A stretch of DNA of 64,000 nt from a virus (taxonomy: Duplodnaviria; Caudoviricetes), in IMG/VR virus record IMGVR_UViG_3300038300_000071, positions 32,001-96,000 of that record; one strand, 5' to 3'. Both the position numbers and the translations under genes were made by a program. Of the stretch, positions 1 through 64,000 are shown piece after piece. Every line of letters starts with the position of its first letter. Positions within the stretch are counted from its first letter, which is position 1. Below the pieces are notes generated by a model. The model was not told the DNA's origin. It searched no databases and worked only from the letters and a program-made list of their open reading frames with translations.

Positions 1-80
1 AAGACGACCACTTACCTACGGAAGGTGAAAAAATTGACTTAGTTCTTTTCTCAAAAGATGTTTTTGACAAAGCGGTTGAG

Positions 81-548
81 ATGGGTAAAAATGTTAAGTG
101 GTGGGATGGAAAGAAAATAAGCGACAGGCTGAGGGGGAATATTAAGACTGTATTGGTCGAGATAGAGAATATACCAGACAAGGATGACTTTATCAGAATG
201 TGGAAGTTTCAAGACATGGTTCGAGATGCATTTATGAAAGGTTACGAATGGAGTCATAATATCGACGATATAGTTTTATCACCAGATAGTTCTCATTCCG
301 AGAAGGAGGGAATTATGGAAGAAATGTTCTCCTTTCGCTGTTTTTTATATTTCATGGAAGAAATGAGATTGAGTATTGGTTTTCCGGTGGGAAAGGGAAG
401 TCAGAGTGATAACTTGGAGTCTCAGGCTGAATTCTATAAGTTTGCGTGGAAGAGATCTGAAATCAAGGCTTGGGAGAATAGGTGTAATATTTATAGGTGG
501 GACTGCGAAGAAGGAGCGCTGTTTGTAGGAGAGACGGAGGAGGTATGA
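81..548 (+). CDS. hypothetical protein
   Basis: 155 aa ORF on the dominant coding strand. Confidence 0.6.
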   Translation: MGKNVKWWDGKKISDRLRGNIKTVLVEIENIPDKDDFIRMWKFQDMVRDAFMKGYEWSHNIDDIVLSPDSSHSEKEGIMEEMFSFRCFLYFMEEMRLSIGFPVGKGSQSDNLESQAEFYKFAWKRSEIKAWENRCNIYRWDCEEGALFVGETEEV

Positions 549-1262
549 ATTGTGCTTGCTGTAAATACTTAAAAGAAGAGAGGATATTCTTTTCTAGCAT
601 ATTTGTTTGCGACAAATGTGACAAGTCTCAAAAAGGAAGAGAAGTGGCGTGTTATTACTTTGCAATTTCCAATACGAGATTTATTAAGTATGCAATAGTT
701 CCAATGTTAATAGTTCATGGTTTTATATCTCCTGATGGATTTTTATGGCTTCCAATTATTGTTAATATAACTTTGGGATTTTTCATTATGCCAAAGGTGG
801 TAAGGGTAAGTCTTCCAAGCAGAGAGGAAGTGTCGGACGAAATATTAATGGCCAACCTGCAGGATTAGCGTGTTTGAATTGTAAGTAATATTTTATTGAT
901 AAACTGCTCTTAATGAAGATGTGTTTGATCTTAACTTAGGACGGAGAGAAGCTATGAATGAGGATTCCTTTAAAGAAAACGAAACAAATACGGAAATGTT
1001 CTATACAGATCTAAAGTCAAAAATAGATTATCATTTAATTGAAAATGATTTAACATTTGCCGAGGTTATTGGAACCATTGAGATAATAAAGCAAGAGATA
1101 TTGGGTCAAATGTATGAGGATACCTTCATTATGGAAATGCTTGATGAGGATGACGATGACTTTGAGGATTATTAAGGGGATCGGCCATAATTAGAAATAA
1201 ATAATTTTTTAATATTTATATGTTTGTATGACAATTTAATATATTTAAGGGTAGAAAAGACT

Positions 1263-2150
1263 ATGGATAAGATAAAAGCAGCGAGAGAACTTCTTAAAAT
1301 TGCCAAAGATTTAGAGGCGTATGAGTTTCCAAATCAAAAAGAATTGGTTAAGTACTTGCATGAGCATCCGGCTGCAAGGCCAAGCAAGCATACTGTAAAG
1401 AGAACTCCTAAAAAGAACAGGCTTCCAGACCAGTTGAGAAATCCTGACAAGGATAGGCATGAAGAGTACAGCAAGCTTGAGCATAAAGATTTAGATAAAG
1501 ATAAAGTTAAGAAGATTAGAAAGAAGCTTAAAAACCTTAAAGATAGAATTAAGAAGGTTGATGACCGCAACGATAAGATTAAAAAGAATATCAAAGATGA
1601 AAAGCCAGTTGAAGCTCCTCCAGTTGAGGAAGTGACTCCTAAGCTTAATAAATCCAGATATACTCGCTCAAAGAATAAGCACATTAAATCCTATTCCAAT
1701 TATAATTTTGATGCAGATCCTGATAAGAAAGAATCTCCTTGGAAGGATATGGATTGGAAGAAGTATACAAAATTTGCAAAACAGGCTACTCATATTGCGC
1801 ATGCACTTCTTGATGAGCATGATTTTGACGATGAGGCAATGAATGATATTAGAGAGACTAGAAAGAATAGATTTGGAGCAAAGTCTACTTTAACTCCTCA
1901 AGAAATCAAACAGAAGTATATGGACAACATGAATCTTAAAAACTTTAGCAGTCCAGAAGCTTTAAAGAATGCTAAGGAAAGAGTTAGTAAGATGAGTCCA
2001 GCAGACTTCTTGATTGTTTTCAGATCAATACTTGCCGAGGAAGAAGATGAGGAAGGTGTTATTCAGAATATGAAGAACATTAAGAATAATCAACAAAAGT
2101 TCTTGAGTAGTCCTCAGTGGAGCGGTGAATCTGCCCATAAGACTTGGTAA
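1263..2150 (+). CDS. hypothetical Lys-rich protein, possibly virion-associated
   Basis: Long ORF; ATG at 1263 preferred over the track's TTG start; followed by an intrinsic terminator. Confidence 0.6.
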   Translation: MDKIKAARELLKIAKDLEAYEFPNQKELVKYLHEHPAARPSKHTVKRTPKKNRLPDQLRNPDKDRHEEYSKLEHKDLDKDKVKKIRKKLKNLKDRIKKVDDRNDKIKKNIKDEKPVEAPPVEEVTPKLNKSRYTRSKNKHIKSYSNYNFDADPDKKESPWKDMDWKKYTKFAKQATHIAHALLDEHDFDDEAMNDIRETRKNRFGAKSTLTPQEIKQKYMDNMNLKNFSSPEALKNAKERVSKMSPADFLIVFRSILAEEEDEEGVIQNMKNIKNNQQKFLSSPQWSGESAHKTW

Positions 2151-2175
2151 TATAATCTACCCGTGTTAAATTGTT

Positions 2176-2207
2176 AGGCCTCCTAGAAATGGGAGGCCTT
2201 TTTTTTT
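2176..2207 (+). terminator. intrinsic terminator
   Basis: aggcctcct-agaaat-gggaggcct followed by a T run. Confidence 0.8.
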
Positions 2208-2304
2208 GCTGATAAAAAGTTTTAAATTAATATAAAAAAGAACTGGCAATATATTTTTAGACCGCTATAGTTTATTATCTTAAAGAAAAACAAAGGATAA
2301 TAAA

Positions 2305-3141
2305 ATGAATGTAAATGGAATTATAGGCGTAAATGTTTACTGGAATCTAAAGAACGTTGGCAAGATTGGAACGACAAGATTGATTAAACTGATAAACGAT
2401 AATGGTTTTGAAGATGCGGATATTAAATTGCCATCAGACAAGACGGCTTTTTGCAGAGCTATAAAGGATTTTAATAATGCAAGAGGGCACAGGCTGTCAA
2501 GAAAGATCTCTGATAATAAAGATTGCATTGTGTATGGTATAGTTGATGAAGCTGTGAATAAAGAGGATGAAACTCTAAAGTACACAAAGGAAACCAGTGC
2601 AAGATTCGACAAGGAAACCAGTGCTGTTGAGGCAGAAGGGCCTCTCTCCAAGAGAATCTGCGACAGCTATGAGTCATATATGGATGTTTTCGTTAGAGCG
2701 GATATAAGCCAGTTTCTAAGAGTATGCATCAACAAAGCATGTGGCGTTCCAAAAAGACCTTCTGGAGGGATATATTTTGTTCCTCAGGAAAAGATTGAAG
2801 TTATAGAATCAATGGCTAAGATTGTTGAAGAGCTTCGCATTGGGAAGGTGTATATTGAGAGAATATATGACGGCCCTCAAGAGCGTGGTAATATCTGGGA
2901 ATCCTGCGAAGAGGAAATAGAGCGTGTTGTTGATGACGTTTTTTCCAATACGAAGAAAATTGGGAAAAGAGTATCTGCTCTTGAGAATCAAGAATCCAAG
3001 CTGAATCAAATGAATGATCTTATGGGTGTTTACAGAGAATTGCTTGGAAAAGAGGCAGTGGTTGAAGATATGGTTGAAAAGATTCAAAGGGCTGAGTCGT
3101 TCATAAGCGAAAAGATGAAAGAACTTTCAGAGCTGGTGTAA
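2305..3141 (+). CDS. conserved phage protein (DUF6744-like)
   Basis: 278 aa, AGGA RBS; GGIYFVP motif recalled from this family (not searched). Confidence 0.5.
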   Translation: MNVNGIIGVNVYWNLKNVGKIGTTRLIKLINDNGFEDADIKLPSDKTAFCRAIKDFNNARGHRLSRKISDNKDCIVYGIVDEAVNKEDETLKYTKETSARFDKETSAVEAEGPLSKRICDSYESYMDVFVRADISQFLRVCINKACGVPKRPSGGIYFVPQEKIEVIESMAKIVEELRIGKVYIERIYDGPQERGNIWESCEEEIERVVDDVFSNTKKIGKRVSALENQESKLNQMNDLMGVYRELLGKEAVVEDMVEKIQRAESFISEKMKELSELV

Positions 3142-3143
3142 TT

Positions 3144-4403
3144 ATGAAAATCGGCCTGCTAACCTTTCCTTGTTTGTTTGATAGCTTCTTTGATGGAGAT
3201 GATACGGAATACCATCAAATCTTGGAGCCATCAGTTCTCTATCTTGCGACTAAAAGTCATGACTGTGAATTCATTTATGACAATAAGCCAAAGGAAGGAA
3301 TAGATATCTACATTTGTAGCGTTTATACGAGAGGATATAATGAATTTAGAAGGTTTAGCGAGCTAGTTGGAAGTGATAAAATTATTGCAGGCGGATATCA
3401 TGTGACCGCCATTCCAGACCACTTTGATGGCTATGCTGATAAAATTGTTACTGGATATTGTAGCAATATAGATGAGATAATTGAAAAGCCTAAAGGGTCT
3501 TACAAGGGAGAATTTGGATTCAGCGAGATGAATAGAGATTTGATTGACATGAAAAGAATGAATCAAGTTTATCCTGATATAACTGATGAAGATGTTAAAG
3601 GTTCAATGGTGACATCGGTAGGTTGTCCATATGCATGCGAATTTTGCTCTACTCCAAATATGTCTGGAAGAAGAATGAAAGTTGGAGAGTTTGACTATGT
3701 TCACAGAGAGATTGAAAATCTTCTAGAGAAAGATGTCACAACTGTATTTCTCCGAGATGAGAGCTTTGCAACGCATCCTAAGATTAAAGAGATAGCCAGT
3801 ATTTTAAAAGACAAGTTTAGAGTTCTATACAGCTTTGGAACTTTGGGAGTCATGAGCAAGCGTGAGGATGTTGTAAAGCATCTTGCTGAATGTGGTTGGC
3901 ATAGTTTGAATTTTGGATTGGAGGATATAGGAACGAAGTACAACAAGAATCGCGATGTGATGAATGCTGTGCAAAACTGTCAGAAGTATGGGCTTAAGTA
4001 CAACATGAGCTTCATAGTTAATGATTATGGTAAAGATCAAGATAGCCTGAGGGCTAATTACAATGCTCTTTATGATTCTTTCTGTTCTTATAAGCCAAGC
4101 CAGTTAAATGCAAACTTTATGATGCCATTGCCTGCTACCGGATTGTGGGAGAGATTTGGAGATAGATTTAGCTTGGAAGATTTTGACAAATTTGATTCTA
4201 AGACTCCATTGTTTAATGACGACTTGGTTAGTTGGAACAAGCGCATGTTGGTTGCCGTGCAGTTGAAATATTATTACTCTGATATATATAATAAAGAAGT
4301 GAGAGATTTCAATTGTGGGGATAATTTAAGTAAGAGAATGTTTGAGCTTGAGGATCGCTTTGACCTGAAGGGAATTAGCCACGACAAGCTTTTAGAGCTT
4401 TAG
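3144..4403 (+). CDS. B12-binding-type radical SAM protein
   Basis: CPYACEFC (CxxxCxxC) motif, N-terminal AGGYHVT segment, FLRDESF. Confidence 0.8.
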   Translation: MKIGLLTFPCLFDSFFDGDDTEYHQILEPSVLYLATKSHDCEFIYDNKPKEGIDIYICSVYTRGYNEFRRFSELVGSDKIIAGGYHVTAIPDHFDGYADKIVTGYCSNIDEIIEKPKGSYKGEFGFSEMNRDLIDMKRMNQVYPDITDEDVKGSMVTSVGCPYACEFCSTPNMSGRRMKVGEFDYVHREIENLLEKDVTTVFLRDESFATHPKIKEIASILKDKFRVLYSFGTLGVMSKREDVVKHLAECGWHSLNFGLEDIGTKYNKNRDVMNAVQNCQKYGLKYNMSFIVNDYGKDQDSLRANYNALYDSFCSYKPSQLNANFMMPLPATGLWERFGDRFSLEDFDKFDSKTPLFNDDLVSWNKRMLVAVQLKYYYSDIYNKEVRDFNCGDNLSKRMFELEDRFDLKGISHDKLLEL

Positions 4404-4808
4404 GATGAATAGTTTTATGAAAAACTTATACACCTGCGATGATTGTGATAATACTGATCCTCTGTGGAAAATGCATAAAAGGTCTCATGGTGGATATGAT
4501 TGTCCTTTGTGCGGCGGAGAGGTATCTCTTACGTTTGTTGTGAGTGCTTCTGGCTGCCTGTGTGTAACGGAAAAAGAAAAATTGGAAGAGTGAGATTGTA
4601 TTATGGATGATAAGTATTTAGATGAAGTTCAGAAGAGATACAGAGAATTCGTAATGTCATTCAGAGAAGAGAGGATTAAAAGGGAGGGATTGCGAGAAGG
4701 AGAAAAGAAGGGCGGTGATTGACTTATTTTTCAAGCTCGTCTGAGCAGTAAATTCCCATATTAAATTTATAAATTCCCCATTGGTAACGTTAATATGGGA
4801 ATTTATTT

Positions 4809-5378
4809 ATGTGGAGTTGCTCGGACTATGAAAGACAACTTAGACCTACTGAAAAGAGATTGTTCGTTGAATCTGTATGTAGAATTGCTGATTCTATAGA
4901 GGCTGACGTCTATGGAAGTCAGCATGATGATTATTCTGTTTTTGGCAAAATGTCGAAAGGAGAGAAGTTGATATCTTTGGCCTATGTTTGCAGCTATCTA
5001 ACCAATGATATAGAATCTCCAAGTGTTCATGCTTGGATGCAGTCAACAATATCATCGGTGTTTGATTGTGTGAATGATTACGTCTACGAGGAGATAGAGA
5101 CTTTGAGCGGAAGTAAGAATCCTAAGGAGTTTAAGTGGAGGCTTCTGGTAATATCTGCATTCAGCGGAGTTTCCAATACTGATAAAATATCAAAGAACTT
5201 CAACAATGATGATTATGAAGTATGGCATGATATGATCGAAGAGGTAAAGGGCGACATAATAGATGACATTTTCAAAATATATGAGTCGTTTTGTAGAATA
5301 ACCGGAACATATGTTGGCCCAACGTCTAACGATGAGATTGTTAGGCTTGCAAGAGCCTTTTTAAAAAGTATAAAATGA
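4809..5378 (+). CDS. hypothetical protein
   Basis: 189 aa ORF. Confidence 0.6.
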   Translation: MWSCSDYERQLRPTEKRLFVESVCRIADSIEADVYGSQHDDYSVFGKMSKGEKLISLAYVCSYLTNDIESPSVHAWMQSTISSVFDCVNDYVYEEIETLSGSKNPKEFKWRLLVISAFSGVSNTDKISKNFNNDDYEVWHDMIEEVKGDIIDDIFKIYESFCRITGTYVGPTSNDEIVRLARAFLKSIK

Positions 5379-5448
5379 TAAATCCCACTTGCTTTTCTAC
5401 AAACAAAGTCTATATTGTTAAGTAAATAATATAGATAAATTAAAGAGT

Positions 5449-6126
5449 GTGGCTGATATGTATGATTGGGATTGCTGCTTTGGAATATACAAACCTCTCA
5501 AGGGTAAAAGATTCTCCACTGTAAGAAAGAACGCCAAGGGGTTGATTGATGATGTCGTTTTACTTGCAGCATTGGAGGGGGATTGTGAGAATAACATGGC
5601 AAAAAGATTCATGAAATACTGCAACGAGCAGATATATCCATTGGGAGAAGGCCAAGGGGGTAAATCAGTTGCGCTAGGACTTTGCAGCTATGTTTACAGT
5701 CAGTTGAATAAGCAAGATGTAGTTTTGGCAGAAATTTATGATTTGTTTAATCAAGTGAGTAAACATTTAAAAGGGAGTAAAGAATATAAGGATTTAGCGT
5801 ATAGTATGTCATTGACGCTTTACGATCTTTCGTATTATATTTCCTTGTCTGGATCGTGGTCAAAGTCTTCCGTGTGTAGAGATTCATTTTACAATGATGA
5901 TGACAGGAGGAGTAATTGGCCGCTAAAGCTTCCAAAGGATTTGAACATGGATGACCTTTTAAACATTGCTTGGATGCTATCAAACATGGTAATGATTGAT
6001 AAATTTCCAAAGGAAGAGACGACTGTGTCATTTCTTGGATTGATGAGGGCAAGTAGTGCCTCTCGTGAAATAATGGAAAGGGTTAAAGAGTTTTCAGAGT
6101 CTAAAAATATAAACAAAGGTAAATAG
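5449..6126 (+). CDS. hypothetical protein
   Basis: 225 aa ORF abutting def. Confidence 0.6.
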   Translation: MADMYDWDCCFGIYKPLKGKRFSTVRKNAKGLIDDVVLLAALEGDCENNMAKRFMKYCNEQIYPLGEGQGGKSVALGLCSYVYSQLNKQDVVLAEIYDLFNQVSKHLKGSKEYKDLAYSMSLTLYDLSYYISLSGSWSKSSVCRDSFYNDDDRRSNWPLKLPKDLNMDDLLNIAWMLSNMVMIDKFPKEETTVSFLGLMRASSASREIMERVKEFSESKNINKGK

Positions 6127-6573
6127 ATGAAAATACTTCAAAAGACGAATAAGAAGCTCAGAGTCACATCGGAGCCAGTTGTTGGAAAGATAACATCTGA
6201 TGTAAGAAAGTTAGCGGTTGACTTAAAGAGGGCTTTGCTCGCTTCTGGAAATGGAGTTGGCATTGCGGCAATACAGTTGGGGATTCCTATTAGAATGATA
6301 GCGGTTGCCATTGATTCAATAAAAAAACCAACTATAATGATTAATCCAGATATACTGGAGTTTTCTTCTGAGCAAGTTGTTGGGGAAGAGGGATGTCTTT
6401 CTGTTGCTGGAGAGTTTGGGCTTGTAAAGCGAGCTAAGGGTGTCACAGTCGAGTTTAAAACGTTAATGGGAGAAGTTGTTAGAATGAAGTGCGAAGGCTT
6501 CACAGCGCGTTGTATTCAGCATGAGGTTGATCATTTGGATGGAATTTTATTTATAGATAAGATGGAAAAGTAA
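6127..6573 (+). CDS. def: peptide deformylase
   Basis: All three motifs present: GVGIAAIQ, EGCLS, QHEVDHLDG. Confidence 0.95.
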   Translation: MKILQKTNKKLRVTSEPVVGKITSDVRKLAVDLKRALLASGNGVGIAAIQLGIPIRMIAVAIDSIKKPTIMINPDILEFSSEQVVGEEGCLSVAGEFGLVKRAKGVTVEFKTLMGEVVRMKCEGFTARCIQHEVDHLDGILFIDKMEK

Positions 6574-6591
6574 GTGGTAAAAATAGATTTT

Positions 6592-6633
6592 AAGATGGCA
6601 AGCATTGTTTAGACATGTTTGCCATCTTTTTTT
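6592..6633 (+). terminator. intrinsic terminator
   Basis: aagatggcaagcat...atgtttgccatctt plus T run. Confidence 0.75.
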
Positions 6634-6720
6634 GTGGTCAAAATAATTTTATAATATCTCTTTAGTAAAAGCCAGACAAACCTGGTTGATAATAAAAATG
6701 ATATTATAGAGAGAACAGCG

Positions 6721-7152
6721 ATGAAAGTTTGCGTAAGAATATTAGAATTCGATGCTGGCCACAGAGTGATGCTTCATGAGAGTAAGTGCAAGACGGCACA
6801 TGGTCACAGATTTAAGACCGAAATACATGCCAGATCAGAAAATTTAGATGGCGTGGGAAGAGTTATTGACTTTTCAGTATTGAAAGGAAAGATCGGAACA
6901 TGGATAGATGATAATTGGGATCATACGTTTATCGTTTACAAGAAAGATGTAGAAACCCACAAAGCATTGCTGATGATGCCTAGAATGAAAGATCCTTTCG
7001 TTCTTCCAACAAATCCAACCTCAGAAAATTTAAGTCAATATCTATTGGATGTTGTTTGTCCTGCGGAGCTAAAGGATACTGGAGTTGAGGTGTTCAAGAT
7101 AGTTCTGTGGGAAACTCCTAATTGTTTTGCGATAGCAGAATTGGAGGACTAA
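6721..7152 (+). CDS. queD: 6-carboxy-5,6,7,8-tetrahydropterin synthase
   Basis: FDAGH, C-x3-HGH, DFS, PTSENL, WETP motifs. Confidence 0.92.
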   Translation: MKVCVRILEFDAGHRVMLHESKCKTAHGHRFKTEIHARSENLDGVGRVIDFSVLKGKIGTWIDDNWDHTFIVYKKDVETHKALLMMPRMKDPFVLPTNPTSENLSQYLLDVVCPAELKDTGVEVFKIVLWETPNCFAIAELED

Positions 7153-7851
7153 GTGAAAATTTCAGAAATGTTCGGCCCAACGCTTCAGGGTGAAGGGATG
7201 TTTTCAGGATTCCCTTGTTTCTTTATTAGAACTTCGGGATGTAATTTGCGTTGTGGATTTTGTGACACTAAGTTTGCAAGTTGGAATCCTGAGGGAGATA
7301 ATTACAACTTAGATGATTTAATGAAAGAGATAAGTGCCAGTGGATGGGATGGTATAAAGCATGTTGTTATCAGCGGCGGAGAGCCAATGATGCAAAAGCA
7401 AATAGCAGAACTTGTGGATAGGCTTCATGGAAAAGATCACTATGTGACGGTTGAAACTGCGGGTACGATATTTAAAGAAGATGTAAAAGCAGATCTGTTT
7501 AGTATATCTCCAAAGCTTAAGAACAGCTTTCCCAATAAAGATATAAATCCAAAAGAGTTTAAGCTTCATGCAAGGAATAATACTTTTGAAAATCTTAAGA
7601 TGTTTGTTGATTCGGATTTAAATTATCAGTTTAAGTTTGTGGTAGAGGGGCGCGATGATGTTCCTGAAATAAAATCTTTAGTGGAGAAGTATGATGTGCC
7701 AAATGAAAAAGTTTTCATTATGCCTGAGGGAGTGGAAAGAGAAGTAATTCAGTCAAGGCTTTTGGAGTTGGCGGAGATTTGTAAAGAAGAGAATTGGATT
7801 CTGACGAATAGATTGCATGTTCAGATCTGGGGAAAAATGAGGGGAGTATAG
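7153..7851 (+). CDS. queE: 7-carboxy-7-deazaguanine synthase (radical SAM)
   Basis: TLQGEG, CNLRCGFCDT, SGGEP, ISPKL, RLHVQIWG. Confidence 0.93.
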   Translation: MKISEMFGPTLQGEGMFSGFPCFFIRTSGCNLRCGFCDTKFASWNPEGDNYNLDDLMKEISASGWDGIKHVVISGGEPMMQKQIAELVDRLHGKDHYVTVETAGTIFKEDVKADLFSISPKLKNSFPNKDINPKEFKLHARNNTFENLKMFVDSDLNYQFKFVVEGRDDVPEIKSLVEKYDVPNEKVFIMPEGVEREVIQSRLLELAEICKEENWILTNRLHVQIWGKMRGV

Positions 7852-7852
7852 C

Positions 7853-8278
7853 ATGGAAGATAAATATTATGTTACTTGGGATGAATATGGCAAGATGACA
7901 AAATGTCTTGGAGATATTATACTAGGAAACAAGAAGAAGTATGAAAATGTATATGGAGTTCCAAGAGGTGGAGCGCCAATAGCTGTTGCTCTGTCTCACA
8001 GGCTGGATATTCCATACATTACCAATCCAAATGCTATAATCGATCAAACATTAATTGTTGATGATATAGTTGACACTGGAAAGGAGTTGTATAAGCTTAT
8101 CAATGTATACAGTATAATAAATAAAAATTGTGATACGTGTAGTTTGTATAAAAAGCCAGATCCTCTTGTGGAGCCAACCTATTCGGTAGAAACTACCACC
8201 AAGTGGATAGTTTTCCCTTATGAGCAAGATTGCGACACGGTAAGCAATGTGATATATGATAAATCAAAAGATAAATAA
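7853..8278 (+). CDS. type I phosphoribosyltransferase (Gpt-like)
   Basis: GVPRGG, LIVDDIVDTG PRPP-binding loop, WIVFPYE. Confidence 0.85.
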   Translation: MEDKYYVTWDEYGKMTKCLGDIILGNKKKYENVYGVPRGGAPIAVALSHRLDIPYITNPNAIIDQTLIVDDIVDTGKELYKLINVYSIINKNCDTCSLYKKPDPLVEPTYSVETTTKWIVFPYEQDCDTVSNVIYDKSKDK

Positions 8279-8294
8279 AGGTTAGATTAATAAT

Positions 8295-8936
8295 ATGAAA
8301 ACAGTTTCGATTGATATAAATGATTTAATTCCAGATCCAAGAAACGCAAGAACTCATAGTAGGGCGAACGTTGAGGCTTTGAAGGCGAGCTTGTTGAAAT
8401 TTGGCCAGCAAAAACCTATTGTTGTGAATAGTGAAAATATGATTGTAGCGGGAAATAGTACGGTCTCTTCGGCAAGAGAGTTGGGATGGCAGCAAATAAG
8501 TGCCGTTGTTACTGATTTAACTGAGGATGCTTTAAGAGCTTATTCTATTGCTGACAACAAAACGTGCGAGCTTTCTGATTGGGATTACGTTACTCTTGTA
8601 GAAATATTAGAGGAACTGAGAGACGATGATGTGGATGTAGAAGTTACTGGATTTAGCATGGATGATATTGAAACTTATAAAGGAGTAGACGACTGGGAAT
8701 CCATTCCAATCGATCCCCTTTCGGCAGATTCTTTAACTTCAAAGAAAATACTAATCGAGGGGAATACTAAAATGTTTTTTGAAAGCACTCTTAAAAAGTT
8801 TGAACGTGAAAAGGGGATTCAGTTTAAAGCTGAAGATGCTTTGTCTGAGATATGTAGTGCCTATATTGATTTTTACACTTCAAGCAAAGGGTCGGAAGTG
8901 GCAAGTGAAGAAGAGGGAGAAGATCATGAAGATTAA
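8295..8936 (+). CDS. ParB/Srx N-terminal domain protein
   Basis: PDPRNARTH, FGQQKPIVV, IVAGN, IADNK. Confidence 0.85.
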   Translation: MKTVSIDINDLIPDPRNARTHSRANVEALKASLLKFGQQKPIVVNSENMIVAGNSTVSSARELGWQQISAVVTDLTEDALRAYSIADNKTCELSDWDYVTLVEILEELRDDDVDVEVTGFSMDDIETYKGVDDWESIPIDPLSADSLTSKKILIEGNTKMFFESTLKKFEREKGIQFKAEDALSEICSAYIDFYTSSKGSEVASEEEGEDHED

Positions 8937-9567
8937 AAAAATAGCTATTGACAAGTTAAAGTTTGATCCAAGAAATGCAAGACTGCATGATGGTAGAAAT
9001 ATAAGCGCAGTTATAAGGAGCTTGGAAGAGTTTGGCCAGCAGAGGCCTATTATTGTGGATGAAGACAATGTGGTTAGGGCTGGGAATGGCCTTTTGGAGG
9101 CTGCCAAAGAGCTGGGTTGGAAAGAAATTAGCATCGTCGTGACGGAGCTAAAGGGAAGCGATTTAAAGGCCTATGGGATAGCAGACAACAGAACTGCGGA
9201 GTTGTCAGATTGGAATTATGAAGTTTTAGGAGAGCATTTTTCCGAAATGGCAGAAATTGATTTTGATATTGAGTCTACTGGGTTTGAGGAATATGAGGCC
9301 GGAGTGATAATGAATGCCGCCGAATGGACTCCTGATTTATCTGACGGGGATAGCAGCGCTTCAAGCAAGGACTCATCTCCTCCTGAGAATAAGAATTCTG
9401 GTGAAAGTCTTGAGTTTTCTCTGAATGATCGTCAGTTTGGCGTATATAAGGAGGCGTTTAGAATCGTGTTGGAGAGAGAGAATTTGGAGATGTCCGATAG
9501 CGAAGTTGTTCTTCATATCTGTGAGGATTATCTAAGAAGATCGATAAAGAAGTCTATGGATAAGTAA
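8926..9567 (+). CDS. ParB/Srx N-terminal domain protein (paralog of the upstream gene)
   Basis: FDPRNARLH, FGQQRPIIV, IADNRTAELSDW; likely start ATG at 8926. Confidence 0.85.
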   Translation: MKIKKIAIDKLKFDPRNARLHDGRNISAVIRSLEEFGQQRPIIVDEDNVVRAGNGLLEAAKELGWKEISIVVTELKGSDLKAYGIADNRTAELSDWNYEVLGEHFSEMAEIDFDIESTGFEEYEAGVIMNAAEWTPDLSDGDSSASSKDSSPPENKNSGESLEFSLNDRQFGVYKEAFRIVLERENLEMSDSEVVLHICEDYLRRSIKKSMDK

Positions 9568-9587
9568 AAGTATAGTAGTTTGCGAGG

Positions 9588-9627
9588 AAGGGCGGTTGAC
9601 TTGATATTCGAGTTGGCTGCCCTTTTT
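9588..9627 (+). terminator. intrinsic terminator
   Basis: agggcggttgactt...gagttggctgccct plus T run. Confidence 0.7.
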
Positions 9628-9715
9628 GTGTCTGGGATGTAATTGTGAACAAAAGAAATATTTGTTATAAACTTGACTGTGTGATTTTATATAGTTACTA
9701 AATGTAATTTTATAA

Positions 9716-10015
9716 GTGAGATGGATTATGGGAATAAGAGAAGAAATTTCTGAGAATTATGATGGCATTGTATTTGCTCTTGGATTTGATAGGGCTTGTA
9801 TTGGGGTTTCCTATAAAGACACTGGACATGTTGCATGTTATGATATTGATATGTGTATCGAAGTTCTGATGGAGGAAGGAATGAGCGATGGAGATGCGAG
9901 GGAATACTTTGAATACAATGTAGTTGGCGCTTATATTGGCAATAGCACTCCAGTATTTATAGAAAGATTTAGTACTGGAATTTTAACGCTTTTGGGAGAA
10001 AAAGAGAATGAATAA
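9716..10015 (+). CDS. conserved phage hypothetical protein
   Basis: EYFEYNVVGAYIG motif typical of a common phage family. Confidence 0.65.
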   Translation: MRWIMGIREEISENYDGIVFALGFDRACIGVSYKDTGHVACYDIDMCIEVLMEEGMSDGDAREYFEYNVVGAYIGNSTPVFIERFSTGILTLLGEKENE

Positions 10016-10637
10016 GATAATTGATATGTATGAAATAAAAATGAAATCTTTTCAAGAGGAAAAGATTAAAAACGATTTAATTCGAATTGGAATAGAAAAC
10101 AACAACAAGAAGATAGCGACCTCGGCGGATGAGCTAAAGATAAATCAAGATGCGTTGCAGTTTTTAGAAGATTTGGCAAACAGTCGTAGGAATTCGATGA
10201 AAGGGAAGATAGAAGCTGTAATAACTGAGGCTCTTGCTTTAGTTTATGGCCCTGAATATTCAGTTGAGCTGATGTATGACATTAAGAACAACAGAAGCTT
10301 CCTTGATATAGAGTTAATCAAACAGACGGCAAACGGAGAAATTAGAAGGAATATGTCTGGTTTTGGAGGCGGAGTTTCTGATTGTATAAGCGTACCTCTG
10401 AGATTGTTAGTTCTTCTTGGGTCTAAGCAGACAGGGAGGATATGCATATTGGATGAGTGTTATAAGCATGTAGATCCTGAGAGAATTGAATTTGTTTCAA
10501 AGTTTATACAAGAGATAGCCAAAAAGCTAAACATACAGATAATTATTTGCTCTCATCATAGCGCAATGAAAGATAGTGCGGATGTAGTTTATGAAATATC
10601 TGATAATAATGGTGAATCCGTCTTGAAAGAGTTATAA
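10008..10637 (+). CDS. SbcC/Rad50-like ABC ATPase C-terminal domain protein
   Basis: Coiled coil, FGGG signature, ILDE Walker B, SH switch. Confidence 0.7.
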   Translation: MNKIIDMYEIKMKSFQEEKIKNDLIRIGIENNNKKIATSADELKINQDALQFLEDLANSRRNSMKGKIEAVITEALALVYGPEYSVELMYDIKNNRSFLDIELIKQTANGEIRRNMSGFGGGVSDCISVPLRLLVLLGSKQTGRICILDECYKHVDPERIEFVSKFIQEIAKKLNIQIIICSHHSAMKDSADVVYEISDNNGESVLKEL

Positions 10638-10686
10638 GTGGTGCTATTTTAGGAAAGTTAAGTGCTAATATTAAAGGATAATAAGA

Positions 10687-11208
10687 ATGGCGAAAGTCTC
10701 AGGTGTAAGAAAAGTAGAAACGGAAACAGAATTGCGATCTCTAGTGGATAATGGAAATTCATTAGATAATGAAATAAAGAACTTGCAATTTAAGTCTGAA
10801 GCGATAAAGTCATCTATACTGGATCTGGCAGGCGATGGAATAGGTGAGAATGAAAAATCTATCAGGCTTGTTGCAGAAAGGTCAAATGCTTTATTAACTA
10901 GAACTGAAAAGGTAGAGTTTTCCAAGGATGAGAATTACTTGGACTTGCTAAAAGCTGTTGATGCTGGCGAATCTCCTTTGGAATTAACTTTTAAAAAGGA
11001 ATACAAACTAACAAAAAACATAGATGAAGTATTGGAGTTGTTGGAAGAAAACGGATTGCTTGATTCATTGGATGAAAAAACAACCATCGCAATAAAGCCA
11101 GAAGTTTTTAAAGGAATGAGTAAGACGGGAAAATTACAAAAAGCAATTCAAGACTGCGGTAAAGTAACGCCTTCGTTTAAAATAAAATATGAAATAAGAG
11201 AAGACTAG
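10687..11208 (+). CDS. hypothetical protein
   Basis: 173 aa ORF with RBS. Confidence 0.6.
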   Translation: MAKVSGVRKVETETELRSLVDNGNSLDNEIKNLQFKSEAIKSSILDLAGDGIGENEKSIRLVAERSNALLTRTEKVEFSKDENYLDLLKAVDAGESPLELTFKKEYKLTKNIDEVLELLEENGLLDSLDEKTTIAIKPEVFKGMSKTGKLQKAIQDCGKVTPSFKIKYEIRED

Positions 11209-11216
11209 GAGATATT

Positions 11217-12521
11217 ATGAGTAATGAAGAAGAGATTGACAATGAGCGCAGTTACGAAGGTTGCCACGGAGCTAAAGTTTTCGCACAGGATTTAGATTTG
11301 TTCCTTGGTGATGTTTTCGCCATGAATGCAGCATCTGATGAAATTGATGAGACTGAGAGCTCAAGATTTGCGTCTTGCATTTGGGGTCATCCGGGTATTG
11401 GTAAAACCGCCAAAATTAAGCAGTTTGCAAAAACTCCTGTGACTTGGAAGGGCAAGGATTATGAAGGTTATAAAGTTTACGATGTTCCAATCGGTCAGTT
11501 TGAAGAAATGGGCGACCTGCACGGAATGCCGGAGAAACATGCTTACATGAAGATTGAGCAGAGTGGAGCGGAAGGCGAAGAAGGTTATAAAGAAGCAGAG
11601 GGAAAATGGGTAGCAATGCCACTTATAGGTCAATATGAAGAGCAGGGATGGACTGCGGACACTTCAAAAGGAACGAAGACTCTTTATCTTCCACCTTCTT
11701 GGGTTCCAACTGAGGAAGGCCCATCAATCCTTTTGTTTGATGATTGGAACAGAGCTTCGATTCGTATTGTAAAGGGTATCATGCAGTTGTTTCAAAACTA
11801 TGGACTGCTGTCTTGGAAGCTTCCAAAGGGTTGTAATATCGTCCTTACGGGAAATCCAGACGAGCAGGATTACTTGGTAACTACCATTGATGATGCTATT
11901 CTGACTCGTATTAAAAGTGTTACATTGAAGCAGGATGCCAAAGAGTGGGCTGTTTGGGCTCAAGGCCAAGATTTAGATCCTCGTGGTATCAACTTCATCT
12001 TGCGTTATCCAGAGATGATGGTTGGCCCTTCGAGGACTAATCCAAGAACTCTTTCTGAATTTTTCAGAGCTTTGAAGCATGTTGGATCTTTAGATTCAAA
12101 TGAAAACAAGAAACGTATGAATATGCAGGCAGAAGCTTTGCTTGACGATGATACGATTTCGGTGATGAATACTTTCTTTTCTCGTGAGATCGAAATGATT
12201 ATCGAACCTGAGCAGATTGTCAGTGGCGACAAGAAGGCTCTTGATCACTTGAAGGCTCTGATGACGAAAAAGGAGCCAAGAACAGATATTGTTGGCATCA
12301 TCTGTGAAAGACTTTATGGCTTTGTTGTAAAGTTTGATGGAACTCCAACAAAAGATCAGATTGAGAATTTCCAGAAGTTTATTACTTCCGATAGTATTCC
12401 AGATGACTTACGACATGGTATTTGCCGTAGAATCGCTCGAAACAAGGCCAATAGCAACACAAAGCAATGGCTTATTGGAAATAAGATTCTGAGAGACCTT
12501 ATCTTAGAGACTCTTCATTAA
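11217..12521 (+). CDS. MoxR-like AAA+ ATPase
   Basis: GHPGIGKT Walker A, LLFDDWNR Walker B, TGNP, NPRT. Confidence 0.85.
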   Translation: MSNEEEIDNERSYEGCHGAKVFAQDLDLFLGDVFAMNAASDEIDETESSRFASCIWGHPGIGKTAKIKQFAKTPVTWKGKDYEGYKVYDVPIGQFEEMGDLHGMPEKHAYMKIEQSGAEGEEGYKEAEGKWVAMPLIGQYEEQGWTADTSKGTKTLYLPPSWVPTEEGPSILLFDDWNRASIRIVKGIMQLFQNYGLLSWKLPKGCNIVLTGNPDEQDYLVTTIDDAILTRIKSVTLKQDAKEWAVWAQGQDLDPRGINFILRYPEMMVGPSRTNPRTLSEFFRALKHVGSLDSNENKKRMNMQAEALLDDDTISVMNTFFSREIEMIIEPEQIVSGDKKALDHLKALMTKKEPRTDIVGIICERLYGFVVKFDGTPTKDQIENFQKFITSDSIPDDLRHGICRRIARNKANSNTKQWLIGNKILRDLILETLH

Positions 12522-12562
12522 AAATTAGGAATGGCGGGCTTCGTGTCCGTCTTTTTTTAGAT

Positions 12563-12922
12563 ATGAAAAAATTTAAAAGAAAATTAAAGCCTGAAGAAGA
12601 GAGTGTAAGCGCAACTCCTGATAGGAAGATAATATCTCAGACTAAAAAGATGTCTAAGAGGGATTACTTTGCAGGAGAAGCGCTTTTTTCATTAGTAGTT
12701 AGAAACGAGGCTTGTAATTTCTCAGTAGAGGCTTATTATGTAGCAGACCACATGCTGTCAAAGACGACAGATGAGGAGTGGAGTTCTGAAGTTGGTTTGA
12801 AGGATTATTTCGCTTCAAAGTTTATTTCAGGAGTGATACAGGCAAAACTGGATAGAAAGTATTCTCCAGAGGATGCTTTTAACGTTGCAAGTGAGATGAT
12901 TGAATCTCGTGAAAGAAAGTAA
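12563..12922 (+). CDS. hypothetical phage protein with two RDYFA-type repeats
   Basis: KRDYFAG and LKDYFAS internal repeats. Confidence 0.6.
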   Translation: MKKFKRKLKPEEESVSATPDRKIISQTKKMSKRDYFAGEALFSLVVRNEACNFSVEAYYVADHMLSKTTDEEWSSEVGLKDYFASKFISGVIQAKLDRKYSPEDAFNVASEMIESRERK

Positions 12923-13788
12923 TATTGATGAGATAGGAGATGTGTAAATTGGCATATTCGGAGGAAAATAGAATTGCGGACGAGATAGTAAATGATTTTA
13001 AGCATGGCGATTCTTGGCGGGTAATGAGCCAAGGCGGGAGGTTGACTTTTCTCAGAAGTTGTGAGAATAGCATGGAATTATATCTTTATAATTACATTTG
13101 TCCTTTCTATAAGGTTTCCATGGAGAGTCCTTTGCTTTTTAATTTTTCATATTTATCAAGTCGTAAGATCTCCAAAGCTTTCAAAGTTTATTTGAAAGCT
13201 TTGATGAAGGAGGAAAAGGAAAGAGGGAGGGCTGCAGTGTTGAATGAGTTTAAGGGATTGTATTTGCGGAACAATGATGGAAAGCTTTACCTGTATGATA
13301 AGAAAAAGATTAAATAGTAAAAAGGTTTAATAGTATGAAAAATGACATGACGAAAAAGGAAGCTTCACAGTGAGAAGTTTTAATGTAAATAGGGTTGCTT
13401 GGGATGGAAAGAGGGAGGTTCGCATTGATAATATTCCCAGATTGGATAAGAATCATAGGGATTTTATAGATTATATTGTTGAGAATGGGCATTGCTCTCC
13501 TGATTTTCTTATTAAAAGTAGTAAGAAGTATAAGTCTTCAAGGGAATTGATTAAGGCATCTTTTGGATCTCAGATGGTGTGCAAGAATTATTCTAATCAT
13601 AGAGTTTGGATTTGGTCAATGTCCGACTGGGAAGGAAAGGCTGATTTGTATTTGATGTACTCCGTAAAGGGAATGGGATTTTCTTACAAGGATGGGTCAA
13701 GTACGGATGAAGTGGTAAAGTTATATAAAGAAGTAGTTGATTGTATGAGTAATTTTTTAAATAAATAATAAAAAGAAGGTTGATTTAA

Positions 13789-14571
13789 ATGTCAAATCCA
13801 GTTTTAAATAGTAAGAAGTTTAAGAGTGATGGGTCAGAGTCCATGACTATGCAAGGAACAATAAACAAAACTTTAATTTTGTTTGGAATCCTTATGGTGA
13901 CAGCATCTTTAACGTGGACAAAGACGATAGGAGCTTTGAAGGCGAATGAAGTAGTTGCGGTAGGCGGTTCGGAAGAAATCTCAAGACTTTCATATGTCCC
14001 AGATGGAATAATCCCATTGGTTCTTGGAGGATGCCTTATTGGATTCGTTGTTGCGATGATTATAATATTTTTTCAAAAGTCGGCTCCAGTCTTAGCTCCT
14101 GTGTATGCTGCTCTTGAGGGAGTCTTTATTGGTGGTTTGTCAGCTATGTTTGAGTATATGTATCCAAATATCGCAATACAGGCTGCAGGATTAACATTGG
14201 CAGTTTTCTTTGCAATGTTGGCATTGTATAAAGCTAGAATTATAAGAGCAACGGAAAAGTTTAGAGCTGGATTGATGTCGGCTATGATTGGAATACTTAT
14301 TCTTTACTTAGTTGATTTATTCGCAGGAATGGCTGGATACAATCTTCCTTTGATTAACGATACCGGATTTTGGGGAATAGCTCTTTCTTTGTTTATAGTT
14401 ACAATAGCATCTTTGAATCTAATATTGGATTTTGATATGATTGAGACTGGAGTGGCATCCAAGGCTCCAAAGTACATGGAATGGTATGCAGGGTTTGGAT
14501 TGATGGTTACTCTTGTATGGCTTTACTTGGAGATACTGAGACTCTTGGCGAAGTTGAGAGGAAACGATTAA
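13789..14571 (+). CDS. Bax inhibitor-1/YccA family membrane protein
   Basis: About 7 TM segments; MTMQGTINKT, LDFD, EWYAGFGLMVTLVWLYLEILRLL. Confidence 0.9.
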   Translation: MSNPVLNSKKFKSDGSESMTMQGTINKTLILFGILMVTASLTWTKTIGALKANEVVAVGGSEEISRLSYVPDGIIPLVLGGCLIGFVVAMIIIFFQKSAPVLAPVYAALEGVFIGGLSAMFEYMYPNIAIQAAGLTLAVFFAMLALYKARIIRATEKFRAGLMSAMIGILILYLVDLFAGMAGYNLPLINDTGFWGIALSLFIVTIASLNLILDFDMIETGVASKAPKYMEWYAGFGLMVTLVWLYLEILRLLAKLRGND

Positions 14572-14591
14572 AGCTGTAAGTAGATAATTTC

Positions 14592-14627
14592 AAATGGCCC
14601 CTTTGTTGAAAAGGGGCCATTTTTTTT
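14592..14627 (+). terminator. intrinsic terminator
   Basis: aaatggccccttt-gttg-aaaaggggccattt plus T run. Confidence 0.8.
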
Positions 14628-15284
14628 GTTTTCACAGTGACAACGGTAGAAAAGAGGCTATTGTAAATAAAAAAGAGGATGGTGTTTTGAGCAAAGAGAT
14701 AAAAAAGAAGATGGTTGCAATTAGCAAAGAAATGAAATTAAAAACAGATAAGATATATTCCTCAAAGCAGGAACTGTACTCCCTTGAAGAAGAATATAGT
14801 GCTTTGAAAAAAGAATTGGCGGTTTTGGATGTTCCTGTTGTGTCGGTAAGTTTATACCATGACGATAGAGATGAGTTTAAGCTGACAGGAAGCTTTGATG
14901 CTGATGATGCTTTGGATAAGAGATTGGATTTAAACACTTCATGGGACAATGGGAAACGCGCTAGTCTGTATGCTGGGATTGAAGGATTACATTGTGCAGA
15001 GTATTCAATGGATGAGAATCCTTTGGCAAAAGTTTGTTCTGGAGAAACTATATTTACATATCCTTCTAATTCGGACAGTGGAAGGTATGAATCGAAAAAA
15101 ATAAATTCTCCAAATAATGCCCAAGCGTTGATTTTCTTCTTCAGGGCCATGCATTTTGTTGGAGATACACATCATTGTTATCTAGAAGGATATGAAATTA
15201 AAAAAGAAAATGGAATAAACATTGTAGAATTTTCCTCAGGGAGTTAATTTAAAGTATGTTTGTTTTAATAGAAGGAATTGGTAG

Positions 15285-15914
15285 ATGATATATTTTACAT
15301 CAGATCCACATTATTTCCACAAGAATATAATTAAGTATGAAAACAGGCCTTTTGAGTCTGTGGAAGAAATGAATGAGGCGATGATTAGTAATTGGAATTC
15401 GATAGTGAAGCCCGAAGACACAGTTTATCTTTTAGGAGATTTTGCATTTGTCAATAAGAGACATGAATTGGAAAGCATTGTAAAGAAATTAAATGGCCAC
15501 ATTCATTGGATACGTGGAAATCATGATAAGATTAAAAATGTAAAGGGAGTTGCGTGGGAAGGATCTTATCAGGAAGTGAGATATGATGATGGTATTTCCG
15601 AGAAGGGGAAATGGAAGTTTGTTCTAAGTCATTATCCCTTTGCATCTTGGAATGGAATGCATCATGGTTCAATACACTGTCATGGACACTGCCACGGCAA
15701 TCTCCCAGACTTAAGTCAATTGATAAAGAAACATGCAGAGATAGAAATTAAAACTCCAGAGCTCCTGAGGTTTGACGTGGGAGTTGATTGCTTTGACTTC
15801 TTTCCAGTTTCTATTGAAAGAATTATTGAGCTTGCAAAGGAGAGAATTGCCAGAAATGAAGAGTTTTTTGGCAAAAGATTTAGAGCCGATGATCATCACG
15901 GAGAGGATAGTTGA
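15285..15914 (+). CDS. calcineurin-like metallophosphoesterase
   Basis: SDPH, LGD, GNHD, SHYP, HGHCH motifs. Confidence 0.9.
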   Translation: MIYFTSDPHYFHKNIIKYENRPFESVEEMNEAMISNWNSIVKPEDTVYLLGDFAFVNKRHELESIVKKLNGHIHWIRGNHDKIKNVKGVAWEGSYQEVRYDDGISEKGKWKFVLSHYPFASWNGMHHGSIHCHGHCHGNLPDLSQLIKKHAEIEIKTPELLRFDVGVDCFDFFPVSIERIIELAKERIARNEEFFGKRFRADDHHGEDS

Positions 15915-15917
15915 GAT

Positions 15918-16664
15918 ATGTTAAAGTCTTTTTCATTTAGTAACTTCAGAATGTTTAAGGATGAAGCAACTATAGATTTCTCTACTGTTGACAAACACAG
16001 AAGTTCAAAGATAATTACCACTGGTGAATTTAACAAAGTGATTGCACTGTATGGAAGACCTTCTTCTGGAAGGTCAACTATATTAAATGTTTTACATGAG
16101 AGGCCGGATGGTATAAACTTCAAGGCCGATTCTGACGGAGAAATTAAGACATTTCATTTGGACGATATATCGGTAGAGCAGGCAACTTTGGCATATATAA
16201 ACGACCCAAAGGCTCTCAAATTTACAGTGGGAATATTGAAGAACTCAGATTTGGGAGTAACCAATGTAGTTATCGACAAGAATGGAAGTGTCAGATTCGA
16301 GCATGGGAAGTTTGAATTGCCAATGAAAAGTGAGTCAAGTGGAACGATAAGGCTTTACTGTATAATGCTTGGTATTTACAGAGCTGCTAAAGTAAAGGGA
16401 GTAGTTTTGTGGGATGAGCATACAATACTGCATCCAATGTTGGTTCGCGCTCTAATAAGTTTATTTTATGATACTGAATCTCAGTTGATAATATCAACAA
16501 ACATATCTTTAGACTGGATGACGGAGTGCTTTTTCGATGACAGTCAGATCTATATGGTGGATAAAGTTTCTGGTGGAAGCGTTGTCAGCAGAGTAGATGC
16601 AATGAGGGAAAGAACTTTGTATAATTCATCTTTGTGTAATAATTTATTTATAAATAAGCCTTAG
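15918..16664 (+). CDS. degenerate AAA_21/AbiEii-like ABC ATPase
   Basis: NFRMFK, GRPSSGRS (Walker A K to R), ESSGT, WDE..LHP. Confidence 0.65.
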   Translation: MLKSFSFSNFRMFKDEATIDFSTVDKHRSSKIITTGEFNKVIALYGRPSSGRSTILNVLHERPDGINFKADSDGEIKTFHLDDISVEQATLAYINDPKALKFTVGILKNSDLGVTNVVIDKNGSVRFEHGKFELPMKSESSGTIRLYCIMLGIYRAAKVKGVVLWDEHTILHPMLVRALISLFYDTESQLIISTNISLDWMTECFFDDSQIYMVDKVSGGSVVSRVDAMRERTLYNSSLCNNLFINKP

Positions 16665-16688
16665 TAAGATCTTATAAGGGAGTGTTTA

Positions 16689-17255
16689 ATGTACAATAAA
16701 GATATATCAAAAGAAGAGCTGGCAGAGCATATCCTACAGGGATGGATGCCAAAGCATGATTTTCCAAAAAACGTGATGAAGTTTATTGAAGACAATATTG
16801 GCGATATTCCATGGCTTAAGTTGCATGTTGTGGTTGAGAAAGATTTGTTGAAAGTAGGAATTTCATCAGTTGAAAATGCTAAGATTGGGAAAGGACTTTC
16901 TGGTTTCCAAAAGATAGCAGGAGTTACCATTTTAGTCATTACGTCTGGAAGTAGCAAGATTGGAATATACCATGATGCTTTGAGGCTTAGAGCTATAAAG
17001 ATTAATGGAAGTAATGCAGAGGAAGGTAAAAAAGATATAGCAAAGAAGATAAAGCCTGCCTTTGTTGTAGTAGAAGAAAAAATAGTTAAAGCTTCTCCTG
17101 CAAAAAAGAAAAGAACAAAAAAGCAAATTAAAGAAGCAATTGAAGACGCTGTTGAAGACGCGATGGAAGATGCGATTGAAGATATAATCGAGGATGTTCT
17201 CGAAGAGATTGAATCTTCTGAAGAGATTGCTGAAGAAAAAAACGATGATGAATAA
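16689..17255 (+). CDS. hypothetical protein with acidic C-terminal repeats
   Basis: IEDAVEDAMEDAIED repeat. Confidence 0.6.
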   Translation: MYNKDISKEELAEHILQGWMPKHDFPKNVMKFIEDNIGDIPWLKLHVVVEKDLLKVGISSVENAKIGKGLSGFQKIAGVTILVITSGSSKIGIYHDALRLRAIKINGSNAEEGKKDIAKKIKPAFVVVEEKIVKASPAKKKRTKKQIKEAIEDAVEDAMEDAIEDIIEDVLEEIESSEEIAEEKNDDE

Positions 17256-17674
17256 TGAAGGTCGGATTTGTAGGTTCTAAGTACGGAGGGAATGAATTCC
17301 AGCAGGATCTTCTCAGGGATCTCCTGCTGGCAATGGAGCCTTGCGAGGTTCATCACGGAGATAGAGTTGGTGCAGATGTGCAAATGCACGATATTTGTAG
17401 AGAATTGAATATACCAGTAATTATTCATCCTCCAGCTCATAAGGAATTAAGATCCTTTTGTGAAGGGTATAAGAAATGCCACGAGCCGAAGAGTTATATA
17501 TCAAGAAATAAAGATATAGTTAATGATACAGATATAGTAATAGCAATGCCAGATACATTAAGTGAGTCATTTAAGTCAGACACTTGGTCAACAATAAGAT
17601 ATGCCAAGAAATACTTAAGGCCATTGGTTGTAATAATGCTAGATGGCACTATTGTAGAAAAGAATATATCGTAA
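17255..17674 (+). CDS. SLOG-superfamily (DprA/Smf-like) protein
   Basis: VGFVGS, HHGD.VGAD, RNKDIV, TWSTIRYA. Confidence 0.7.
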   Translation: MKVGFVGSKYGGNEFQQDLLRDLLLAMEPCEVHHGDRVGADVQMHDICRELNIPVIIHPPAHKELRSFCEGYKKCHEPKSYISRNKDIVNDTDIVIAMPDTLSESFKSDTWSTIRYAKKYLRPLVVIMLDGTIVEKNIS

Positions 17675-17828
17675 GTTTAGGAAGGCTATGAGGCATCTCT
17701 CCCCCGTCGATGCTTTGTAGTTTTCCTTTTTTTTTGCAAATTTTCCACTTTTAGTATATATAATAAGTAGAATTTTTCTCAATCGGAGATATTGTATATT
17801 AGTGATTGCGTTGAGGTGAGAGCGGATA

Positions 17829-18209
17829 ATGTTAAAAAATGAAGGCGTTTATTGTTCAGTAGGTCTAAGGGAGTCGCGAGGCTGCTTGGTCATTTATGAT
17901 AAGAAGGAACTAGACGGTTCTTTCTCTGGATTTTTGATTAATAGCGACGGAGCTCTAAGGAAGTATGAATGCGGAGTTTATCATCGTGAGAACGATCAGC
18001 CAGCCAGAGTAACGAAGGGCGGAGCTATGATTTGGTATATCGATGGAAAGATGAGAAGAGATTATGGCCTTCCTTGTTTGATAACCGATTCTGGAGAAAG
18101 AGTTTGGTTCTCAGAGAGTTCTGACGGACACATGAATAAAGATCGTACAATTTCACTAGAAGCATTGAATGGTGCTTTGGTTATTGGATTTAAAGAGATT
18201 GTAGAATAA
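17829..18209 (+). CDS. hypothetical protein with HR-x-D-x-PA repeat
   Basis: HRENDQPA / RRDYGLP repeat. Confidence 0.55.
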   Translation: MLKNEGVYCSVGLRESRGCLVIYDKKELDGSFSGFLINSDGALRKYECGVYHRENDQPARVTKGGAMIWYIDGKMRRDYGLPCLITDSGERVWFSESSDGHMNKDRTISLEALNGALVIGFKEIVE

Positions 18210-18232
18210 TATTAAAAAGAAGGAGACTTGTT

Positions 18233-18571
18233 GTGCCTAGATTAAAGCCAATGAAGAAAGAAGAAGTAATGGAGTTGCTTGACACTCTTAATGGAGCCAC
18301 GAAAATTGGCAAAAGTAGCGATGGTTCAAGGATTCACATAAGATATAGAAAGTTTACAAAGGATACTGCTTTGTCAGTTCAAGAGCGTGAAAGAGCTAAG
18401 GATCTGAAGATTAAAGATGATCGATATACTGGACGTTTGGATCGTGTTTATAAAAGTGGCAGTGGAGATACAATAATGACAATGTTAGTTGAGCTTGAAA
18501 GAGATCATAAGTATAGATCTTTCAATCTCGATAAAGGTGAATTAATAACAATAGCAGTTCTCGGAAACTGA
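18233..18571 (+). CDS. hypothetical protein
   Basis: AGGAG RBS, 112 aa. Confidence 0.6.
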   Translation: MPRLKPMKKEEVMELLDTLNGATKIGKSSDGSRIHIRYRKFTKDTALSVQERERAKDLKIKDDRYTGRLDRVYKSGSGDTIMTMLVELERDHKYRSFNLDKGELITIAVLGN

Positions 18572-18584
18572 AAGGATTAGAAAA

Positions 18585-18968
18585 ATGGCTTTGAAAAAAT
18601 TTACAACAGCAGATAAGAAAAAGATTGAACTTCCACCGAAGGCGATAACTATAAATACGCACGGGAAGATAGTTTTCAACAAAAGTGTTGAAATGTCATA
18701 TGATTTTAAAGAAAATTTAAAGTATGCCGTTATATGGTTCGATGATGTCAAGAATTTGGTTTCAATTTCATTTGCTGGAAGTGGGAAAGACGATGGAGCT
18801 ATGGAAGTTTCTCACTCTGACAGTGTTGGTTATCATATAAATGCGAAATCTTTTTTAACATGGGCAAAAATACCTTTCGAGAGAACTGCAACTTTCCCAA
18901 TGTCAGAAAAGGATAATCGTTTTATTTTTACTTTAAAGAAGAGTAAGCTCAAGAAGCCGCAAAAGTGA
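18585..18968 (+). CDS. hypothetical protein
   Basis: AGGA RBS, 127 aa. Confidence 0.6.
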   Translation: MALKKFTTADKKKIELPPKAITINTHGKIVFNKSVEMSYDFKENLKYAVIWFDDVKNLVSISFAGSGKDDGAMEVSHSDSVGYHINAKSFLTWAKIPFERTATFPMSEKDNRFIFTLKKSKLKKPQK

Positions 18969-19558
18969 TAACGGTTATTACCCCCACGTACAAGAGGCCA
19001 AAAGATATAATAGAGAGGGCTGTAGGCTCTCTCAGGGCTCAAACGTATGTAAAGTGGAATCAGATAATATGTTCTGATGGAAGAGCTGAGGAAGTGCCTA
19101 GAAGGATAGCCGAGTCGGAAGAGAACAAACATCGAGTAAGTTATACAAATTCAAGCAAGAGTTATAATGACTATGGGCCGGGTGTAAGGGCCGAGATGCT
19201 GGAGAGAGTTGACACTGAGTATGTTTGTTTCCTTGATGATGATAATATCCTAATGCCTACTTATCTTGAAAAAATGATAAAGGCGATAGAGGATGATGGG
19301 GTTGATTTGGCAATTTGTCATTGTCTTCATTATGGGCCTCTTCCTCGAAGTTTCGGCAAAGCTCCAAAGATAGTAACTGGAATGCCTCCAAAGCTTTATA
19401 ATATTGATACTATACAGATAGTATGTAAGACTGAAGCGATTAGGGATATTGGCTGGCAAACAGAGAGTGGATATTACGCTGACGGAGTTACTTATGAGAA
19501 GTTGGCAGAGAAGTATAAATATGTAGAAGTTCCAGAAGTGTTGGCACTCCATTTGTAG
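18965..19558 (+). CDS. glycosyltransferase family 2
   Basis: VITPTYKR, CSDG, FLDDDN DxD motif. Confidence 0.85.
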   Translation: MITVITPTYKRPKDIIERAVGSLRAQTYVKWNQIICSDGRAEEVPRRIAESEENKHRVSYTNSSKSYNDYGPGVRAEMLERVDTEYVCFLDDDNILMPTYLEKMIKAIEDDGVDLAICHCLHYGPLPRSFGKAPKIVTGMPPKLYNIDTIQIVCKTEAIRDIGWQTESGYYADGVTYEKLAEKYKYVEVPEVLALHL

Positions 19559-19619
19559 GGATATATTTTAATATTTTTTTAATATTTTTTCCCATTGTAA
19601 ATGGAATTAGGAGCAATAA

Positions 19620-20378
19620 ATGAGTATTATTAGTTTTGAGAAGGATTTCTTCGTAGAGGTCATCAAAGGTAATGTGTCAGGGCACTCAATGGTCAATAAA
19701 TTTGGATATAACCTATCCATAGACACAGGTTCAGTCCCTGAGGATGTTTGGAACGGCGGAGGTTTATATGCTGCGTTTAACGCAACAGCAGCAGAGATTG
19801 TCGAGGTGTTTTCATCTGATGCTGCGGATGATTCAGCGGGTACTGGGGCGCGGACAGTGGATTTGTTCGGGCTAGATGGTAGTTATAATGAAACATCAGA
19901 AACTGTTATTCTTGATGGAGTTACGCCAGTTAACACAGTTAATTCTTATTTAAGGCTAGATAGAGCTATTGTTATTACGGCGGGTACTGGCGGCTCTAAT
20001 GCTGGAGTCATAACAGCTCGGCAGAGTGTGACAACCGCAAATGTCTTCACGGCCATTCCGATTTCCCGCAATCAAACAAATATAGCAGCCTATACCATTC
20101 CAGCGGGAAAAACGGGCTATTTATATTCTCTTGGGGTAACGGTGTCGAAGGCTACAGATACTGAAGCCCAGTTTGATCTTTTTGTTAGACCATTCGGGGA
20201 AGTGTTTCAAGGCAAAGATCCAGGTGTGGCATCAAAGGCTGGTGGACAATACATTCGAAACACTCACCCGTGGCTTGAGATTACTGAAAAGTCTGACATT
20301 GTTGTCAGAGTTAGTTCAGTAGGAGCTAACGGTACTCAGGTTGACGCAAACTTCGCTATACTATTAGTTGACAATTAA
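19620..20378 (+). CDS. putative virion structural protein
   Basis: Beta-rich G/A/T/S composition, NKFGYN motif typical of phage structural proteins. Confidence 0.5.
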   Translation: MSIISFEKDFFVEVIKGNVSGHSMVNKFGYNLSIDTGSVPEDVWNGGGLYAAFNATAAEIVEVFSSDAADDSAGTGARTVDLFGLDGSYNETSETVILDGVTPVNTVNSYLRLDRAIVITAGTGGSNAGVITARQSVTTANVFTAIPISRNQTNIAAYTIPAGKTGYLYSLGVTVSKATDTEAQFDLFVRPFGEVFQGKDPGVASKAGGQYIRNTHPWLEITEKSDIVVRVSSVGANGTQVDANFAILLVDN

Positions 20379-20441
20379 AGAATGCGAAGTAGTCGTAAGA
20401 ACAAATGATGTGTGAGTATGAATAAATATTTAAAAAGTTAC

Positions 20442-20470
20442 TTGACATGTAGGCAATTAAGAAGTATATT
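20442..20470 (+). promoter_or_regulatory. sigma70-type promoter of tRNA operon 1
   Basis: TTGACA-17 nt-TATATT. Confidence 0.85.
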
Positions 20471-20513
20471 TGTGTTATAAGATTTAAAAACAATTTAAAA
20501 AGAGAAAGAAAAA

Positions 20514-20591
20514 ATGTTTAACAAGATTACAGCGATTGAACCTAAAGGGCCGGAAGCGATTAAGCTTTCAGGGCTAGGTGCGTTGCTGTAG
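20514..20591 (+). CDS. attenuator leader peptide 1 (MFNKITAIEPKGPEAIKLSGLGALL)
   Basis: 25 codons between promoter and terminator; K/I/A/E/P/G codons match the downstream tRNAs. Confidence 0.8.
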   Translation: MFNKITAIEPKGPEAIKLSGLGALL

Positions 20592-20620
20592 TGATTTAAA
20601 AAACATTAGTAACAATCTTT

Positions 20621-20659
20621 AAAAGCCCTGAAAGCGTAAAAGCTCTCAGGGCTTTTTTT
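20621..20659 (+). terminator. attenuator terminator 1
   Basis: agccctgaaagc-gtaaaa-gctctcagggct-T run; 5' arm is also perfectly complementary to 20564-20575. Confidence 0.85.
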
Positions 20660-20673
20660 ATGTAAAAATTTAA

Positions 20674-20747
20674 CTGTGTGTATGTCAGTCTGGTAGACAA
20701 CTCCCCTTGGATGGGAGAAGCCGTTCGTTCAAATCGAACCACACAGA
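20674..20747 (+). tRNA. tRNA-Pro(TGG)
   Basis: Cloverleaf; ctccc-ct-TGG-at-gggag. Confidence 0.85.
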
Positions 20748-20758
20748 CTTTTTAAATT

Positions 20759-20832
20759 GGGGAATTAGCTCATTTGGCTAGAGCGCTGCCTTTGCAAGGC
20801 AGAGGTAACGAGTTCGAACCTCGTATTCTCCA
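20759..20832 (+). tRNA. tRNA-Ala(TGC)
   Basis: Cloverleaf, G3:U70, ctgcc-tt-TGC-aa-ggcag. Confidence 0.95.
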
Positions 20833-20927
20833 CTGGTTGGTTTGAGTTTCAGTTAGTATTTTCTGTTCTCATGTAGACAAAAATGGAAAAATGAAGGAAA
20901 GGCAACCTTTTGAAAAAATGTCTATAT

Positions 20928-21002
20928 GCTACGATATGCAAATTAGTTAAGCAGCTTTTCTGATAAAGAAGTGATTTTCAGGTGCAAGTCCTGATCGTAG
21001 TA
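20928..21002 (+). tRNA. tRNA-Ile(GAT)
   Basis: Cloverleaf, ct-GAT-aa loop, variant T loop. Confidence 0.85.
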
Positions 21003-21008
21003 CTTTAA

Positions 21009-21079
21009 GTCTCTATGGTGTAATGGTAGCACAAGCGGTTTTCATCCGCTAGGACTCGGATCGTAACCGTGTAGAGGTA
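21009..21079 (+). tRNA. tRNA-Glu(TTC)
   Basis: agcgg-tt-TTC-at-ccgct, variant T loop. Confidence 0.85.
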
Positions 21080-21161
21080 TTTTAAGAAATAAAAGATGAA
21101 GTATTTAAGAGTTAGATGTAGATTTTAAAAAAAGTGATTGTATAGTAGTTCAAGTAATTAA

Positions 21162-21235
21162 CGGAATGTAGCGCAGTCTGGTAGCGCGTCTCGTTTGGGA
21201 CGAGAAGGTCGCAGGTTCGATCCCTGTCATTCCGA
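21162..21235 (+). tRNA. tRNA-Pro(TGG)
   Basis: Canonical CGG start, tctcg-tt-TGG-ga-cgaga. Confidence 0.95.
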
Positions 21236-21297
21236 TTTTTTAAAAAGAAAATAATAGGACGCAAGTGGGTTCTGAAATATGATAGGGATTTGGTAAA

Positions 21298-21963
21298 ATG
21301 GTAAAGAATTTAAATTTTGTAGTTTTAGCTTTAATTTTGGTTGTTTCTTTTGGTTGTGAGACTTTAGTGAAGAGGAGTTCTCTGGGGTCTTATGAAAAAG
21401 TTCTTTCATGGGGAGAAAGCGAAAAATTATATTATAGTAATTATAATTTTGTATATGTTGAGAGAGGAAAGAGTCATACGTTTGATGGAGTGAGTCGTGT
21501 TTATGATGCGGAGTTGATTGGATCAAGACAGGGAGAGAATTTAACTGTTTCCGAAGTTAGAGTCTTCTACAGAGATAAGTCCAAGTCATTTAAAGTAAAC
21601 AGGCCCGTTCTGAGTTTTGGAAATACTAAAGAGAATGGATATGGAGATAAGATTAAGACAGGCGGAATGCATTACATGTCGGCTGGATATCTTGATGATC
21701 TTTTGGCAGATGTTGGCAGATATAGGAAGTTGCTTGCGGGCAGTTATGAGCATTCTTCTGGCGCTAAAATAGTCCTAGATGAGAATGGAGAGGGTGTTTC
21801 TGGGAGTGAGAAGATTTTATTGTCAAATCAGTTTGGAAGGTCTGATCTTGTACTTACGAATGGACAAAGAAATCTTCCAGTTTTATCATTTGATGAAGGC
21901 GGCATGGTTCTTGGAAACGAGAAACATAAAATAGTTTTCAAGAAGATTAATGTTAAAAAATAA
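21298..21963 (+). CDS. putative lipoprotein
   Basis: Hydrophobic signal peptide ending in SFGC lipobox. Confidence 0.6.
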   Translation: MVKNLNFVVLALILVVSFGCETLVKRSSLGSYEKVLSWGESEKLYYSNYNFVYVERGKSHTFDGVSRVYDAELIGSRQGENLTVSEVRVFYRDKSKSFKVNRPVLSFGNTKENGYGDKIKTGGMHYMSAGYLDDLLADVGRYRKLLAGSYEHSSGAKIVLDENGEGVSGSEKILLSNQFGRSDLVLTNGQRNLPVLSFDEGGMVLGNEKHKIVFKKINVKK

Positions 21964-21979
21964 GATTTATGATTGTTGA

Positions 21980-22098
21980 TCATGCTGCGGTATGGTCGCA
22001 CTTTGATGACATGGCAATTTCGCTACCGCATCAAAGATCGAATTGGATAGCGGTATCCGATTTGACGGAATTGAGCAACTGCCGAAAAGGGTGCTCAC
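21980..22098 (+). ncRNA. unidentified structured RNA (candidate pseudoknot plus two hairpins)
   Basis: GC-richer intergenic island with several complementary pairs. Confidence 0.45.
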
Positions 22099-22100
22099 AA

Positions 22101-22216
22101 CAGTGTATGGCTGATATTGGTTAGGCTCGTCGATATTTATGATTACTAAATACACATTTAATGTGGCGGTGATTTCTATGATCTTCGATATTTGGGTTCG
22201 ATTCCCGAAACACTGA
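22101..22216 (+). ncRNA. tRNA-like RNA with expanded anticodon arm
   Basis: cagtgt/acactg acceptor, D arm, GGTTCGATTCC T arm, roughly 60 nt central domain. Confidence 0.6.
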
Positions 22217-22242
22217 TAGTTTTGAAAAGAAGAGTAGTATAT

Positions 22243-22314
22243 GCGAAAGTAGCTCAATGGTAGAGCACCATCCTTCCAAGTTGGTTGTTGCGGGTTCGAG
22301 TCCCGTCTTTCGCT
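22243..22314 (+). tRNA. tRNA-Gly(TCC)
   Basis: GCG start, ct-TCC-aa, U73. Confidence 0.95.
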
Positions 22315-22604
22315 TTTAGAATTATAAATTGGAGAATCCATAATGGGAATATTTTATTCATATTGCACAAGATGCAATAAACAACTTAGGTATTTTATTG
22401 AGTATGGTCATGATGGAATCGAGTGTGATGTATGTTCTCATTTCAATATCGATAGTGATGTAAAGGGAACACTTTTTAAATATAACAATGGCAGGCCGGA
22501 TGGCGCATTGAATATATGGGGAGAAGAAATAATGGAAAGTAAAATGAAACGAAAGATAAAACATAGCATTTAAAGCCTTCTAAGTTGGGGAGGCAAAAAT
22601 TAAT

Positions 22605-22678
22605 GCCTCCGTAGCTCAGTTGGTTAGAGCATCTGACTTTTAATCAGAATGTCATGGGTTCGAATCCCATCGGGGGCA
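22605..22678 (+). tRNA. tRNA-Lys(TTT)
   Basis: tctga-ct-TTT-aa-tcaga. Confidence 0.95.
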
Positions 22679-23141
22679 CTTTCAAAAGGGAGACGTTCGT
22701 GAACAACATAGATTATTTAAGAGAAGATTTAGCTCGGATTCTAGATAAGAGCAGTAGTCTGAGTTGTGAGTTTCTAAGTGCAGTTCTTGAGTTGAATATT
22801 ATGCGAAGAGAATTTAAAGTTTCGATGGGATCTAATTTTGATGGATTCTTGACAATAGGGTATAAAGAAGTATATAAATAAAAACAAAGAGGAAATAACA
22901 TGGTTTACAGTTTTAATTTTAGTGCGGAAGATGAAGTAGACGTAATTCAAGTTTTGGAAACTAAAAATGGATACGTTTACTTTCAAGATGGTGATAGAAA
23001 GGGAAGAATAGAAGAAAAGTTCTTTGCGATGAACTTTACCCATGTTGAAGCTCCACTGGTATAATAAAAAGAAACAATATATAAAAAGGACTTACTTTAA
23101 ATAGTAAGTCCTTTTTTTGTATAGTAATTATAAAATATACT

Positions 23142-23678
23142 ATGGTGGAAGAAATGTCGGTTCGTAAAGTAATATGGTTAACGGGAATGTCTGGTGCGGG
23201 AAAATCAACTATATCTTCAATGCTTGAAGAGAAGCTTTTGGTTAAAGGGTATAGTGTGAAAATACTAGATGGAGATGAAGTCAGGGAAAATCTAACTTCT
23301 GATCTTGGCTTTAGCAAGAAGGACAGAGATGAAAATGTAAAAAGAATTTCTTATGTGGCTAAATGTATATGCGATGTTGACGGGGTGGCCATAGTTGCTG
23401 CTATTTCTCCATACAAGGATGCAAGGCAGAAGGCTATATCTTTAATTGGTGAAGATAACTTTTTAGGAGTTTTTGTCAAGTGTGATATTGATACGCTGAT
23501 AAGCAGAGATGTTAAGGGTTTGTATGAAAAGGCTATTCGTGGTGACATTCCAAATTTCACAGGAATAAGCGATCCTTATGAAGATCCTTTAGGTTTTGAA
23601 GTTGTTTGTAATACAGCGGTAGAGACTATTGAAGAATCGGCAAACAAGATAATCAAGAAGTTGGAAGGTAAATCCTAA
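23142..23678 (+). CDS. cysC: adenylylsulfate kinase
   Basis: WLTGMSGAGKST, LDGDEVR, ISPY, RDVKGLY, FTGISDPYE. Confidence 0.95.
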   Translation: MVEEMSVRKVIWLTGMSGAGKSTISSMLEEKLLVKGYSVKILDGDEVRENLTSDLGFSKKDRDENVKRISYVAKCICDVDGVAIVAAISPYKDARQKAISLIGEDNFLGVFVKCDIDTLISRDVKGLYEKAIRGDIPNFTGISDPYEDPLGFEVVCNTAVETIEESANKIIKKLEGKS

Positions 23679-23981
23679 GTTTTTTTATATTCTAGCCGTA
23701 TGTAAACAGCTAGGGTCTAAAGATGTCAAGAAAAGTTATCATAAGTCTTTTTAAGTGCAGGCTAGATTGCAATCCTTTTGAGACGATAGAGAATAAGCCA
23801 GACGGGGCGTTGATGATATGGGGATTGAGCAGCATTCCAAGCTGTTATGATTTTCAGAATTATTTAGATTATATCAGAGATGCAATCGATATGAATAAAT
23901 CAAAGTAAAATTCTTCTTTAAAAATTATATTTCTTTTATAAAATTCATATTAGTAAATAAATGCTAACGTGGAGTTTTTAA

Positions 23982-24980
23982 ATGGGATATATCAAGAATC
24001 CTTCTGATAATGGTCAGTTTTGGAGAGAATCAGCGGCTAATGATAGCGCCTCTGTTTGGCATGGTTTTGATAGTAAAAATAACGGTAAAGACAAATTTTT
24101 CAAATCAGAAACATTGCCAAATAATCCAGATACCTTGAAAGAAACTGGAACTGTTTCTTCTAGTGGCGATAGGCTGTTGGCTGGTGTTTATGGAGATATT
24201 CCAAGTGTTTCTCTTTGGACTCCTGAGTCTATTATTACTGACGTTTGGTTTGATGCTTCTGATTCTAGCACCATTACTGAAATTGGGGGCCGAGTTAGTC
24301 AGTTGGATGACAAGAGTAATAATGCTGTACCTCAGAATATTGCTCAAGGGGTTGGATCGGAGCAGCCACAGACAGGAGTTGACACTTTAAATGGTTTGAA
24401 TGTGCTTACATTCGATGAGGCTTTCGATGAGGGTTTACAAAAGAATGGATGGGATAACATCGGTAAAGCGGGTAGTTTTTCTGTCTTTACTGTTGGGAAG
24501 ATGACGTCGAGTACAAATGGAAGCTTCCTAAACCTTCAAGATGATATGCATACTTACAGAAATAGATTTGATCCATATGGAAAGAGAACGTCGAGCAGTG
24601 TTCCAAAGTCCGTCAGTTATACAGAGCCAAGCTCGGCATACATTCTTAACGGAAATGCAAGATATGATGTGAGTCACACACTTCCTGACAGTTATTTCAA
24701 CGTTTTCATAAATGGTACACAAGAGGGTGTTAATGCCTTCTTCGACAATCCATTGCCAGAGAATGCCCCCAGTCCAAGGCTTGCAATGATGACTGCCAAC
24801 AATCCTGCCATTACAAATAGTGGAATAGTTGCAGAAGTTATAATCACCGAGGATATTGATGAAGTGTCTAGACAGAGAGTGGAAGGCTATTTGGCTTGGA
24901 AGTGGGGATTGGTAGACAGTCTTCCATCTAATCACCCTTATAAAAATAAACCTCCATACATTACTAGCGGAAACTTATAG
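23982..24980 (+). CDS. variable-core paralog 1 (putative LamG/ConA-like virion adhesin)
   Basis: Conserved N-term MGYIKNPSDNGQ...KSETLPN and C-term EGYLAWKWG...HPYK. Confidence 0.7.
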   Translation: MGYIKNPSDNGQFWRESAANDSASVWHGFDSKNNGKDKFFKSETLPNNPDTLKETGTVSSSGDRLLAGVYGDIPSVSLWTPESIITDVWFDASDSSTITEIGGRVSQLDDKSNNAVPQNIAQGVGSEQPQTGVDTLNGLNVLTFDEAFDEGLQKNGWDNIGKAGSFSVFTVGKMTSSTNGSFLNLQDDMHTYRNRFDPYGKRTSSSVPKSVSYTEPSSAYILNGNARYDVSHTLPDSYFNVFINGTQEGVNAFFDNPLPENAPSPRLAMMTANNPAITNSGIVAEVIITEDIDEVSRQRVEGYLAWKWGLVDSLPSNHPYKNKPPYITSGNL

Positions 24981-25043
24981 AGATTAGAGATATTTCTTTT
25001 ATAAAATTCATATTGGTAAATAAATGCTAATATGGAGATTCAA

Positions 25044-25985
25044 ATGGGATATATCAAGAATCCTTCTGATAATGGTCAGTTTTGGAGAGAATCAGCGGCT
25101 AATGACAGCGCTTCTGTTTGGCATGGTTTTGATAGTAAGAATAATGGTAAAGACAAATTTTTCAAATCAGAAACATTGCCAAATAATACAAAGGCTTTAA
25201 GTGAGTCTGGGTCTATTGCTTCTAGTGGTAATAGATTAATTGCTGGGGTTTATGGAGATCAAGCTTCTCTTCCTGCAAGTCTTTGGAATCCTTCTCTGAT
25301 GACATCTGTGGGTTGGTACGATGCTGATGATAGTTCTACAATTACAGAGTCTGCTGGAGCTATTAGCCAATGGGATGATAAGTCTGGGAATGACAATCAT
25401 GCTGTTCAGGGCGTTGGAAGCAAACAGCCAATTTACAATGCAAGTGATCCCGTGTTCGGTGGAAAGCCTTCCATATTGGGCGTTTTGGGTGATTATTTAG
25501 AAACTCCATCTATGTCAATAAATAGAATGTATTTAACTTTATATTTGGACGGTGTGGCAACGGCATGGCCAAATCATAATGCGGTAGTATCAGGGCCTTC
25601 TTTCCGTTTAACGGGTAGAGTTGGTGATGTTCACGTATGGGATGGCCCTAGAGACAATAAGAATTTTGATTTTAATGGAAGTACATTTAGGGATGGAAGT
25701 ACTGTTGATGTTAATTACGATCCAACTGGTTTGCCGATGGCGGGTGACATCTTTAGGATAAACGCTGAAAGCACAAAGACTCAAGTTTGGAGGTTGATGG
25801 GGAATACTCAAACATATACAACTTGGCATGGTGGTTTGGCAGAGGTGATATTTACAGACGGATCAGAGGATTTCAACACACAGCAAAAAATAGAAGGTTA
25901 CCTTGCTTGGAAGTGGGGATTTGTGGACAAGTTTCCAGCTGAGCATCCTTACAAGTCAGCTCCTCCATATATAGATGCTTATTAA
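25044..25985 (+). CDS. variable-core paralog 2
   Basis: Same termini; true start is MGYIK at 25044. Confidence 0.7.
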   Translation: MGYIKNPSDNGQFWRESAANDSASVWHGFDSKNNGKDKFFKSETLPNNTKALSESGSIASSGNRLIAGVYGDQASLPASLWNPSLMTSVGWYDADDSSTITESAGAISQWDDKSGNDNHAVQGVGSKQPIYNASDPVFGGKPSILGVLGDYLETPSMSINRMYLTLYLDGVATAWPNHNAVVSGPSFRLTGRVGDVHVWDGPRDNKNFDFNGSTFRDGSTVDVNYDPTGLPMAGDIFRINAESTKTQVWRLMGNTQTYTTWHGGLAEVIFTDGSEDFNTQQKIEGYLAWKWGFVDKFPAEHPYKSAPPYIDAY

Positions 25986-26054
25986 GATCATTTAAAAATT
26001 ATATTTCTTTTATAAAATTCATGTTAGTAAATAAATGCTAATATGGAGATTTAA

Positions 26055-26996
26055 ATGGGATATATCAAGAATCCTTCTGACAATGGTCAGTCTTGGAGAG
26101 AATCAGCCGCTGATAATTCGGCTATCCGTTGGCATGGTTTCGATAGTAAGAATAATGGTAAAGACAAATTTTTCAAATCAGAAACATTACCAAATGATCC
26201 AGACGCACTTGTTGCTGCTGGAGTCAATGCTTCTAGCGGTGATAGACTATTGGCTGGTGTTTATGGAGATATTCCAAGTGTTAATCTTTGGACTCCTGCT
26301 GGAGTCGTTACAGAACTTTGGCTTGATGCCACCGATGCTTCAACTATTACAGAATTATCTGGATCTGTGAGTCAGTGGGATGATAAGAGTGGTAGCGGTA
26401 ACGACTTCCCTCAGGGAAATGCATCCAGACAACCTATAACGGGAGTAAGAACTCTCAATGGCCTAAATGTTCTCGATTTCGATGGTGGTGATAGCATGCA
26501 AAGAGGGAGTTTGGCGAATGTGGCGAATGACTTCATTATGGTAGGAGTTTGGGATGTAGATTCGGGCGCAACACTGTTTTCAGAAACAGGTTCTCCTCAG
26601 GCTTGGAATGCAACAACTGCTGGTCTCACTACGCAATTGGATGGCACTATGCTTTACTCTGGAGGCACGATAAGCGGAGCAACTGTCGTTTCTTTTGATA
26701 TGAATCCTACGGGCCTTAATGCAGAGGCTTTTGTAAACGGAGAAAGTCAGGCAATACTTGCTCTGACGCAAAGCCTTGGAAATAGTACTGCCCGTATAGC
26801 TGCGAACTTTGTTGGCGGTTCTAATGTAGTTGGAGGAATGGGTGAAATGGTTATCTCCGATGACCGATCAGTAGAAACTCGTCAAAAGATCGAAGGATAC
26901 TTGGCTTGGAAGTGGGGTACGGAATCTGATCTTCCAGTTGGACATCCGTATAAGAACAAACCTCCATATATCACTAGTGGAAGTTTATTAGTTTAA
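26055..26996 (+). CDS. variable-core paralog 3
   Basis: Same conserved termini. Confidence 0.7.
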   Translation: MGYIKNPSDNGQSWRESAADNSAIRWHGFDSKNNGKDKFFKSETLPNDPDALVAAGVNASSGDRLLAGVYGDIPSVNLWTPAGVVTELWLDATDASTITELSGSVSQWDDKSGSGNDFPQGNASRQPITGVRTLNGLNVLDFDGGDSMQRGSLANVANDFIMVGVWDVDSGATLFSETGSPQAWNATTAGLTTQLDGTMLYSGGTISGATVVSFDMNPTGLNAEAFVNGESQAILALTQSLGNSTARIAANFVGGSNVVGGMGEMVISDDRSVETRQKIEGYLAWKWGTESDLPVGHPYKNKPPYITSGSLLV

Positions 26997-27054
26997 AAGG
27001 ATATTTCTTTTATAAAATTCATGTTGGTAAATAAGTGCTAATATGGAGATTTAA

Positions 27055-27996
27055 ATGGGATATATCAAGAATCCTTCTGACAACGGACAGTTTTGGAGAG
27101 AATCAGCGGCCAATGATAGTGCTTCTGTTTGGCACGGTTTTGATAGTAAAAATAATGGTAAAGATAAATTTTTCAAATCAGAAACATTGCCAAATGATCC
27201 AAAATCTTTAATTGCATCTGGAGCTATTGCTTCTAGTGGCGATAGATTTTTAGCTGGTGTTTATGGTGATCTTCCAAAAGTTTCTCTTTGGACTCCTGCA
27301 AAAATAGCCACATCTCTTTGGCTGGATGCCTCTGATCCTGCTACAATAACTGAGTCGGTAGGATCGGTCAGTCAGTGGGATGATAAGTCTGGAAATGGTA
27401 ACAATGTAATACAAGCCTCAGGAGTCAATCAGCCAGAAACTGGAGTAAGAGATATTAATGGATTAAACGTTCTTGATTTTGATGGCTCGGACAGCATGAC
27501 AAGAGGGGCTTTGGCGAGCAGATCTGATGATTTCATTGTGGTTGGCGTTTGGTATGTGGATTTTGTTATTTCAAGTCGCAGGAAGAATACGATGTTCGCA
27601 CAATCTGGGATATCTCAAGATTGGAATATGACAACCTCCGATATAGTCTTGCAGAGTGATGGATCTGATGCTTATTCTGGAGGCGTTTTGGCTGGTGTTA
27701 GTAGTATTATTTCTTATGATGTTAATTTTTCTGGATTGAATACTGAGGCTTTTATTAATGGTTCCAGTGAAGCGAATGTTGTGATGTCTCAGTCAGTAGG
27801 AAATTCCACAACAAATATTGGCATAGGGTTTACCGCTTCGAATTTCAATTTTTTCGGAGGTATGGGAGAGATTATTATCTCTAACGATAGATCTGTATCA
27901 ACTCGTCAAAAAATAGAAGGCTATCTTGCTTGGAAGTGGGATCAAGTTTCCAAGCTTCCTGCTGATCATCCTTATAAGAATGTACCACCCTGTTGA
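27055..27996 (+). CDS. variable-core paralog 4
   Basis: Same conserved termini. Confidence 0.7.
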   Translation: MGYIKNPSDNGQFWRESAANDSASVWHGFDSKNNGKDKFFKSETLPNDPKSLIASGAIASSGDRFLAGVYGDLPKVSLWTPAKIATSLWLDASDPATITESVGSVSQWDDKSGNGNNVIQASGVNQPETGVRDINGLNVLDFDGSDSMTRGALASRSDDFIVVGVWYVDFVISSRRKNTMFAQSGISQDWNMTTSDIVLQSDGSDAYSGGVLAGVSSIISYDVNFSGLNTEAFINGSSEANVVMSQSVGNSTTNIGIGFTASNFNFFGGMGEIIISNDRSVSTRQKIEGYLAWKWDQVSKLPADHPYKNVPPC

Positions 27997-28041
27997 TGGT
28001 GGTTGACTGAATCTTTATAAATACTAACATGGAGTTTTTAA

Positions 28042-28986
28042 ATGGGATATATCAAGAATCCTTCTGACAATGGTCAGTCTTGGAGAGAATCAGCGGCCAA
28101 TGATAGCGCTTCTATCTGGCATGGTTTCGATAGTAAGAATAATGGTAAAGACAAATTCTTTAAATCAGAAACATTGCCCAATGGTACAAAGGCTTTAAGT
28201 GAGTCTGGGTCTATTGCTTCTAGTGGTAATAGATTATTAGCTGGTGTTTATGGTAATCAATCTTCACTTCCTGCAAGCCTTTGGACTCCTAACAATATAA
28301 CTACATCAGCTTGGTTTGATGCTTCTGATGCGTCAACTATCACAGAGTCTGCCAATAAAGTTTCTCAATGGGATGATAAAAGTGGAAATAGCAAACACGC
28401 TGTGCAAGCAACTGGATCTCAACAACCGACCTATAAGCCTACCGATGCTAATATGAATGGGATGGGTAGTATCGGAGTTACAAGTAATACTGGAGCGAAA
28501 GGATTAGAAGTACCATCATTCGGAGCGAAGATTTGCTATACAGTCATTAGAAATGACAACGCCAACTTCTCATCATTCGATGTGCTGCTTGCAGGTGCGC
28601 TTGATAGATACCTTGTTCGTGGTAGTTCAGGAACTCCAGACTTCTATACTATCGGAACTCTTGAGTTCAATGATTTTACATATAAGAATGGTTCCACGGT
28701 AAGCACGGCCTTAAACGTACTTCCAATGCCGACAGCAACGATTTTCAAATTTGAAAGTGCCGCAATAAGAGAGCAGACATGGAGTTTCGGGTTTGGTAAT
28801 CAATGGGCTGGCAATAATAGAACATGGGATGGTGCTTATTCAGAGTTTATATTTACAGATGGAACTGAGGACTTATCTACACAGCAAAAGATCGAAGGAT
28901 ACCTAGCTTGGAAATGGGGAACAGAAGCTTCATTGCCTGTTAGTCATCCTTACAAGTCAGCTCCTCCATATATAGATGCTTATTAA
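28042..28986 (+). CDS. variable-core paralog 5
   Basis: Same conserved termini. Confidence 0.7.
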   Translation: MGYIKNPSDNGQSWRESAANDSASIWHGFDSKNNGKDKFFKSETLPNGTKALSESGSIASSGNRLLAGVYGNQSSLPASLWTPNNITTSAWFDASDASTITESANKVSQWDDKSGNSKHAVQATGSQQPTYKPTDANMNGMGSIGVTSNTGAKGLEVPSFGAKICYTVIRNDNANFSSFDVLLAGALDRYLVRGSSGTPDFYTIGTLEFNDFTYKNGSTVSTALNVLPMPTATIFKFESAAIREQTWSFGFGNQWAGNNRTWDGAYSEFIFTDGTEDLSTQQKIEGYLAWKWGTEASLPVSHPYKSAPPYIDAY

Positions 28987-29044
28987 TAGGATATTTCTTT
29001 TATAACTTTGTATTAGTAAATAAATGCTAACGTGGAGATTTTAA

Positions 29045-30076
29045 ATGGGATATATCAAGAATCCTTCTGACAATGGTCAGTTTTGGAGAGAATCAGCGGC
29101 TAATGATAGCGCTTCTATCTGGCATGGTTTCGATAGTAAGAATAATGGTAAAGACAAATTTTTCAAATCAGAGACATTGCCAAATGATCCAGCCGCACTT
29201 TCTGCCGCTGGAGTTAATGCTTCCAATGGAGATAGATTTTTAGCTGGTGTTTATGGAGATCAGTCTTCACTTCCTGCAAGCCTTTGGAATCCCGCTGAAA
29301 TATCCACTGAAGCTTGGTTCGATGCCAATGATGCTTCAACTATTACAGAATCAGCAGGAGCTGTAAGTCAGTGGGATGACAAGTCTGGCAATGTAAGAAA
29401 TCTTATTAACGCAACTGGCGTTCAACAGCCAATGACTGGAATTAGAACAATAGGCGGTTTAAACGCCCTAGATGCCGACGGGGTTACTCAACACCTATAT
29501 AACATTACAAACTTTGCATTTCCTGCCAGTGGAAACTTTATGGTGTTTGCGGTTGCAGTAGTAGACTCTTGCAGTGACAGAAATCAAGCTATATGGGCTT
29601 GGGATGATGATGTTGATATACAACTTGATAGTGCGCAAAACATTAATGAGTTCAGAGGTCGATTGTTTAACACTGACCCGACAAATCAAAACTTGCTATA
29701 CTCAACTAGCGACCCTGCACCATCTGGCTCAGTTATCGGACTAGACACGATGTGGACTACGGTCATGGACTTCACCGCAACGGAGAGTCACTTATATCGG
29801 AACGGACTTAATAGTGTGCTTAATCCAACAAAACTATATGCTAACAAGGTAACTAGTACTGGATTGCAACAGTTTACTGCGTTTCTAGGTGGATTCCCTA
29901 TTGCGTTTACTCATTTGCTTGATGGCGCAATAGGAGAGTTGCTTATGGTAGAAGGAACTGACACTATTACTCAACAAAAGATGGAAGGCTATCTTGCTTG
30001 GAAGTGGGGACTAGTCGCTAAACTCCCATCTGGTCATCCTTACAAGTCAGCTCCTCCATATATAGATGCTTATTAA
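29045..30076 (+). CDS. variable-core paralog 6
   Basis: Same conserved termini. Confidence 0.7.
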   Translation: MGYIKNPSDNGQFWRESAANDSASIWHGFDSKNNGKDKFFKSETLPNDPAALSAAGVNASNGDRFLAGVYGDQSSLPASLWNPAEISTEAWFDANDASTITESAGAVSQWDDKSGNVRNLINATGVQQPMTGIRTIGGLNALDADGVTQHLYNITNFAFPASGNFMVFAVAVVDSCSDRNQAIWAWDDDVDIQLDSAQNINEFRGRLFNTDPTNQNLLYSTSDPAPSGSVIGLDTMWTTVMDFTATESHLYRNGLNSVLNPTKLYANKVTSTGLQQFTAFLGGFPIAFTHLLDGAIGELLMVEGTDTITQQKMEGYLAWKWGLVAKLPSGHPYKSAPPYIDAY

Positions 30077-30113
30077 TAGGATATTTCTTTTATAAAATTC
30101 GTATTAGTAAATA

Positions 30114-30225
30114 GCTTGGTACGACCCATCAGATGAGAGCACTATAACTGAATCGGCAGGAGCGGTATCTCAGCTTGATGATAAGAGTGGTAATGATTAC
30201 GACCTCGTTCAAGCTTCTGGAGAAT
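30114..30225 (+). pseudogene. remnant of a seventh paralog
   Basis: Translates AWYDPSDESTITESAGAVSQLDDKSGNDYDLVQASG directly after the shared upstream motif; no start codon and no C-terminal part. Confidence 0.75.
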
Positions 30226-30277
30226 TAGTCATTAAGTCTAGATTGAGAGAATAAGTGATAAAAACTCTAAAAAGAAC

Positions 30278-30306
30278 TTGCAATTAACTATTTATCATGG
30301 TATATT
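30278..30306 (+). promoter_or_regulatory. sigma70-type promoter of tRNA operon 2
   Basis: TTGCAA-17 nt-TATATT. Confidence 0.8.
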
Positions 30307-30362
30307 GGTTACACAGAAGAAAAAAGTATTATTAAAAACAATTTAAAAGAAAGAGATTTAAA

Positions 30363-30440
30363 ATGAAATTTTCAAGCTACAATTTAAGCAATTGTTCGAG
30401 TTACTTATATAGTAATTCGTATGATCCTGTGCTTAAATGA
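30363..30440 (+). CDS. attenuator leader peptide 2 (MKFSSYNLSNCSSYLYSNSYDPVLK)
   Basis: 17 consecutive S/Y/N/L/C codons matching the downstream tRNAs. Confidence 0.85.
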   Translation: MKFSSYNLSNCSSYLYSNSYDPVLK

Positions 30441-30465
30441 GGTAGCAAATAATTTTAAATATTTG

Positions 30466-30506
30466 AATCCCCTTTTGAGCTAATCACTCAGAAGGGGATT
30501 TTTTTT
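30466..30506 (+). terminator. attenuator terminator 2
   Basis: aatccccttttgag-ctaatca-ctcagaaggggatt plus T run. Confidence 0.85.
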
Positions 30507-30519
30507 GTTTGGATTTTAT

Positions 30520-30609
30520 GGAGATAGTCCGGCATGGACGAGGACACTGTTTTGAAAGCAGCTGCGCACTAATACGGCGTCGAGGGTTCGATTCCCTCTG
30601 TCTCCGCCA
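30520..30609 (+). tRNA. tRNA-Ser(TGA)
   Basis: Long variable arm, G73, encoded CCA. Confidence 0.9.
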
Positions 30610-30641
30610 TTTTTAAAAGATAGGAAAGTAAGAAGTTAAAT

Positions 30642-30714
30642 GAACAATTGGCCGATTGGATATAGGCGCAGGATTGCAAACCCTGTTAGGCGAGTTCGAT
30701 TCTCGCATTGTTCT
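30642..30714 (+). tRNA. tRNA-Cys(GCA)
   Basis: tt-GCA-aa loop, U73. Confidence 0.9.
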
Positions 30715-30718
30715 CTAA

Positions 30719-30808
30719 GGAATGGTATAACGAAATTGGTATCGTCGCTGGTTGCTAACCAGTTCAGCAGGTTAAATGGCTGTGTGGGTTCGAGTCCCAC
30801 TCATTCCG
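30719..30808 (+). tRNA. tRNA-Ser(GCT)
   Basis: gctgg-tt-GCT-aa-ccagt, long variable arm, G73. Confidence 0.9.
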
Positions 30809-30828
30809 CTTTAATGAAGAAGTTTGAA

Positions 30829-30905
30829 GTGTATATTTGTCCAAGGTGGCGATATGTTACGCATTGTAGTTCAGGAACTAGGTTCGAGTCCTAGCTTATA
30901 TGCAC
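30829..30905 (+). ncRNA. tRNA-like RNA without a canonical anticodon loop
   Basis: gtgtatat/atatgcac stem and ctagGTTCGAGTCctag T arm; no 7-nt anticodon loop. Confidence 0.5.
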
Positions 30906-30913
30906 TTTTTTTT

Positions 30914-30986
30914 GATGGAGTAACCAAATTGGTATTGGTCTTGCCTGTTAAGCAAGTATGAGTGAGTTCGATTCTCATCTCCATCT
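30914..30986 (+). tRNA. tRNA-Asn(GTT)
   Basis: cttgc-ct-GTT-aa-gcaag; atypical U73. Confidence 0.8.
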
Positions 30987-30990
30987 TTTT

Positions 30991-31062
30991 AGGCGTGTAT
31001 CTCAATGGTAGAGACTTCGGTTGTTACCCGAAAGGTTGCTGGTTCGAGTCCAGCCGTGCCTG
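30991..31062 (+). tRNA. tRNA-Asn(GTT)
   Basis: ttcgg-tt-GTT-ac-ccgaa, G73. Confidence 0.85.
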
Positions 31063-31078
31063 TTGTTAGTAAGAATAA

Positions 31079-31160
31079 GCCGCTGTGGGGGAATTGGCAT
31101 ACCCGACGAGTTTAAGCCTCGTTGCCTTTGTGCATGAGAGTTCGAATCTCTCCAGCGGTA
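31079..31160 (+). tRNA. tRNA-Leu(TAA)
   Basis: acgag-tt-TAA-gc-ctcgt, variable arm, A73. Confidence 0.9.
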
Positions 31161-31167
31161 TTAACAT

Positions 31168-31241
31168 AGCTCTGTAGCCGAATTGGCATAGGCGGCAGTC
31201 TCAAAAACTGTAATTTACAGGTTCGAGTCCTGTCAGAGCTA
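31168..31241 (+). tRNA. tRNA-Leu(CAA), short variable loop
   Basis: gcagt-ct-CAA-aa-actgt, A73. Confidence 0.85.
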
Positions 31242-31245
31242 CTAT

Positions 31246-31320
31246 GTATTCATAGCTTAATGGTAAAGCGCAGTAGCAAATTGTATGAGCAAGATGTTGG
31301 TTCGATTCCAGCTGAATACG
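31246..31320 (+). ncRNA. tRNA-like RNA with aberrant anticodon arm
   Basis: Perfect acceptor, D and T arms; anticodon arm closes only a 5-nt loop. Confidence 0.55.
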
Positions 31321-31339
31321 TTAATGGAAATAAATATAA

Positions 31340-31421
31340 GTCGTCGTATATGTCTAAGGAGGACATCCAGTCTGTAAAACTGGCGCTTTGAGCTCGGTGG
31401 GATCGTTACCCACAGGCGACA
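31340..31421 (+). tRNA. tRNA-Tyr(GTA)
   Basis: ccagt-ct-GTA-aa-actgg, variable arm. Confidence 0.85.
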
Positions 31422-31425
31422 TTTT

Positions 31426-31470
31426 AAAAAAACTCTTTTAGTCTGATATAATAGGCTGAAAGAGTTTTTT
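31426..31470 (+). terminator. terminator ending tRNA operon 2
   Basis: aaaaaactcttttagtct...aggctgaaagagtttttt. Confidence 0.75.
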
Positions 31471-31705
31471 ATGGATTACAGACATGAGCGAAGGAACGGG
31501 AGCGTGTAATGGAAAATATACTTAAAGGGTTGCATGAGAAAGATCCTGCAAACAGGGTTGAATTTTCTTGTTTGAATAAGAATAAAGTTTTATGTTGGAT
31601 ATGCTATAAGGACGGCAAGAGGATTTTATCTGGATGCGAATCGGGAAAGAATCACAAAGAGGCCTTGGAAAATACAATGAATAACTTAAAAGAATAAGGA
31701 TTGTT

Positions 31706-32062
31706 ATGACTAATTCTACAGCGAAGTATCCTTTTATTCCAGAGTCAGCGGAAGGAAGAGTTGTTAATATTACTTGGACGGATGACGATGAATTTAAAAT
31801 GTTTGGAAAGTATAAGTGGAAGAATGGCGAAACTAAAACGATCAAGACGGAAGAGTGGTGGGTGGTTAGAAATGATGTTCACGGAAGATCTACTCTGTAT
31901 AATTCTAGTCATGGAAGTGATAACTCGAATTCATTTACGACTGAGAACGGGATTACGGTAAGAGTTCAAATGAACAATGATTATCTTCAAGTTGGAGAGA
32001 AAGTTGGAATTGAAGAATATGCTCCTGTTCCTGAAAAGATTTATTATTGTTATGGAACGTAA
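31706..32062 (+). CDS. hypothetical protein
   Basis: 118 aa ORF with AGGA RBS. Confidence 0.55.
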   Translation: MTNSTAKYPFIPESAEGRVVNITWTDDDEFKMFGKYKWKNGETKTIKTEEWWVVRNDVHGRSTLYNSSHGSDNSNSFTTENGITVRVQMNNDYLQVGEKVGIEEYAPVPEKIYYCYGT

Positions 32063-32138
32063 GAATAAGTTCATGTGAGATAAATTTAATATTGTTATTG
32101 TTAGTGTAAGATGACAATATTAAATAACGAGGTTAAGC

Positions 32139-33038
32139 ATGAACATTTTGATAAGTTATGCATTTATAAGAAGAAGTAAAGCATTGTTCAACTATGCATT
32201 GGCAATTTCTAAACATTGTAATGTATTGATCGATAGTGGCGCATTCAGTGCCTTTAAGTCTGGAGAAGTAATAACGTTAAAGGAATATAATAATTTCTGT
32301 AAGAAGTATGGAAAAAACTTTACAGGATATATTCAGCTTGATGTTATTGGAGATAAAGTACAGACTGAAATAAATTACCAAAAAAGCTTAGACGAGGGAT
32401 TGACTCCAATTCCCGTTCTTCAGGTTGATGAGGATGTAGAGAAGTCTATAAAGTTAAAAGAGACAACTGATTACATTTGCATATCAGGCCCAGCCGTAAG
32501 AGGAATTTCGAAAGAGTGGGTTTCTGAGAGGATCAGACAAGTTTATGATTTAACTGGATTGAAGATGCATGCTCTTGGCTTAGGCCCAACTGATGATATA
32601 GGAGATATACCTTTGTATTCTTGCGATAGCTCTGGATATACTATTCCGGGTATGAACTATCTTATTTCGCTGTTCAATGGAAAGAATTCGCTGCTTCATG
32701 AGCTTGATGATATGAAGTCTCTAGTGTTTGCTTCTAAGTGCGAAACAAAGGCTTTAAAAAATGGAAACAACAGTTTGTCTTACTTCTCTGGATTTTATTC
32801 TTATCTTCTGTATCAGCATTATATAAAAGAGAGTTTTGATAAGAACTATTATTTTGCAATTGCAAATAGTGACAATCTGAGAAGGCTTGCTTATATTTGT
32901 AGTACGAGTACTGTTGATAAACCAGATTATATGGGATATTATCATACGTTTAGAAATTACCGCATTAGCAATAGTAAAAAGCATATGATGACTGCTGTCC
33001 TTAAATATGGAAGTATGTTTAAATATTCAAACTTTTAG
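32139..33038 (+). CDS. TGT-fold (DpdA/queuine transglycosylase-like) protein
   Basis: IDSGAFS, QLDVIGD, PIPV, MHALG, SCDSS motifs. Confidence 0.7.
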   Translation: MNILISYAFIRRSKALFNYALAISKHCNVLIDSGAFSAFKSGEVITLKEYNNFCKKYGKNFTGYIQLDVIGDKVQTEINYQKSLDEGLTPIPVLQVDEDVEKSIKLKETTDYICISGPAVRGISKEWVSERIRQVYDLTGLKMHALGLGPTDDIGDIPLYSCDSSGYTIPGMNYLISLFNGKNSLLHELDDMKSLVFASKCETKALKNGNNSLSYFSGFYSYLLYQHYIKESFDKNYYFAIANSDNLRRLAYICSTSTVDKPDYMGYYHTFRNYRISNSKKHMMTAVLKYGSMFKYSNF

Positions 33039-33116
33039 AAACGTGCTCCTTAAAATATCATAAGTTATTCGATAGAGTAGAGATAGTACAATTTTAAATT
33101 AGATTAGGAATATTTT

Positions 33117-34049
33117 GTGAAAAAATTAACTGTAGTGATCCCATTCGCAAACGAGGGTGCTTATCTCAAAAAGACTTTAAATGGTATAAGGTTGACAGCA
33201 GAGGAAGAAGTTGACATTGTTCTGATTGATGATGCGTCAAATGATGGTATTGATTATGAGGAAATAGCAGAGGCATATAATTGTAAGTATATTAAAAATG
33301 AAGAGAGGATTGGGCCTACCGCAAGCAGGGGGAAAGGCGTGGCTTTAGCGGACACTCCTTATATTTTGCTCACAGACGCTCATATGTCCTTCTATTTCAA
33401 TGATTGGAATGTTCAGCTGGAAGATGCTTTAGATGACAACAGCAGGGCTGTATACTGCGCTAATCCGGTTCCTTTGAATAGATATGCCAGAAGGGATGCT
33501 CAGATATTAGATGGTCTTTTGCGTGAGGCTAATGTAATTGGAGTAAAGGCTAAAGATTCAAGAACGAGTTTTGTTCATGTTAGTGATGGGGAGACAAATA
33601 TAATACCAATTCTTTTTGGTGGAAGTTATGCCATTTCAAAGGAGTATTATAATACCTTGCATACATCTGAAAGTCTTAAAGGGGTTGGTTGCTTTAATTT
33701 GCTTTTAAGTTTGAAAGTGTTCTCGGAGGGCGGCGATCTTATATTCTTAGAAGACGTTGAGATCGGTCATGTTTATACTGATCTTTTATCATATGATGCT
33801 GATGAGTCTGCGTGTAGGGATGACAATCTTTTGTTGACTGGACTGATTTTAGATCTGTCAGGAGAGGATAAAGATAAATTCTTTGCCAGTGCAGTTGAAG
33901 GGGATGCGAAAGAAGATATTGATAGAAGGGCGGAAGATCTGGATCGATTGAAGGAGTTCATGTGTGATAATCTAAACTCAAGAGGGGCTGAGGAATTTAT
34001 GTTATTTAGAGATTCGTTTCAAGAAGATCTCATAGGGGATATTCCTTAA
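33117..34049 (+). CDS. glycosyltransferase family 2 (ppGalNAcT-like)
   Basis: VVIPFANE, IDDAS, TDAH (DxH), IGH. Confidence 0.8.
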   Translation: MKKLTVVIPFANEGAYLKKTLNGIRLTAEEEVDIVLIDDASNDGIDYEEIAEAYNCKYIKNEERIGPTASRGKGVALADTPYILLTDAHMSFYFNDWNVQLEDALDDNSRAVYCANPVPLNRYARRDAQILDGLLREANVIGVKAKDSRTSFVHVSDGETNIIPILFGGSYAISKEYYNTLHTSESLKGVGCFNLLLSLKVFSEGGDLIFLEDVEIGHVYTDLLSYDADESACRDDNLLLTGLILDLSGEDKDKFFASAVEGDAKEDIDRRAEDLDRLKEFMCDNLNSRGAEEFMLFRDSFQEDLIGDIP

Positions 34050-34200
34050 GTCTATATCGGAATAACAATTCTGTAAACATCTTATCAAAAGCCAGTGTTA
34101 ACTCTCATATTTTTTTTATAAGAAAGCATCTTATAGAGGTAGAGTCAATGCTGGCTTTTTTGTGTTTAAAAACAAGTTTAAAATTAAGATGGGTGTTCAG

Positions 34201-34947
34201 ATGTTAGTATATACGTGTAAAAAAAGATTTTTTTGTCCCTCATTGAAAAGGCACATTCCAGTAGGAACAGAAATGTTACGTTTTGAAAACATTACAAAGC
34301 TTACCATTAAAGAGTTTGATTCCAAGGGAAGAGCGACAGTTTATCATTACACAAGCGATGAAGAAGTTATATGGTTTCATGGAATGGAGTTAAATGCTGG
34401 CTTCTTTACTCCTAAGGGAAAATTTCAGGAAAGTGATGCCGGAAGAGTTATAATGGAATCCGGCGAGCCTACATTAACTCTTAAGGTGTTGAGTACTAAT
34501 GATAGAAATAAAGAAGGCTTTCAGATAAAGGGAGCATTTCATTTCAACAGGGATAGGAACAGGATAGAAGTATTTGATGGTGTTGTTTGGTTGAATGAAG
34601 ATTTAATTAAACTTAAAAACAAATCAGGGAAAGATCTGTATGAGGGTCATCCTGTAGTAGTAAGTAAAAATTTTAGCAATGCAGTAACTACAACAGATGT
34701 AGAAAAAGACGTAAATGTTTTAGGAGTTGTGGTTGATGGCAATCATGATGGTAGCTTTTTGACAGTGGCGATCAGCGGAGAATACAGAGTTAACATTACA
34801 GGCTCTATTCAAAGTGGCGACTTTATTACATCGGACAGCGATGGAAAGGCAAAGTCTAACGGATCGAACAAGGATGGATCTGTTTTTGGGATTGCACTGC
34901 AGAATGGTGAGAACGGCCTTATTAGGGCATTTATATTTCAAGGATAA
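34201..34947 (+). CDS. putative virion structural protein (C-terminal cement/fiber-like domain)
   Basis: GDFITSDSDGKA...GIAL C-term; N-term similar to the next gene (VYxCxKxFFC..LKR.I). Confidence 0.5.
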   Translation: MLVYTCKKRFFCPSLKRHIPVGTEMLRFENITKLTIKEFDSKGRATVYHYTSDEEVIWFHGMELNAGFFTPKGKFQESDAGRVIMESGEPTLTLKVLSTNDRNKEGFQIKGAFHFNRDRNRIEVFDGVVWLNEDLIKLKNKSGKDLYEGHPVVVSKNFSNAVTTTDVEKDVNVLGVVVDGNHDGSFLTVAISGEYRVNITGSIQSGDFITSDSDGKAKSNGSNKDGSVFGIALQNGENGLIRAFIFQG

Positions 34948-34950
34948 ATT

Positions 34951-36123
34951 ATGATTGTATACAAGTGTTTAAAAACATTCTTCTGCTCGCAGCTTAAAAG
35001 ATATATAGCTATAGATGCGATTGTTTATAGGTATGAGAATTCCACTAAGATAAATATAAATGGCTCTCCTTATACTGACTCAACAACTCAAGTTACATCA
35101 AACAGTTGGGAATTCGAAGATGAAACAGAAGTAACATGGTTCTACGAGCTTGAACCAGCTCCGAAAGGAACGTCTCTGTCAGGATTTTTTGAGTTTGTAA
35201 CGTATCTTCCAGAAGATGAAGCAGGCGGTGGTATTGGGGCTGGAACTGGCCCTGCTGGAGATATGATTTACATTGGGGATATTTTAGTTAGTGGAGATTT
35301 CCCAGATCTAATCGATAGAAGAATAGGCGATGTGTATCTAGTAGAAGCTCCCGTAACAGATCCAGAAACTGGTAATGATTATACTAATAATCAAACAATC
35401 ATGTGGGATGGGACTGAGTACGTAATTATAGGATTGTCTGATATTGAGGCAACTTCGTCAAATGAAAGAATAATAGAGCAGACTGCTCATGGATTCTCTC
35501 TTGGGGATATTGTAAGAATAGATTCGGTAACTGATTCATATGTTCTTGCGCAGTCTGATACTGATGTCAATTCGGAAGCAGCAGGAATGGTTACATTTAT
35601 AACAGACGTAGATCATTTTACCCTTACGACAGATGGATATTTTGACTTAACTGGATCTGGAGCCTCTGCGCTTCCTCTGGATATAGGATGTGTTTATTTC
35701 TTAAGCACAACCGTCGCAGGAGGAGTTCAGTTGACCTCTCCTAGTTTTGTTGGACAAATAACAAAGCCAATATTCTTATCTGAAACTGCAAACACTGGTT
35801 ACATTAGAATAATGAGAGGAGTTGAAATACTTCCTGCTCCTACAATTGTAGATGATGAATCTGACAGTGGTTACTTGGATATTGGTGATGCTAGAATTCA
35901 GTGGGGAAGAACTTCTTCAACTTTAGATACTGGCGAAACAATAGCATTCAATGTTCCGTTTGGAGTTGTGCCAGTTGTAACGACCACTTTAGAGCATCTT
36001 GGAAGCGAGGGCGGTGGAATATCAAGCATTACTGTTAATGACTTTATATATAATAGAGATGATGCTGTGGCAAATCCGGCATTTATTCATTGGCATGCTG
36101 TTGGTAAAAAGCCTATAGTGTAA
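34951..36123 (+). CDS. putative tail fiber-like protein
   Basis: AHGFSLGD repeat-type segment and C-terminal IQWG...W.A.G gp53-like tip. Confidence 0.55.
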   Translation: MIVYKCLKTFFCSQLKRYIAIDAIVYRYENSTKININGSPYTDSTTQVTSNSWEFEDETEVTWFYELEPAPKGTSLSGFFEFVTYLPEDEAGGGIGAGTGPAGDMIYIGDILVSGDFPDLIDRRIGDVYLVEAPVTDPETGNDYTNNQTIMWDGTEYVIIGLSDIEATSSNERIIEQTAHGFSLGDIVRIDSVTDSYVLAQSDTDVNSEAAGMVTFITDVDHFTLTTDGYFDLTGSGASALPLDIGCVYFLSTTVAGGVQLTSPSFVGQITKPIFLSETANTGYIRIMRGVEILPAPTIVDDESDSGYLDIGDARIQWGRTSSTLDTGETIAFNVPFGVVPVVTTTLEHLGSEGGGISSITVNDFIYNRDDAVANPAFIHWHAVGKKPIV

Positions 36124-36140
36124 AAAGTTTAATAAAAAGT

Positions 36141-36169
36141 TTGACATGTAAAGAAGTTAGAAGTATACT
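36141..36169 (+). promoter_or_regulatory. sigma70-type promoter of tRNA operon 3
   Basis: TTGACA-17 nt-TATACT. Confidence 0.85.
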
Positions 36170-36206
36170 GTAGTTATAAATTTAAAAAAATTAATGAGTA
36201 GATATA

Positions 36207-36287
36207 ATGAAAAGCCAAGTGATAGTCATAGATAGAGTGAGACGACAGGATTCTGATCGTCAAGTTCTGCGTGTGTCTAATGGCTAA
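36207..36287 (+). CDS. attenuator leader peptide 3 (MKSQVIVIDRVRRQDSDRQVLRVSNG)
   Basis: Q/V/I(ATA)/D/R codons match the downstream tRNAs. Confidence 0.85.
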   Translation: MKSQVIVIDRVRRQDSDRQVLRVSNG

Positions 36288-36309
36288 GTTATAAATCTAC
36301 ATTATTTTT

Positions 36310-36349
36310 AAAAAGCCCTTAGATGTAAAAATCTAAGGGCTTTTTTTTT
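36310..36349 (+). terminator. attenuator terminator 3
   Basis: agcccttagat-gtaaaa-atctaagggct plus T run. Confidence 0.88.
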
Positions 36350-36395
36350 GGATTGATTTGACTTAGTATGAAAGAAGGATAAAGTAAGTAAATAA

Positions 36396-36469
36396 GCACG
36401 AGTAGCTCAATTGGTTAGAGCATCTGGTTTACACCCAGAAGGTTGTGGGTTCGAGTCCCTCTTCGTGTA
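36396..36469 (+). tRNA. tRNA-Val(TAC)
   Basis: tctgg-tt-TAC-ac-ccaga. Confidence 0.92.
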
Positions 36470-36478
36470 TTTAAAGAG

Positions 36479-36551
36479 GCAGCTATGGTGAAATGGATTA
36501 TCACCTTTCTCTACGAAAGAAAAGTTCTGAGTTCGAATCTCAGTAGCTGTA
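36479..36551 (+). tRNA. tRNA-Arg(ACG)
   Basis: tttct-ct-ACG-aa-agaaa. Confidence 0.9.
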
Positions 36552-36627
36552 TTAAAAGTGAAAGAAAGTTAGAATGATAGATTGAAATATTTACAATAGG
36601 ATGTAGTGTAGTTAAAGAAATTTTAAT

Positions 36628-36821
36628 CGATGGATAACTCAATTGGTATGAAGTGAAGAACAGAAAGATATTCTAGAATGTCTTCCTGTAAGTAGCGTAA
36701 TTATTAGATTACTTTTTAGTAGGGTTTGATTCCCTAACTTGATTCGTCAAGATTGTAATCTAATTAGAGTGCCTAGAGTTGTATCTAGGAAGTGGAGGTT
36801 CGAGTCCTTCTCCATCGGCCA
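36628..36821 (+). ncRNA. tRNA-like RNA with roughly 115 nt D-loop insertion and 8-nt anticodon loop, ending GCCA
   Basis: cgatgga/tccatcg acceptor, actc...gagt D stem, T arm, encoded CCA. Confidence 0.6.
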
Positions 36822-36847
36822 TTTTAAAGAAAGAAAAGAATATGTAT

Positions 36848-36922
36848 GCTCCGGTAGCTCAGTTGGATTAGAGCATCTGCCTTCTAAGCAGAAAGTCCTT
36901 GGTTCGAGTCCAAGTCGGAGTA
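36848..36922 (+). tRNA. tRNA-Arg(TCT)
   Basis: tctgc-ct-TCT-aa-gcaga. Confidence 0.95.
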
Positions 36923-37308
36923 CTTTTAAGAAAGTAAGGAAAGAAGATGGAATATGTTATTAAGACAGGAATTTATTACTTTATGTTTTCAGGATTGCAC
37001 ACATGTACTACAAATTGTATAGAAGGTGCAACTAAGATTACTAATATAAATCATCTGAATAAAATGCTGAAATATGTCAGTACGAAATTTGAAGATGTGT
37101 CTTACGAGAAGGTGTAGAAATGAAAGAGATTTATCACTGTTCTTTGACCCGTATGGAAGATCTTTTGAATGCAGTAGATGAAGGATGTTTGTATGTGTAT
37201 GATACTTTCCCCGCATCGTCTTGGAGGGAGAAAGAAGATGAAAGAATGAGAGGGAAGCTGGAAAGACACTTTTCTGGAAAAGGAGATTGATGTAAAGAAT
37301 AAATTTAA

Positions 37309-37382
37309 GGGATTTTAGCTCAGTTGGTTAGAGCGGCGCTCTCATAAAGCGAAGGTCGTGGGTTCGAGTCCCTCAAGTCCCA
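37309..37382 (+). tRNA. tRNA-CAT, probably Ile2 (lysidine, reads AUA)
   Basis: ct-CAT-aa loop, GGG acceptor start; leader 3 uses only ATA Ile codons and has no internal Met. Confidence 0.8.
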
Positions 37383-37440
37383 CTTAGCAAGTGAAATGAT
37401 TAATGTGTGATAAAGAATATTATAGATGGAAAGTAGTTCT

Positions 37441-37517
37441 GGGGTTAGAAGGTTTATAAGAAGTAAAAAACCGCATGCGGCATATTTCTTATCTGAGTTC
37501 AAGTCTCAGTAGCTCCA
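37441..37517 (+). ncRNA. D-arm-less tRNA-like RNA resembling a tmRNA tRNA-like domain
   Basis: GGGGTTA/TAGCTCC-A with G3:U70, unpaired D region, long stem, T arm. Confidence 0.5.
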
Positions 37518-37519
37518 TT

Positions 37520-37649
37520 AGTTCTAAGAGTACGATGGAAAGTACAGGCAGTGAGTAAGTCCTAAGATGCAGAAGTCGCGAACTGCTGAGAATTCTAGCG
37601 AACGATTCCCCGAAAGGGATGGATATGGGTTCAAATCCCATTGGAACTA
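37520..37649 (+). ncRNA. tRNA-like RNA with multibranched central domain
   Basis: agttcta/tggaact acceptor, gtac/gtac D arm, atgggTTCAAATcccat T arm. Confidence 0.55.
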
Positions 37650-37823
37650 TTAAGGCACTATTACAGGCCTTGTGCGCACAAAAGCGATTAGACTATTATG
37701 CTCTGTCGCAGTATAGGAAGTTATGAAATGGGATTATGGCGTCGTATCATGATTTTAGGAAGTAATTTTTGAAATACTTATATTGCATAGCAGCGGCGGT
37801 TGTAAGCGGTATAAGTATATTTT

Positions 37824-37897
37824 GGCGATGTAGCTCAATTGGCTAGAGCACTGCCCTGTCACGGCAGACGTTGCGGGTTCGAATCCCGTCATTGCCG
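37824..37897 (+). tRNA. tRNA-Asp(GTC)
   Basis: ctgcc-ct-GTC-ac-ggcag, G73. Confidence 0.95.
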
Positions 37898-38114
37898 CTT
37901 TTAAGTAAAGGAAGGTGTTATGGAAGTTAAAGCAGAAAGATTCTATAGGGATCAGATACGATTGGGACTTTATAAGCTACCAAGTGGATGGTTGGATAAG
38001 TTTGATAGAATATATGGCTCTGTCGAAAAAGTACCTGTTGATAAGTTGGATTCAGCTTTAGGTTTGGTAGAGAGAAGTTTGTTAAGTTTAAAAATTAAAT
38101 AGTAGGTTGAGTTT

Positions 38115-38666
38115 ATGTTTGTAGAATCAGGTGATCATGTTCATAGTTTTGGTTGGATTGGAGTTCCTATTGAAGGAACTCAAAAGGATATGCTGTTGTC
38201 GATAGCGAATAAGATAGACAAGGAAGATTTATTCGAAGAAGACGATGATACTGGAATCGAAGAAGATAGCCATGTGACAGTTCTTTATGGAGTTCATGAT
38301 AAACAGAATTTCAAAGTAAAGGCATTGCTTGGATCTGTATTGCAAATGAATGGAGAGCTTGTAGGACTTCATATATTTGAAAATGAAAGATATGATGTTT
38401 TGGTCGTTAAGGTTGAAAGCGAAGACCTGAAAGATTTAAACAAAAAGTTGAAAGACGGTCTTAAGTATACTAATGACTATCCAGAATATAAGGCACATGC
38501 TACAGTCGCATACCTGAAGTCTGGAACAGGGAAAAAGTATGTAGAAGATTTTAAGAAAGTCGATTGCGTGTTTGATAGAGTTTTTTACAACAATTCTGAC
38601 AATACGCACAACGAGAAGATTGAGCTTAAGAAGAATGACATTGATGAAATGTTGAAAGGAATTTAA
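38115..38666 (+). CDS. 2H phosphoesterase, Acb1/T4 gp57B-like
   Basis: HVTVLYG and YKAHATVAY HxT motifs. Confidence 0.75.
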   Translation: MFVESGDHVHSFGWIGVPIEGTQKDMLLSIANKIDKEDLFEEDDDTGIEEDSHVTVLYGVHDKQNFKVKALLGSVLQMNGELVGLHIFENERYDVLVVKVESEDLKDLNKKLKDGLKYTNDYPEYKAHATVAYLKSGTGKKYVEDFKKVDCVFDRVFYNNSDNTHNEKIELKKNDIDEMLKGI

Positions 38667-38676
38667 AAGTATTCAT

Positions 38677-38748
38677 TGCTCTGTGGTGTAATTGGTAACA
38701 CTTTGCCTTTTGACGGCAACATTACAGGTTCAAGCCCTGTCGGAGCAT
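38677..38748 (+). tRNA. tRNA-Gln(TTG)
   Basis: U1:A72, ttgcc-tt-TTG-ac-ggcaa. Confidence 0.9.
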
Positions 38749-39059
38749 TATAATAAAAGGAATAAGATGATTGTTAATGTCAGATTTGAAAAGAATGAAG
38801 AATATAAAGAGTTTGAAGTTGAGATAGGTGAAAATGAGCATGTGGAAAATACAAACACTATACCGATCAAATTATATTCCGAGATAACGCAAGATCAATT
38901 AGACTCTGTGGTTGGAAAAGCAAATAAAATGCTGGAAGGAACTGATTGGGATTCTCCAGATGCTTATTTCGTAAATTACTGGCTATAAGTAGAGCGTTGG
39001 AAGCGTTTGCAATTTGTGTAAGAGCTGTTAAAGTAAGATGAAATTAAATAAAAGAAAGG

Positions 39060-39839
39060 ATGGCTATGATACTATTGCATGGTGACTGTTTAAAGGAGAT
39101 GGAAAATATTGAGAGTGGATCTATTGATTTGGTTTTGGCAGATCCACCTTACGGAACGACAAATTGTAAGTGGGATTCAATAATTCCACTTGGGCCAATG
39201 TGGCAGCAATTGAAAAGAATTGTTAAGCCTACGGGCGCTATCGTTTTAATGGGGAATGAACCATTTACTTCAATGTTAGTATGTAGTAATATTAACGAAT
39301 TTAAGTATCGCTGGGTGTGGGAGAAAAATAAATCTACAGGCTTTTTAAATGCTAAGAAACAGCCTTTAAGATGCATTGAAGATGTTTGTGTTTTCTATAG
39401 AAAGCAATGCACTTATAATCCTCAGAAGACATTTGGCCATAAGCCTGTCAATAGTTTCAAGAAGAATACTGGCGATGGCGAAACAATGGGAAAGACAAAG
39501 ATTGGCATTTCCGGTGGTGGTCAAACTGACAGATACCCTAAAAACATTATTAAGAATATCAGAGTGATGAATAATGATGGAAGTCATGGCAAAAAGACTA
39601 ACGCAACTCAGAAGCCAGTAAAGCTTATGGAGTATCTTATCAAAACTTATTCTAACGAGAATGATAAAGTGTTAGATTTTGCCATGGGAAGCGGTACAAC
39701 TGCGATTGCTTGTCTAAACACAAAGAGAAGCTTTATCGGTATAGAACTTGAAGCAGATGGCTTTAAAGATGCCTCAGAAAGAATAGAGGCTCATGCTAAG
39801 ACAATTGATTCTGCCCCAAAAGTATCGTATATTTTATAG
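39060..39839 (+). CDS. DNA N4-C/N6-A methyltransferase (beta class)
   Basis: DPPY followed by TQKP and DFAMGSGTT. Confidence 0.9.
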   Translation: MAMILLHGDCLKEMENIESGSIDLVLADPPYGTTNCKWDSIIPLGPMWQQLKRIVKPTGAIVLMGNEPFTSMLVCSNINEFKYRWVWEKNKSTGFLNAKKQPLRCIEDVCVFYRKQCTYNPQKTFGHKPVNSFKKNTGDGETMGKTKIGISGGGQTDRYPKNIIKNIRVMNNDGSHGKKTNATQKPVKLMEYLIKTYSNENDKVLDFAMGSGTTAIACLNTKRSFIGIELEADGFKDASERIEAHAKTIDSAPKVSYIL

Positions 39840-40670
39840 AAGTATTGTAAAATCAAAAGGAGTGTGAACTTATGAAGATCTAATAATCAACATAAGGAGT
39901 CCCAGATGGGGAATACATATAAGAATAAATCACATACTGGATATTATAGGCGTTGCAGAGGACATAAGAAGGCAAGGATAAACAAGGCGAGGAGTATTCC
40001 TCCTGATGGTTGGGCTGAAGAAAGATGGCCTTGTAATATAAACAATATACCTTGGATTATCGTTGAGAGAATGTTTAATGATGGTTGGCCTGAGTATGAA
40101 GCTTTTGAAAGAGTAATGAGAAAGTGCAGGATCAGCAGGAGTAAGGCATCGGATATAACGAAGTTTTTCTACCATAGAATGCGATGGTATAGAAAAGGAA
40201 AGCCTGAACCTGATAATAAAACTCCAGAAGGATATTTAAAAGTTTGGAGAATAACAAGAGTTAAGGTAAATAAATACAAATAAATAAAGGGTCATGCTGA
40301 AAAGTGTGGCCTTTTATATTTCAATAGGAATGGATATGGCTGTAGATTGCTTGGGAAGAGATATGAAGGTTGGAGATTGGGTTTCTTATACAAACACATG
40401 GCAGGCTGCTGATGTGAGAGTTGGTAAAATATCGATAATAAGAGATAAGCGTAAAGATGGAAAGCCAAGAGTTCATGCAGAGATCACAATATCTGGAATA
40501 GAGGGATATTGTACAAACGTAAATAGAAGTGGATATATATGCTTAATGGAGGCTCCCTTTGACAAGTTGAAAGGAGCGCTTGGAGTGGGAGATAAGTATA
40601 AGATGTAGTTGTATATTTTTTCAATATTTGGGAAGTATTGGAATGTATAACAACAGAAAGGGGTAGTAAG

Positions 40671-41342
40671 ATGTTAAAAGGAATAAGTTTAAATATACTT
40701 TTTGCCTTCTTCATAGCAATGTTCAGCTCTTCTGCTGGAATTATCACTCTTGACTCGGATGCAAGTCTTTCCAGTGTGGGAAATTACACTAAAACCAAAA
40801 TAAAGAAACCGAAGAGCGAGGTGTTTACTTATGGCTCTGGGATCGCTAGTGTATTCAAAACTGGAAAGCCGAAAAAGGGAGATGCGACACCAGAGAGCGA
40901 ATCAAGAGCTTATTTTGTTTTCGATTTATCCGAGGTGACTACCGAGATACTGAATGCTAGTATTGATTTCAGCGGCAGCGGTGATATTTTGAACTTTGAG
41001 TTTTTTCAAGTTAAATCAAATATAGAAGATTTGCGAGATGGGGTCGGAAGCGGTGCTCAGTTTGAGGAGTTTTATGATGACTTAGGGAAAGGCGTAAGAT
41101 ATGCAAATGGTAAAAGCACTAGCTTTAACTTCGATTCAGCATTGATTGATATGAATAATACCAGAAGTCTAGGAAGTTCTTTATTTGCCTTTGGTGTAAA
41201 GAGTAAAGATAAGAAATACTTCCTCTTTGAAAATGTCAAACTAACCTTGACGACTGCGGTTCCTGAGCCTAGAGAAATCCTTCTTCTCCTGACAGGTGTC
41301 ATTTCAGTGTTTCTCCTCCGCCGTAAGAAATCATTGGCTTAA
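40671..41342 (+). CDS. PEP-CTERM surface protein
   Basis: N-terminal signal peptide; C-terminal VPEP + TM helix + RRKK. Confidence 0.85.
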   Translation: MLKGISLNILFAFFIAMFSSSAGIITLDSDASLSSVGNYTKTKIKKPKSEVFTYGSGIASVFKTGKPKKGDATPESESRAYFVFDLSEVTTEILNASIDFSGSGDILNFEFFQVKSNIEDLRDGVGSGAQFEEFYDDLGKGVRYANGKSTSFNFDSALIDMNNTRSLGSSLFAFGVKSKDKKYFLFENVKLTLTTAVPEPREILLLLTGVISVFLLRRKKSLA

Positions 41343-41425
41343 GTGTTATTGAGATATTTCCTTGGTATATTTTTTCAATATTTAGGGGTTGTTGACAGAT
41401 ATTAACTACAACAAGGGATGAAAAG

Positions 41426-41866
41426 ATGTTAAAAGGGATGGTAATGTTTATATTGGTTGCATTTATTGCTTCCAGCTTAACTTCATGCGGTATTATGCAG
41501 ATCACTCCGGGTCTTACTGGAAGCGGTGTTTATGAGCTAGGAGAAATAGGTGGTGTTAAGTATTACACTGTTCACTCTAGCCATATTGCAGGCCCAAATC
41601 AGACTGTAATGGTTTCACACGACACGCTTAAAGAAGGAGCAAGGCCTGTTAATATCGCTGTTAATGGCGGAGAAGGAATTGGCAAGTCTATTGTGGGAGC
41701 AGTTGGAAGTGTTGGATCTTCTTATGTGTTCGGAAAGTCTTTAAAGCCATCGAGTGAGAGCTCTTCTGTTGATGTGTCGGGAGGAAATGCTGCAGGAGGC
41801 GATGGAGGTAGTTCAACTTCCAGAGGTGGAAACGCAACTTCCAGAAATACCAACAATAATAGATAG
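41426..41866 (+). CDS. putative lipoprotein
   Basis: Signal peptide with LTSC lipobox; G/S-rich tail. Confidence 0.6.
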   Translation: MLKGMVMFILVAFIASSLTSCGIMQITPGLTGSGVYELGEIGGVKYYTVHSSHIAGPNQTVMVSHDTLKEGARPVNIAVNGGEGIGKSIVGAVGSVGSSYVFGKSLKPSSESSSVDVSGGNAAGGDGGSSTSRGGNATSRNTNNNR

Positions 41867-41884
41867 AAATTAAATTAAAGAGTC

Positions 41885-41913
41885 AAAAGGCCCCACCTTG
41901 GTTGGGGCCTTTT
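41885..41913 (+). terminator. intrinsic terminator
   Basis: aaaaggcccca...tggggcctttt. Confidence 0.75.
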
Positions 41914-42252
41914 GTTTGAACCTGTTTAATGGGTGATAATTGCACTACAAATACTTAGAGTGAAAACAGCGGATATTTAGACATATTGAGAAAATTATAG
42001 GATGAAAAACCTGTATGTAAGATGTTAGTTTGCAGTTAATTGTAATCATATCAGATTTTCCTAAAAATTTCCTATTATTATAAGTAGTATTCATACCGTC
42101 CAAGGCCTGCGCCATTTATTAGCTCCATATCTTTCGTAAAAAAATAAGAAATCTAGGACACTGAGATAAAATATATCAATAGACAAATTAAAATCCTCAA
42201 CAACGCAGTGCATGTTAGATTTAATAAGAGAAAATTCGTACAGGAGAGAAGA

Positions 42253-43068
42253 ATGCAGTTGATAAAAAAAACAAACGAACACGTTAGAAGATTAAAATCT
42301 CGACTTACTGGGATTGATTATCAGCTTGTCTTTGGTGGGGCTGTCAGAGATTCATTAATGGAAAGAAGTTACCAAGACGTAGATTTATTTTTCACAGACA
42401 GGACAAAATATATAAACACTGTGGGAAGATTGTGTGAAGAGGGATATTCGATAGTAGAGTTGTGCAGGAGAAAGTGGTCAAAGAATTTCATTTGTTTGTT
42501 CGGCAGGTATGAGAAAGAAAACCGTTTTAATAAATCGGGAAAAGAATTTGTAGATGTGATGTTGTTTGATTGCACAGAGGAAGAGTTAATTGCAGATTTC
42601 AAGTTGAGTTTTGATTTTGGTGTAAACGTGTGTTATATGAAAGATGGCGAAATTTATGCAAGTGACAGGTGCTTAAGTGAAATAGAGGATGGTGGTGTTT
42701 TAGAATTAGTGTCTGATAAAATTTCAATAGGGAACTGTATTGTAAGGGCTGAAAAGTTTCGAAGCAGAGGTTTTAAAGTCGGATCTAGTGTGATTGGATA
42801 TATTATAAAAGAAATAGAGCTGATGGAGGATTCTCCAGAGGATTACGAAAGTTCGAGATATATTAAGGTTCATGGTGGATATGGAACCTATTGTAATATA
42901 AAAGGCAAAAAGTTATATAGAGATTTTTTTAAACTAATTGACGAGGATACATTAATATTGGCAATGATGAGCAGTAGTGAAAAGATATTAGATTATTCTA
43001 AAAATAATCACAATAAGAAAATCAATAAGAAAGGTGTAGTTTCTAAAATAAGGAATTTGTTTGCATGA
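42253..43068 (+). CDS. CCA-adding/poly(A) polymerase-family nucleotidyltransferase
   Basis: FGGAVRD-x8-DVDLF, FDFGVN. Confidence 0.7.
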   Translation: MQLIKKTNEHVRRLKSRLTGIDYQLVFGGAVRDSLMERSYQDVDLFFTDRTKYINTVGRLCEEGYSIVELCRRKWSKNFICLFGRYEKENRFNKSGKEFVDVMLFDCTEEELIADFKLSFDFGVNVCYMKDGEIYASDRCLSEIEDGGVLELVSDKISIGNCIVRAEKFRSRGFKVGSSVIGYIIKEIELMEDSPEDYESSRYIKVHGGYGTYCNIKGKKLYRDFFKLIDEDTLILAMMSSSEKILDYSKNNHNKKINKKGVVSKIRNLFA

Positions 43069-43943
43069 AATACAACGCAGAGGTTATAAGTATAGAGGAG
43101 GTCAGTGAAAATCTAAGAATATTTAGAATAAAGCCTGATTTCCCTGTCAATAGTTATGAAGCTGGCCAATATACCACTTTGGGGTTAGATGGGAGCGAAG
43201 CTAGAGTACCAAGAGCGCAAAAGGAAGAGTTGGCCGAGGGAATGCTTAATAAAGTCCAAAAGAGGGCTTACAGCATATCTTCTCCGGTTTTCAAAGAGGA
43301 TCATGATTTGGTAGATCATAATGAATTGGATTATTTAGAGTTCTATATTTCATTAGTACCAGTTGGGCACAAGAGTTATCCTCCTTATTTGACTCCGAGA
43401 TTGTTTATGCTTAAGGAAGGCGATAGAGTAAACATGGGAAAGAAGATAACGGGTAATTATCTTTTAGGAGATGTAGATGATAAAGATACGATTATATTTA
43501 TATCTACTGGAACTGGATTGGCTCCTCATAACCCGATGTTGTCAAAGTTGCTAAGAGATGGGCATGAGGGGAAAATAGTTATAGTTGAGTGTAATCGTTA
43601 TAGCTGTGAGTTTGGCTATAGTACGCAGATAGAAGAAATTGTCGAATCTTATCCTAACGTGTTTCATGAAGTAATGATTACATCAGAGCGCGAAGATTAT
43701 TACATACAGAATTTATTTTCTGAGAATGTTTTAGAGGATAAGTATGATTTCAAGATTGAGGCGAAGAATACAAAAGTGTATCTTTGCGGAAGTCCTAGAA
43801 TGATTGGCGCTCCTAAGTTGGTAGATGGCAAAGAAGTATTTGACAACAAAGATGGAATGGTTTCACTCCTTCAGTCAAAGTATGGATTAAAGTCTAATTA
43901 TGAAAATGACGAAGGTCAGATTAATTTTGAGAAGTATTGGTAA
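43065..43943 (+). CDS. fpr: ferredoxin--NADP(+) reductase
   Basis: GQYTTLG, RAYSISS, TGTGLAP, YLCGSP, C-terminal EKYW. Confidence 0.9.
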   Translation: MKYNAEVISIEEVSENLRIFRIKPDFPVNSYEAGQYTTLGLDGSEARVPRAQKEELAEGMLNKVQKRAYSISSPVFKEDHDLVDHNELDYLEFYISLVPVGHKSYPPYLTPRLFMLKEGDRVNMGKKITGNYLLGDVDDKDTIIFISTGTGLAPHNPMLSKLLRDGHEGKIVIVECNRYSCEFGYSTQIEEIVESYPNVFHEVMITSEREDYYIQNLFSENVLEDKYDFKIEAKNTKVYLCGSPRMIGAPKLVDGKEVFDNKDGMVSLLQSKYGLKSNYENDEGQINFEKYW

Positions 43944-44282
43944 GAGTGTAAATGGGAGTAGAAACATGGAGAGAGTAGAATTGAAGTTGAAAGATTGTGA
44001 TTTAGATGCAGTTGATCTAGATGGTGGTTGTTGGGGCTTTGGAAGTATGTATGGCAATGATTGGCATATATATCATGTAGATGATCATCTTAACGAAACC
44101 TCCTATGCCTTCCCTGAGTGGTTAAACGATTTGATTAATGCTAAATACAATCAAGGATCGGATGATAAAGTGAGCGAGATAAGAAAGGCTTTAAATCTGT
44201 GAGAAGGTGGAAGTTTTAAATTTAACATATTTTAAATAAAAAAACCCTTTTTAGTGAGTTATTAACTAAAGAGGGTTTTTTT

Positions 44283-44687
44283 GTGGACAAAATGACAGTA
44301 TTAAATGGGATAGCGGCCATCAGCAGCATGAATGATAAATTCCAATATATAATAAATTTAGCGAAAGCGGCAGATGGTCTAGATGATTCAGAGAAGGTTC
44401 ACAAATATAAGATAAGAGGATGCAATTCCAAATTGTGGTTAGTTCCTAAGTTTGAGAATGGTCTTGTTGAGTTCAGAGTGGATGGTGAGGCGATGATACC
44501 TAAAGGAATAGGAATTATATTAGCCTTGGCTTATTCTGGGATGACGCCTGATGAAGTTATTGGAAAAGATCCTATCTTTTTAACTCAGTACGGGATAACT
44601 CATCACTTGACAGCCAGTCGTAGAAACGTCCTCAGTGGATTATACAAACAGATGAAATATTATGCTTCTGCTTATAAGAACATGTAA
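44283..44687 (+). CDS. sufE: SufE-family sulfur acceptor
   Basis: IRGCNSKLWL, DGEA.I.KG, LTASRRN. Confidence 0.85.
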   Translation: MDKMTVLNGIAAISSMNDKFQYIINLAKAADGLDDSEKVHKYKIRGCNSKLWLVPKFENGLVEFRVDGEAMIPKGIGIILALAYSGMTPDEVIGKDPIFLTQYGITHHLTASRRNVLSGLYKQMKYYASAYKNM

Positions 44688-46337
44688 GGCCTCGGATTGA
44701 ATTGTCATTGTTTAGAGGATATATTAAGAGTGAATACAAGTGTGCTGAATTAGAATTCGTATGAATAAAACTTTTATTTTATTCCTTTTTATACGGGTGC
44801 TTACTTTTTTAGGATAAAATTAAATATATAATCTATCATTTTAAAAGGATCGGAGGCATACAATGAACTTGCATAGCGCAATTGGTGATCTATGTTCATC
44901 GTGCGAAGAAGTTGGGAGATTATCTCAAGCTATTGATCTTATGTACGCAAAGAACGAAATTGAAGACGTATATTCAAAAGAAGAAGTTTCAAAGAGGGAG
45001 TCGGAAGTCCATGTTAAGATTTGCAGATGTAATAATCTTAGGGTTGAGATTGAAGGTTTCATCAAGGCGGAATTAAAACGAGGCGGGTGAATGCAATCTG
45101 GAAATGTAGTTAGATGTCTGAGGGCCGAGTCAGCAATTGATCCTTATGGCAGTTCTTATGAGAAGACAGGATTAAAGGATGGCGCATATTATTTGGTAAT
45201 ATTGAATTCTAATGAAAAGTTGAAGTTATTTGGAGTTAGAGGATATTTCAAGAAGGATTTATTTGAGCTCAAACATGATGTGGAGTATCATTCTCTTCCT
45301 TGGTTTAAGAAAGATTATTCTAAATGTGGGAATTGGGTTCTTGTTGATGGGATGAATTGGAGGTTTAAATATTCTTCCAACACTTACGGAGGCCCAGATT
45401 ATCCTAAGATAAAGAACGCATTGTTTGTAGACCCTCATTCAGTAGAGAGAGTGTGCGAAAGTTAAGAATTTGAGTTATTGTTCGTATAGTTGTATGTGAG
45501 TATAATTGGAATTGAAGGAATTGATGATGGCGCTTGGTAATGGATTAGACGTGTCTTGCTTTAACTACATTGGAGGGAATTTAACTTCAATGCCTTCGGA
45601 GGTGGAAGTTGCCTACACGAACAAGATAAAAAATTTAAATAAGATGGTATCGGTTTTATCAGAGGAAGTGGATTTGGATAAATTCGATAAAAGTTTCAAA
45701 GGCAATATAGAGGAAGTTTTAGAAGAACGCTACAGAGATAAGATAGAAGGCCATGAGTCTTTAATCAATTTATTGAAGGGTGAGATTTTAGAACATGAGT
45801 CTCTTATTGATAAAATTAAAAGTTTAGGTGGTGTGGCTGGTGGTGAGTTGCTTGAATCTTACAGATTATGCAAGGGCGAATTGGCAGTTGCGCAAAACAT
45901 AAAAGAGAAGGATTTATGATGTCAATATTTAAAGATATAAAGCTATTGGATGCTCTTGAAAGCGGGTGTATAACTTTACAAATGAAAAATTGTTACTCCA
46001 AAGAGGTTGATTTGGTGTGGAATGGAATAGCGAAGCACATATTTACAGATTTTTATTTCCTAGAGGTTGAGATTGCGGACAGCAAAGATCCGGCAGAAGA
46101 AGTTCAGTATTGGAAGGTATTAAATAAAATCTTCGAAGAAGTAATTGAGATAAATACCAGAAAAGATTTAGTAGCAAACATAATTTATGCAGTTTCTTCA
46201 GGTTATGTTCCGGTTGGAGTTCCAAAGTCATTCCTTGATAACATTGTAAAGTCATACAAAAACCACACAAAAGGCATCGATTTATTTAAAAGAAGAGCTA
46301 AGGATAAATAAAAGATTATATTTTTTCAACAAACAGT

Positions 46338-46366
46338 TTGCAAATTAAGAGTTGTTAAAGTATATT
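46338..46366 (+). promoter_or_regulatory. sigma70-type promoter of tRNA operon 4
   Basis: TTGCAA-17 nt-TATATT. Confidence 0.8.
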
Positions 46367-46410
46367 GTTAAATAACGAAAGATTAAAATTTATTTAAGAG
46401 AAGTAGAAAA

Positions 46411-46497
46411 ATGAAAAACTTTACAGAAAACACAACACATCTAGGCCTTGTACTTCATGGTACGTGGTTTATGGGTTGTATTGGGTTTTCTGAATAA
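46411..46497 (+). CDS. attenuator leader peptide 4 (MKNFTENTTHLGLVLHGTWFMGCIGFSE)
   Basis: F/T/H/L(CTN)/G(GGY)/W/M codons match the downstream tRNAs. Confidence 0.85.
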   Translation: MKNFTENTTHLGLVLHGTWFMGCIGFSE

Positions 46498-46523
46498 GTA
46501 TATTTTTACATATATAGTTTTAG

Positions 46524-46557
46524 AAAGCCCTTTGAGAAATCCTCAAAGGGCTTTTTT
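46524..46557 (+). terminator. attenuator terminator 4
   Basis: aaagccctttgag-aaatc-ctcaaagggcttt plus T run. Confidence 0.88.
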
Positions 46558-46563
46558 GTTTTT

Positions 46564-46636
46564 AGGGAAGTAGCATAATTGGTAGTGCAGTGGATTCCAA
46601 ATCCAAAGGTTGTGAGTTCGAGTCTCTCCTTCCCTG
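46564..46636 (+). tRNA. tRNA-Trp(CCA)
   Basis: tt-CCA-aa loop, G73. Confidence 0.93.
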
Positions 46637-46943
46637 CTTAAAGATAAAGGAAAGAAAAAAAATGATTACGATTAAAGATTTTTGCGAGAAGCATGAAATA
46701 GAGAGAAGAGTAGAGAAGTATGGTGATTATAGCGATTTGTATGTGGATATTTGTAAAAGGTATAAATCGGAAGTAGAGGTTTGGTTTGAGATGGGTGCTG
46801 ATGGAAATGATTGCAAGCATATGTTAAGATATTATAAGGAAGGAGATTTGAAGGAATACTTTAAAGAGTTTTATGGTTTTACAGAGGAGATTCCAGAAGG
46901 GATGTTATCTGTAAGTGATAGTGAAGAAGTGGAGTAAAGATAA

Positions 46944-47017
46944 GGCGTGTTAGCTCAGTTCGGTAGAGCGGTTGATTGAAGCCCAACAGGTCACTGGTTC
47001 AAATCCAGTACGCGCCA
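46944..47017 (+). tRNA. tRNA-Phe(GAA)
   Basis: tt-GAA-gc loop, A73. Confidence 0.9.
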
Positions 47018-47019
47018 CT

Positions 47020-47092
47020 TCCAGAGTAGCCTAATTGGTAAGGCGACAGATTGTGACTCTGTTAATTGCGGGTTCGAGTCCCGTCTCTGGAC
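47020..47092 (+). tRNA. tRNA-His(GTG)
   Basis: acaga-tt-GTG-ac-tctgt, C73; no encoded G-1. Confidence 0.9.
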
Positions 47093-47094
47093 TT

Positions 47095-47180
47095 TGGATG
47101 ATGCACGACTGTCTTAAGGCAGTTAGGATAAGGCGCTCCGATATAAAGGAGAGATTCGTTGGTGAAAATCCAGCCATCTA
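47095..47180 (+). ncRNA. degenerate tRNA-like RNA
   Basis: tggatg/catcta stem, three hairpins, 8-nt central loop. Confidence 0.4.
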
Positions 47181-47205
47181 TTTTTTGAAGAAGAAAGAAA
47201 TTTAT

Positions 47206-47278
47206 GCATGTGTAGCTCAGTTGGTAGAGCAATGGATTTGTAACCCATAGGTCAGGAGTTCGAGCCTCCTCTCATGCT
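47206..47278 (+). tRNA. tRNA-Thr(TGT)
   Basis: tt-TGT-aa loop. Confidence 0.9.
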
Positions 47279-47283
47279 TACAT

Positions 47284-47356
47284 AAGTATGTAGCTCAATT
47301 GGTAGAGCATCTGAATCATAATCAGAATGTTGCAGGTTCGAGTCCTGTCATGCTTA
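47284..47356 (+). tRNA. tRNA-Met(CAT), elongator type
   Basis: tctga-at-CAT-aa-tcaga; paired 1:72, no GGG/CCC anticodon stem. Confidence 0.8.
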
Positions 47357-47360
47357 CTAT

Positions 47361-47434
47361 GTCAGTGTAGCTCAATTGGCTAGAGCATCTGGTTGCCAAT
47401 CAGAAGGTTGCAGGTTCGAGTCCTGTCACTGATA
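47361..47434 (+). tRNA. tRNA-Gly(GCC)
   Basis: tctgg-tt-GCC-aa-tcaga. Confidence 0.85.
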
Positions 47435-47483
47435 TTGAAGTTTAGGAAATGTTAAATTAAAATTATTTACATGGGACTTACAG

Positions 47484-47975
47484 ATGCGATCAAAGAAGGG
47501 GTTGACGGCGAAGGATATAACTGCTGGCATATTTAAGCATTTTCATAAGAAGAGCAAGTGGATAATTGAAAGTATCTACTTGCTTTTTGACAGTGAGAGT
47601 GACGTTGTAACGATGTCAAAAGCAGGATATATTACAGAGTATGAGGTAAAAGTTGCGCTGAGTGACTTTAAAAGAGACATGGCAAAGAGGTATAAGATGG
47701 GAAGAGTGTCTAAGAATAAGCATTCTGCGTTATCTAGCGGTAAGACGGGAATAAAGCACTTTTACTTCTGTGGCCCAAAGGATATGATACCTTTAGAGCT
47801 TATACCGAGTCATGCAGGCTTAATGGAATTCTGGAAGCAAGGAGGAAGGGTGAGGTATAGGATTGTAAAGAAAGCTCCTACTCTTGTGAACGCGACTAAG
47901 GCGTCTTTTAAAATGGAGAAGAAAATTATAACTTCTATGAAGTGGAAGTACATGAACAAAGTGATGAAAGAGTAA
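47484..47975 (+). CDS. PD-(D/E)XK nuclease-like protein (MmcB-like)
   Basis: ESDV...EYEVKVALSDFKRD. Confidence 0.65.
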   Translation: MRSKKGLTAKDITAGIFKHFHKKSKWIIESIYLLFDSESDVVTMSKAGYITEYEVKVALSDFKRDMAKRYKMGRVSKNKHSALSSGKTGIKHFYFCGPKDMIPLELIPSHAGLMEFWKQGGRVRYRIVKKAPTLVNATKASFKMEKKIITSMKWKYMNKVMKE

Positions 47976-48074
47976 AAGATGTTGAAGACTAAGAAATAGA
48001 GTGTTAAATTAATATAGTGGAGTTGAAAATTATAGGACTGCCATTATAGTAATTTAGAAATAAGGAAGTTGGCT

Positions 48075-48266
48075 ATGGATTACAATGTAATAGTTTTTAA
48101 AGAGGATGGAGATTTTATTGCAACGTGCAAGGAGATGCCTAGCATTTCGGGAATAGGAGACACAAAGCTGAAGGCAATAGAAGAGTTTCACATTGCAATT
48201 TCTCTTGCAAAAGAGATTATGGATGAGCAGGGAACTCCAATGCCGGAAAGAATTGATGGAGTATAA
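48075..48266 (+). CDS. HicB-like antitoxin (solo)
   Basis: F.ATC.EMP.ISG.GDT..KAIEE...G.PMP pattern. Confidence 0.7.
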   Translation: MDYNVIVFKEDGDFIATCKEMPSISGIGDTKLKAIEEFHIAISLAKEIMDEQGTPMPERIDGV

Positions 48267-48722
48267 GTGGTTTTTTTGTTTTCCTTGTGGTGGGCCGTCC
48301 ATGATTTGCATGGATTGCGATGCTTCAATTTGTACAGGAGGTTGTAGGCATGCTACGGAGTTATTTGAAGTTGAGCCTAAGTTTTGGGATGAAGACGACA
48401 CAAAGGACGTGGGAGATATTACACCTAAGAGAGCGAAAGAGTTGATAGGCGAATGGAATGACTATGGAAGGAAGATGAGGAGTGGTTGTCTTGGAATACT
48501 TGAGAAAAAAGAAATATGAGGTGTAGATTGACATGTTGTTCAGATCTCTTGGAAAGGAAGCACTTTGGTTGGGTTCTTAGTCGATCTTGGGATGTTTATC
48601 GCAAGAGGTGTCTTATAGATTTCGAAACTTTAGATGGTGAAAGTTTTACAGTTCCGATTGAAAATCTTTGTGGAGATTCTCCGAGTGGATTTTTGATTGT
48701 GGGAAATAAAGAAGAAATACAC

Positions 48723-48795
48723 GCCAGTGTAGCTCAGTTGGTAGAGCAGGTCACTTGTAATGATCAGGTCAACGGTTCGAATCCGTTCACTGGCT
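48723..48795 (+). tRNA. tRNA-Thr(TGT)
   Basis: ggtca-ct-TGT-aa-tgatc. Confidence 0.95.
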
Positions 48796-49059
48796 TTAGG
48801 AAAGAAGGAATAGATTAAGTGGTTATAGATGTAGAGATTGATAATTGTTGTGGTGGAGGTCATTGTGGGCCAGTACCCGGATATACTTATGAATGTCCAG
48901 TATGTGAGAAGAGCACGATGTGTAGGACTAGGAATGGACGTGCTCTTGATGTTGATGAAAGTTTAACTTGCTCATTATGCAAGGAAGAAATAACAGTTGT
49001 AGAAGTGTTGAGTGATGGAACATTCGATTTTGATTTTGAATTGTAAGTAAGTTTATTAT

Positions 49060-49169
49060 GCCGGAGTAGCTTAATTGGTTAGAGCATAAGTGAAGCGCAT
49101 CATCGGAGACTAGTTAATCCTTTGTTGCTAGTATCTTAAAGGTTGCAGGTTCAAGTCCTGCCTCCGGCA
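49060..49169 (+). ncRNA. tRNA-like RNA with roughly 40 nt insert replacing the anticodon loop
   Basis: Perfect acceptor, D and T arms; no 7-nt anticodon loop. Confidence 0.65.
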
Positions 49170-49191
49170 CTTTTTAGGTAATAAGTTTTAT

Positions 49192-49294
49192 GCGGGAGCC
49201 TGTTGGTTAGGGCTTAGTGAAGAGTATTTTGATGCACCTGGTTAAATCATAATGCAAGTAGCTTTGTACGGGGGTTCGAATCCCTCCTTCTGCT
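49192..49294 (+). ncRNA. tRNA-like RNA with elongated central stem
   Basis: gcgggag/cttctgc acceptor, gggggTTCGAATccctc T arm. Confidence 0.5.
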
Positions 49295-49350
49295 TTGGTT
49301 TTAAAGTATAGGCGAATTAAATAAGATATTTTGGGAAAGGGTGAAACTGA

Positions 49351-49986
49351 ATGATTAGTCATAAACATAAGTTTATTTTTTCGCATGTTCCCAAGGTTGC
49401 TGGAACATCGATAGAGATTTCTTTAAGGCCATATGATGATTCTGGCTTTAAGTGGGGATTAAGGAATGATGATTTGGGAAATGCGATTGCAAATCATAAG
49501 GATTATTTTGTATTTGGATTTGTTAGAAATCCTTATGACAGGTTGGTATCGGCGTGGAAGATGTCGAAGGTAAATGGAAAGCATGATATGCCATTTAGGG
49601 ATTATGTGACGTGTGTTGGCAAATTCCTATCTCATGATTATGAAACGTTGATAAAGTTGTACAGAAGTAATAAGTGTTGGAAGAATGGATATCCTTTGAC
49701 GATGAAGGATGCGGGATTTTTAGACCCTGTTCATGATAAGTATCATACTGTATATCAGTGGAACTTTACTTATGGTTGTAAGTTTGTAGGAAGGTATGAG
49801 CGTTTGGATGATGATTTTAAATTGGTATGTGAAGTATTAAAGTTGAATGTTGATGATCTTCGGAGGGGAAATAAGTCTGGGGATGGCAGCAATTACAAAG
49901 AGCATTATGATAAAAATTTGCAATCTCAGGTGTATGAAATGTACAAGCAAGATTTCTTAATGTTTGGTTATCAATACAAGCTGTAG
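49351..49986 (+). CDS. sulfotransferase family 2 protein
   Basis: HVPKVAGTS (5'-PSB), FVRNPYDRLVS (3'-PB), D...FGY. Confidence 0.88.
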   Translation: MISHKHKFIFSHVPKVAGTSIEISLRPYDDSGFKWGLRNDDLGNAIANHKDYFVFGFVRNPYDRLVSAWKMSKVNGKHDMPFRDYVTCVGKFLSHDYETLIKLYRSNKCWKNGYPLTMKDAGFLDPVHDKYHTVYQWNFTYGCKFVGRYERLDDDFKLVCEVLKLNVDDLRRGNKSGDGSNYKEHYDKNLQSQVYEMYKQDFLMFGYQYKL

Positions 49987-50216
49987 TTTGTGCTTAGATA
50001 ATTTTTTTATAATTCTCCAGAAATTATAAAAGGAGATTTAAAAAAATGAAATACGAATGTTTTGATTGCAGTTCAATATTTGACATAGATGCATCCAATG
50101 ATGGAAGTTGTCCAAGTTGTGGAAGTTCTAATGCGGCGCGGTATAATAATGACTATGCTAGATATGATGATGAAGATGAAGAGAGTTATAAAGATGAGTA
50201 TGATGACTAAGTTTGA

Positions 50217-50291
50217 ACCTCTGTGGGCAAATTGGCAAAGTCGCTCCGTTTAGGCCGGAGAGTTTTCTGGGTTCGAGTCCCAGCAGAGGTA
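50217..50291 (+). tRNA. tRNA-Leu(TAG), short variable loop
   Basis: ctccg-tt-TAG-gc-cggag, A73. Confidence 0.85.
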
Positions 50292-50565
50292 TTAAGGAAA
50301 CAATAAGAGGGATGGTGCTGTGAGTGATTGGGGCGATAGAGATGATGACGACTGGTTTAAGGATCGTCAAAGGCAAGGATTAAAGGAGGAGTTAAGCAGG
50401 CCGCAAAAGCTTTGCAAATGGCTGTTGGAAAAAACATTTGTCATGGCTTTTATTGCATTTGTGTTATCGTTTGCAGTGGGAAGTTTAATACCGCTGTGTG
50501 TATTTTTTGCAGTAGAGTCGGCTGCTTTGTTTTATTTGTTAGTATTTAATTAATGTAAAGGCGGT

Positions 50566-51108
50566 ATGGTTATGATCAGAAGGATAAATTTCCTTGGTGG
50601 AGCTTGCACTGGAAAGTCAACCATGGCCGCTGGTATATTTTCAAAGTTAAGAAAGAATGGATTCAGCGCAGAACTTACAGGAGAGTTTGTAAAGGATTGG
50701 GCTTATACTGGCAGAGTGGCTACTAAATTTGACAGCCTGACAACTTTTTCAAATCAGCTTTACAGAGAAGAGCTTCCACTGAAGAGTGGGATTGACTTAG
50801 TGGTCAATGACAGTCCTATATTGTTGAGTATAATTTATGCAAAAAATGATAGCGTGGGAATAGAAGAGGCAATGCTTCAAATTCTCAATAAGTTTGAGAG
50901 TTATTATCCTTCATTGAATATATTTCTAGAGAGGGATGGTATTGATTATGAGAATGAGGGAAGGTATTCCGGTTTAGACGTCGCTGAAAGAATAGATGGT
51001 GAAATATTAAATGCTCTAAGTTCAAATGGCATCGAGTATAAGCTGATGAAAAGCTTAGATGATAGTGCGGTATATGAATATATAATGAATGAATTAAATA
51101 AAAATTAA
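50566..51108 (+). CDS. P-loop kinase (AAA_28/NadR-like)
   Basis: GGACTGKST, EFVKDWAY, DSP. Confidence 0.75.
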   Translation: MVMIRRINFLGGACTGKSTMAAGIFSKLRKNGFSAELTGEFVKDWAYTGRVATKFDSLTTFSNQLYREELPLKSGIDLVVNDSPILLSIIYAKNDSVGIEEAMLQILNKFESYYPSLNIFLERDGIDYENEGRYSGLDVAERIDGEILNALSSNGIEYKLMKSLDDSAVYEYIMNELNKN

Positions 51109-51156
51109 ATAATCTAATGTTAGTGTTAATTGTTAGTTATTTAATGGGATTGGAAA

Positions 51157-51789
51157 ATGGAATCTTCAAATGTAGCACATCGTAAGACTTTAGTTCTTAA
51201 TCGTAATTTTAGCCCAATAAGTATAGTAGATAGTTTGGAAGCCATATGTAAGGTTTACACGGGAGCGGCAAAAGTTCTAGGCTCTGACTGGCAGAAGTAC
51301 GACTTTACCGATTGGGTAGACAATTGGGAAGACATTGCAGAGATGACTGGATGCGAAGTGGATTCAGGAAGATTAATAAATGGAACTTTCATTTCTCCTG
51401 AAATAATAATACTGGAAGTATACAAGGGTCATCACAGGCCTCATTCTAATTTCTCAAGAAGAAATATATTCATAAGGGATGAGAATACGTGTCAATACTG
51501 CAGTTACCATTCAAACGATAGAAAGAAATTCAATTTAGATCATGTTGTTGCAAAGTCGAAAGGTGGATTGGCGACATGGGAAAATATAGTTTTGTCATGT
51601 TTTCCTTGCAACAGAAAGAAAGCAAGTATGACTTTGAAGGAGGCTAATATGAAATTGTTAAGAGAGCCTAAGAAGCCTTTGTTTAATCAGCCAGAGTTTG
51701 GATTTGGTTCGAATAAGAAAGTTTCTACTCCCAAGAGTTGGGATGACTTTGTAGGAAGTCTATATTGGAATACAACCTTGAGGGACTGA
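51157..51789 (+). CDS. HNH endonuclease (McrA-like)
   Basis: RD..TCQYC, DHV..KS.GG..WEN.V.SC..CN..K. Confidence 0.9.
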   Translation: MESSNVAHRKTLVLNRNFSPISIVDSLEAICKVYTGAAKVLGSDWQKYDFTDWVDNWEDIAEMTGCEVDSGRLINGTFISPEIIILEVYKGHHRPHSNFSRRNIFIRDENTCQYCSYHSNDRKKFNLDHVVAKSKGGLATWENIVLSCFPCNRKKASMTLKEANMKLLREPKKPLFNQPEFGFGSNKKVSTPKSWDDFVGSLYWNTTLRD

Positions 51790-51928
51790 TTCAAGGATTG
51801 GGATGCGTTGAGTTTTAATCATAATGAAAGGTGTTTTTGATAATGAATGTGAATTAGTGAAGGTTTAGTTTCTCCCGATGTTTTAGATTTATTAGATTAT
51901 ATAATGAACGAAGTTTAACAGATAGAGA

Positions 51929-52186
51929 TTGCCAGTAATGCATCATATTGAAATAGAGTTGTTACCGTGTCCGTTTTGTAGAAGTAAAGATATTGAGCTT
52001 GTGAGTATTGATTGGAGGAAGGGGGTTAGGTGCAACTCTTGCCATGCCCAAGGCCCAAAAGTTCAAACGCCTCCAGATGTCGCATTTAGCAATGAAGCGG
52101 CTGTAAGATGGAATGAATATGGAGTAAATATAGTGGGAGTTAAGAAAAAAAATAATAAAAACATTGAAAAAAAGCAAATTGCATAG
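51929..52186 (+). CDS. Lar-like restriction alleviation Zn-finger protein
   Basis: LLPCPFC...C..C.AQGP...A..RWN. Confidence 0.65.
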   Translation: MPVMHHIEIELLPCPFCRSKDIELVSIDWRKGVRCNSCHAQGPKVQTPPDVAFSNEAAVRWNEYGVNIVGVKKKNNKNIEKKQIA

Positions 52187-52267
52187 AAATTTTTAACTTC
52201 TTTGTTGTAGTATATATGGATGTCCGTGGAAGCGGATAAAAATATAAATAAACAAGGAAGAATAAAA

Positions 52268-52648
52268 ATGCAAAAAACAGCAAATGCGGAAAAGTTAGCG
52301 GAAGCAGGAAGAAAGTCTTGGATAACTAGAAGAGAGAATGAACTAAAGCGTAAGCGCAGTGAAGCTGGCAAGAAGGCGGCTCTTACTCGTAAAGCCAATC
52401 GTGATGCTCTTCTTAAAGAAGAAGCTAAAGTTGCTCGTGCAACTAAGCGAAAGTCTACATCTAAGGCTAAGAGTTCTACACCTAAAGCTAAGTCAACTAC
52501 CGCTAAGACAAAAACTTCAAAAGCTAAGAAGGCTGTGGCAAAGAAGGTTGAAGTTTCACCTTTGACTAAGAATCAGAAGTTGAAACTTCAGCGTAGCGAA
52601 GCTGCTAAGAAATCATGGGCAACAAGAAGAAAGAACGCAAAGAAGTAA
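52268..52648 (+). CDS. basic histone H1-like DNA-binding protein with repeats
   Basis: K/A-rich; three SEA(G/A)KK(S/A)-TRR-type repeats. Confidence 0.6.
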   Translation: MQKTANAEKLAEAGRKSWITRRENELKRKRSEAGKKAALTRKANRDALLKEEAKVARATKRKSTSKAKSSTPKAKSTTAKTKTSKAKKAVAKKVEVSPLTKNQKLKLQRSEAAKKSWATRRKNAKK

Positions 52649-52979
52649 AAAGTACTCTAGGGGGAAATACTCCTAGAAGTGCTGCACTGGGGGGAAGAAC
52701 GACATTTACTGAATACAAATGTCCGATTTGCTCAGAAACAGATGCGTACTACTACATTGTAGATGCCGCAGGGTCGAGAGGTAACTCTTGGCTTTGCGGC
52801 ATTTGTGGTTCTAGGAATTCGCCTTATTTGTCCGATTTGCCATTCGGATGCTTAGCAACAGGCATTAAGAAAGGTGTCTGAGATTATTAGAATTAAATAC
52901 AGGATCATTAATATGCGTAGAAATCTCTATGGTATATGATTATAATTGATTCTTAATCTTAAAAGTTAGGTAAATTAAT

Positions 52980-53735
52980 ATGCGGAAGAAGAAGAGAGCG
53001 GAAGAATCGTCTTTAAAGAATACTGGTGGAAAAAATAATCCTGTTGGAGAAGACTGGAAAAAGCCTTGGTGTACTTTTAAAGGCAATGATAACGGACTTA
53101 AACAGAAGCAATATTGCGATTTAATAGGTAGCAGCGAAATAACTATATGTGCTGGCCCAGCTGGAACGGGGAAATCATATATCTCAATATACAAGGCGTT
53201 GGATTTGCTATGGAAGAAGGGTAATGGATATGATAAGATAACTTTATTTAAGCCAGTAGTTGAAGCTGATGAGAAGATAGGATTCCTACCTGGCAGCGTC
53301 GAAGATAAGATTTCCGTATATTCAAGTTCTTCTTTGAGCATAATTGACAAGATAATCGGGAAAGAGAAGAGATTGGAATTGGTATCAATGGGAATTATTG
53401 AATGTAGAGCTTTGGCCTACATAAGAGGAGATAGTTTTGATCATACCATTCTAATTCTAGAAGAGGGGCAGAACTCTAGCCCAAGGCAGATGAAAACGTT
53501 ATTGACGAGAATTGGTGAAAAGACTAAATATATTATCAATGGAGATATGGATCAGTCTGACAGATTCAAAGATTACACAAAAACAGGCCTTTATGATGTG
53601 GTTAATAGGCTAAAGGGAATTGAAGGTGTTGGAACGTTTGAGTTTGAAATAGGCGACATCGTTAGGAATCCGATTATCAGTAAAATTCTTGAAAGGTATG
53701 AAGATGACTATGATGATGGAAGAATGTTTGAATAA
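52980..53735 (+). CDS. phoH: PhoH family ATPase
   Basis: GPAGTGKS, GFLPG, YIRG, LTRIGE, GD..Q.D, DIVRNP. Confidence 0.93.
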   Translation: MRKKKRAEESSLKNTGGKNNPVGEDWKKPWCTFKGNDNGLKQKQYCDLIGSSEITICAGPAGTGKSYISIYKALDLLWKKGNGYDKITLFKPVVEADEKIGFLPGSVEDKISVYSSSSLSIIDKIIGKEKRLELVSMGIIECRALAYIRGDSFDHTILILEEGQNSSPRQMKTLLTRIGEKTKYIINGDMDQSDRFKDYTKTGLYDVVNRLKGIEGVGTFEFEIGDIVRNPIISKILERYEDDYDDGRMFE

Positions 53736-53759
53736 TATTTAAAAAAAAGAAAAAGCAAG

Positions 53760-53788
53760 TGGACAATATTAGTTTCATGCGCTATAAT
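53760..53788 (+). promoter_or_regulatory. sigma70-type promoter
   Basis: TGGACA-17 nt-TATAAT upstream of the odd tRNA. Confidence 0.65.
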
Positions 53789-53859
53789 AAAGACATAAGC
53801 TTCAATATATAAAGAATCAGGCAAAATAAAAAAGTGATTAATTGAGAGGCTTATGTTTT

Positions 53860-53946
53860 GGATATATAGCTCAGCGGCCAGAGCAGAAGGATTCTAACCC
53901 TTTGGTAGTCGAAAGGCAGGCGCAGGTTCGATTCCTGTTATATCCT
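53860..53946 (+). tRNA. tRNA with ATTCTAAC loop: possible amber suppressor (CTA) or 8-nt-loop tRNA, long variable arm
   Basis: ggatata/tatatcc acceptor, D and T arms; gaagg-attctaac-ccttt. Confidence 0.6.
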
Positions 53947-53974
53947 TTTCTTATATTCATTGCGGCGACGCTAG

Positions 53975-54115
53975 TACATGCGGACTAAAGCGAACGGTGG
54001 AGCACCTCTAAAGTGTTCTTGACAAGCAAGGAAATGTACTGCTTGTCAAATATAAGATCGAGGCTTGATTTTCTTGTTGCGGAAAATCTGATCGCAAGCG
54101 GTAGAAGTCCGAAGT
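53975..54115 (+). ncRNA. unidentified structured RNA
   Basis: cggact/agtccg closing stem enclosing three hairpins and a candidate pseudoknot. Confidence 0.45.
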
Positions 54116-54265
54116 AACATTATTTTTTAACGTAAGTAAACAAAAGCAAAGTAAGGAAAAGAAAATGAAAAAAGTATTCTTGTAGATCAAAAGAGGCCCT
54201 CCGGCATTAATTCGGTGTTTAAAAGTTTTTAGAGTTGAATTAATTAAATATATCGGAGAAGAAAA

Positions 54266-54634
54266 ATGATTACTATTGAAAAAAATGAAACAGAAGTAAG
54301 TGAAATAGAAGTAAACAAGATTAGAGCAGTTAAGGCTAACTTGAAGACGAAGATTAAAGACCAAGCTGTTCTTCAGAAGAGAGCCAAGTCTAATAATAAA
54401 GAAGTACAGCGTGAAGTAACTAAGTGTGGATGGAATTCAGATCTTTACAAGAGAAGAATGATCAATTTGTCCTACGACATTACGCTAACCCACATTCTTT
54501 ATAATCGCCTAAGAAATAGACCTCCTCATACAGGATCTGTCGAAAGCGATAATTCATACATGTCTACGTATGGAGATTACTCAAATATAAAAAATGATCT
54601 AGAGTCTAGATTCTCAATAAGCTTGGGAGTTTAA
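54266..54634 (+). CDS. hypothetical phage protein
   Basis: GGAG RBS, 122 aa. Confidence 0.6.
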   Translation: MITIEKNETEVSEIEVNKIRAVKANLKTKIKDQAVLQKRAKSNNKEVQREVTKCGWNSDLYKRRMINLSYDITLTHILYNRLRNRPPHTGSVESDNSYMSTYGDYSNIKNDLESRFSISLGV

Positions 54635-54635
54635 G

Positions 54636-54962
54636 ATGGAATCTAGAATGTATATCTTAGTCAATAAGTCGTTGACCAAATCTCAAAGAATACCTCAATC
54701 ATCTCATGCAGTGGCAGAATTTATGCATACTCATGGGTCTGACAAAAAGGTTAAGACTTGGGTGGAAGATCACAGAACGATGGTTGTCCTTGAATCTGAC
54801 TTTAGCAATATGGATGACATATTAAATACAGTCGAAAAGGATGGATATAAGGCCAGATCTTTTAGAGAGCCTGATTTGAACGATGTGGTGACTGCTATTG
54901 CTTTTGAACCTATGACAAGGCAGGAAGGCGGAAAGTATTTTTCAAGATTAAAATTGGCGTAA
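54636..54962 (+). CDS. peptidyl-tRNA hydrolase PTH2-like protein
   Basis: MYILV..L...Q..HA, T.VVL, F.EPDL...TAIA. Confidence 0.7.
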   Translation: MESRMYILVNKSLTKSQRIPQSSHAVAEFMHTHGSDKKVKTWVEDHRTMVVLESDFSNMDDILNTVEKDGYKARSFREPDLNDVVTAIAFEPMTRQEGGKYFSRLKLA

Positions 54963-56303
54963 TGAAGCATTGGAGAGGCTTTACGGCCTCTCTTTTCTTT
55001 TTAAAGGAGTAAAGATGAAAAAAGAAAATTATGATAAGTTGGTAGAAGAATTTGTCGATCTTGAAGATTTGGTTTATGGTCATATTGAAAGGTATAAGGA
55101 GTTCTATGGCGATGGGTGTTGCCATGTCGGTATGGATTCTTTTGATGAATGTACTGTAGAACTTAGCGGAGTTGAGACATGGAGGTATGGAGGTCGAGAG
55201 GAGCATTTCTTAACTTTAGAAGTTGATGATCTGTTTAGCGAAGAGAGAATGAATGTTAAGCTTAAAAAGAGAAGTGATGAGATTATAAAAGAGAAGAATA
55301 AGAAGAAGAGAGCGGAGCAAAGAAAAAAGAGGGAAAAGATTAAAGCTGCTCGTAAGTTGCTAAAGGATAATAACGAATTATGAATGTAAGAGAGCTGATA
55401 AACGAGTTGAAGGGATGCGATCCTGATGCAATAATTTGCACTGGGGGAAATGAGTCTATAAATTATATAGAGTGTTTACCTTCTTATTATGATGGAAGAC
55501 TTATGCATGTAATGCAGGATGAATGTGGAAACCCTGTTAAGATATCGATGAGGAGTGGTGGATCAAAGGTCAAAATGCATTCGTATGACATTGAGGATGT
55601 TATTTTTGATAATCCAAGAATAGAAGTTGAAACTGGGGATGGCTTTAACTCATCTTTAAGTACTTATGCTGAGTGGAGACAGGAAGGTTTAGATTATGAA
55701 AGAAATGCAAGAAAAAAGTTTTATCATTACGGTTATTTAGAAAAGTATGACGACATGTTGTTTATATGGGATGTGGTAGAATTATGAGGAGAAGAGATAT
55801 GAAGAAGGAATTTATAAAAGTAAAGACGGATGGCTTTGAGAATCTAACAGAGGGTAAGATTTATTCAGTTTTGTCTTGCGATGTGTGGGATATGGCCCTA
55901 GTTTATCTTTTTTTTAATGATGTGGGGAAGTTGGTTCAGCATCATGACTGGGAGGATTATTGGGAAGATAACTTTGAGTTAATTAACGAGGAGATGACAG
56001 ATAGGGAGGTGATGATATTTAACAGTGGAATATCTCACGGACTTTGTATAGCAAAGACAGATGTTGACGAAGAGTATGGAATGAAATGCTTTGAGAGGGG
56101 GAAGAAGAAGCGCAAGAGTCTGAAGGAGAAAAAAGGATATCTTTGGTTGGACGATGGGGTTGAGAAGATAAGGAGTAATTTAAATAGTCTTTACAGTGAG
56201 AAGACAGATCATTTCTATGACAGTGGTGATAAAGATGGTATAGTTTGATTTAGAAGTTGAAAAATAAATAATGACGTGTATTGTAATGTAAGAAAAAATA
56301 TAA

Positions 56304-56532
56304 GCCTTGGTAGCTCAATTGGCGTAGAAGGTGAATTATGTATTCGGTGTTTAATAATTGCAATTGTTAATCGGAGAATATATATGAAGCATCTGCACTC
56401 CAACTAATATAAAGGTTTAAGAGTTGGTTATAGAGCGCTGAATTGTGAAGACTGTGAGAGAAAGGCCTTTTAAAGTATCTTATAGAAGTAGCAAATATTC
56501 AGAGGTTTGAGGTTCGAACCCTCACCAAGGCA
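56304..56532 (+). ncRNA. giant tRNA-like RNA with insertions in both D loop and anticodon loop
   Basis: gccttgg/ccaaggc-A acceptor, gctc...gagc D stem, ctgaat...attcag stem, tgaggTTCGAACcctca T arm. Confidence 0.65.
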
Positions 56533-56553
56533 CTTTTAAAAATATAAAAAATA

Positions 56554-57048
56554 ATGGATAATGATATGATAACAATGATGTTCGCAAGTGATGAAGATGG
56601 TTTGATTGGAGATGGTTTAAAAATGCCTTGGCATATTTCATCTGATTTTAAACACTTTAAGAAGTACACTACTGGAAAAAATATAGTGATGGGAAGAAAG
56701 ACAGCTGAGTCTCTTGGCAAGCCTCTTCCAGATAGGGTAAATTATGTATTGTCTAATTCAAAAACAAAAGATACAGAATTCGGCATTAAGTCAGAAGATG
56801 GGTGGATCTATATTGACCATATTGATTTGCTATGGACGGCTGACAATGAAATGGAAGATTTTGTTGTTATTGGTGGGTCTCAAATTTATTCATTGTTCGA
56901 GCAGTATGCTGATAGAATATTATGGACGCAAGTTAATGGAAGCCATAATGGGGATGTTTATTTTAAACTTAAGGATGATTGGTCTAAAAAGGTTCATCTT
57001 GGAGAAGATCCAGAGGGCAAGTGTGTTTTTTGGGAGCTGACTCGTTAA
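56554..57048 (+). CDS. folA: dihydrofolate reductase
   Basis: IG...MPWH..DFKHFK..T, VMGRKT.ES..KPLP.R.N, IGGSQIY, GDVYF. Confidence 0.93.
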   Translation: MDNDMITMMFASDEDGLIGDGLKMPWHISSDFKHFKKYTTGKNIVMGRKTAESLGKPLPDRVNYVLSNSKTKDTEFGIKSEDGWIYIDHIDLLWTADNEMEDFVVIGGSQIYSLFEQYADRILWTQVNGSHNGDVYFKLKDDWSKKVHLGEDPEGKCVFWELTR

Positions 57049-57597
57049 TGAATCCTAGGTCTGATGTGGTGGTGTGTAGTTATTGTGGAATGGATACATG
57101 CGAAGTTTATGAAGAGAATGGAGAGCTTGATGAGTCTTGCGGAATGTGTGGATTTTACAGAGATCCAGTAATGGAGAGAATTCCAAGCCTGCGCGAAGCA
57201 AGTGATGCTATTGATTTTGTCATCTTCTTTAAGGAATGGGCTAATAAGAGGAATATAGAAGAGCCTTCTGACTATGCCATAATGAGGTCAAGAAAAGACG
57301 GAATATCGATGTGGATGAATTTGGAAGATTTACCCGATGGGAAGAGCTTTGCCGAGTATAATGGGGAGCTTGGTTATGACAAGCTGAAGGAAGAAAGCGT
57401 AAAGATTTTTAATTTCTTTTTCAACGATGAAGTTTTCAATGGCGGCCTGAGTGTAACTGAAAAAATGGAAATTGGAAAGGAGGGTGTTGATTTAATGGAA
57501 TATATAATTGGCTGAGAAATATTTTTTTTATATTTAGAACTCTTATAGGAATTAATTAATTAATATATATATAATTTACTTTAGGAGAAAAAGGCCA

Positions 57598-57978
57598 ATG
57601 ATTGACAGTAGCAATGTTATTGAGATTATTGCAATACTACTTACGCTTGGATTGGCATTCAATCAATGGCTTTCGGCTGTAAAGAGAAAAGCCACAGACG
57701 GAGATAGACAGAAGGAGCTAGCCAAACTCAAAGAAGAGATTAAAAGGGAGTTTGACAAAGAACTTGATGAAGTCAAATCTGAATTGGTATCCTTTCGAGG
57801 AGTTAAGTCAAAGGTTGATTTGATAGAAGCGAGAGTTGGCGATATTTTTACTATAATGAATAAGATGTCGGATAATCTTGACAAGTATGTGGAAAAGATA
57901 GAAGCAAACATAGAAAGTAAAAATCAAAAGCATGAAGAGAAAATTAACAATCTTTATTCCATCAAGGTTGATAAGTAG
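57598..57978 (+). CDS. membrane-anchored coiled-coil protein (holin-like?)
   Basis: One N-terminal TM segment followed by coiled coil. Confidence 0.45.
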   Translation: MIDSSNVIEIIAILLTLGLAFNQWLSAVKRKATDGDRQKELAKLKEEIKREFDKELDEVKSELVSFRGVKSKVDLIEARVGDIFTIMNKMSDNLDKYVEKIEANIESKNQKHEEKINNLYSIKVDK

Positions 57979-58316
57979 TGAAGAATCTTAAAATACTGCT
58001 GCTTGAAGATGAAGAAGCAGCAGTATATTTTTCTGGGAAAGAGTTATTGCTTAGTTTTCCAGATGCAGAGTTTGCATTCGTAGCAATTCCAATGTTCAAG
58101 CCTGATATCATCATCCTGCGGTATCAATTCCAAACTTCCACGGCAAAAATAATATTTGAAAAGATTAAAAAGTTCAAAGGCTTGGTAATCTTGCATTCAG
58201 ATATGGATCAAAAGTTTTTAGAGGAAGAATTCAAAGATATTCCGAATATTGCAATCGCAAATAGATCAGATGAAAAAAAGTTAGTAGAAATTATAAAAAA
58301 GAGCTTTAAAAAATAA
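57978..58316 (+). CDS. degenerate receiver-domain-like protein
   Basis: KILLLEDE, PDIIIL(R replaces the phospho-Asp). Confidence 0.45.
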   Translation: MKNLKILLLEDEEAAVYFSGKELLLSFPDAEFAFVAIPMFKPDIIILRYQFQTSTAKIIFEKIKKFKGLVILHSDMDQKFLEEEFKDIPNIAIANRSDEKKLVEIIKKSFKK

Positions 58317-58719
58317 ATAGAACATATATATTCTTATAAATAAATTTAGCTGTGTCTATCAGATACAATAATATAAATAAGGATATATATGAAAAAGAAA
58401 GAGACTGGCGATTGGCTTGAAGTTAGAGGTCAGGAGTTTACAGCAGATGAAGCTCGGCAAGCATCAGACTTTGCCGACACGGTATCAAACTACCACGTTC
58501 AACCCGAAGAATTAAAAGATTTCCTCCTAGAGAATGTTAAATTAGGCCATAGACTATTTATGGCTGAAATGATGCCTATTGATGATATGGGCATTTTATT
58601 ACTTAGTGAAGAAGATGAAAGGCTTATTAAAATTGCTAAAGATAGATGCAATGGAGATAGTGGTGGGTTGTATATCCCTGGGTCATCCAGTGGAATAATA
58701 TTAAAATTAGGAATATAAA

Positions 58720-60006
58720 ATGGCTCAATTAAACGTTCAAAAGGAAGTTGTCAAAGGAATTGTTGATCTTATCAGAAACAAACAGTTCTACGGGCACATC
58801 CTTCAACAGTTAACAAAAGTATATATTAAGGATGAAAATCATCCTTTGAAGACTATGGCTGTTGGTAAGTATAAAGATGATCAGCTTATTAAGTTGTTCG
58901 TCAATGAAGACTTTGTAAGAAATACAGTATATGCAAAGGATAGGAATGAAGATGAGGCTTGGGATTTACTTGTTGCAGCTCTTGAGCATGAAGTACTTCA
59001 TGTTGTGTTTAGCCATCTTACTCTTGAATTCTCAGATAAAGAAAGAAGCGCAGTTGCGGTTGATTGTGTTGTTAATTCTTGCATAGAGAATATTAAGTAT
59101 CTTGATGGGATTATACTTCCTGAGCAGTTTGGTTTCGACAAACATAAGTCAGCTCAGTGGTATTATAATAATCTGAGAGATAACGATCAGTTTGATAAAA
59201 TGCGAAAGAATATGCAAGGGCAAGGACAGGGCCAAGGGCAGGGGCAGGGGCAGGGGCAGGGTCAAGGGCAGGGTCAACAAGGCCAAGAAAAAGGAATGGG
59301 AGACTTGAAGGAGTCTATGGATTCTCACAAGATGTGGGAAGAGGCTATGAAAGATCCTATGTTAAAAGATTTTGTTAAGGATATCATCAGACAGGCAAAA
59401 GATCTTTGTAATGGAGACTATGGTTCTGTGCCGGGTGAAGTTATGGAATCTGTAAATTCAAGACTTGCAAAGAAGAAAGCAATCGTGCCATGGAATAAGG
59501 TTTTAAGGTCTTTTTGTGCTTCGTCTACTGAATCAGAGCTTAGCTATACCATGAAGCGTGAAAGTAATAGATATGGAACAAGGCCGGGTATCAAAAAGGA
59601 AGATGTTCTTCATCTTTGCGTTTGTGTTGATACGTCTGGATCTGTTTCCGCCAAGCTGTTGGAGATATTCTTTAATGAGATAAAGTGGATTTATAAGAAT
59701 GGAGCTAAGATTACAATCTATGAGGCAGATACAAGAGTTACAAGGGAGTATAAGTTTAAAGGTAAGTTTAAAGGAGATATAACTGGAAGAGGCGGTACTC
59801 ATTTCGAGCCTGCTATAAAACAAGCATCAGCATGTCATAAATTTGACGCAATGATATATTTTACTGACTTTTGTGCGCCAAAAATAGAAAAAAAGTACAA
59901 AATTCCGATACTATGGGTATTGACGGAAGATATGCCGAAGTCGCAGTATCCCTATAAATGGGGTAGGCACGTGAAGATTCATGAAGCTTTGGGAAGTAAA
60001 TATTAA
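58720..60006 (+). CDS. DUF2201-type metallopeptidase + VWA domain protein
   Basis: HEVLH, (GQ)n linker, VDTSGS MIDAS, GRGGT, YFTD. Confidence 0.88.
   Translation: MAQLNVQKEVVKGIVDLIRNKQFYGHILQQLTKVYIKDENHPLKTMAVGKYKDDQLIKLFVNEDFVRNTVYAKDRNEDEAWDLLVAALEHEVLHVVFSHLTLEFSDKERSAVAVDCVVNSCIENIKYLDGIILPEQFGFDKHKSAQWYYNNLRDNDQFDKMRKNMQGQGQGQGQGQGQGQGQGQGQQGQEKGMGDLKESMDSHKMWEEAMKDPMLKDFVKDIIRQAKDLCNGDYGSVPGEVMESVNSRLAKKKAIVPWNKVLRSFCASSTESELSYTMKRESNRYGTRPGIKKEDVLHLCVCVDTSGSVSAKLLEIFFNEIKWIYKNGAKITIYEADTRVTREYKFKGKFKGDITGRGGTHFEPAIKQASACHKFDAMIYFTDFCAPKIEKKYKIPILWVLTEDMPKSQYPYKWGRHVKIHEALGSKY
59215..59287 (+). repeat. (GQ)n coding repeat
   Basis: Tandem CAR-GGN codons. Confidence 0.85.
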
Positions 60007-60024
60007 AACAAAAGGAGAAGTATA

Positions 60025-61945
<1,921 letters not shown>

Positions 61946-61957
61946 GTCATTAGGTTT

Positions 61958-61992
61958 AAAAGCCCTGAGTCGGTTTGATTCGGGGCTTTTTT
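61958..61992 (+). terminator. intrinsic terminator
   Basis: aaaagccctgagtc-ggttt-gattcggggcttttt. Confidence 0.8.
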
Positions 61993-62469
61993 ATGGATTT
62001 ATTTTATTTTTTTAGTAAAAGGCCAGTTCATTGTTGTATAGTAATATGTAACGGAGATGTAATTGAATGAAAACGTTTTTAATTTGTATAGAGTACAATA
62101 TAAACAATCATGTTGGTGAAGAATATGATGACATTCTAGAGGTTGAAGATATGCCTACTCAAATGACTATAGCTCACTGGGCTGATAGAATTAAGGGTAG
62201 AATAAGGAAGCTTTGGAATGAGGATAGTGATATTGATGAGGATGACGGAAGTAAGATTGAGAATTGGGAAAGAGGTGTGGAGATATATTTAGATGGAACC
62301 GCTCCCTATCATACAATTTTGATGAGACTTCAACTTGTCATGAAGAAAGAGGAGGGTATTGATTTCGACGTTCCATATGTAGAAGATTTGGACGAAGAGG
62401 TTGTGAGTGACTCTCAAAAAGAAGATTTTTTAAGAAAAAGAAATAAAATATAAAAAGGAATAAATAGTT

Positions 62470-62988
62470 ATGGCTAAGAATGTAGATTTTATAGTGTCAG
62501 GTGAGATTGCAGGATTGATGGAAGATATGATTGACGGTTTTCCGGCACTTTTTGATGGATTTGATGTATCGAGAGTTGCCTGTGTGATGACTCAGAGAAA
62601 GAAGGCTAAAGTCGCTGTCAAGCTTCATAATATTGGTTATCCGAAAGAAGTTCTAAGTGATAAAGTATATATCGTGGAGGTTTTTGCTGAATCATGGAAG
62701 GATATGGATGCTAAGAAAAGAAATTTAGCTTTGTTTCACGCTATGTGTGGCGTTCCGGTTGGTGGTTTCGATGAATTGAGTAAGAATTATGGTAAGAAGA
62801 AAAGACCTGATTACTCAATGTATCTTGAAGAGTTTGCCGTTTCTGGTGGTGTTCCCAACTGGATGGAGAACGATGCGGCTCAAGATCCAATGGACTTGGC
62901 GGCTGAGATTGCAGCAGAAGACGAAAAGGATGATGGCGTACAGAGAAGTGCCTTAACTCCTGCCGATGTTGCTAATATCGGAGAGTAG
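62470..62988 (+). CDS. putative phage metallopeptidase-like protein (degenerate)
   Basis: W..M...KR.LALFHAMC...PD...EEF pattern; lacks an intact HExxH. Confidence 0.45.
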   Translation: MAKNVDFIVSGEIAGLMEDMIDGFPALFDGFDVSRVACVMTQRKKAKVAVKLHNIGYPKEVLSDKVYIVEVFAESWKDMDAKKRNLALFHAMCGVPVGGFDELSKNYGKKKRPDYSMYLEEFAVSGGVPNWMENDAAQDPMDLAAEIAAEDEKDDGVQRSALTPADVANIGE

Positions 62989-62999
62989 TAGTATATTAA

Positions 63000-63638
63000 A
63001 TGGCTCATTATCGATTAAATGATTTTCTCAAGCTTCCACCAGAAGAAAGGCGGAAGAGAACTTTTTCAAATGTAAATGAAAAAAGGTTCTATGGAAGAAG
63101 AAACTTTTCTGAGGAAGAGATTGTAACCTATTTAACTATAAATGGGTTGGATACTTCAAGGAAGCTTGCGAATTTTAGAAAAGATAATGAGCCAACAGTT
63201 TATGATTGCGTAAAGGCTTTTGGAAGCTGGAAGGAAACGAAAAGAGCGGTATTTGGAGTCGGCATTGATGATATTATCAATGAAGAACCTAAGTGCGATG
63301 CGGAGTATTTAGTTAAGGCAGTAATTGAAAACAATTTGTGGACATGGAGGAGTTACTTGGAAGCCAGAAAGAAAAGGCCAGATATAATTCCATCCACGAA
63401 TCAAATAAAGAAGAACTGGAAAGCTTTTTCCGATTTAATTAATTTTTCAAAGGCATATTCGATAAAGCACAGCGCGGTTAGTTTCTTGAGTTTGAAGAGA
63501 GAAATTGGTAGGACTCCTACCAAAAAGGATTGCGAAAGTGCTGGAATAAATTTGGAAAGAGTTATAGATAAGTTTGGCGGAAAGAGAGAGTTTGATAAGT
63601 TCATTAAAAACATGGAGTTAATCCAAGATGCGATCTAA
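63000..63638 (+). CDS. homing-endonuclease-associated repeat-like protein
   Basis: Repeated P.......FGSW / GRTPT...FG units. Confidence 0.5.
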   Translation: MAHYRLNDFLKLPPEERRKRTFSNVNEKRFYGRRNFSEEEIVTYLTINGLDTSRKLANFRKDNEPTVYDCVKAFGSWKETKRAVFGVGIDDIINEEPKCDAEYLVKAVIENNLWTWRSYLEARKKRPDIIPSTNQIKKNWKAFSDLINFSKAYSIKHSAVSFLSLKREIGRTPTKKDCESAGINLERVIDKFGGKREFDKFIKNMELIQDAI

Positions 63639-64000
63639 AGATGAAGTACTAGAGAAATTTTATGACTTATATCAAAGAAGACTGAAGGAAAGAAAGAAGA
63701 AGTATTTAAGCAAGGGTCATATGAATTGCAAGTTTAACAAAAAGAGCAGAGTTAAAGATTGCGGTGTTGTTGGTTTTTGTGGAAACGATAAAATTATTAA
63801 TAGATTTAATAGAAGCTCTTTGTTTCTATGCGATGATGATGGCGTTTCAGAGGCTTGCGGTAAGTTTGTGTGCAAGCATACTGAAAAATCTGTTGAGAGT
63901 GACTTTATTGATGTGATTAAAAGCCCTTCAAGGTGTGGACAAGAGTATCCAAAGTTGGCGGTTATGATATGGATAATGCAGGACGAAAGTATTACCGCTG
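63628..64000 (+). CDS. Cys-rich hypothetical protein, truncated by the window end
   Basis: ATG at 63628 overlapping the previous stop; frame open to the end. Confidence 0.55.
   Translation, partial: MRSKDEVLEKFYDLYQRRLKERKKKYLSKGHMNCKFNKKSRVKDCGVVGFCGNDKIINRFNRSSLFLCDDDGVSEACGKFVCKHTEKSVESDFIDVIKSPSRCGQEYPKLAVMIWIMQDESITA

Follow-up and report, generated by a model that had tools for sequence, protein, structure and literature searches.

Two tRNA genes with a CAT anticodon, at 37309 and 47284, lie in the stretch of DNA from a large uncultured phage analyzed here (64,000 nucleotides, hereafter called the window), and the locus around the first of them raises two questions: how a block of phage tRNA genes is switched on, and which amino acid a CAT tRNA delivers. 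The common view is that growth rate and the stringent response set the expression of tRNA genes at the promoter, and the tRNA arrays of phages are generally regarded as passive supplements to codon usage. The genes around position 37309, six tRNAs and small ORFs, are preceded by a short ORF, leader 3, which a preliminary description of this DNA had proposed to be a sensor for the codons read by the tRNAs behind it. All of the sequence statements in that description were borne out on re-examination, and the proposal is supported by codon statistics, by an RNA architecture of the 1:2/2:3/3:4 type, and by leaders of related phages that covary with their tRNA sets. The features are collected in Table 1.

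Table 1. Features of leader 3 and its tRNA block in the window, and leaders of the same layout in other viral sequences.
Feature	Coordinates	Strand	Remarks
Sigma-70-type promoter	36141..36169	+	TTGACA, 17-nt spacer, TATACT; 11/12 consensus matches
Region 1 (protector)	36190..36218	+	Ribosome-binding site, start codon, first codons; partner 36280-36307
Leader 3 ORF	36207..36287	+	26 codons + TAA
Region 2 (5' arm of antiterminator)	36272..36286	+	Last sense codons, ending at stop codon; partner 36313-36327
Intrinsic terminator (regions 3 and 4)	36310..36353	+	15-bp stem, 6-nt loop, U9 tail
tRNA-Val(TAC)	36396..36469	+	ARAGORN + Rfam
tRNA-Arg(ACG)	36479..36551	+	ARAGORN + Rfam
tRNA-Arg(TCT)	36848..36923	+	ARAGORN + Rfam
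CAT-anticodon tRNA, elongator-type	37309..37383	+	ARAGORN + Rfam; probable tRNA-Ile2 (AUA reader after C34 modification), assigned by sequence
tRNA-Asp(GTC)	37824..37898	+	ARAGORN + Rfam
tRNA-Gln(TTG)	38677..38748	+	ARAGORN + Rfam; last tRNA of block
L031 leader	4774-4863		18 consecutive matching codons (F/A/L/P/V/D/Y/E/W)
L032 leader	2834-2908		18/23 codons matching, P=6e-6
L033 leader	13528-13605	minus	17/24 codons matching, P=2e-5
L035 leader	10894-11013	minus	All 20 amino acids in 39 residues; array of ~30 tRNAs follows
L242 leader ORF	1282-1356	minus	Separate viral contig, no demonstrated kinship to the phage

The control region of leader 3 (36141-36353) comprises a near-consensus promoter, the 26-codon ORF, a terminator and an alternative pairing, and its transcript would start near 36177. 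The product of the ORF is MKSQVIVIDRVRRQDSDRQVLRVSNG* (36207-36287). Its sensor block, codons 4-23 (36216-36275), is composed of three Gln, five Val, two Ile (ATA), three Asp and five Arg codons, the 18 Q/V/I/D/R residues counted previously, with S16 and L21 as the exceptions. Each cognate amino acid is present at least twice, and there is no internal ATG. The downstream tRNAs can read 14 of the 25 internal codons, or 16 when ATA is counted. With the strict-wobble codon set of the operon amounting to 0.167 of the phage's codon usage, the binomial probability of the match is 9e-6, and among the 737 ORFs in the 202-kb record that begin with ATG and have 20-35 codons, leader 3 alone reaches this matched fraction. 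The Arg codons are the two AGA and three CGA/CGT noted before, the latter being one CGA and two CGT; the rare CGT and CGA, read by Arg(ACG), thus make up three of the five Arg codons versus about 15% genome-wide (P ~0.03). With AGA addressed to the TCT tRNA and CGA/CGT to the ACG tRNA, the sensor is written at the level of codons. The ribosome-binding site is a weak GAG-type Shine-Dalgarno sequence at -11 to -9, and the phage's genes have a G-rich peak upstream at -12 to -9. Scans of the interval from leader 3 to tRNA-Gln(TTG) found no plus-strand promoter with at least 10/12 matches and one weak terminator-like site.

A promoter, a short ORF, a terminator and then tRNAs follow one another four times in the window. 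In a four-by-four matrix of leaders against operons, the diagonal values are 14, 13, 14 and 14 and the off-diagonal values 0-5, and the sole match of each of the four leaders is its own tRNA block. The promoter of leader 1 (20442-20470) is of the same type as that of leader 3, while leaders 2 and 4 have weaker versions. Choices at the codon level are also made in the other leaders (GGG versus GGY, TTA versus CTN), and non-cognate codons occur inside some sensor blocks (T in leader 1; E, N and V in leader 4). Two further statements of the preliminary description also stood: both Ile codons of leader 3 are ATA and those of leader 1 are ATT (three), and leader 4, in front of the operon that holds the 47284 CAT tRNA, contains an internal ATG. 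Searches of IMG/VR with the neighboring proteins (a 390-aa ORF at 34951-36123 and an Acb1-like ORF at 38115-38666) found no close relatives in which conservation of leader 3 itself could be judged.

More distant relatives of the phage were reached by way of a TerL alignment, at TerL identities of about 51-55%. Four distantly related phages have the same layout, with amino-acid sets that differ and track their own tRNA arrays. Behind the L031 leader the array holds Tyr, Ala, Val, Glu, Leu, Phe, Asp, Trp and Pro tRNAs, and behind the L033 leader there are Phe, Leu, Ser, Val, Asn, Cys and Tyr tRNAs. The stop codon coincides with the end of the antiterminator arm in L032, L033 and L035; the arm of L031 stops 16 nt short of it. 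In L242 the sensor block, R L L N N I(ATA) E L N L R R L E, is fully matched; the tRNAs after the leader are Glu, Asn, Leu(TAA), Arg(TCT), a CAT tRNA that is Ile2-type by the score described below (+17.1), and Leu(TAG), and the antiterminator has a predicted energy of -18.5 kcal/mol (P=0.003). Judged by these sequences, the putative attenuator design is a family across distantly related phages and not a single oddity. Other candidates were set aside. A leader of L188 with two ATA codons is suggestive only, its terminator being weak and its antiterminator not significant. The L030 operon (G001, first array) has an Ile2-type CAT tRNA together with a TAT tRNA, and its likeliest leader lacks an Ile codon; neither of its two frames was counted as support, the one with two ATA codons running into the terminator stem, and the other having a fitting architecture but no Ile codon and no significant match.

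It had been predicted that the ATA codons of leader 3 mark the 37309 tRNA as tRNA-Ile2, and that the internal ATG of leader 4 marks the 47284 tRNA as Met; from the leaders we infer the same, with elongator Met for the latter. Bacterial tRNA-Ile2, phage copies included, has a CAU anticodon in which C34 is converted to lysidine by TilS; its elongator-type CAT body is shared by 37309, and the phage is ATA-heavy. Initiator marks are absent from both CAT tRNAs, and the body of 37309 is that of an elongator, with 1:72 paired and the three G:C pairs of the anticodon stem absent. The E. coli tRNAs that best match 37309 are tRNA-Ile genes, and comparison of the 47284 tRNA with E. coli gave no telling match. 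In a pattern-limited sample, the nearest bacterial tRNAs to 37309 (Soehngenia, Tissierella) are 81% identical, Ile2-type, and carry C4:G69/C5:G68; the closeness to Ile2-type tRNAs of Clostridia-type bacteria lies in the D arm, the anticodon loop CUCAUAA, the variable loop and the T arm. Among annotated phages, the blastn matches of the CAT tRNA were labeled variously as Met, Lys or Asp and gave no guidance.

The tRNAscan-SE 2 software assigns tRNA-Ile2 when its isotype-specific model scores Ile2 above Met (PMC8450103). An improvised position-specific score was used here, trained on 79 tRNAs with C4:G69/C5:G68 versus 21 Met-type tRNAs with C3:G70, which were gathered with a pattern from 37309 itself and labeled by acceptor-stem rules, not experiments. 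It was correct for 97 of 100 in leave-one-out trials. The 37309 tRNA scored +9.4 and the 47284 tRNA -9.0; the training set is biased, and the ranges of its two classes overlap (-0.5 to 27.6 for Ile2-type, -27.9 to 11.3 for Met-type). The score of 47284 falls on the predicted Met side and is a weak indication, since a negative value is obtained for any tRNA that departs from the pattern-selected training set; 47284 may be the elongator tRNA-Met. For 37309 the elongator body and the Ile2 side of the classifier agree with the prediction, and the E. coli-type TilS marks are what it lacks.

The attenuator could be real and 37309 nevertheless a second elongator tRNA-Met, with the ATA codons as non-cognate fillers or kept for RNA pairing, a reading that we regard as unlikely. 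One argument for it is the acceptor stem, in which 4:69 is A-U and 5:68 is U.G in place of the C4:G69/C5:G68 read by E. coli TilS. The 37309 tRNA also has the mismatches G27.A43 and U50.U64 and, by our own reading of the cloverleaf, is without C29:G41. TilS determinants vary among bacteria, and C4:G69/C5:G68 is species-specific, not universal (PMC12514573). No match to the TilS family PF01171 was found in the 62%-complete record, which would fit a second tRNA-Met; with no TilS gene found there, lysidine modification of 37309 would require a host enzyme. The phage's duplicates bear on the question in both directions. Same-anticodon duplicates diverge to 58-73% identity, and the two CAT tRNAs are 66% identical, so their divergence, equaled by that of true duplicates in the phage, was dropped as an argument; yet all three true duplicates (Pro, Asn and Thr) are each confined to one operon, whereas the two CAT tRNAs stand in separate operons. 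That sensor blocks tolerate some non-cognate codons, as in leaders 1 and 4, would permit ATA fillers in leader 3. In addition, A36230 of the second ATA codon takes part in the predicted long hairpin, and RNA structure could therefore be what holds that codon in place. At the phage's usage (ATA 29.2 and ATT 30.1 per 1000 codons), two ATA codons would be expected from synonymous choice alone in about 19% of cases with only two Ile codons. Against a second tRNA-Met, an internal ATG is present in leader 4 and absent from leader 3, in which every cognate amino acid occurs two or more times. Furthermore, the record contains no TAT-anticodon tRNA, and 37309 apart the phage would encode no AUA reader, despite an ATA frequency of 29 per 1000 codons and a tRNA set that represents no fewer than 19 of the 20 amino acids (Tyr solely by an atypical candidate tRNA). 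The classifier and the nearest neighbors place 37309 with Ile2-type tRNAs, and L242 pairs an ATA codon in its fully matched block with an Ile2-type CAT tRNA. Taken as tRNA-Ile2, then, 37309 is probably an AUA reader, a call that is supported short of proof, and would be modified to lysidine at C34 and charged with Ile.

How the leader could act on the block is suggested by its RNA. The predicted energies of the 1:2, 2:3 and 3:4 (terminator) pairings of leader 3 are -16.3, -12.4 and -21.7 kcal/mol, which we take to resemble those of the trp leader. The antiterminator that had been pointed out earlier pairs as described, at 13 of 14 positions between 36272-36285 and 36314-36327 (3 G-U; RNAduplex -11.4 kcal/mol). 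Against the 60 nt upstream, the 5' arm of the terminator finds a best duplex of -11.8, versus -6.7 +/- 1.9 in 500 dinucleotide shuffles (P=0.012). Under equilibrium folding the terminator of leader 3 was favored throughout, which means that antitermination would have to rely on co-transcriptional kinetics; folds of the nascent transcript were therefore used next. In these the 1:2 pairing forms in the absence of a ribosome and leaves the terminator arm free, as it is also with a ribosome at the stop codon; with the A site at codon 6 or 10, 12 of the 15 positions of the terminator arm are paired with 36275-36290. The state of the terminator arm thus shifts, in silico, with the position of the ribosome. 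In a one-ribosome model, region 1 can pair again with region 2 when the stall is at codons 14-22, and the scheme then requires a trailing ribosome.

We consider it likely that a trp-type, ribosome-mediated attenuator opens this phage tRNA operon upon slow decoding of the leader codons, with the two ATA codons addressed to 37309 as tRNA-Ile2. Transcription would start from the promoter at 36141-36169, and the nascent leader would have two folds available. If no ribosome is present, region 1 would pair with region 2 (36280-36307) and the terminator (36310-36345 plus U9) would form; a ribosome that reaches the stop codon at 36285 would cover region 2, again with termination as the outcome. A ribosome stalled in the sensor block by scarcity of charged Gln, Val, Asp, Arg or AUA-reading Ile tRNA would occupy region 1 and leave region 2 (36272-36286) free to bind the 5' arm of the terminator, so that RNA polymerase would continue into the Val, Arg(ACG), Arg(TCT), CAT, Asp and Gln tRNAs. 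The phage would in this manner make a tRNA set when its very codons decode slowly, a supply-and-demand loop, and the attenuator plausibly also counters depletion of host tRNAs. Translation of the leader ORF, the kinetics of the switch and the direction of regulation are all presumed in this scheme.

The same folds could be taken to mean that the switch is reversed or not codon-specific and reports only whether the leader is translated, as a gauge of overall translation capacity or of transcription-translation coupling; the 1:2 hairpin would then be opened by any ribosome on the 5' half. Termination is the default without translation, and antitermination in the folds needs region 1 covered, including the ribosome-binding site and first codons, both of which such a sensor would explain. 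An on/off sensor, however, needs no operon-specific codon sets that track the downstream tRNAs in five phages, and an antiterminator arm that adjoins the stop codon in most leaders is as expected if a finishing ribosome restores termination; we therefore hold this reading to be very improbable. That the short ORF is untranslated, the leader being an RNA-only element (T-box-like or protein-binding) or a leaky terminator with a coincidental codon match, is hardly credible despite the weak Shine-Dalgarno sequence, given a match at P=9e-6 that is repeated in all four leaders, recurs in relatives with other amino-acid sets and is specific to a frame, which makes sense only if that frame is read, and given that Rfam shows no T-box or other known RNA family in leader 3, the best matches being far below threshold.

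The proposed codon-sensing attenuator closely resembles the multivalent attenuators of enterobacteria (the ilvGMEDA leader for Ile/Leu/Val and the thr leader for Thr/Ile; trpL and hisL are the single-amino-acid prototypes). Both combine a promoter, a short ORF dense in regulatory codons, 1:2/2:3/3:4 pairings that exclude one another and, ahead of the first gene under control, an intrinsic terminator, and in both several amino acids are sampled by one leader. Leader 3 differs in that the ribosome-binding site and start codon fall within region 1, that the element is viral, with one per tRNA block, that codons for as many as five or more different co-transcribed tRNAs are spelled out in the sensor, down to the isoacceptor, and that the regulated genes are tRNAs and not biosynthetic enzymes. 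To our knowledge, all described leader-peptide attenuators regulate genes for amino-acid biosynthesis or synthetases, a range in which the tRNA genes behind leader 3 do not fall. The pheM leader attenuator, which controls the E. coli pheST (phenylalanyl-tRNA synthetase) operon by the supply of charged tRNA, is likewise leader-peptide attenuation of a component of the translation apparatus. Its target is a synthetase, however, and it is cellular and senses one amino acid, whereas here the product would be the tRNA itself, in a direct feedback loop. T-box riboswitches also combine a terminator/antiterminator leader with a response to tRNA charging at translation-related genes, but bind uncharged tRNA directly and need no translation, unlike the switch proposed for leader 3. 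The T-box covariance model found nothing in leader 3, and elsewhere a 12.9-bit, chance-level match versus a gathering score of 93.

In the literature we found no paper describing leader-peptide attenuation of tRNA genes. An attenuator whose codons list its own tRNAs would be direct, per-codon feedback on tRNA supply, a textbook mechanism with a new target. More broadly, and with somewhat less assurance than for leader 3, we favor the view that in large phages the tRNA genes form several feedback circuits addressed by codons, a given block being opened only by ribosomes slowing on its codons, and that the leaders are a readable key to tRNA decoding, cryptic AUA-reading CAT tRNAs included. If this is true, a phage could substitute for just the host tRNAs that become scarce or are destroyed, as anticodon nucleases might do, and testable predictions follow on the timing of phage tRNA production, such as upon depletion of particular host tRNAs. 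The leaders would also offer a means of annotating ambiguous phage tRNAs from sequence only: leader 3 predicts which CAT tRNA may read AUA as isoleucine, and the independent comparison of tRNA sequences agrees.

Leader 3, the 26-codon ORF region ahead of the third tRNA block of this phage, is very probably an attenuator, a reading based on sequence, statistics and covariation, from which we infer function, including leader translation, switching and tRNA modification. The sequence observation made in the preliminary description was confirmed: all of the features claimed for leader 3 were present when promoter, ORF, terminator and tRNAs were checked (see table). The ORF encodes the peptide MKSQVIVIDRVRRQDSDRQVLRVSNG, and the tRNAs of block 3 are Val(TAC), Arg(ACG), Arg(TCT), CAT, Asp(GTC) and Gln(TTG). 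Under strict wobble, and with the CAT tRNA ignored, these tRNAs can read 14 of the 25 internal codons, a match with P=9e-6 because the block 3 codon set makes up 16.7% of phage codon usage. Of 737 short ORFs with an ATG start in the record as a whole, leader 3 alone reached this matching fraction. A codon count also bore out the proposed Arg usage, which samples both Arg tRNAs, with AGA twice for the TCT anticodon and CGA/CGT three times (one CGA, two CGT) for ACG; CGT, CGC and CGA together account for about 15% of the Arg codons of the genome.

The same layout of promoter, ORF of 25-28 codons, strong terminator and tRNAs was observed for each of the four blocks. In a leader-by-operon match matrix the diagonal values were 14, 13, 14 and 14, and all other values were 0-5. 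Matching resolves isoacceptors: leader 1 contains mainly GGG, with Gly(TCC) downstream, and leader 4 mainly GGC and GGT, with Gly(GCC); in the sensor blocks, Leu is written as TTA in leader 2, which precedes Leu(TAA), and as CTA and CTT in leader 4, which precedes Leu(TAG).

Pairing within the leader 3 RNA is of the kind expected from an attenuator. Region 1 (36190-36218) spans the ribosome-binding site, the start codon and the opening codons of the ORF; its duplex with region 2 (36280-36307) has -16.3 kcal/mol. The antiterminator, said earlier to pair at 13 of 14 positions, was recovered as a pairing between the terminator 5' arm and region 2, here 36272-36286, where the last sense codons of the ORF lie, at -12.4 kcal/mol (P=0.012 versus dinucleotide shuffles), and the terminator itself has -21.7 kcal/mol. 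Pairing energies of the trp attenuator are similar. The nascent RNA was folded up to the terminator loop with the ribosome position varied. The terminator arm was free without a ribosome, had 12 of 15 positions paired with 36275-36290 when the A site was at codon 6 or 10, and was free again with the ribosome at the stop codon. Since the terminator wins in every equilibrium fold, the switch must be kinetic; and since stalls at codons 14-22 let regions 1 and 2 re-pair in a one-ribosome model, a trailing ribosome must be assumed. Antiterminator complementarity was also seen for leader 1 (P<0.002) and leader 4 (P=0.002), with leader 2 reaching only P=0.12.

The window covers bases 32001-96000 of the 202-kb IMG/VR source record, which has an estimated completeness of 62%, a G+C content of 37% and Shine-Dalgarno-type ribosome-binding sites. 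Its tRNA genes all lie inside the window, as the four blocks and a lone tRNA with anticodon CTA. The large terminase places the phage in an extensive clade of huge, uncultured phages, where the nearest relatives are only 50-60% identical and have contigs of up to 548 kb; no close relatives of the phage were found in IMG/VR. Terminase alignment led to 24 IMG/VR loci, and tRNA arrays were located, and their sequences fetched, in five records. In four of the five a strong terminator directly precedes the array, and upstream of this terminator lies a short ORF with a composition that tracks the array behind it. The peptides of L032 and L033, two of these terminase-linked loci, are alike in composition and not in order, as predicted by a codon sensor and not by a functional peptide. 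In the window Phe is grouped with Trp and His; in these two loci its partners are Ser, Leu and Val, each leader tracking its own array. The leader of L035 is a one-switch-for-all version of the design, with a perfect 15-bp antiterminator of -27 kcal/mol. The segment complementary to the terminator 5' arm ends at the leader stop codon in L032, L033 and L035, and 16 nt short of it in L031; antiterminator energies in L032, L033, L035 and L031 range from -15 to -27 kcal/mol (P<0.002, 0.07, <0.002 and 0.01, respectively). In the fifth relative, L030, one frame fits the usual architecture and the other, with two ATA codons, enters the 5' arm of the terminator, which is very strong at -28.5 kcal/mol.

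Positions of the leader elements and neighboring features (window coordinates unless a relative is named)
Source	Feature	Positions	Strand	Details
Window	Promoter TTGACA-17-TATACT	36141-36169		11/12 consensus matches
Window	Leader 3 ORF	36207-36287		ATG start; downstream of promoter
Window	Terminator hairpin	36310-36353		15 bp + nine U; first tRNA 43 nt further on
L030 (IMGVR_UViG_3300029288_000063)	Ambiguous leader	2271-2443		ahead of 27-tRNA array
L031	Leader	4774-4863		18 consecutive matching codons, FALLPVLPVFDAAAYEWL; array Tyr, Ala, Val, Glu, Leu, Phe, Asp, Trp, Pro
L032	Leader	2834-2908		MKTSLSYLYLVSCLFNSNF...; P=6e-6; before Phe, Leu, Ser, Val, Asn, Cys, Tyr
L033	Leader	13528-13605	minus	VKQLLSVSLFNVSCYSNSNY...; P=2e-5; before Phe, Leu, Ser, Val, Asn, Cys, Tyr
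L035 (IMGVR_UViG_3300018080_000129)	Leader	10894-11013	minus	all 20 amino acids within 39 residues; P ~0.01; ahead of ~30 tRNAs
L242 (IMGVR_UViG_3300025684_000617, 31 kb)	Leader	1282-1356	minus	MRLLNNIELNLRRLE...; promoter, leader, terminator, tRNA layout
Window	tRNA, anticodon CTA (amber reader)	53860-53946		long variable arm; own near-consensus promoter 53760-53788; no leader ORF, no terminator
Window	tRNA-like element	36629-36812		between Arg(ACG) and Arg(TCT); 7-bp acceptor stem CGATGGA/TCCATCG, encoded G-CCA end, good T arm
Window	tRNA	31246-31320		called by Rfam (47 bits); missed by ARAGORN
Window	tRNA-like gene with insertion	49060-49169		Rfam tRNA match, 110 nt, 51.8 bits
Window	tRNA-like genes with insertions	22101-22216, 56304-56533		predicted by ARAGORN in intron mode; 26- and 155-nt inserts
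Window	183-aa ORF	38115-38666		in block 3, flanked by Asp and Gln tRNAs; matches Acb1 (anti-CBASS) of Pfam, E=2e-9
Window	APS kinase ORF	23142-23678		in or near tRNA blocks
Window	Sulfotransferase-family ORF	49351-49986		in or near tRNA blocks
Window	Six tandem ORFs, ~315-340 aa	23982-30076		fill gap between blocks 1 and 2

The mechanism proposed for leader 3 is the one used by classical leader-peptide attenuators. Among these, the multivalent ilv and thr leaders resemble it most in design, and pheM-pheST comes nearest to it in controlling a component of the translation machinery; leader 3 is not a T-box riboswitch. In contrast to the classical attenuators, the target here is tRNA genes, the sensor lists codons of the co-transcribed tRNAs, there is one switch for each tRNA block, and the element is viral. 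A full-text literature search found no description of leader-peptide attenuation of tRNA genes.

The CAT-anticodon tRNA of block 3 (37309) had been proposed to be the AUA-reading Ile2, and that of block 4 (47284) to be Met. Both are of elongator type and show no initiator marks: position 1 pairs with 72, and the anticodon stem lacks GGG/CCC. A pattern drawn from 37309, covering its D arm, anticodon loop and variable loop, retrieved 120 bacterial loci. The CAT tRNAs of these loci sorted into an fMet type, a large group with C4:G69/C5:G68 and a third group, with C3:G70, resembling elongator Met. The C4:G69/C5:G68 group contains a Citrobacter tRNA, which we take to resemble E. coli ileX, and, within this pattern-retrieved sample, the closest neighbors of 37309 (Soehngenia and Tissierella tRNAs, 81% identity). 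An improvised position-specific score, trained on 79 C4:G69/C5:G68 and 21 C3:G70 tRNAs with positions 3-5 and 68-70 left out, was correct for 97 of 100 in leave-one-out trials and gave +9.4 for 37309 and -9.0 for 47284; the sample is biased toward 37309-like tRNAs, and any divergent tRNA gets a negative score whatever its type, so a positive score is more meaningful than a negative one. Further observations agree with Ile2. In E. coli, 37309 matches best to tRNA-Ile genes adjoining tRNA-Ala. ATA is used 29.2 times per 1000 codons versus 30.1 for ATT, and no tRNA with anticodon TAT is encoded in the phage record. The three true same-anticodon duplicates each lie within one operon; 37309 and 47284 lie in different operons, as for isoacceptors reading different codons. 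Against the Ile2 assignment, the acceptor stem of 37309 has A4-U69 and U5.G68 in place of C4:G69/C5:G68, the TilS determinants of E. coli (PMC12514573); since the features read by TilS reportedly vary from one species to another (PMC12514573), the missing pairs weaken the case and do not refute it. Also against Ile2 are G29:C41 and a G27.A43 mismatch, in our reading of the 37309 cloverleaf, and the lack of a TilS match in a search of the 62% complete record. Overall, 37309 is quite likely to be an Ile2 tRNA, with putative modification, and the attenuator and Ile2 assignments are fairly likely to hold jointly. For 47284, the type and negative score are consistent with Met.

IMG/VR was also scanned for Ile2-like tRNAs, followed by an automatic search for a terminator, short ORF and tRNAs. 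The leader of one such locus, L242, has a single ATA within a 14-codon run in which all other codons match, ahead of Glu, Asn, Leu(TAA), Arg(TCT), CAT and Leu(TAG) tRNAs; its antiterminator has -18.5 kcal/mol (P=0.003) and its CAT tRNA scores +17.1. L242, reached through this tRNA scan, is a much smaller viral contig, and the design may thus not be confined to huge phages. A second locus, L188, has two ATA codons, with a weak terminator, ahead of an operon with a C4:G69/C5:G68 CAT tRNA. An Ile2-type tRNA was found in none of the eight operons examined whose leaders lack ATA. L030 has AUA readers in its operon, yet its likeliest leader lacks an Ile codon; given this exception, the rule may run one way only, a leader ATA implying a reader in the operon.

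Other elements accompany the tRNA blocks. TAG is the stop in 28 of 162 long phage ORFs, and leader 1 ends with TAG followed immediately by an in-frame TGA. The tRNA-like element in block 3 has about 125 nt inserted at the D-loop position and a non-canonical anticodon hairpin with UUGUA in the loop; its Rfam tRNA match is only 15 bits (36750-36818) and its fold z-score -1.6. The tRNA missed by ARAGORN has an anticodon arm region of 21 nt, versus the usual 17, containing TTGTATG. It may be the block 2 Tyr tRNA, as the leader of that block contains Tyr codons at four positions and is followed by no regular tRNA for Tyr. The Acb1-like ORF, which also matches the 2'-5' RNA ligase/2H phosphoesterase superfamily, would be co-transcribed with the block 3 tRNAs.

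Follow-up and report, generated by a model that had tools for sequence, protein, structure and literature searches.

Does a short open reading frame (ORF) ahead of a phage tRNA block read the very tRNAs encoded behind it, and how far downstream would its control extend? The ORF in question, termed leader 4, precedes the fourth tRNA block in the 202-kb genome of an uncultured phage, and was analysed within a window of 64,000 nucleotides, the whole stretch of DNA under study. A sequence-only reading had described leader 4 as a sensor of Thr, His, Phe, Trp, Met, Gly and Leu tRNAs whose transcript reaches tRNA-Leu(UAG). As set out below, it is very likely that leader 4 works as a trp-type transcription attenuator, of the ribosome-mediated (leader-peptide) kind, that gates this tRNA block, although this is inferred from sequence alone. 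For the joint statement, that leader 4 is an attenuator and that its unit reaches Leu(UAG), the balance of the evidence tips in favor, but only modestly.

The locus begins with a sequence that fits a sigma-70-type promoter (46338-46366, on the + strand, as are all features of the locus given below), with a -35 element TTGCAA, a 17-nt spacer, and an extended -10 element GTATATT. The pattern TTGMMA-N17-GTATAYT has only four matches in the 202-kb genome, one ahead of each of four paralogous leader units and none elsewhere. Both orthologues of leader 4 keep it as well. A purine-rich, Shine-Dalgarno-like stretch (46396-46403), read from the sequence and of inferred function, is followed 7 nt further on by the ATG; an AGAGA-type motif lies ahead of all four leaders and of both orthologues. 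The leader ORF (46411-46497) comprises 28 codons and a TAA stop, and codon matching and masked folds place its sensing codons at about 4-20, or as far as 22. That the ORF is translated is an inference, with no RNA or ribosome data to support it. A promoter, a purine-rich stretch and a short ORF, which a leader-peptide attenuator must have, are thus all present upstream of the tRNA genes. Promoter, ORF, terminator and tRNA follow one another directly, with 8 nt between the end of the terminator stem and tRNA-Trp, and therefore there is no room for a separate tRNA-Trp promoter.

The codons of leader 4 match the downstream tRNAs. Across codons 4-22, 16 of 19 are readable by Trp(cca), Phe(gaa), His(gtg), the two Thr(tgt), Met(cat), Gly(gcc) and Leu(tag); strict wobble accounts for 14 of these, and the other two, both CTT, require Leu(UAG) to read U through its U34. 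The three non-cognate codons of this core are GAA, AAC and GTA. Over the whole ORF, 15 of 27 codons (strict) or 17 of 27 (liberal) are cognate to block 4 tRNAs, against a genome background of 16% and 20%, respectively, which gives binomial probabilities of 3e-6 and 1e-6. Among the 855 small ORFs of the genome, leader 4 ranks second by the strict count and first by the liberal one. About seven tRNA species are sampled, mostly one to four times each.

The match extends to isoacceptors. The matrix of leaders against clusters is diagonal, and leader 4 scores 5, 3, 1 and 15 against clusters 1 to 4. Its core Gly codons are GGC, GGT and GGT compared to GGG in leader 1, and its Leu codons are CTA, CTT and CTT compared to TTA in leader 2; CTA, CTG or CTT occurs within a sensing window only in leader 4, CTN being absent from the other three. 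Across the leaders, synonymous choice tracks the isoacceptors encoded downstream (GGY versus GGG, CTN versus TTA, ATA versus ATT, and both Ser and both Arg boxes), and for 27 of the 29 tRNAs the nearest upstream leader holds their codons. The earlier count of 16 cognate codons, with the caveat on CTT, and the earlier Gly and Leu split both hold, as do the other details first described in the sequence. The reading of leader 4 as a sensor is supported down to the isoacceptor level (GCC, UAG), by inference from sequence.

The RNA of leader 4 can be divided into four regions. Region 1 (46424-46431, CAGAAAAC) is the anti-antiterminator arm, which pairs with 46485-46492 in an 8-bp helix that belongs to the minimum-energy fold of the full-length leader; none of its 8 pairs varies across three orthologues. 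Codons 6 and 7 are non-cognate because this pairing arm occupies them. Region 2 (46483-46494), the 5′ arm of the antiterminator, consists of the last four sense codons and pairs with 46519-46530 at 12 of 12 positions, two of them G:U, as had been claimed beforehand. This 12-bp helix was equalled in just 11 of 5000 ORF shuffles. In region 3 (46519-46536), the folds show the 3′ arm of the antiterminator (46519-46530) overlapping the 5′ arm of the terminator (46522-46536), and region 4 (46542-46562), from the terminator scan, holds the 3′ arm of the terminator and its U tract (T6 G T5). The terminator (46522-46556) has a 15-bp stem, a stability of -22 kcal/mol and a score d of +44, and begins 25 nt after the leader stop codon. 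The antiterminator excludes the terminator, and the upstream 1:2 helix excludes the antiterminator, as is expected of an attenuator.

Folds in which the footprint of a ribosome is masked agree with this arrangement. With the A site at codons 14-20, the antiterminator forms at -18.5 kcal/mol; with the A site before codon 14, more stable folds that include the antiterminator are obtained; and from codon 21 through the stop, where region 2 is blocked, the antiterminator is lost. The same geometry holds in both orthologues. Hence the geometry is described as trp-type, again by inference. The helices are conserved across three orthologues rather than covarying, with one two-sided change, and the covariation shuffle controls were uninformative.

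Comparison with relatives bears on what has been preserved. The orthologue L095:9738-9824 shows 5 nucleotide differences, and its single core change is a Leu-Phe exchange, which stays within the sensed set. In the orthologue L097:203-298 the core is reordered, yet F, T, H, M, L (CTN), G (GGC) and W are retained, and all three helices form, with a compensated terminator pair and an extended antiterminator fold. Since L097 keeps the composition of the leader and not the peptide sequence, it argues against a functional peptide. Nucleotide identity to the orthologue is 94.3% for the leader ORF and 93-94% for leader plus attenuator, whereas flanking ORFs reach 69-88% and the proximal tRNAs, from Trp to Gly, 74-83%; tRNA-Leu(tag) alone is equally conserved, with 94.7% identity to the orthologue copy. 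Three distant and independent analogues, L051:2834-2908, L052:14528-14605 (minus strand) and L087:8584-8712 (minus strand), are followed by other sets of tRNAs, and their leaders differ to match (P from 1e-4 to 6e-6).

The block itself begins with the predicted tRNA-Trp(cca) (46564-46637), 8 nt after the terminator stem. It is followed by a 91-residue ORF of unknown function that is kept in orthologues (46662-46937), and by an array of Phe(gaa), His(gtg), Thr(tgt), Met(cat) and Gly(gcc) tRNAs (46944-47435). Next is a lineage-specific insert of about 0.8 kb that is missing from the orthologue (47455-48240, bounds approximate). The insert contains a nuclease-like ORF (47484-47975), weakly supported by phrog_2776 and an MmcB-like match at E = 0.005, and a promoter-like site matching 10 of 12 positions (48023-48050), and it includes most of a HicB-like ORF (48069-48266; phrog_497, 2.5e-8). 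Downstream are a Cys-rich small ORF common to the orthologue (48256-48519), a second tRNA-Thr(tgt) (48723-48795), a sulfotransferase-family ORF that is syntenic in the orthologue (49351-49986; PF03567, 4e-17), and a zinc-ribbon-like ORF of 54 residues (50046-50210) that ends 6 nt before the predicted tRNA-Leu(tag) (50217-50291), the phage's only CUN reader. All genes from leader 4 to Leu(tag) lie on the + strand with gaps of at most 113 nt.

Two unusual tRNA-like genes (49060-49290) were also found by Rfam and relaxed ARAGORN, one at 49060-49169 with a 37-nt insert and one at 49192-49290. The pair has an Rfam tRNA match of 51.8 bits and a weak tmRNA-like match. These genes are kept in the orthologue with paired T-stem changes.

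Leu(tag) starts 3,661 nt past the terminator and 3,806 nt past the leader ATG, so that the distance of 3.7 kb given earlier is correct. A strong terminator before 50217, with Leu(UAG) transcribed only from its own promoter, had been named as the finding that would refute a common operon. Two terminator scans of 46556-50217 returned none, the best candidates scoring d = -4 and -6 compared to +44 for the attenuator, and a scan of 46556-52764 found nothing with d above 0. The operon claim is therefore not refuted. In L095 there is no terminator for more than 10 kb beyond the attenuator, and Leu(tag) is kept in synteny 3.47 kb from the leader. Units 1 and 2 of the same genome end at terminators 9-406 nt past their last tRNA, and in L051 all 15 tRNAs, spread over 15 kb, are bracketed by strong terminators. 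CTC codons are present in a single leader of two more distant relatives, where their sole reader, Leu(gag), is encoded 10-13 kb downstream. Promoter-like sites in this AT-rich DNA are barely above chance (46 found, 34 expected). Rho-dependent termination and phage-specific promoters are beyond the reach of the prediction used.

A single read-through transcript from leader 4 to Leu(UAG) is thus likely, but it is inferred and there are no RNA data. The sequence-only reading had held that the codon split implies an operon to 50291. This was too strong; the reach is supported, and the interval does contain the promoter-like site at 48023-48050 and a hairpin at 47551-47586. The gene labels fared well for the HicB-like and sulfotransferase ORFs and only weakly for the nuclease-like one. 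Co-induction of the interleaved genes, which had also been suggested, is the weakest and least secure part of the operon reading, as the nuclease-like and HicB-like genes sit in an insert with no counterpart in the orthologue.

In the proposed mechanism, host RNA polymerase would initiate at 46338-46366, and a ribosome would translate the 28-codon ORF as the polymerase nears the terminator; this assumes coupled transcription and translation in a host that is not known. A ribosome that reaches the stop codon without delay would cover region 2, the terminator at 46522-46556 would form, and transcription would stop 8 nt before tRNA-Trp. A ribosome that lingers at any of codons 4 to about 20 would cover region 1 and leave region 2 free to pair with the terminator's 5′ arm. 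The polymerase would then continue into the tRNA genes and, most likely, past the small genes lying between them, at least as far as tRNA-Leu(UAG) at 50217-50291. The new tRNAs would then speed decoding of the leader and shut the gate, resulting in isoacceptor-resolved negative feedback on tRNA supply. The parts, geometry, codon match, conservation and recurrence are established at the level of sequence. Conditional read-through at the leader 4 terminator is inferred, without RNA data.

Three other explanations can be considered. In the first, which is unlikely, the attenuator is real and its control ends with the proximal array (from Trp to Gly(GCC), to about 47435-47590). The second Thr and Leu(UAG) tRNAs would come from internal promoters, such as the site at 48023-48050 or a phage promoter that went unrecognised, and the CTN codons would be incidental or would monitor the supply of Leu(UAG) without controlling it. 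In its favor, the hairpin at 47551-47586 (-17 kcal, followed by T5, 116 nt after tRNA-Gly) has roughly the stability of the terminators at the ends of units 1 and 2, the promoter-like site does exist, and a perfect TATAAT lies in a conserved spacer, ahead of the last ORF before Leu(tag). However, the hairpin has d = -6 and lies within a real coding sequence; a family match over the full length confirms the N terminus of that sequence. The insert that holds both hairpin and promoter-like site is missing from the orthologue, which nevertheless retains the CTN codons and Leu(tag), and the TATAAT has no usable -35 element. Moreover, in relatives the codons of a leader match tRNAs that lie 10-13 kb off, and no terminator intervenes, and CTN codons are missing from the other three sensing windows.

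In the second explanation, which is very unlikely, leader 4 is a starvation sensor that reads the charging of seven amino acids rather than tRNA abundance, and raises expression of the block in a starved host. Stalling does depend on aminoacyl-tRNA, low charging and low tRNA cannot be separated by sequence, and known multivalent leaders (ilv, thr) operate in this way. Against it, synonymous codons follow the isoacceptors encoded downstream, the output is tRNA, which does not remedy a lack of amino acids, and the relatives' leaders change along with the tRNA set. The third, coincidence, in which the terminator merely ends the upstream gene (45868-46311), the ORF is untranslated or encodes a micropeptide, and the tRNAs arise by leaky read-through or from an unseen promoter, fits a terminator downstream of a same-strand gene and an ORF without evidence of translation, but is all but excluded by the dedicated promoter between that gene and the ORF, by a codon match (P about 1e-6) repeated across the four paralogues, two orthologues and three distant analogues, by the orthologue that conserves composition but not peptide sequence, and by an antiterminator seldom equalled by chance.

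A bolder reading, which could as easily prove wrong as right, is that large phages run a codon-resolved tRNA homeostat, in which a block is on only when one of its own isoacceptors limits the ribosome. Such limitation could arise because phage codon use fits the host tRNA pool poorly, or because host defences cleave or deplete tRNAs. On this bolder reading, the leader text would serve as a built-in annotation that assigns distant tRNAs to their unit, Leu(UAG) at +3.7 kb and, in relatives, tRNAs up to 13 kb away. It would also tell how tRNAs decode: the CAU tRNA of block 4 would be Met, that of block 3 would be an AUA-reading Ile, and Leu(UAG) would read CUU.

The tRNA clusters of large phages such as T4 and T5 are co-directional arrays in an early region, interleaved with small ORFs and nuclease genes. 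To our knowledge, no leader-peptide gate has been described for clusters of this type, and none was found in the full-text literature searched, nor was any description of a codon-matched leader attenuator gating phage tRNA genes. Among curated Rfam leader families, His_leader (RF00514, 26.0 bits), the trpB motif (RF04312, 34.9 bits) and PyrG_leader (RF02371, 28.5 bits) were tried and rejected, the gathering thresholds being 49, 59 and 65; the likeness is generic, that of a hairpin plus a terminator.

T-boxes resemble leader 4 as attenuators with competing terminator and antiterminator that monitor a specific tRNA. Unlike leader 4, they bind uncharged tRNA through a specifier codon and the T-box sequence, have no translated ORF, and control synthetase or amino-acid genes; the T-box family (RF00230) had no match at E <= 1 in 46300-50400, nor at the gathering threshold in the window. 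Leader 4 shares with Escherichia coli trpL the four-region logic (1:2, 2:3, 3:4) in which region 2 is masked once the ribosome sits at the stop codon, but it has no sequence relationship to trpL, senses many codons compared to two Trp codons, and has tRNA as its output. The multivalent leaders of enterobacterial amino-acid operons, ilvL of ilvGMEDA and thrL, likewise have a promoter, a short translated ORF rich in several kinds of regulatory codon, exclusive hairpins and an intrinsic terminator ahead of the controlled genes, and in them a stall at any regulatory codon gives read-through. In contrast to these, leader 4 would control tRNA genes rather than biosynthetic enzymes, its codons are scattered rather than in runs and match the encoded isoacceptors, and it is a phage element present in four copies with mutually exclusive codon sets. 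The pheA leader provides the experimental case of a leader-peptide attenuator that reads tRNA abundance: in pheR mutants, which have lost one of their two tRNA-Phe genes, it is derepressed 6-7 fold (PMC3082878), and therefore leader attenuators respond to tRNA dose. There the influence of tRNA on an amino-acid operon is incidental, whereas leader 4 would regulate the tRNA genes themselves, thus closing the feedback loop.

The window belongs to a single contig of 202,452 bp with 37% G+C. All of its long ORFs lie on the + strand and terminase, portal and helicase genes are present, so it represents a large phage genome. The contig contains 29 tRNA genes, all within the window and on the + strand, arranged as four blocks plus one amber-suppressor tRNA. 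Leader 4, the short codon-matched ORF before tRNA block 4, sits in a compact + strand arrangement recognised in the sequence: a −35/−10 promoter pair (46338-46366), a purine-rich stretch 7 nt 5′ of the ATG, an ORF of 28 codons (46411-46497), a spacer of 24 nt, and a terminator in which a G+C-rich hairpin of 15 bp leads into a long T run (46522-46562). The gene for tRNA-Trp begins 8 nt past the terminator stem, a gap too short for another promoter. The same promoter-ORF-terminator unit precedes tRNA blocks 1, 2 and 3, and this type of promoter is seen nowhere else in the 202 kb than before the four leaders.

The codons of each leader match the tRNA genes of its block. The sequence-only reading counted 16 cognate codons within codons 4-22 of leader 4, and this held, 14 of them by strict wobble; the remaining two are CTT codons, which are valid only if U34 of tRNA-Leu(UAG) reads U. 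In the leader 4 ORF, 15 of 27 codons (strict) or 17 of 27 (liberal) are readable by block 4 tRNAs, and such codons make up 16% or 20%, respectively, of the genome's codons (binomial P 3e-6 or 1e-6). Among 855 ORFs of 20-40 codons taken from all six frames of the genome, leader 4 ranks second (strict) or first (liberal) for block 4 codons, and leaders 1, 2 and 3 each rank first for their own block. By strict wobble, leader 1 has 14, 3, 0 and 5 matches to blocks 1, 2, 3 and 4, respectively, leader 2 has 2, 17, 2 and 1, leader 3 has 1, 2, 16 and 2, and leader 4 has 5, 3, 1 and 15, which makes the leader-by-block table diagonal. For 27 of the 29 tRNAs, the nearest upstream leader contains that tRNA's own codons.

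The same reading had proposed that leaders are matched at the level of isoacceptors, which also held for the Gly and Leu codons. The three core Gly codons of leader 4 are GGC, GGT and GGT (GGY is 41% of genome Gly usage), and its three Leu codons are CTA, CTT and CTT (CTN is 43% of genome Leu usage). Leader 1 has GGG and lies ahead of Gly(tcc); leader 2 has TTA and lies ahead of Leu(taa). Within the sensing windows, CTA, CTG or CTT occurs three times in leader 4 and never in leaders 1-3.

The antiterminator put forward for leader 4, in which 46483-46494 pairs with 46519-46530, was recovered exactly, with 12 of 12 pairs, two of them G:U. It overlaps 9 nt of the terminator 5′ arm, and an equally good helix appeared in just 11 of 5000 shuffles of the leader 4 ORF. 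In the full-length fold, an upstream helix (46424-46431 with 46485-46492) sequesters the antiterminator arm. Because this helix ties up that arm, leader 4 has the layout of the trp attenuator, with 1:2 (anti-antiterminator), 2:3 (antiterminator) and 3:4 (terminator) pairings. Codons 6 and 7 are non-cognate because they are exactly region 1. To mimic a translating ribosome, its footprint, taken as the A-site codon plus 12 nt, was masked and the nascent RNA folded. With the A site anywhere up to codon 20 the antiterminator survived, at −18.5 kcal/mol when the site was codon 14-20 and within more stable folds at earlier positions; from codon 21 through the stop it was lost. The stop codon lies 25 nt before the terminator stem, a distance at which a terminating ribosome would block region 2 and leave the terminator untouched. 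Leaders 1-3 show the same footprint-dependent folding behaviour.

The best-supported reading, which is likely and rests on inference from sequence alone, is that leader 4 is a classical ribosome-mediated attenuator whose output is new. Whenever a codon that any tRNA of the block serves is decoded slowly, the antiterminator would form and the block would be transcribed; as the tRNAs accumulate, the leader would be read fast and transcription would terminate. The sequence itself establishes the parts, their geometry, the codon statistics and the conservation. Translation of leader 4 and conditional read-through are both inferred, as is the physiological trigger, for which codon-usage mismatch or tRNA loss during infection are candidates.

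Conservation of leader 4 could be followed through the 91-aa ORF located between tRNA-Trp and tRNA-Phe, which has two relatives in public assemblies (70-73% identity); the contigs of both, L095 and L097, bear leader 4 orthologues. The L095 copy (JAAHTG010000035.1, 9738-9824) differs from the window copy at 5 of 87 nt, and of these changes three are synonymous, one is in codon 2, and one replaces a core Leu codon by a Phe codon, both being sensed residues. The L097 copy (SDBT01778988.1, 203-298) has 31 codons, of which the first eight, including region 1, are kept and the core is reordered, with codons for Phe, Thr, His, Met, Leu (CTG, CTT, CTT), Gly (GGC twice) and Trp. Its terminator has one two-sided compensated pair, its predicted fold has a longer antiterminator, and its folds show a footprint-dependent switch as in the window copy. 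Codon composition kept without peptide sequence would be expected of a codon sensor and not of a functional peptide. Between the window phage and L095, identity is 94.3% in the leader 4 ORF and 92.8% in the spacer and terminator, compared to 94.7% in tRNA-Leu(tag), 69-88% in flanking ORFs and 74-83% in the Trp-to-Gly tRNAs; leader 4 and its spacer/terminator are the best-conserved stretches of the neighbourhood, tRNA-Leu(tag) excepted. Covariation tests on the three orthologues were uninformative, and conservation alone is claimed. A pattern scan with the conserved leader start returned 10 metagenome loci, of which eight were chance matches in unrelated ORFs and two the known orthologues, and no loci in IMG/VR. 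Elsewhere in L095, an extra ~120 nt with a G+C-rich hairpin (1075-1200) lies between the promoter and the leader 3 ORF; it is absent from the window, and leader 3 and its terminator are otherwise nearly identical.

It had further been proposed that the leader 4 transcript reaches tRNA-Leu(UAG), or Leu(tag), at 50217-50291, a claim that a strong terminator before 50217 would have refuted. None was found in two scans. A consensus terminator scan of the interval gave only 5-6-bp stems, several of them within tRNAs. With a d'Aubenton-Carafa-type score (d), no terminator with d > 0 lies between 46556 and 52764; the attenuator itself (46522-46556) scores +44, and the terminators closing units 1 and 2 score +10 to +25. 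Two hairpins in the interval come closest to a terminator. The one at 47554-47583 (d = −6; a longer version reaches −17 kcal/mol) is inside a nuclease-like CDS with an N terminus confirmed by its full-length match to a protein family; the other, at 49968-50001, is weak (d = −4). The interval genes are all co-directional with gaps of at most 113 nt, and a zinc-ribbon ORF ends 6 nt 5′ of tRNA-Leu. L095 keeps the order Trp, ORF, Phe, His, Thr, Met, Gly, Thr, sulfotransferase, small ORF, Leu(tag), with 3.47 kb from leader 4 to Leu(tag), and past the L095 attenuator no terminator score exceeds zero over more than 10 kb.

Long reach has precedents. In the window genome, Lys(ttt) and Gln(ttg) lie 2.1 and 2.5 kb from their leaders, past protein-coding genes, and the terminators closing units 1 and 2 follow the last tRNA by 406 and 9 nt. 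In two phages related by their terminase, the leader has CTC codons for which Leu(gag), 10.1 and 13.4 kb downstream, is the sole reader, and in one such relative the sole two strong terminators in 20 kb bracket the entire 15-tRNA region. Given the lack of a strong terminator, the co-directional genes, the order in L095 and these precedents, a read-through transcript from leader 4 to 50291 is likely; it is not demonstrated, and the extent of the transcript remains an inference. Unit 4 may even continue past 50291, as the next positive scores are at 52764 (within an ORF, with a poor T tail) and 54973 (after the suppressor tRNA). Rho-dependent termination and phage-specific promoters in the interval are beyond prediction here, which limits the claim of reach.

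The weakest part of the sequence-only reading is that the nuclease-like and HicB-like genes are co-induced. Compared to L095, the window phage has a ~0.8-kb insert right after tRNA-Gly (47455-48240), which contains a nuclease-like gene (phrog_2776), a promoter-like site (48023-48050; TTGAAA, 16 nt, TATAGT) and a HicB-like antitoxin-type gene that lacks a recognisable HicA partner, and a second insert of ~0.2 kb before the second Thr tRNA (about 48520-48716). Since the nuclease-like and HicB-like genes are absent from L095, they are accessory cargo dropped into the unit, and this hints at mobile cargo that targets the tRNA region. Inserted genes may bring their own signals, and it is for this reason that co-induction is the least secure claim. 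Promoter-like sites number 46 against 34 ± 5.5 expected, a marginal excess in AT-rich DNA.

Several further features were noted. A tRNA-like gene at 49060-49169 (Rfam tRNA model, 51.8 bits) has a 37-nt insert preceding a well-formed loop, CTAGTAT, in which the anticodon would be AGT. Its neighbour at 49192-49290 has a tRNA-like acceptor and T arm and a long insert that starts with the same GTGAAG motif as in the first gene, and this pair (49060-49290) is kept in L095 (11900-12150) with paired T-stem changes. The amber-suppressor tRNA (53860-53946) has anticodon CTA, a long variable arm, no leader ORF and its own promoter-like site (53760-53788; TGGACA, 17 nt, TATAAT); it is 94% identical in L095 (18136-18221) and is the one tRNA that a leader of sense codons could not sense. 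Recoding of TAG was rejected as the reason for this tRNA, as TAG closes 40 of 208 long ORFs and coding length grows little when it is read as sense. In leader 1 the terminal TAG is immediately followed by TGA (20589-20594), and in the L097 orthologue of leader 4, which also ends in TAG, the next in-frame stop comes four codons later (L097 296-310); conceivably, a late-made suppressor tRNA could slightly extend both. Two adjacent genes at 31246-31320 and 31343-31421 are an odd tRNA-like one (47 bits with Rfam), which ARAGORN misses by default, and tRNA-Tyr(gta). The latter, found only with relaxed ARAGORN settings, explains why leader 2 has four Tyr codons, and the terminator closing unit 2 comes 9 nt after it. 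Directly upstream of leader 2 are five tandem paralogous ORFs of 313-343 aa (25032-30076) with no Pfam match.

Phages found via the large terminase have a similar unit with different codon and tRNA content. Two relatives (51-54% terminase identity) have one leader each in which codons for Ser, Leu, Tyr, Val, Cys, Phe and Asn abound, and the tRNAs that come after it are exactly that set; in one of these phages every core codon is cognate (16 of 16), and four different Leu codons serve four Leu isoacceptors. In a 381-kb phage (33% terminase identity), the leader has 42 codons, is rich in codons for Leu, Thr, Phe, Ser, Trp, Tyr and Arg, and precedes a matching tRNA array.

Other giant phages found via the terminase, namely G012, G017a and G014, are not counted as support. 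The arrays of G012 and G017a have a strong terminator directly 5′ of the first tRNA and no convincing codon-matched ORF; in G014 the terminator is ~90 nt 5′ of the first tRNA, and a 50-aa ORF shows no apparent enrichment beyond amino-acid composition by a rough count. Terminase relatives G004, G006 and G007 have lone Met tRNAs only. In giant phages (~33% terminase identity), some arrays start right after a terminator of −25 to −30 kcal/mol, at 3164-3202 of the joined, reversed stretch in G012 (the reverse complement of L080+L081) and at 2165-2201 and 6464-6508 in L086. No codon-matched small ORF lies upstream of the arrays at these terminators, which might simply mark the ends of operons or be another type of gate. 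In IMG/VR, the neighbouring 147-aa and 163-aa ORFs led to no relatives, and a route via PhoH (seven loci, ~52% identity, no tRNAs nearby) was dropped. A search of cultured-phage DNA gave generic tRNA matches only.

What is sensed is probably tRNA species rather than amino acids, because synonymous codons in the four leaders follow the encoded isoacceptors for Gly, Leu, Ile, Ser and Arg, because the leaders of relatives change with the tRNA set, and because leader attenuators respond to tRNA dose: the pheA attenuator is derepressed 6-7 fold by deletion of one of two tRNA-Phe genes (PMC3082878).

Phage tRNA genes are usually viewed as constitutive cargo that offsets codon bias or tRNA loss during infection, and the control of their expression is largely unknown. 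No description of leader-peptide control of tRNA genes was found in the full-text literature searched. Early sequence papers on the E. coli tRNA-Phe genes pheU/pheV reportedly mention an attenuator-like region, which is not used here as a precedent; current data show monocistronic transcripts with 3-4 nt leaders (PMC7049720). If the attenuation reading is true, these would be, as far as the searched literature shows, the first described tRNA genes under ribosome-mediated attenuation and the first described isoacceptor-resolved feedback on tRNA supply. Leader 4 adds a sensor codon list that extends several kilobases to a tRNA past protein-coding genes, a relation that an orthologue retains and distant relatives take further, and it indicates that a gated unit can take in inserted accessory genes. 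From the leader text, transcription units and decoding properties could be inferred using only sequence, and the circuit is directly testable with small synthetic reporters despite the phage being uncultured.

Leader 4 is not a member of the curated Rfam leader families (26-35 bits against thresholds of 49-65 bits), and by Rfam search it is not a T-box. It would work in the same manner as the multivalent leader-peptide attenuators ilvL and thrL, and it shares the geometry of the trp attenuator. It would differ from known attenuators in its output, which is tRNA genes, in its presence in a phage, in its isoacceptor resolution and in its feedback logic.
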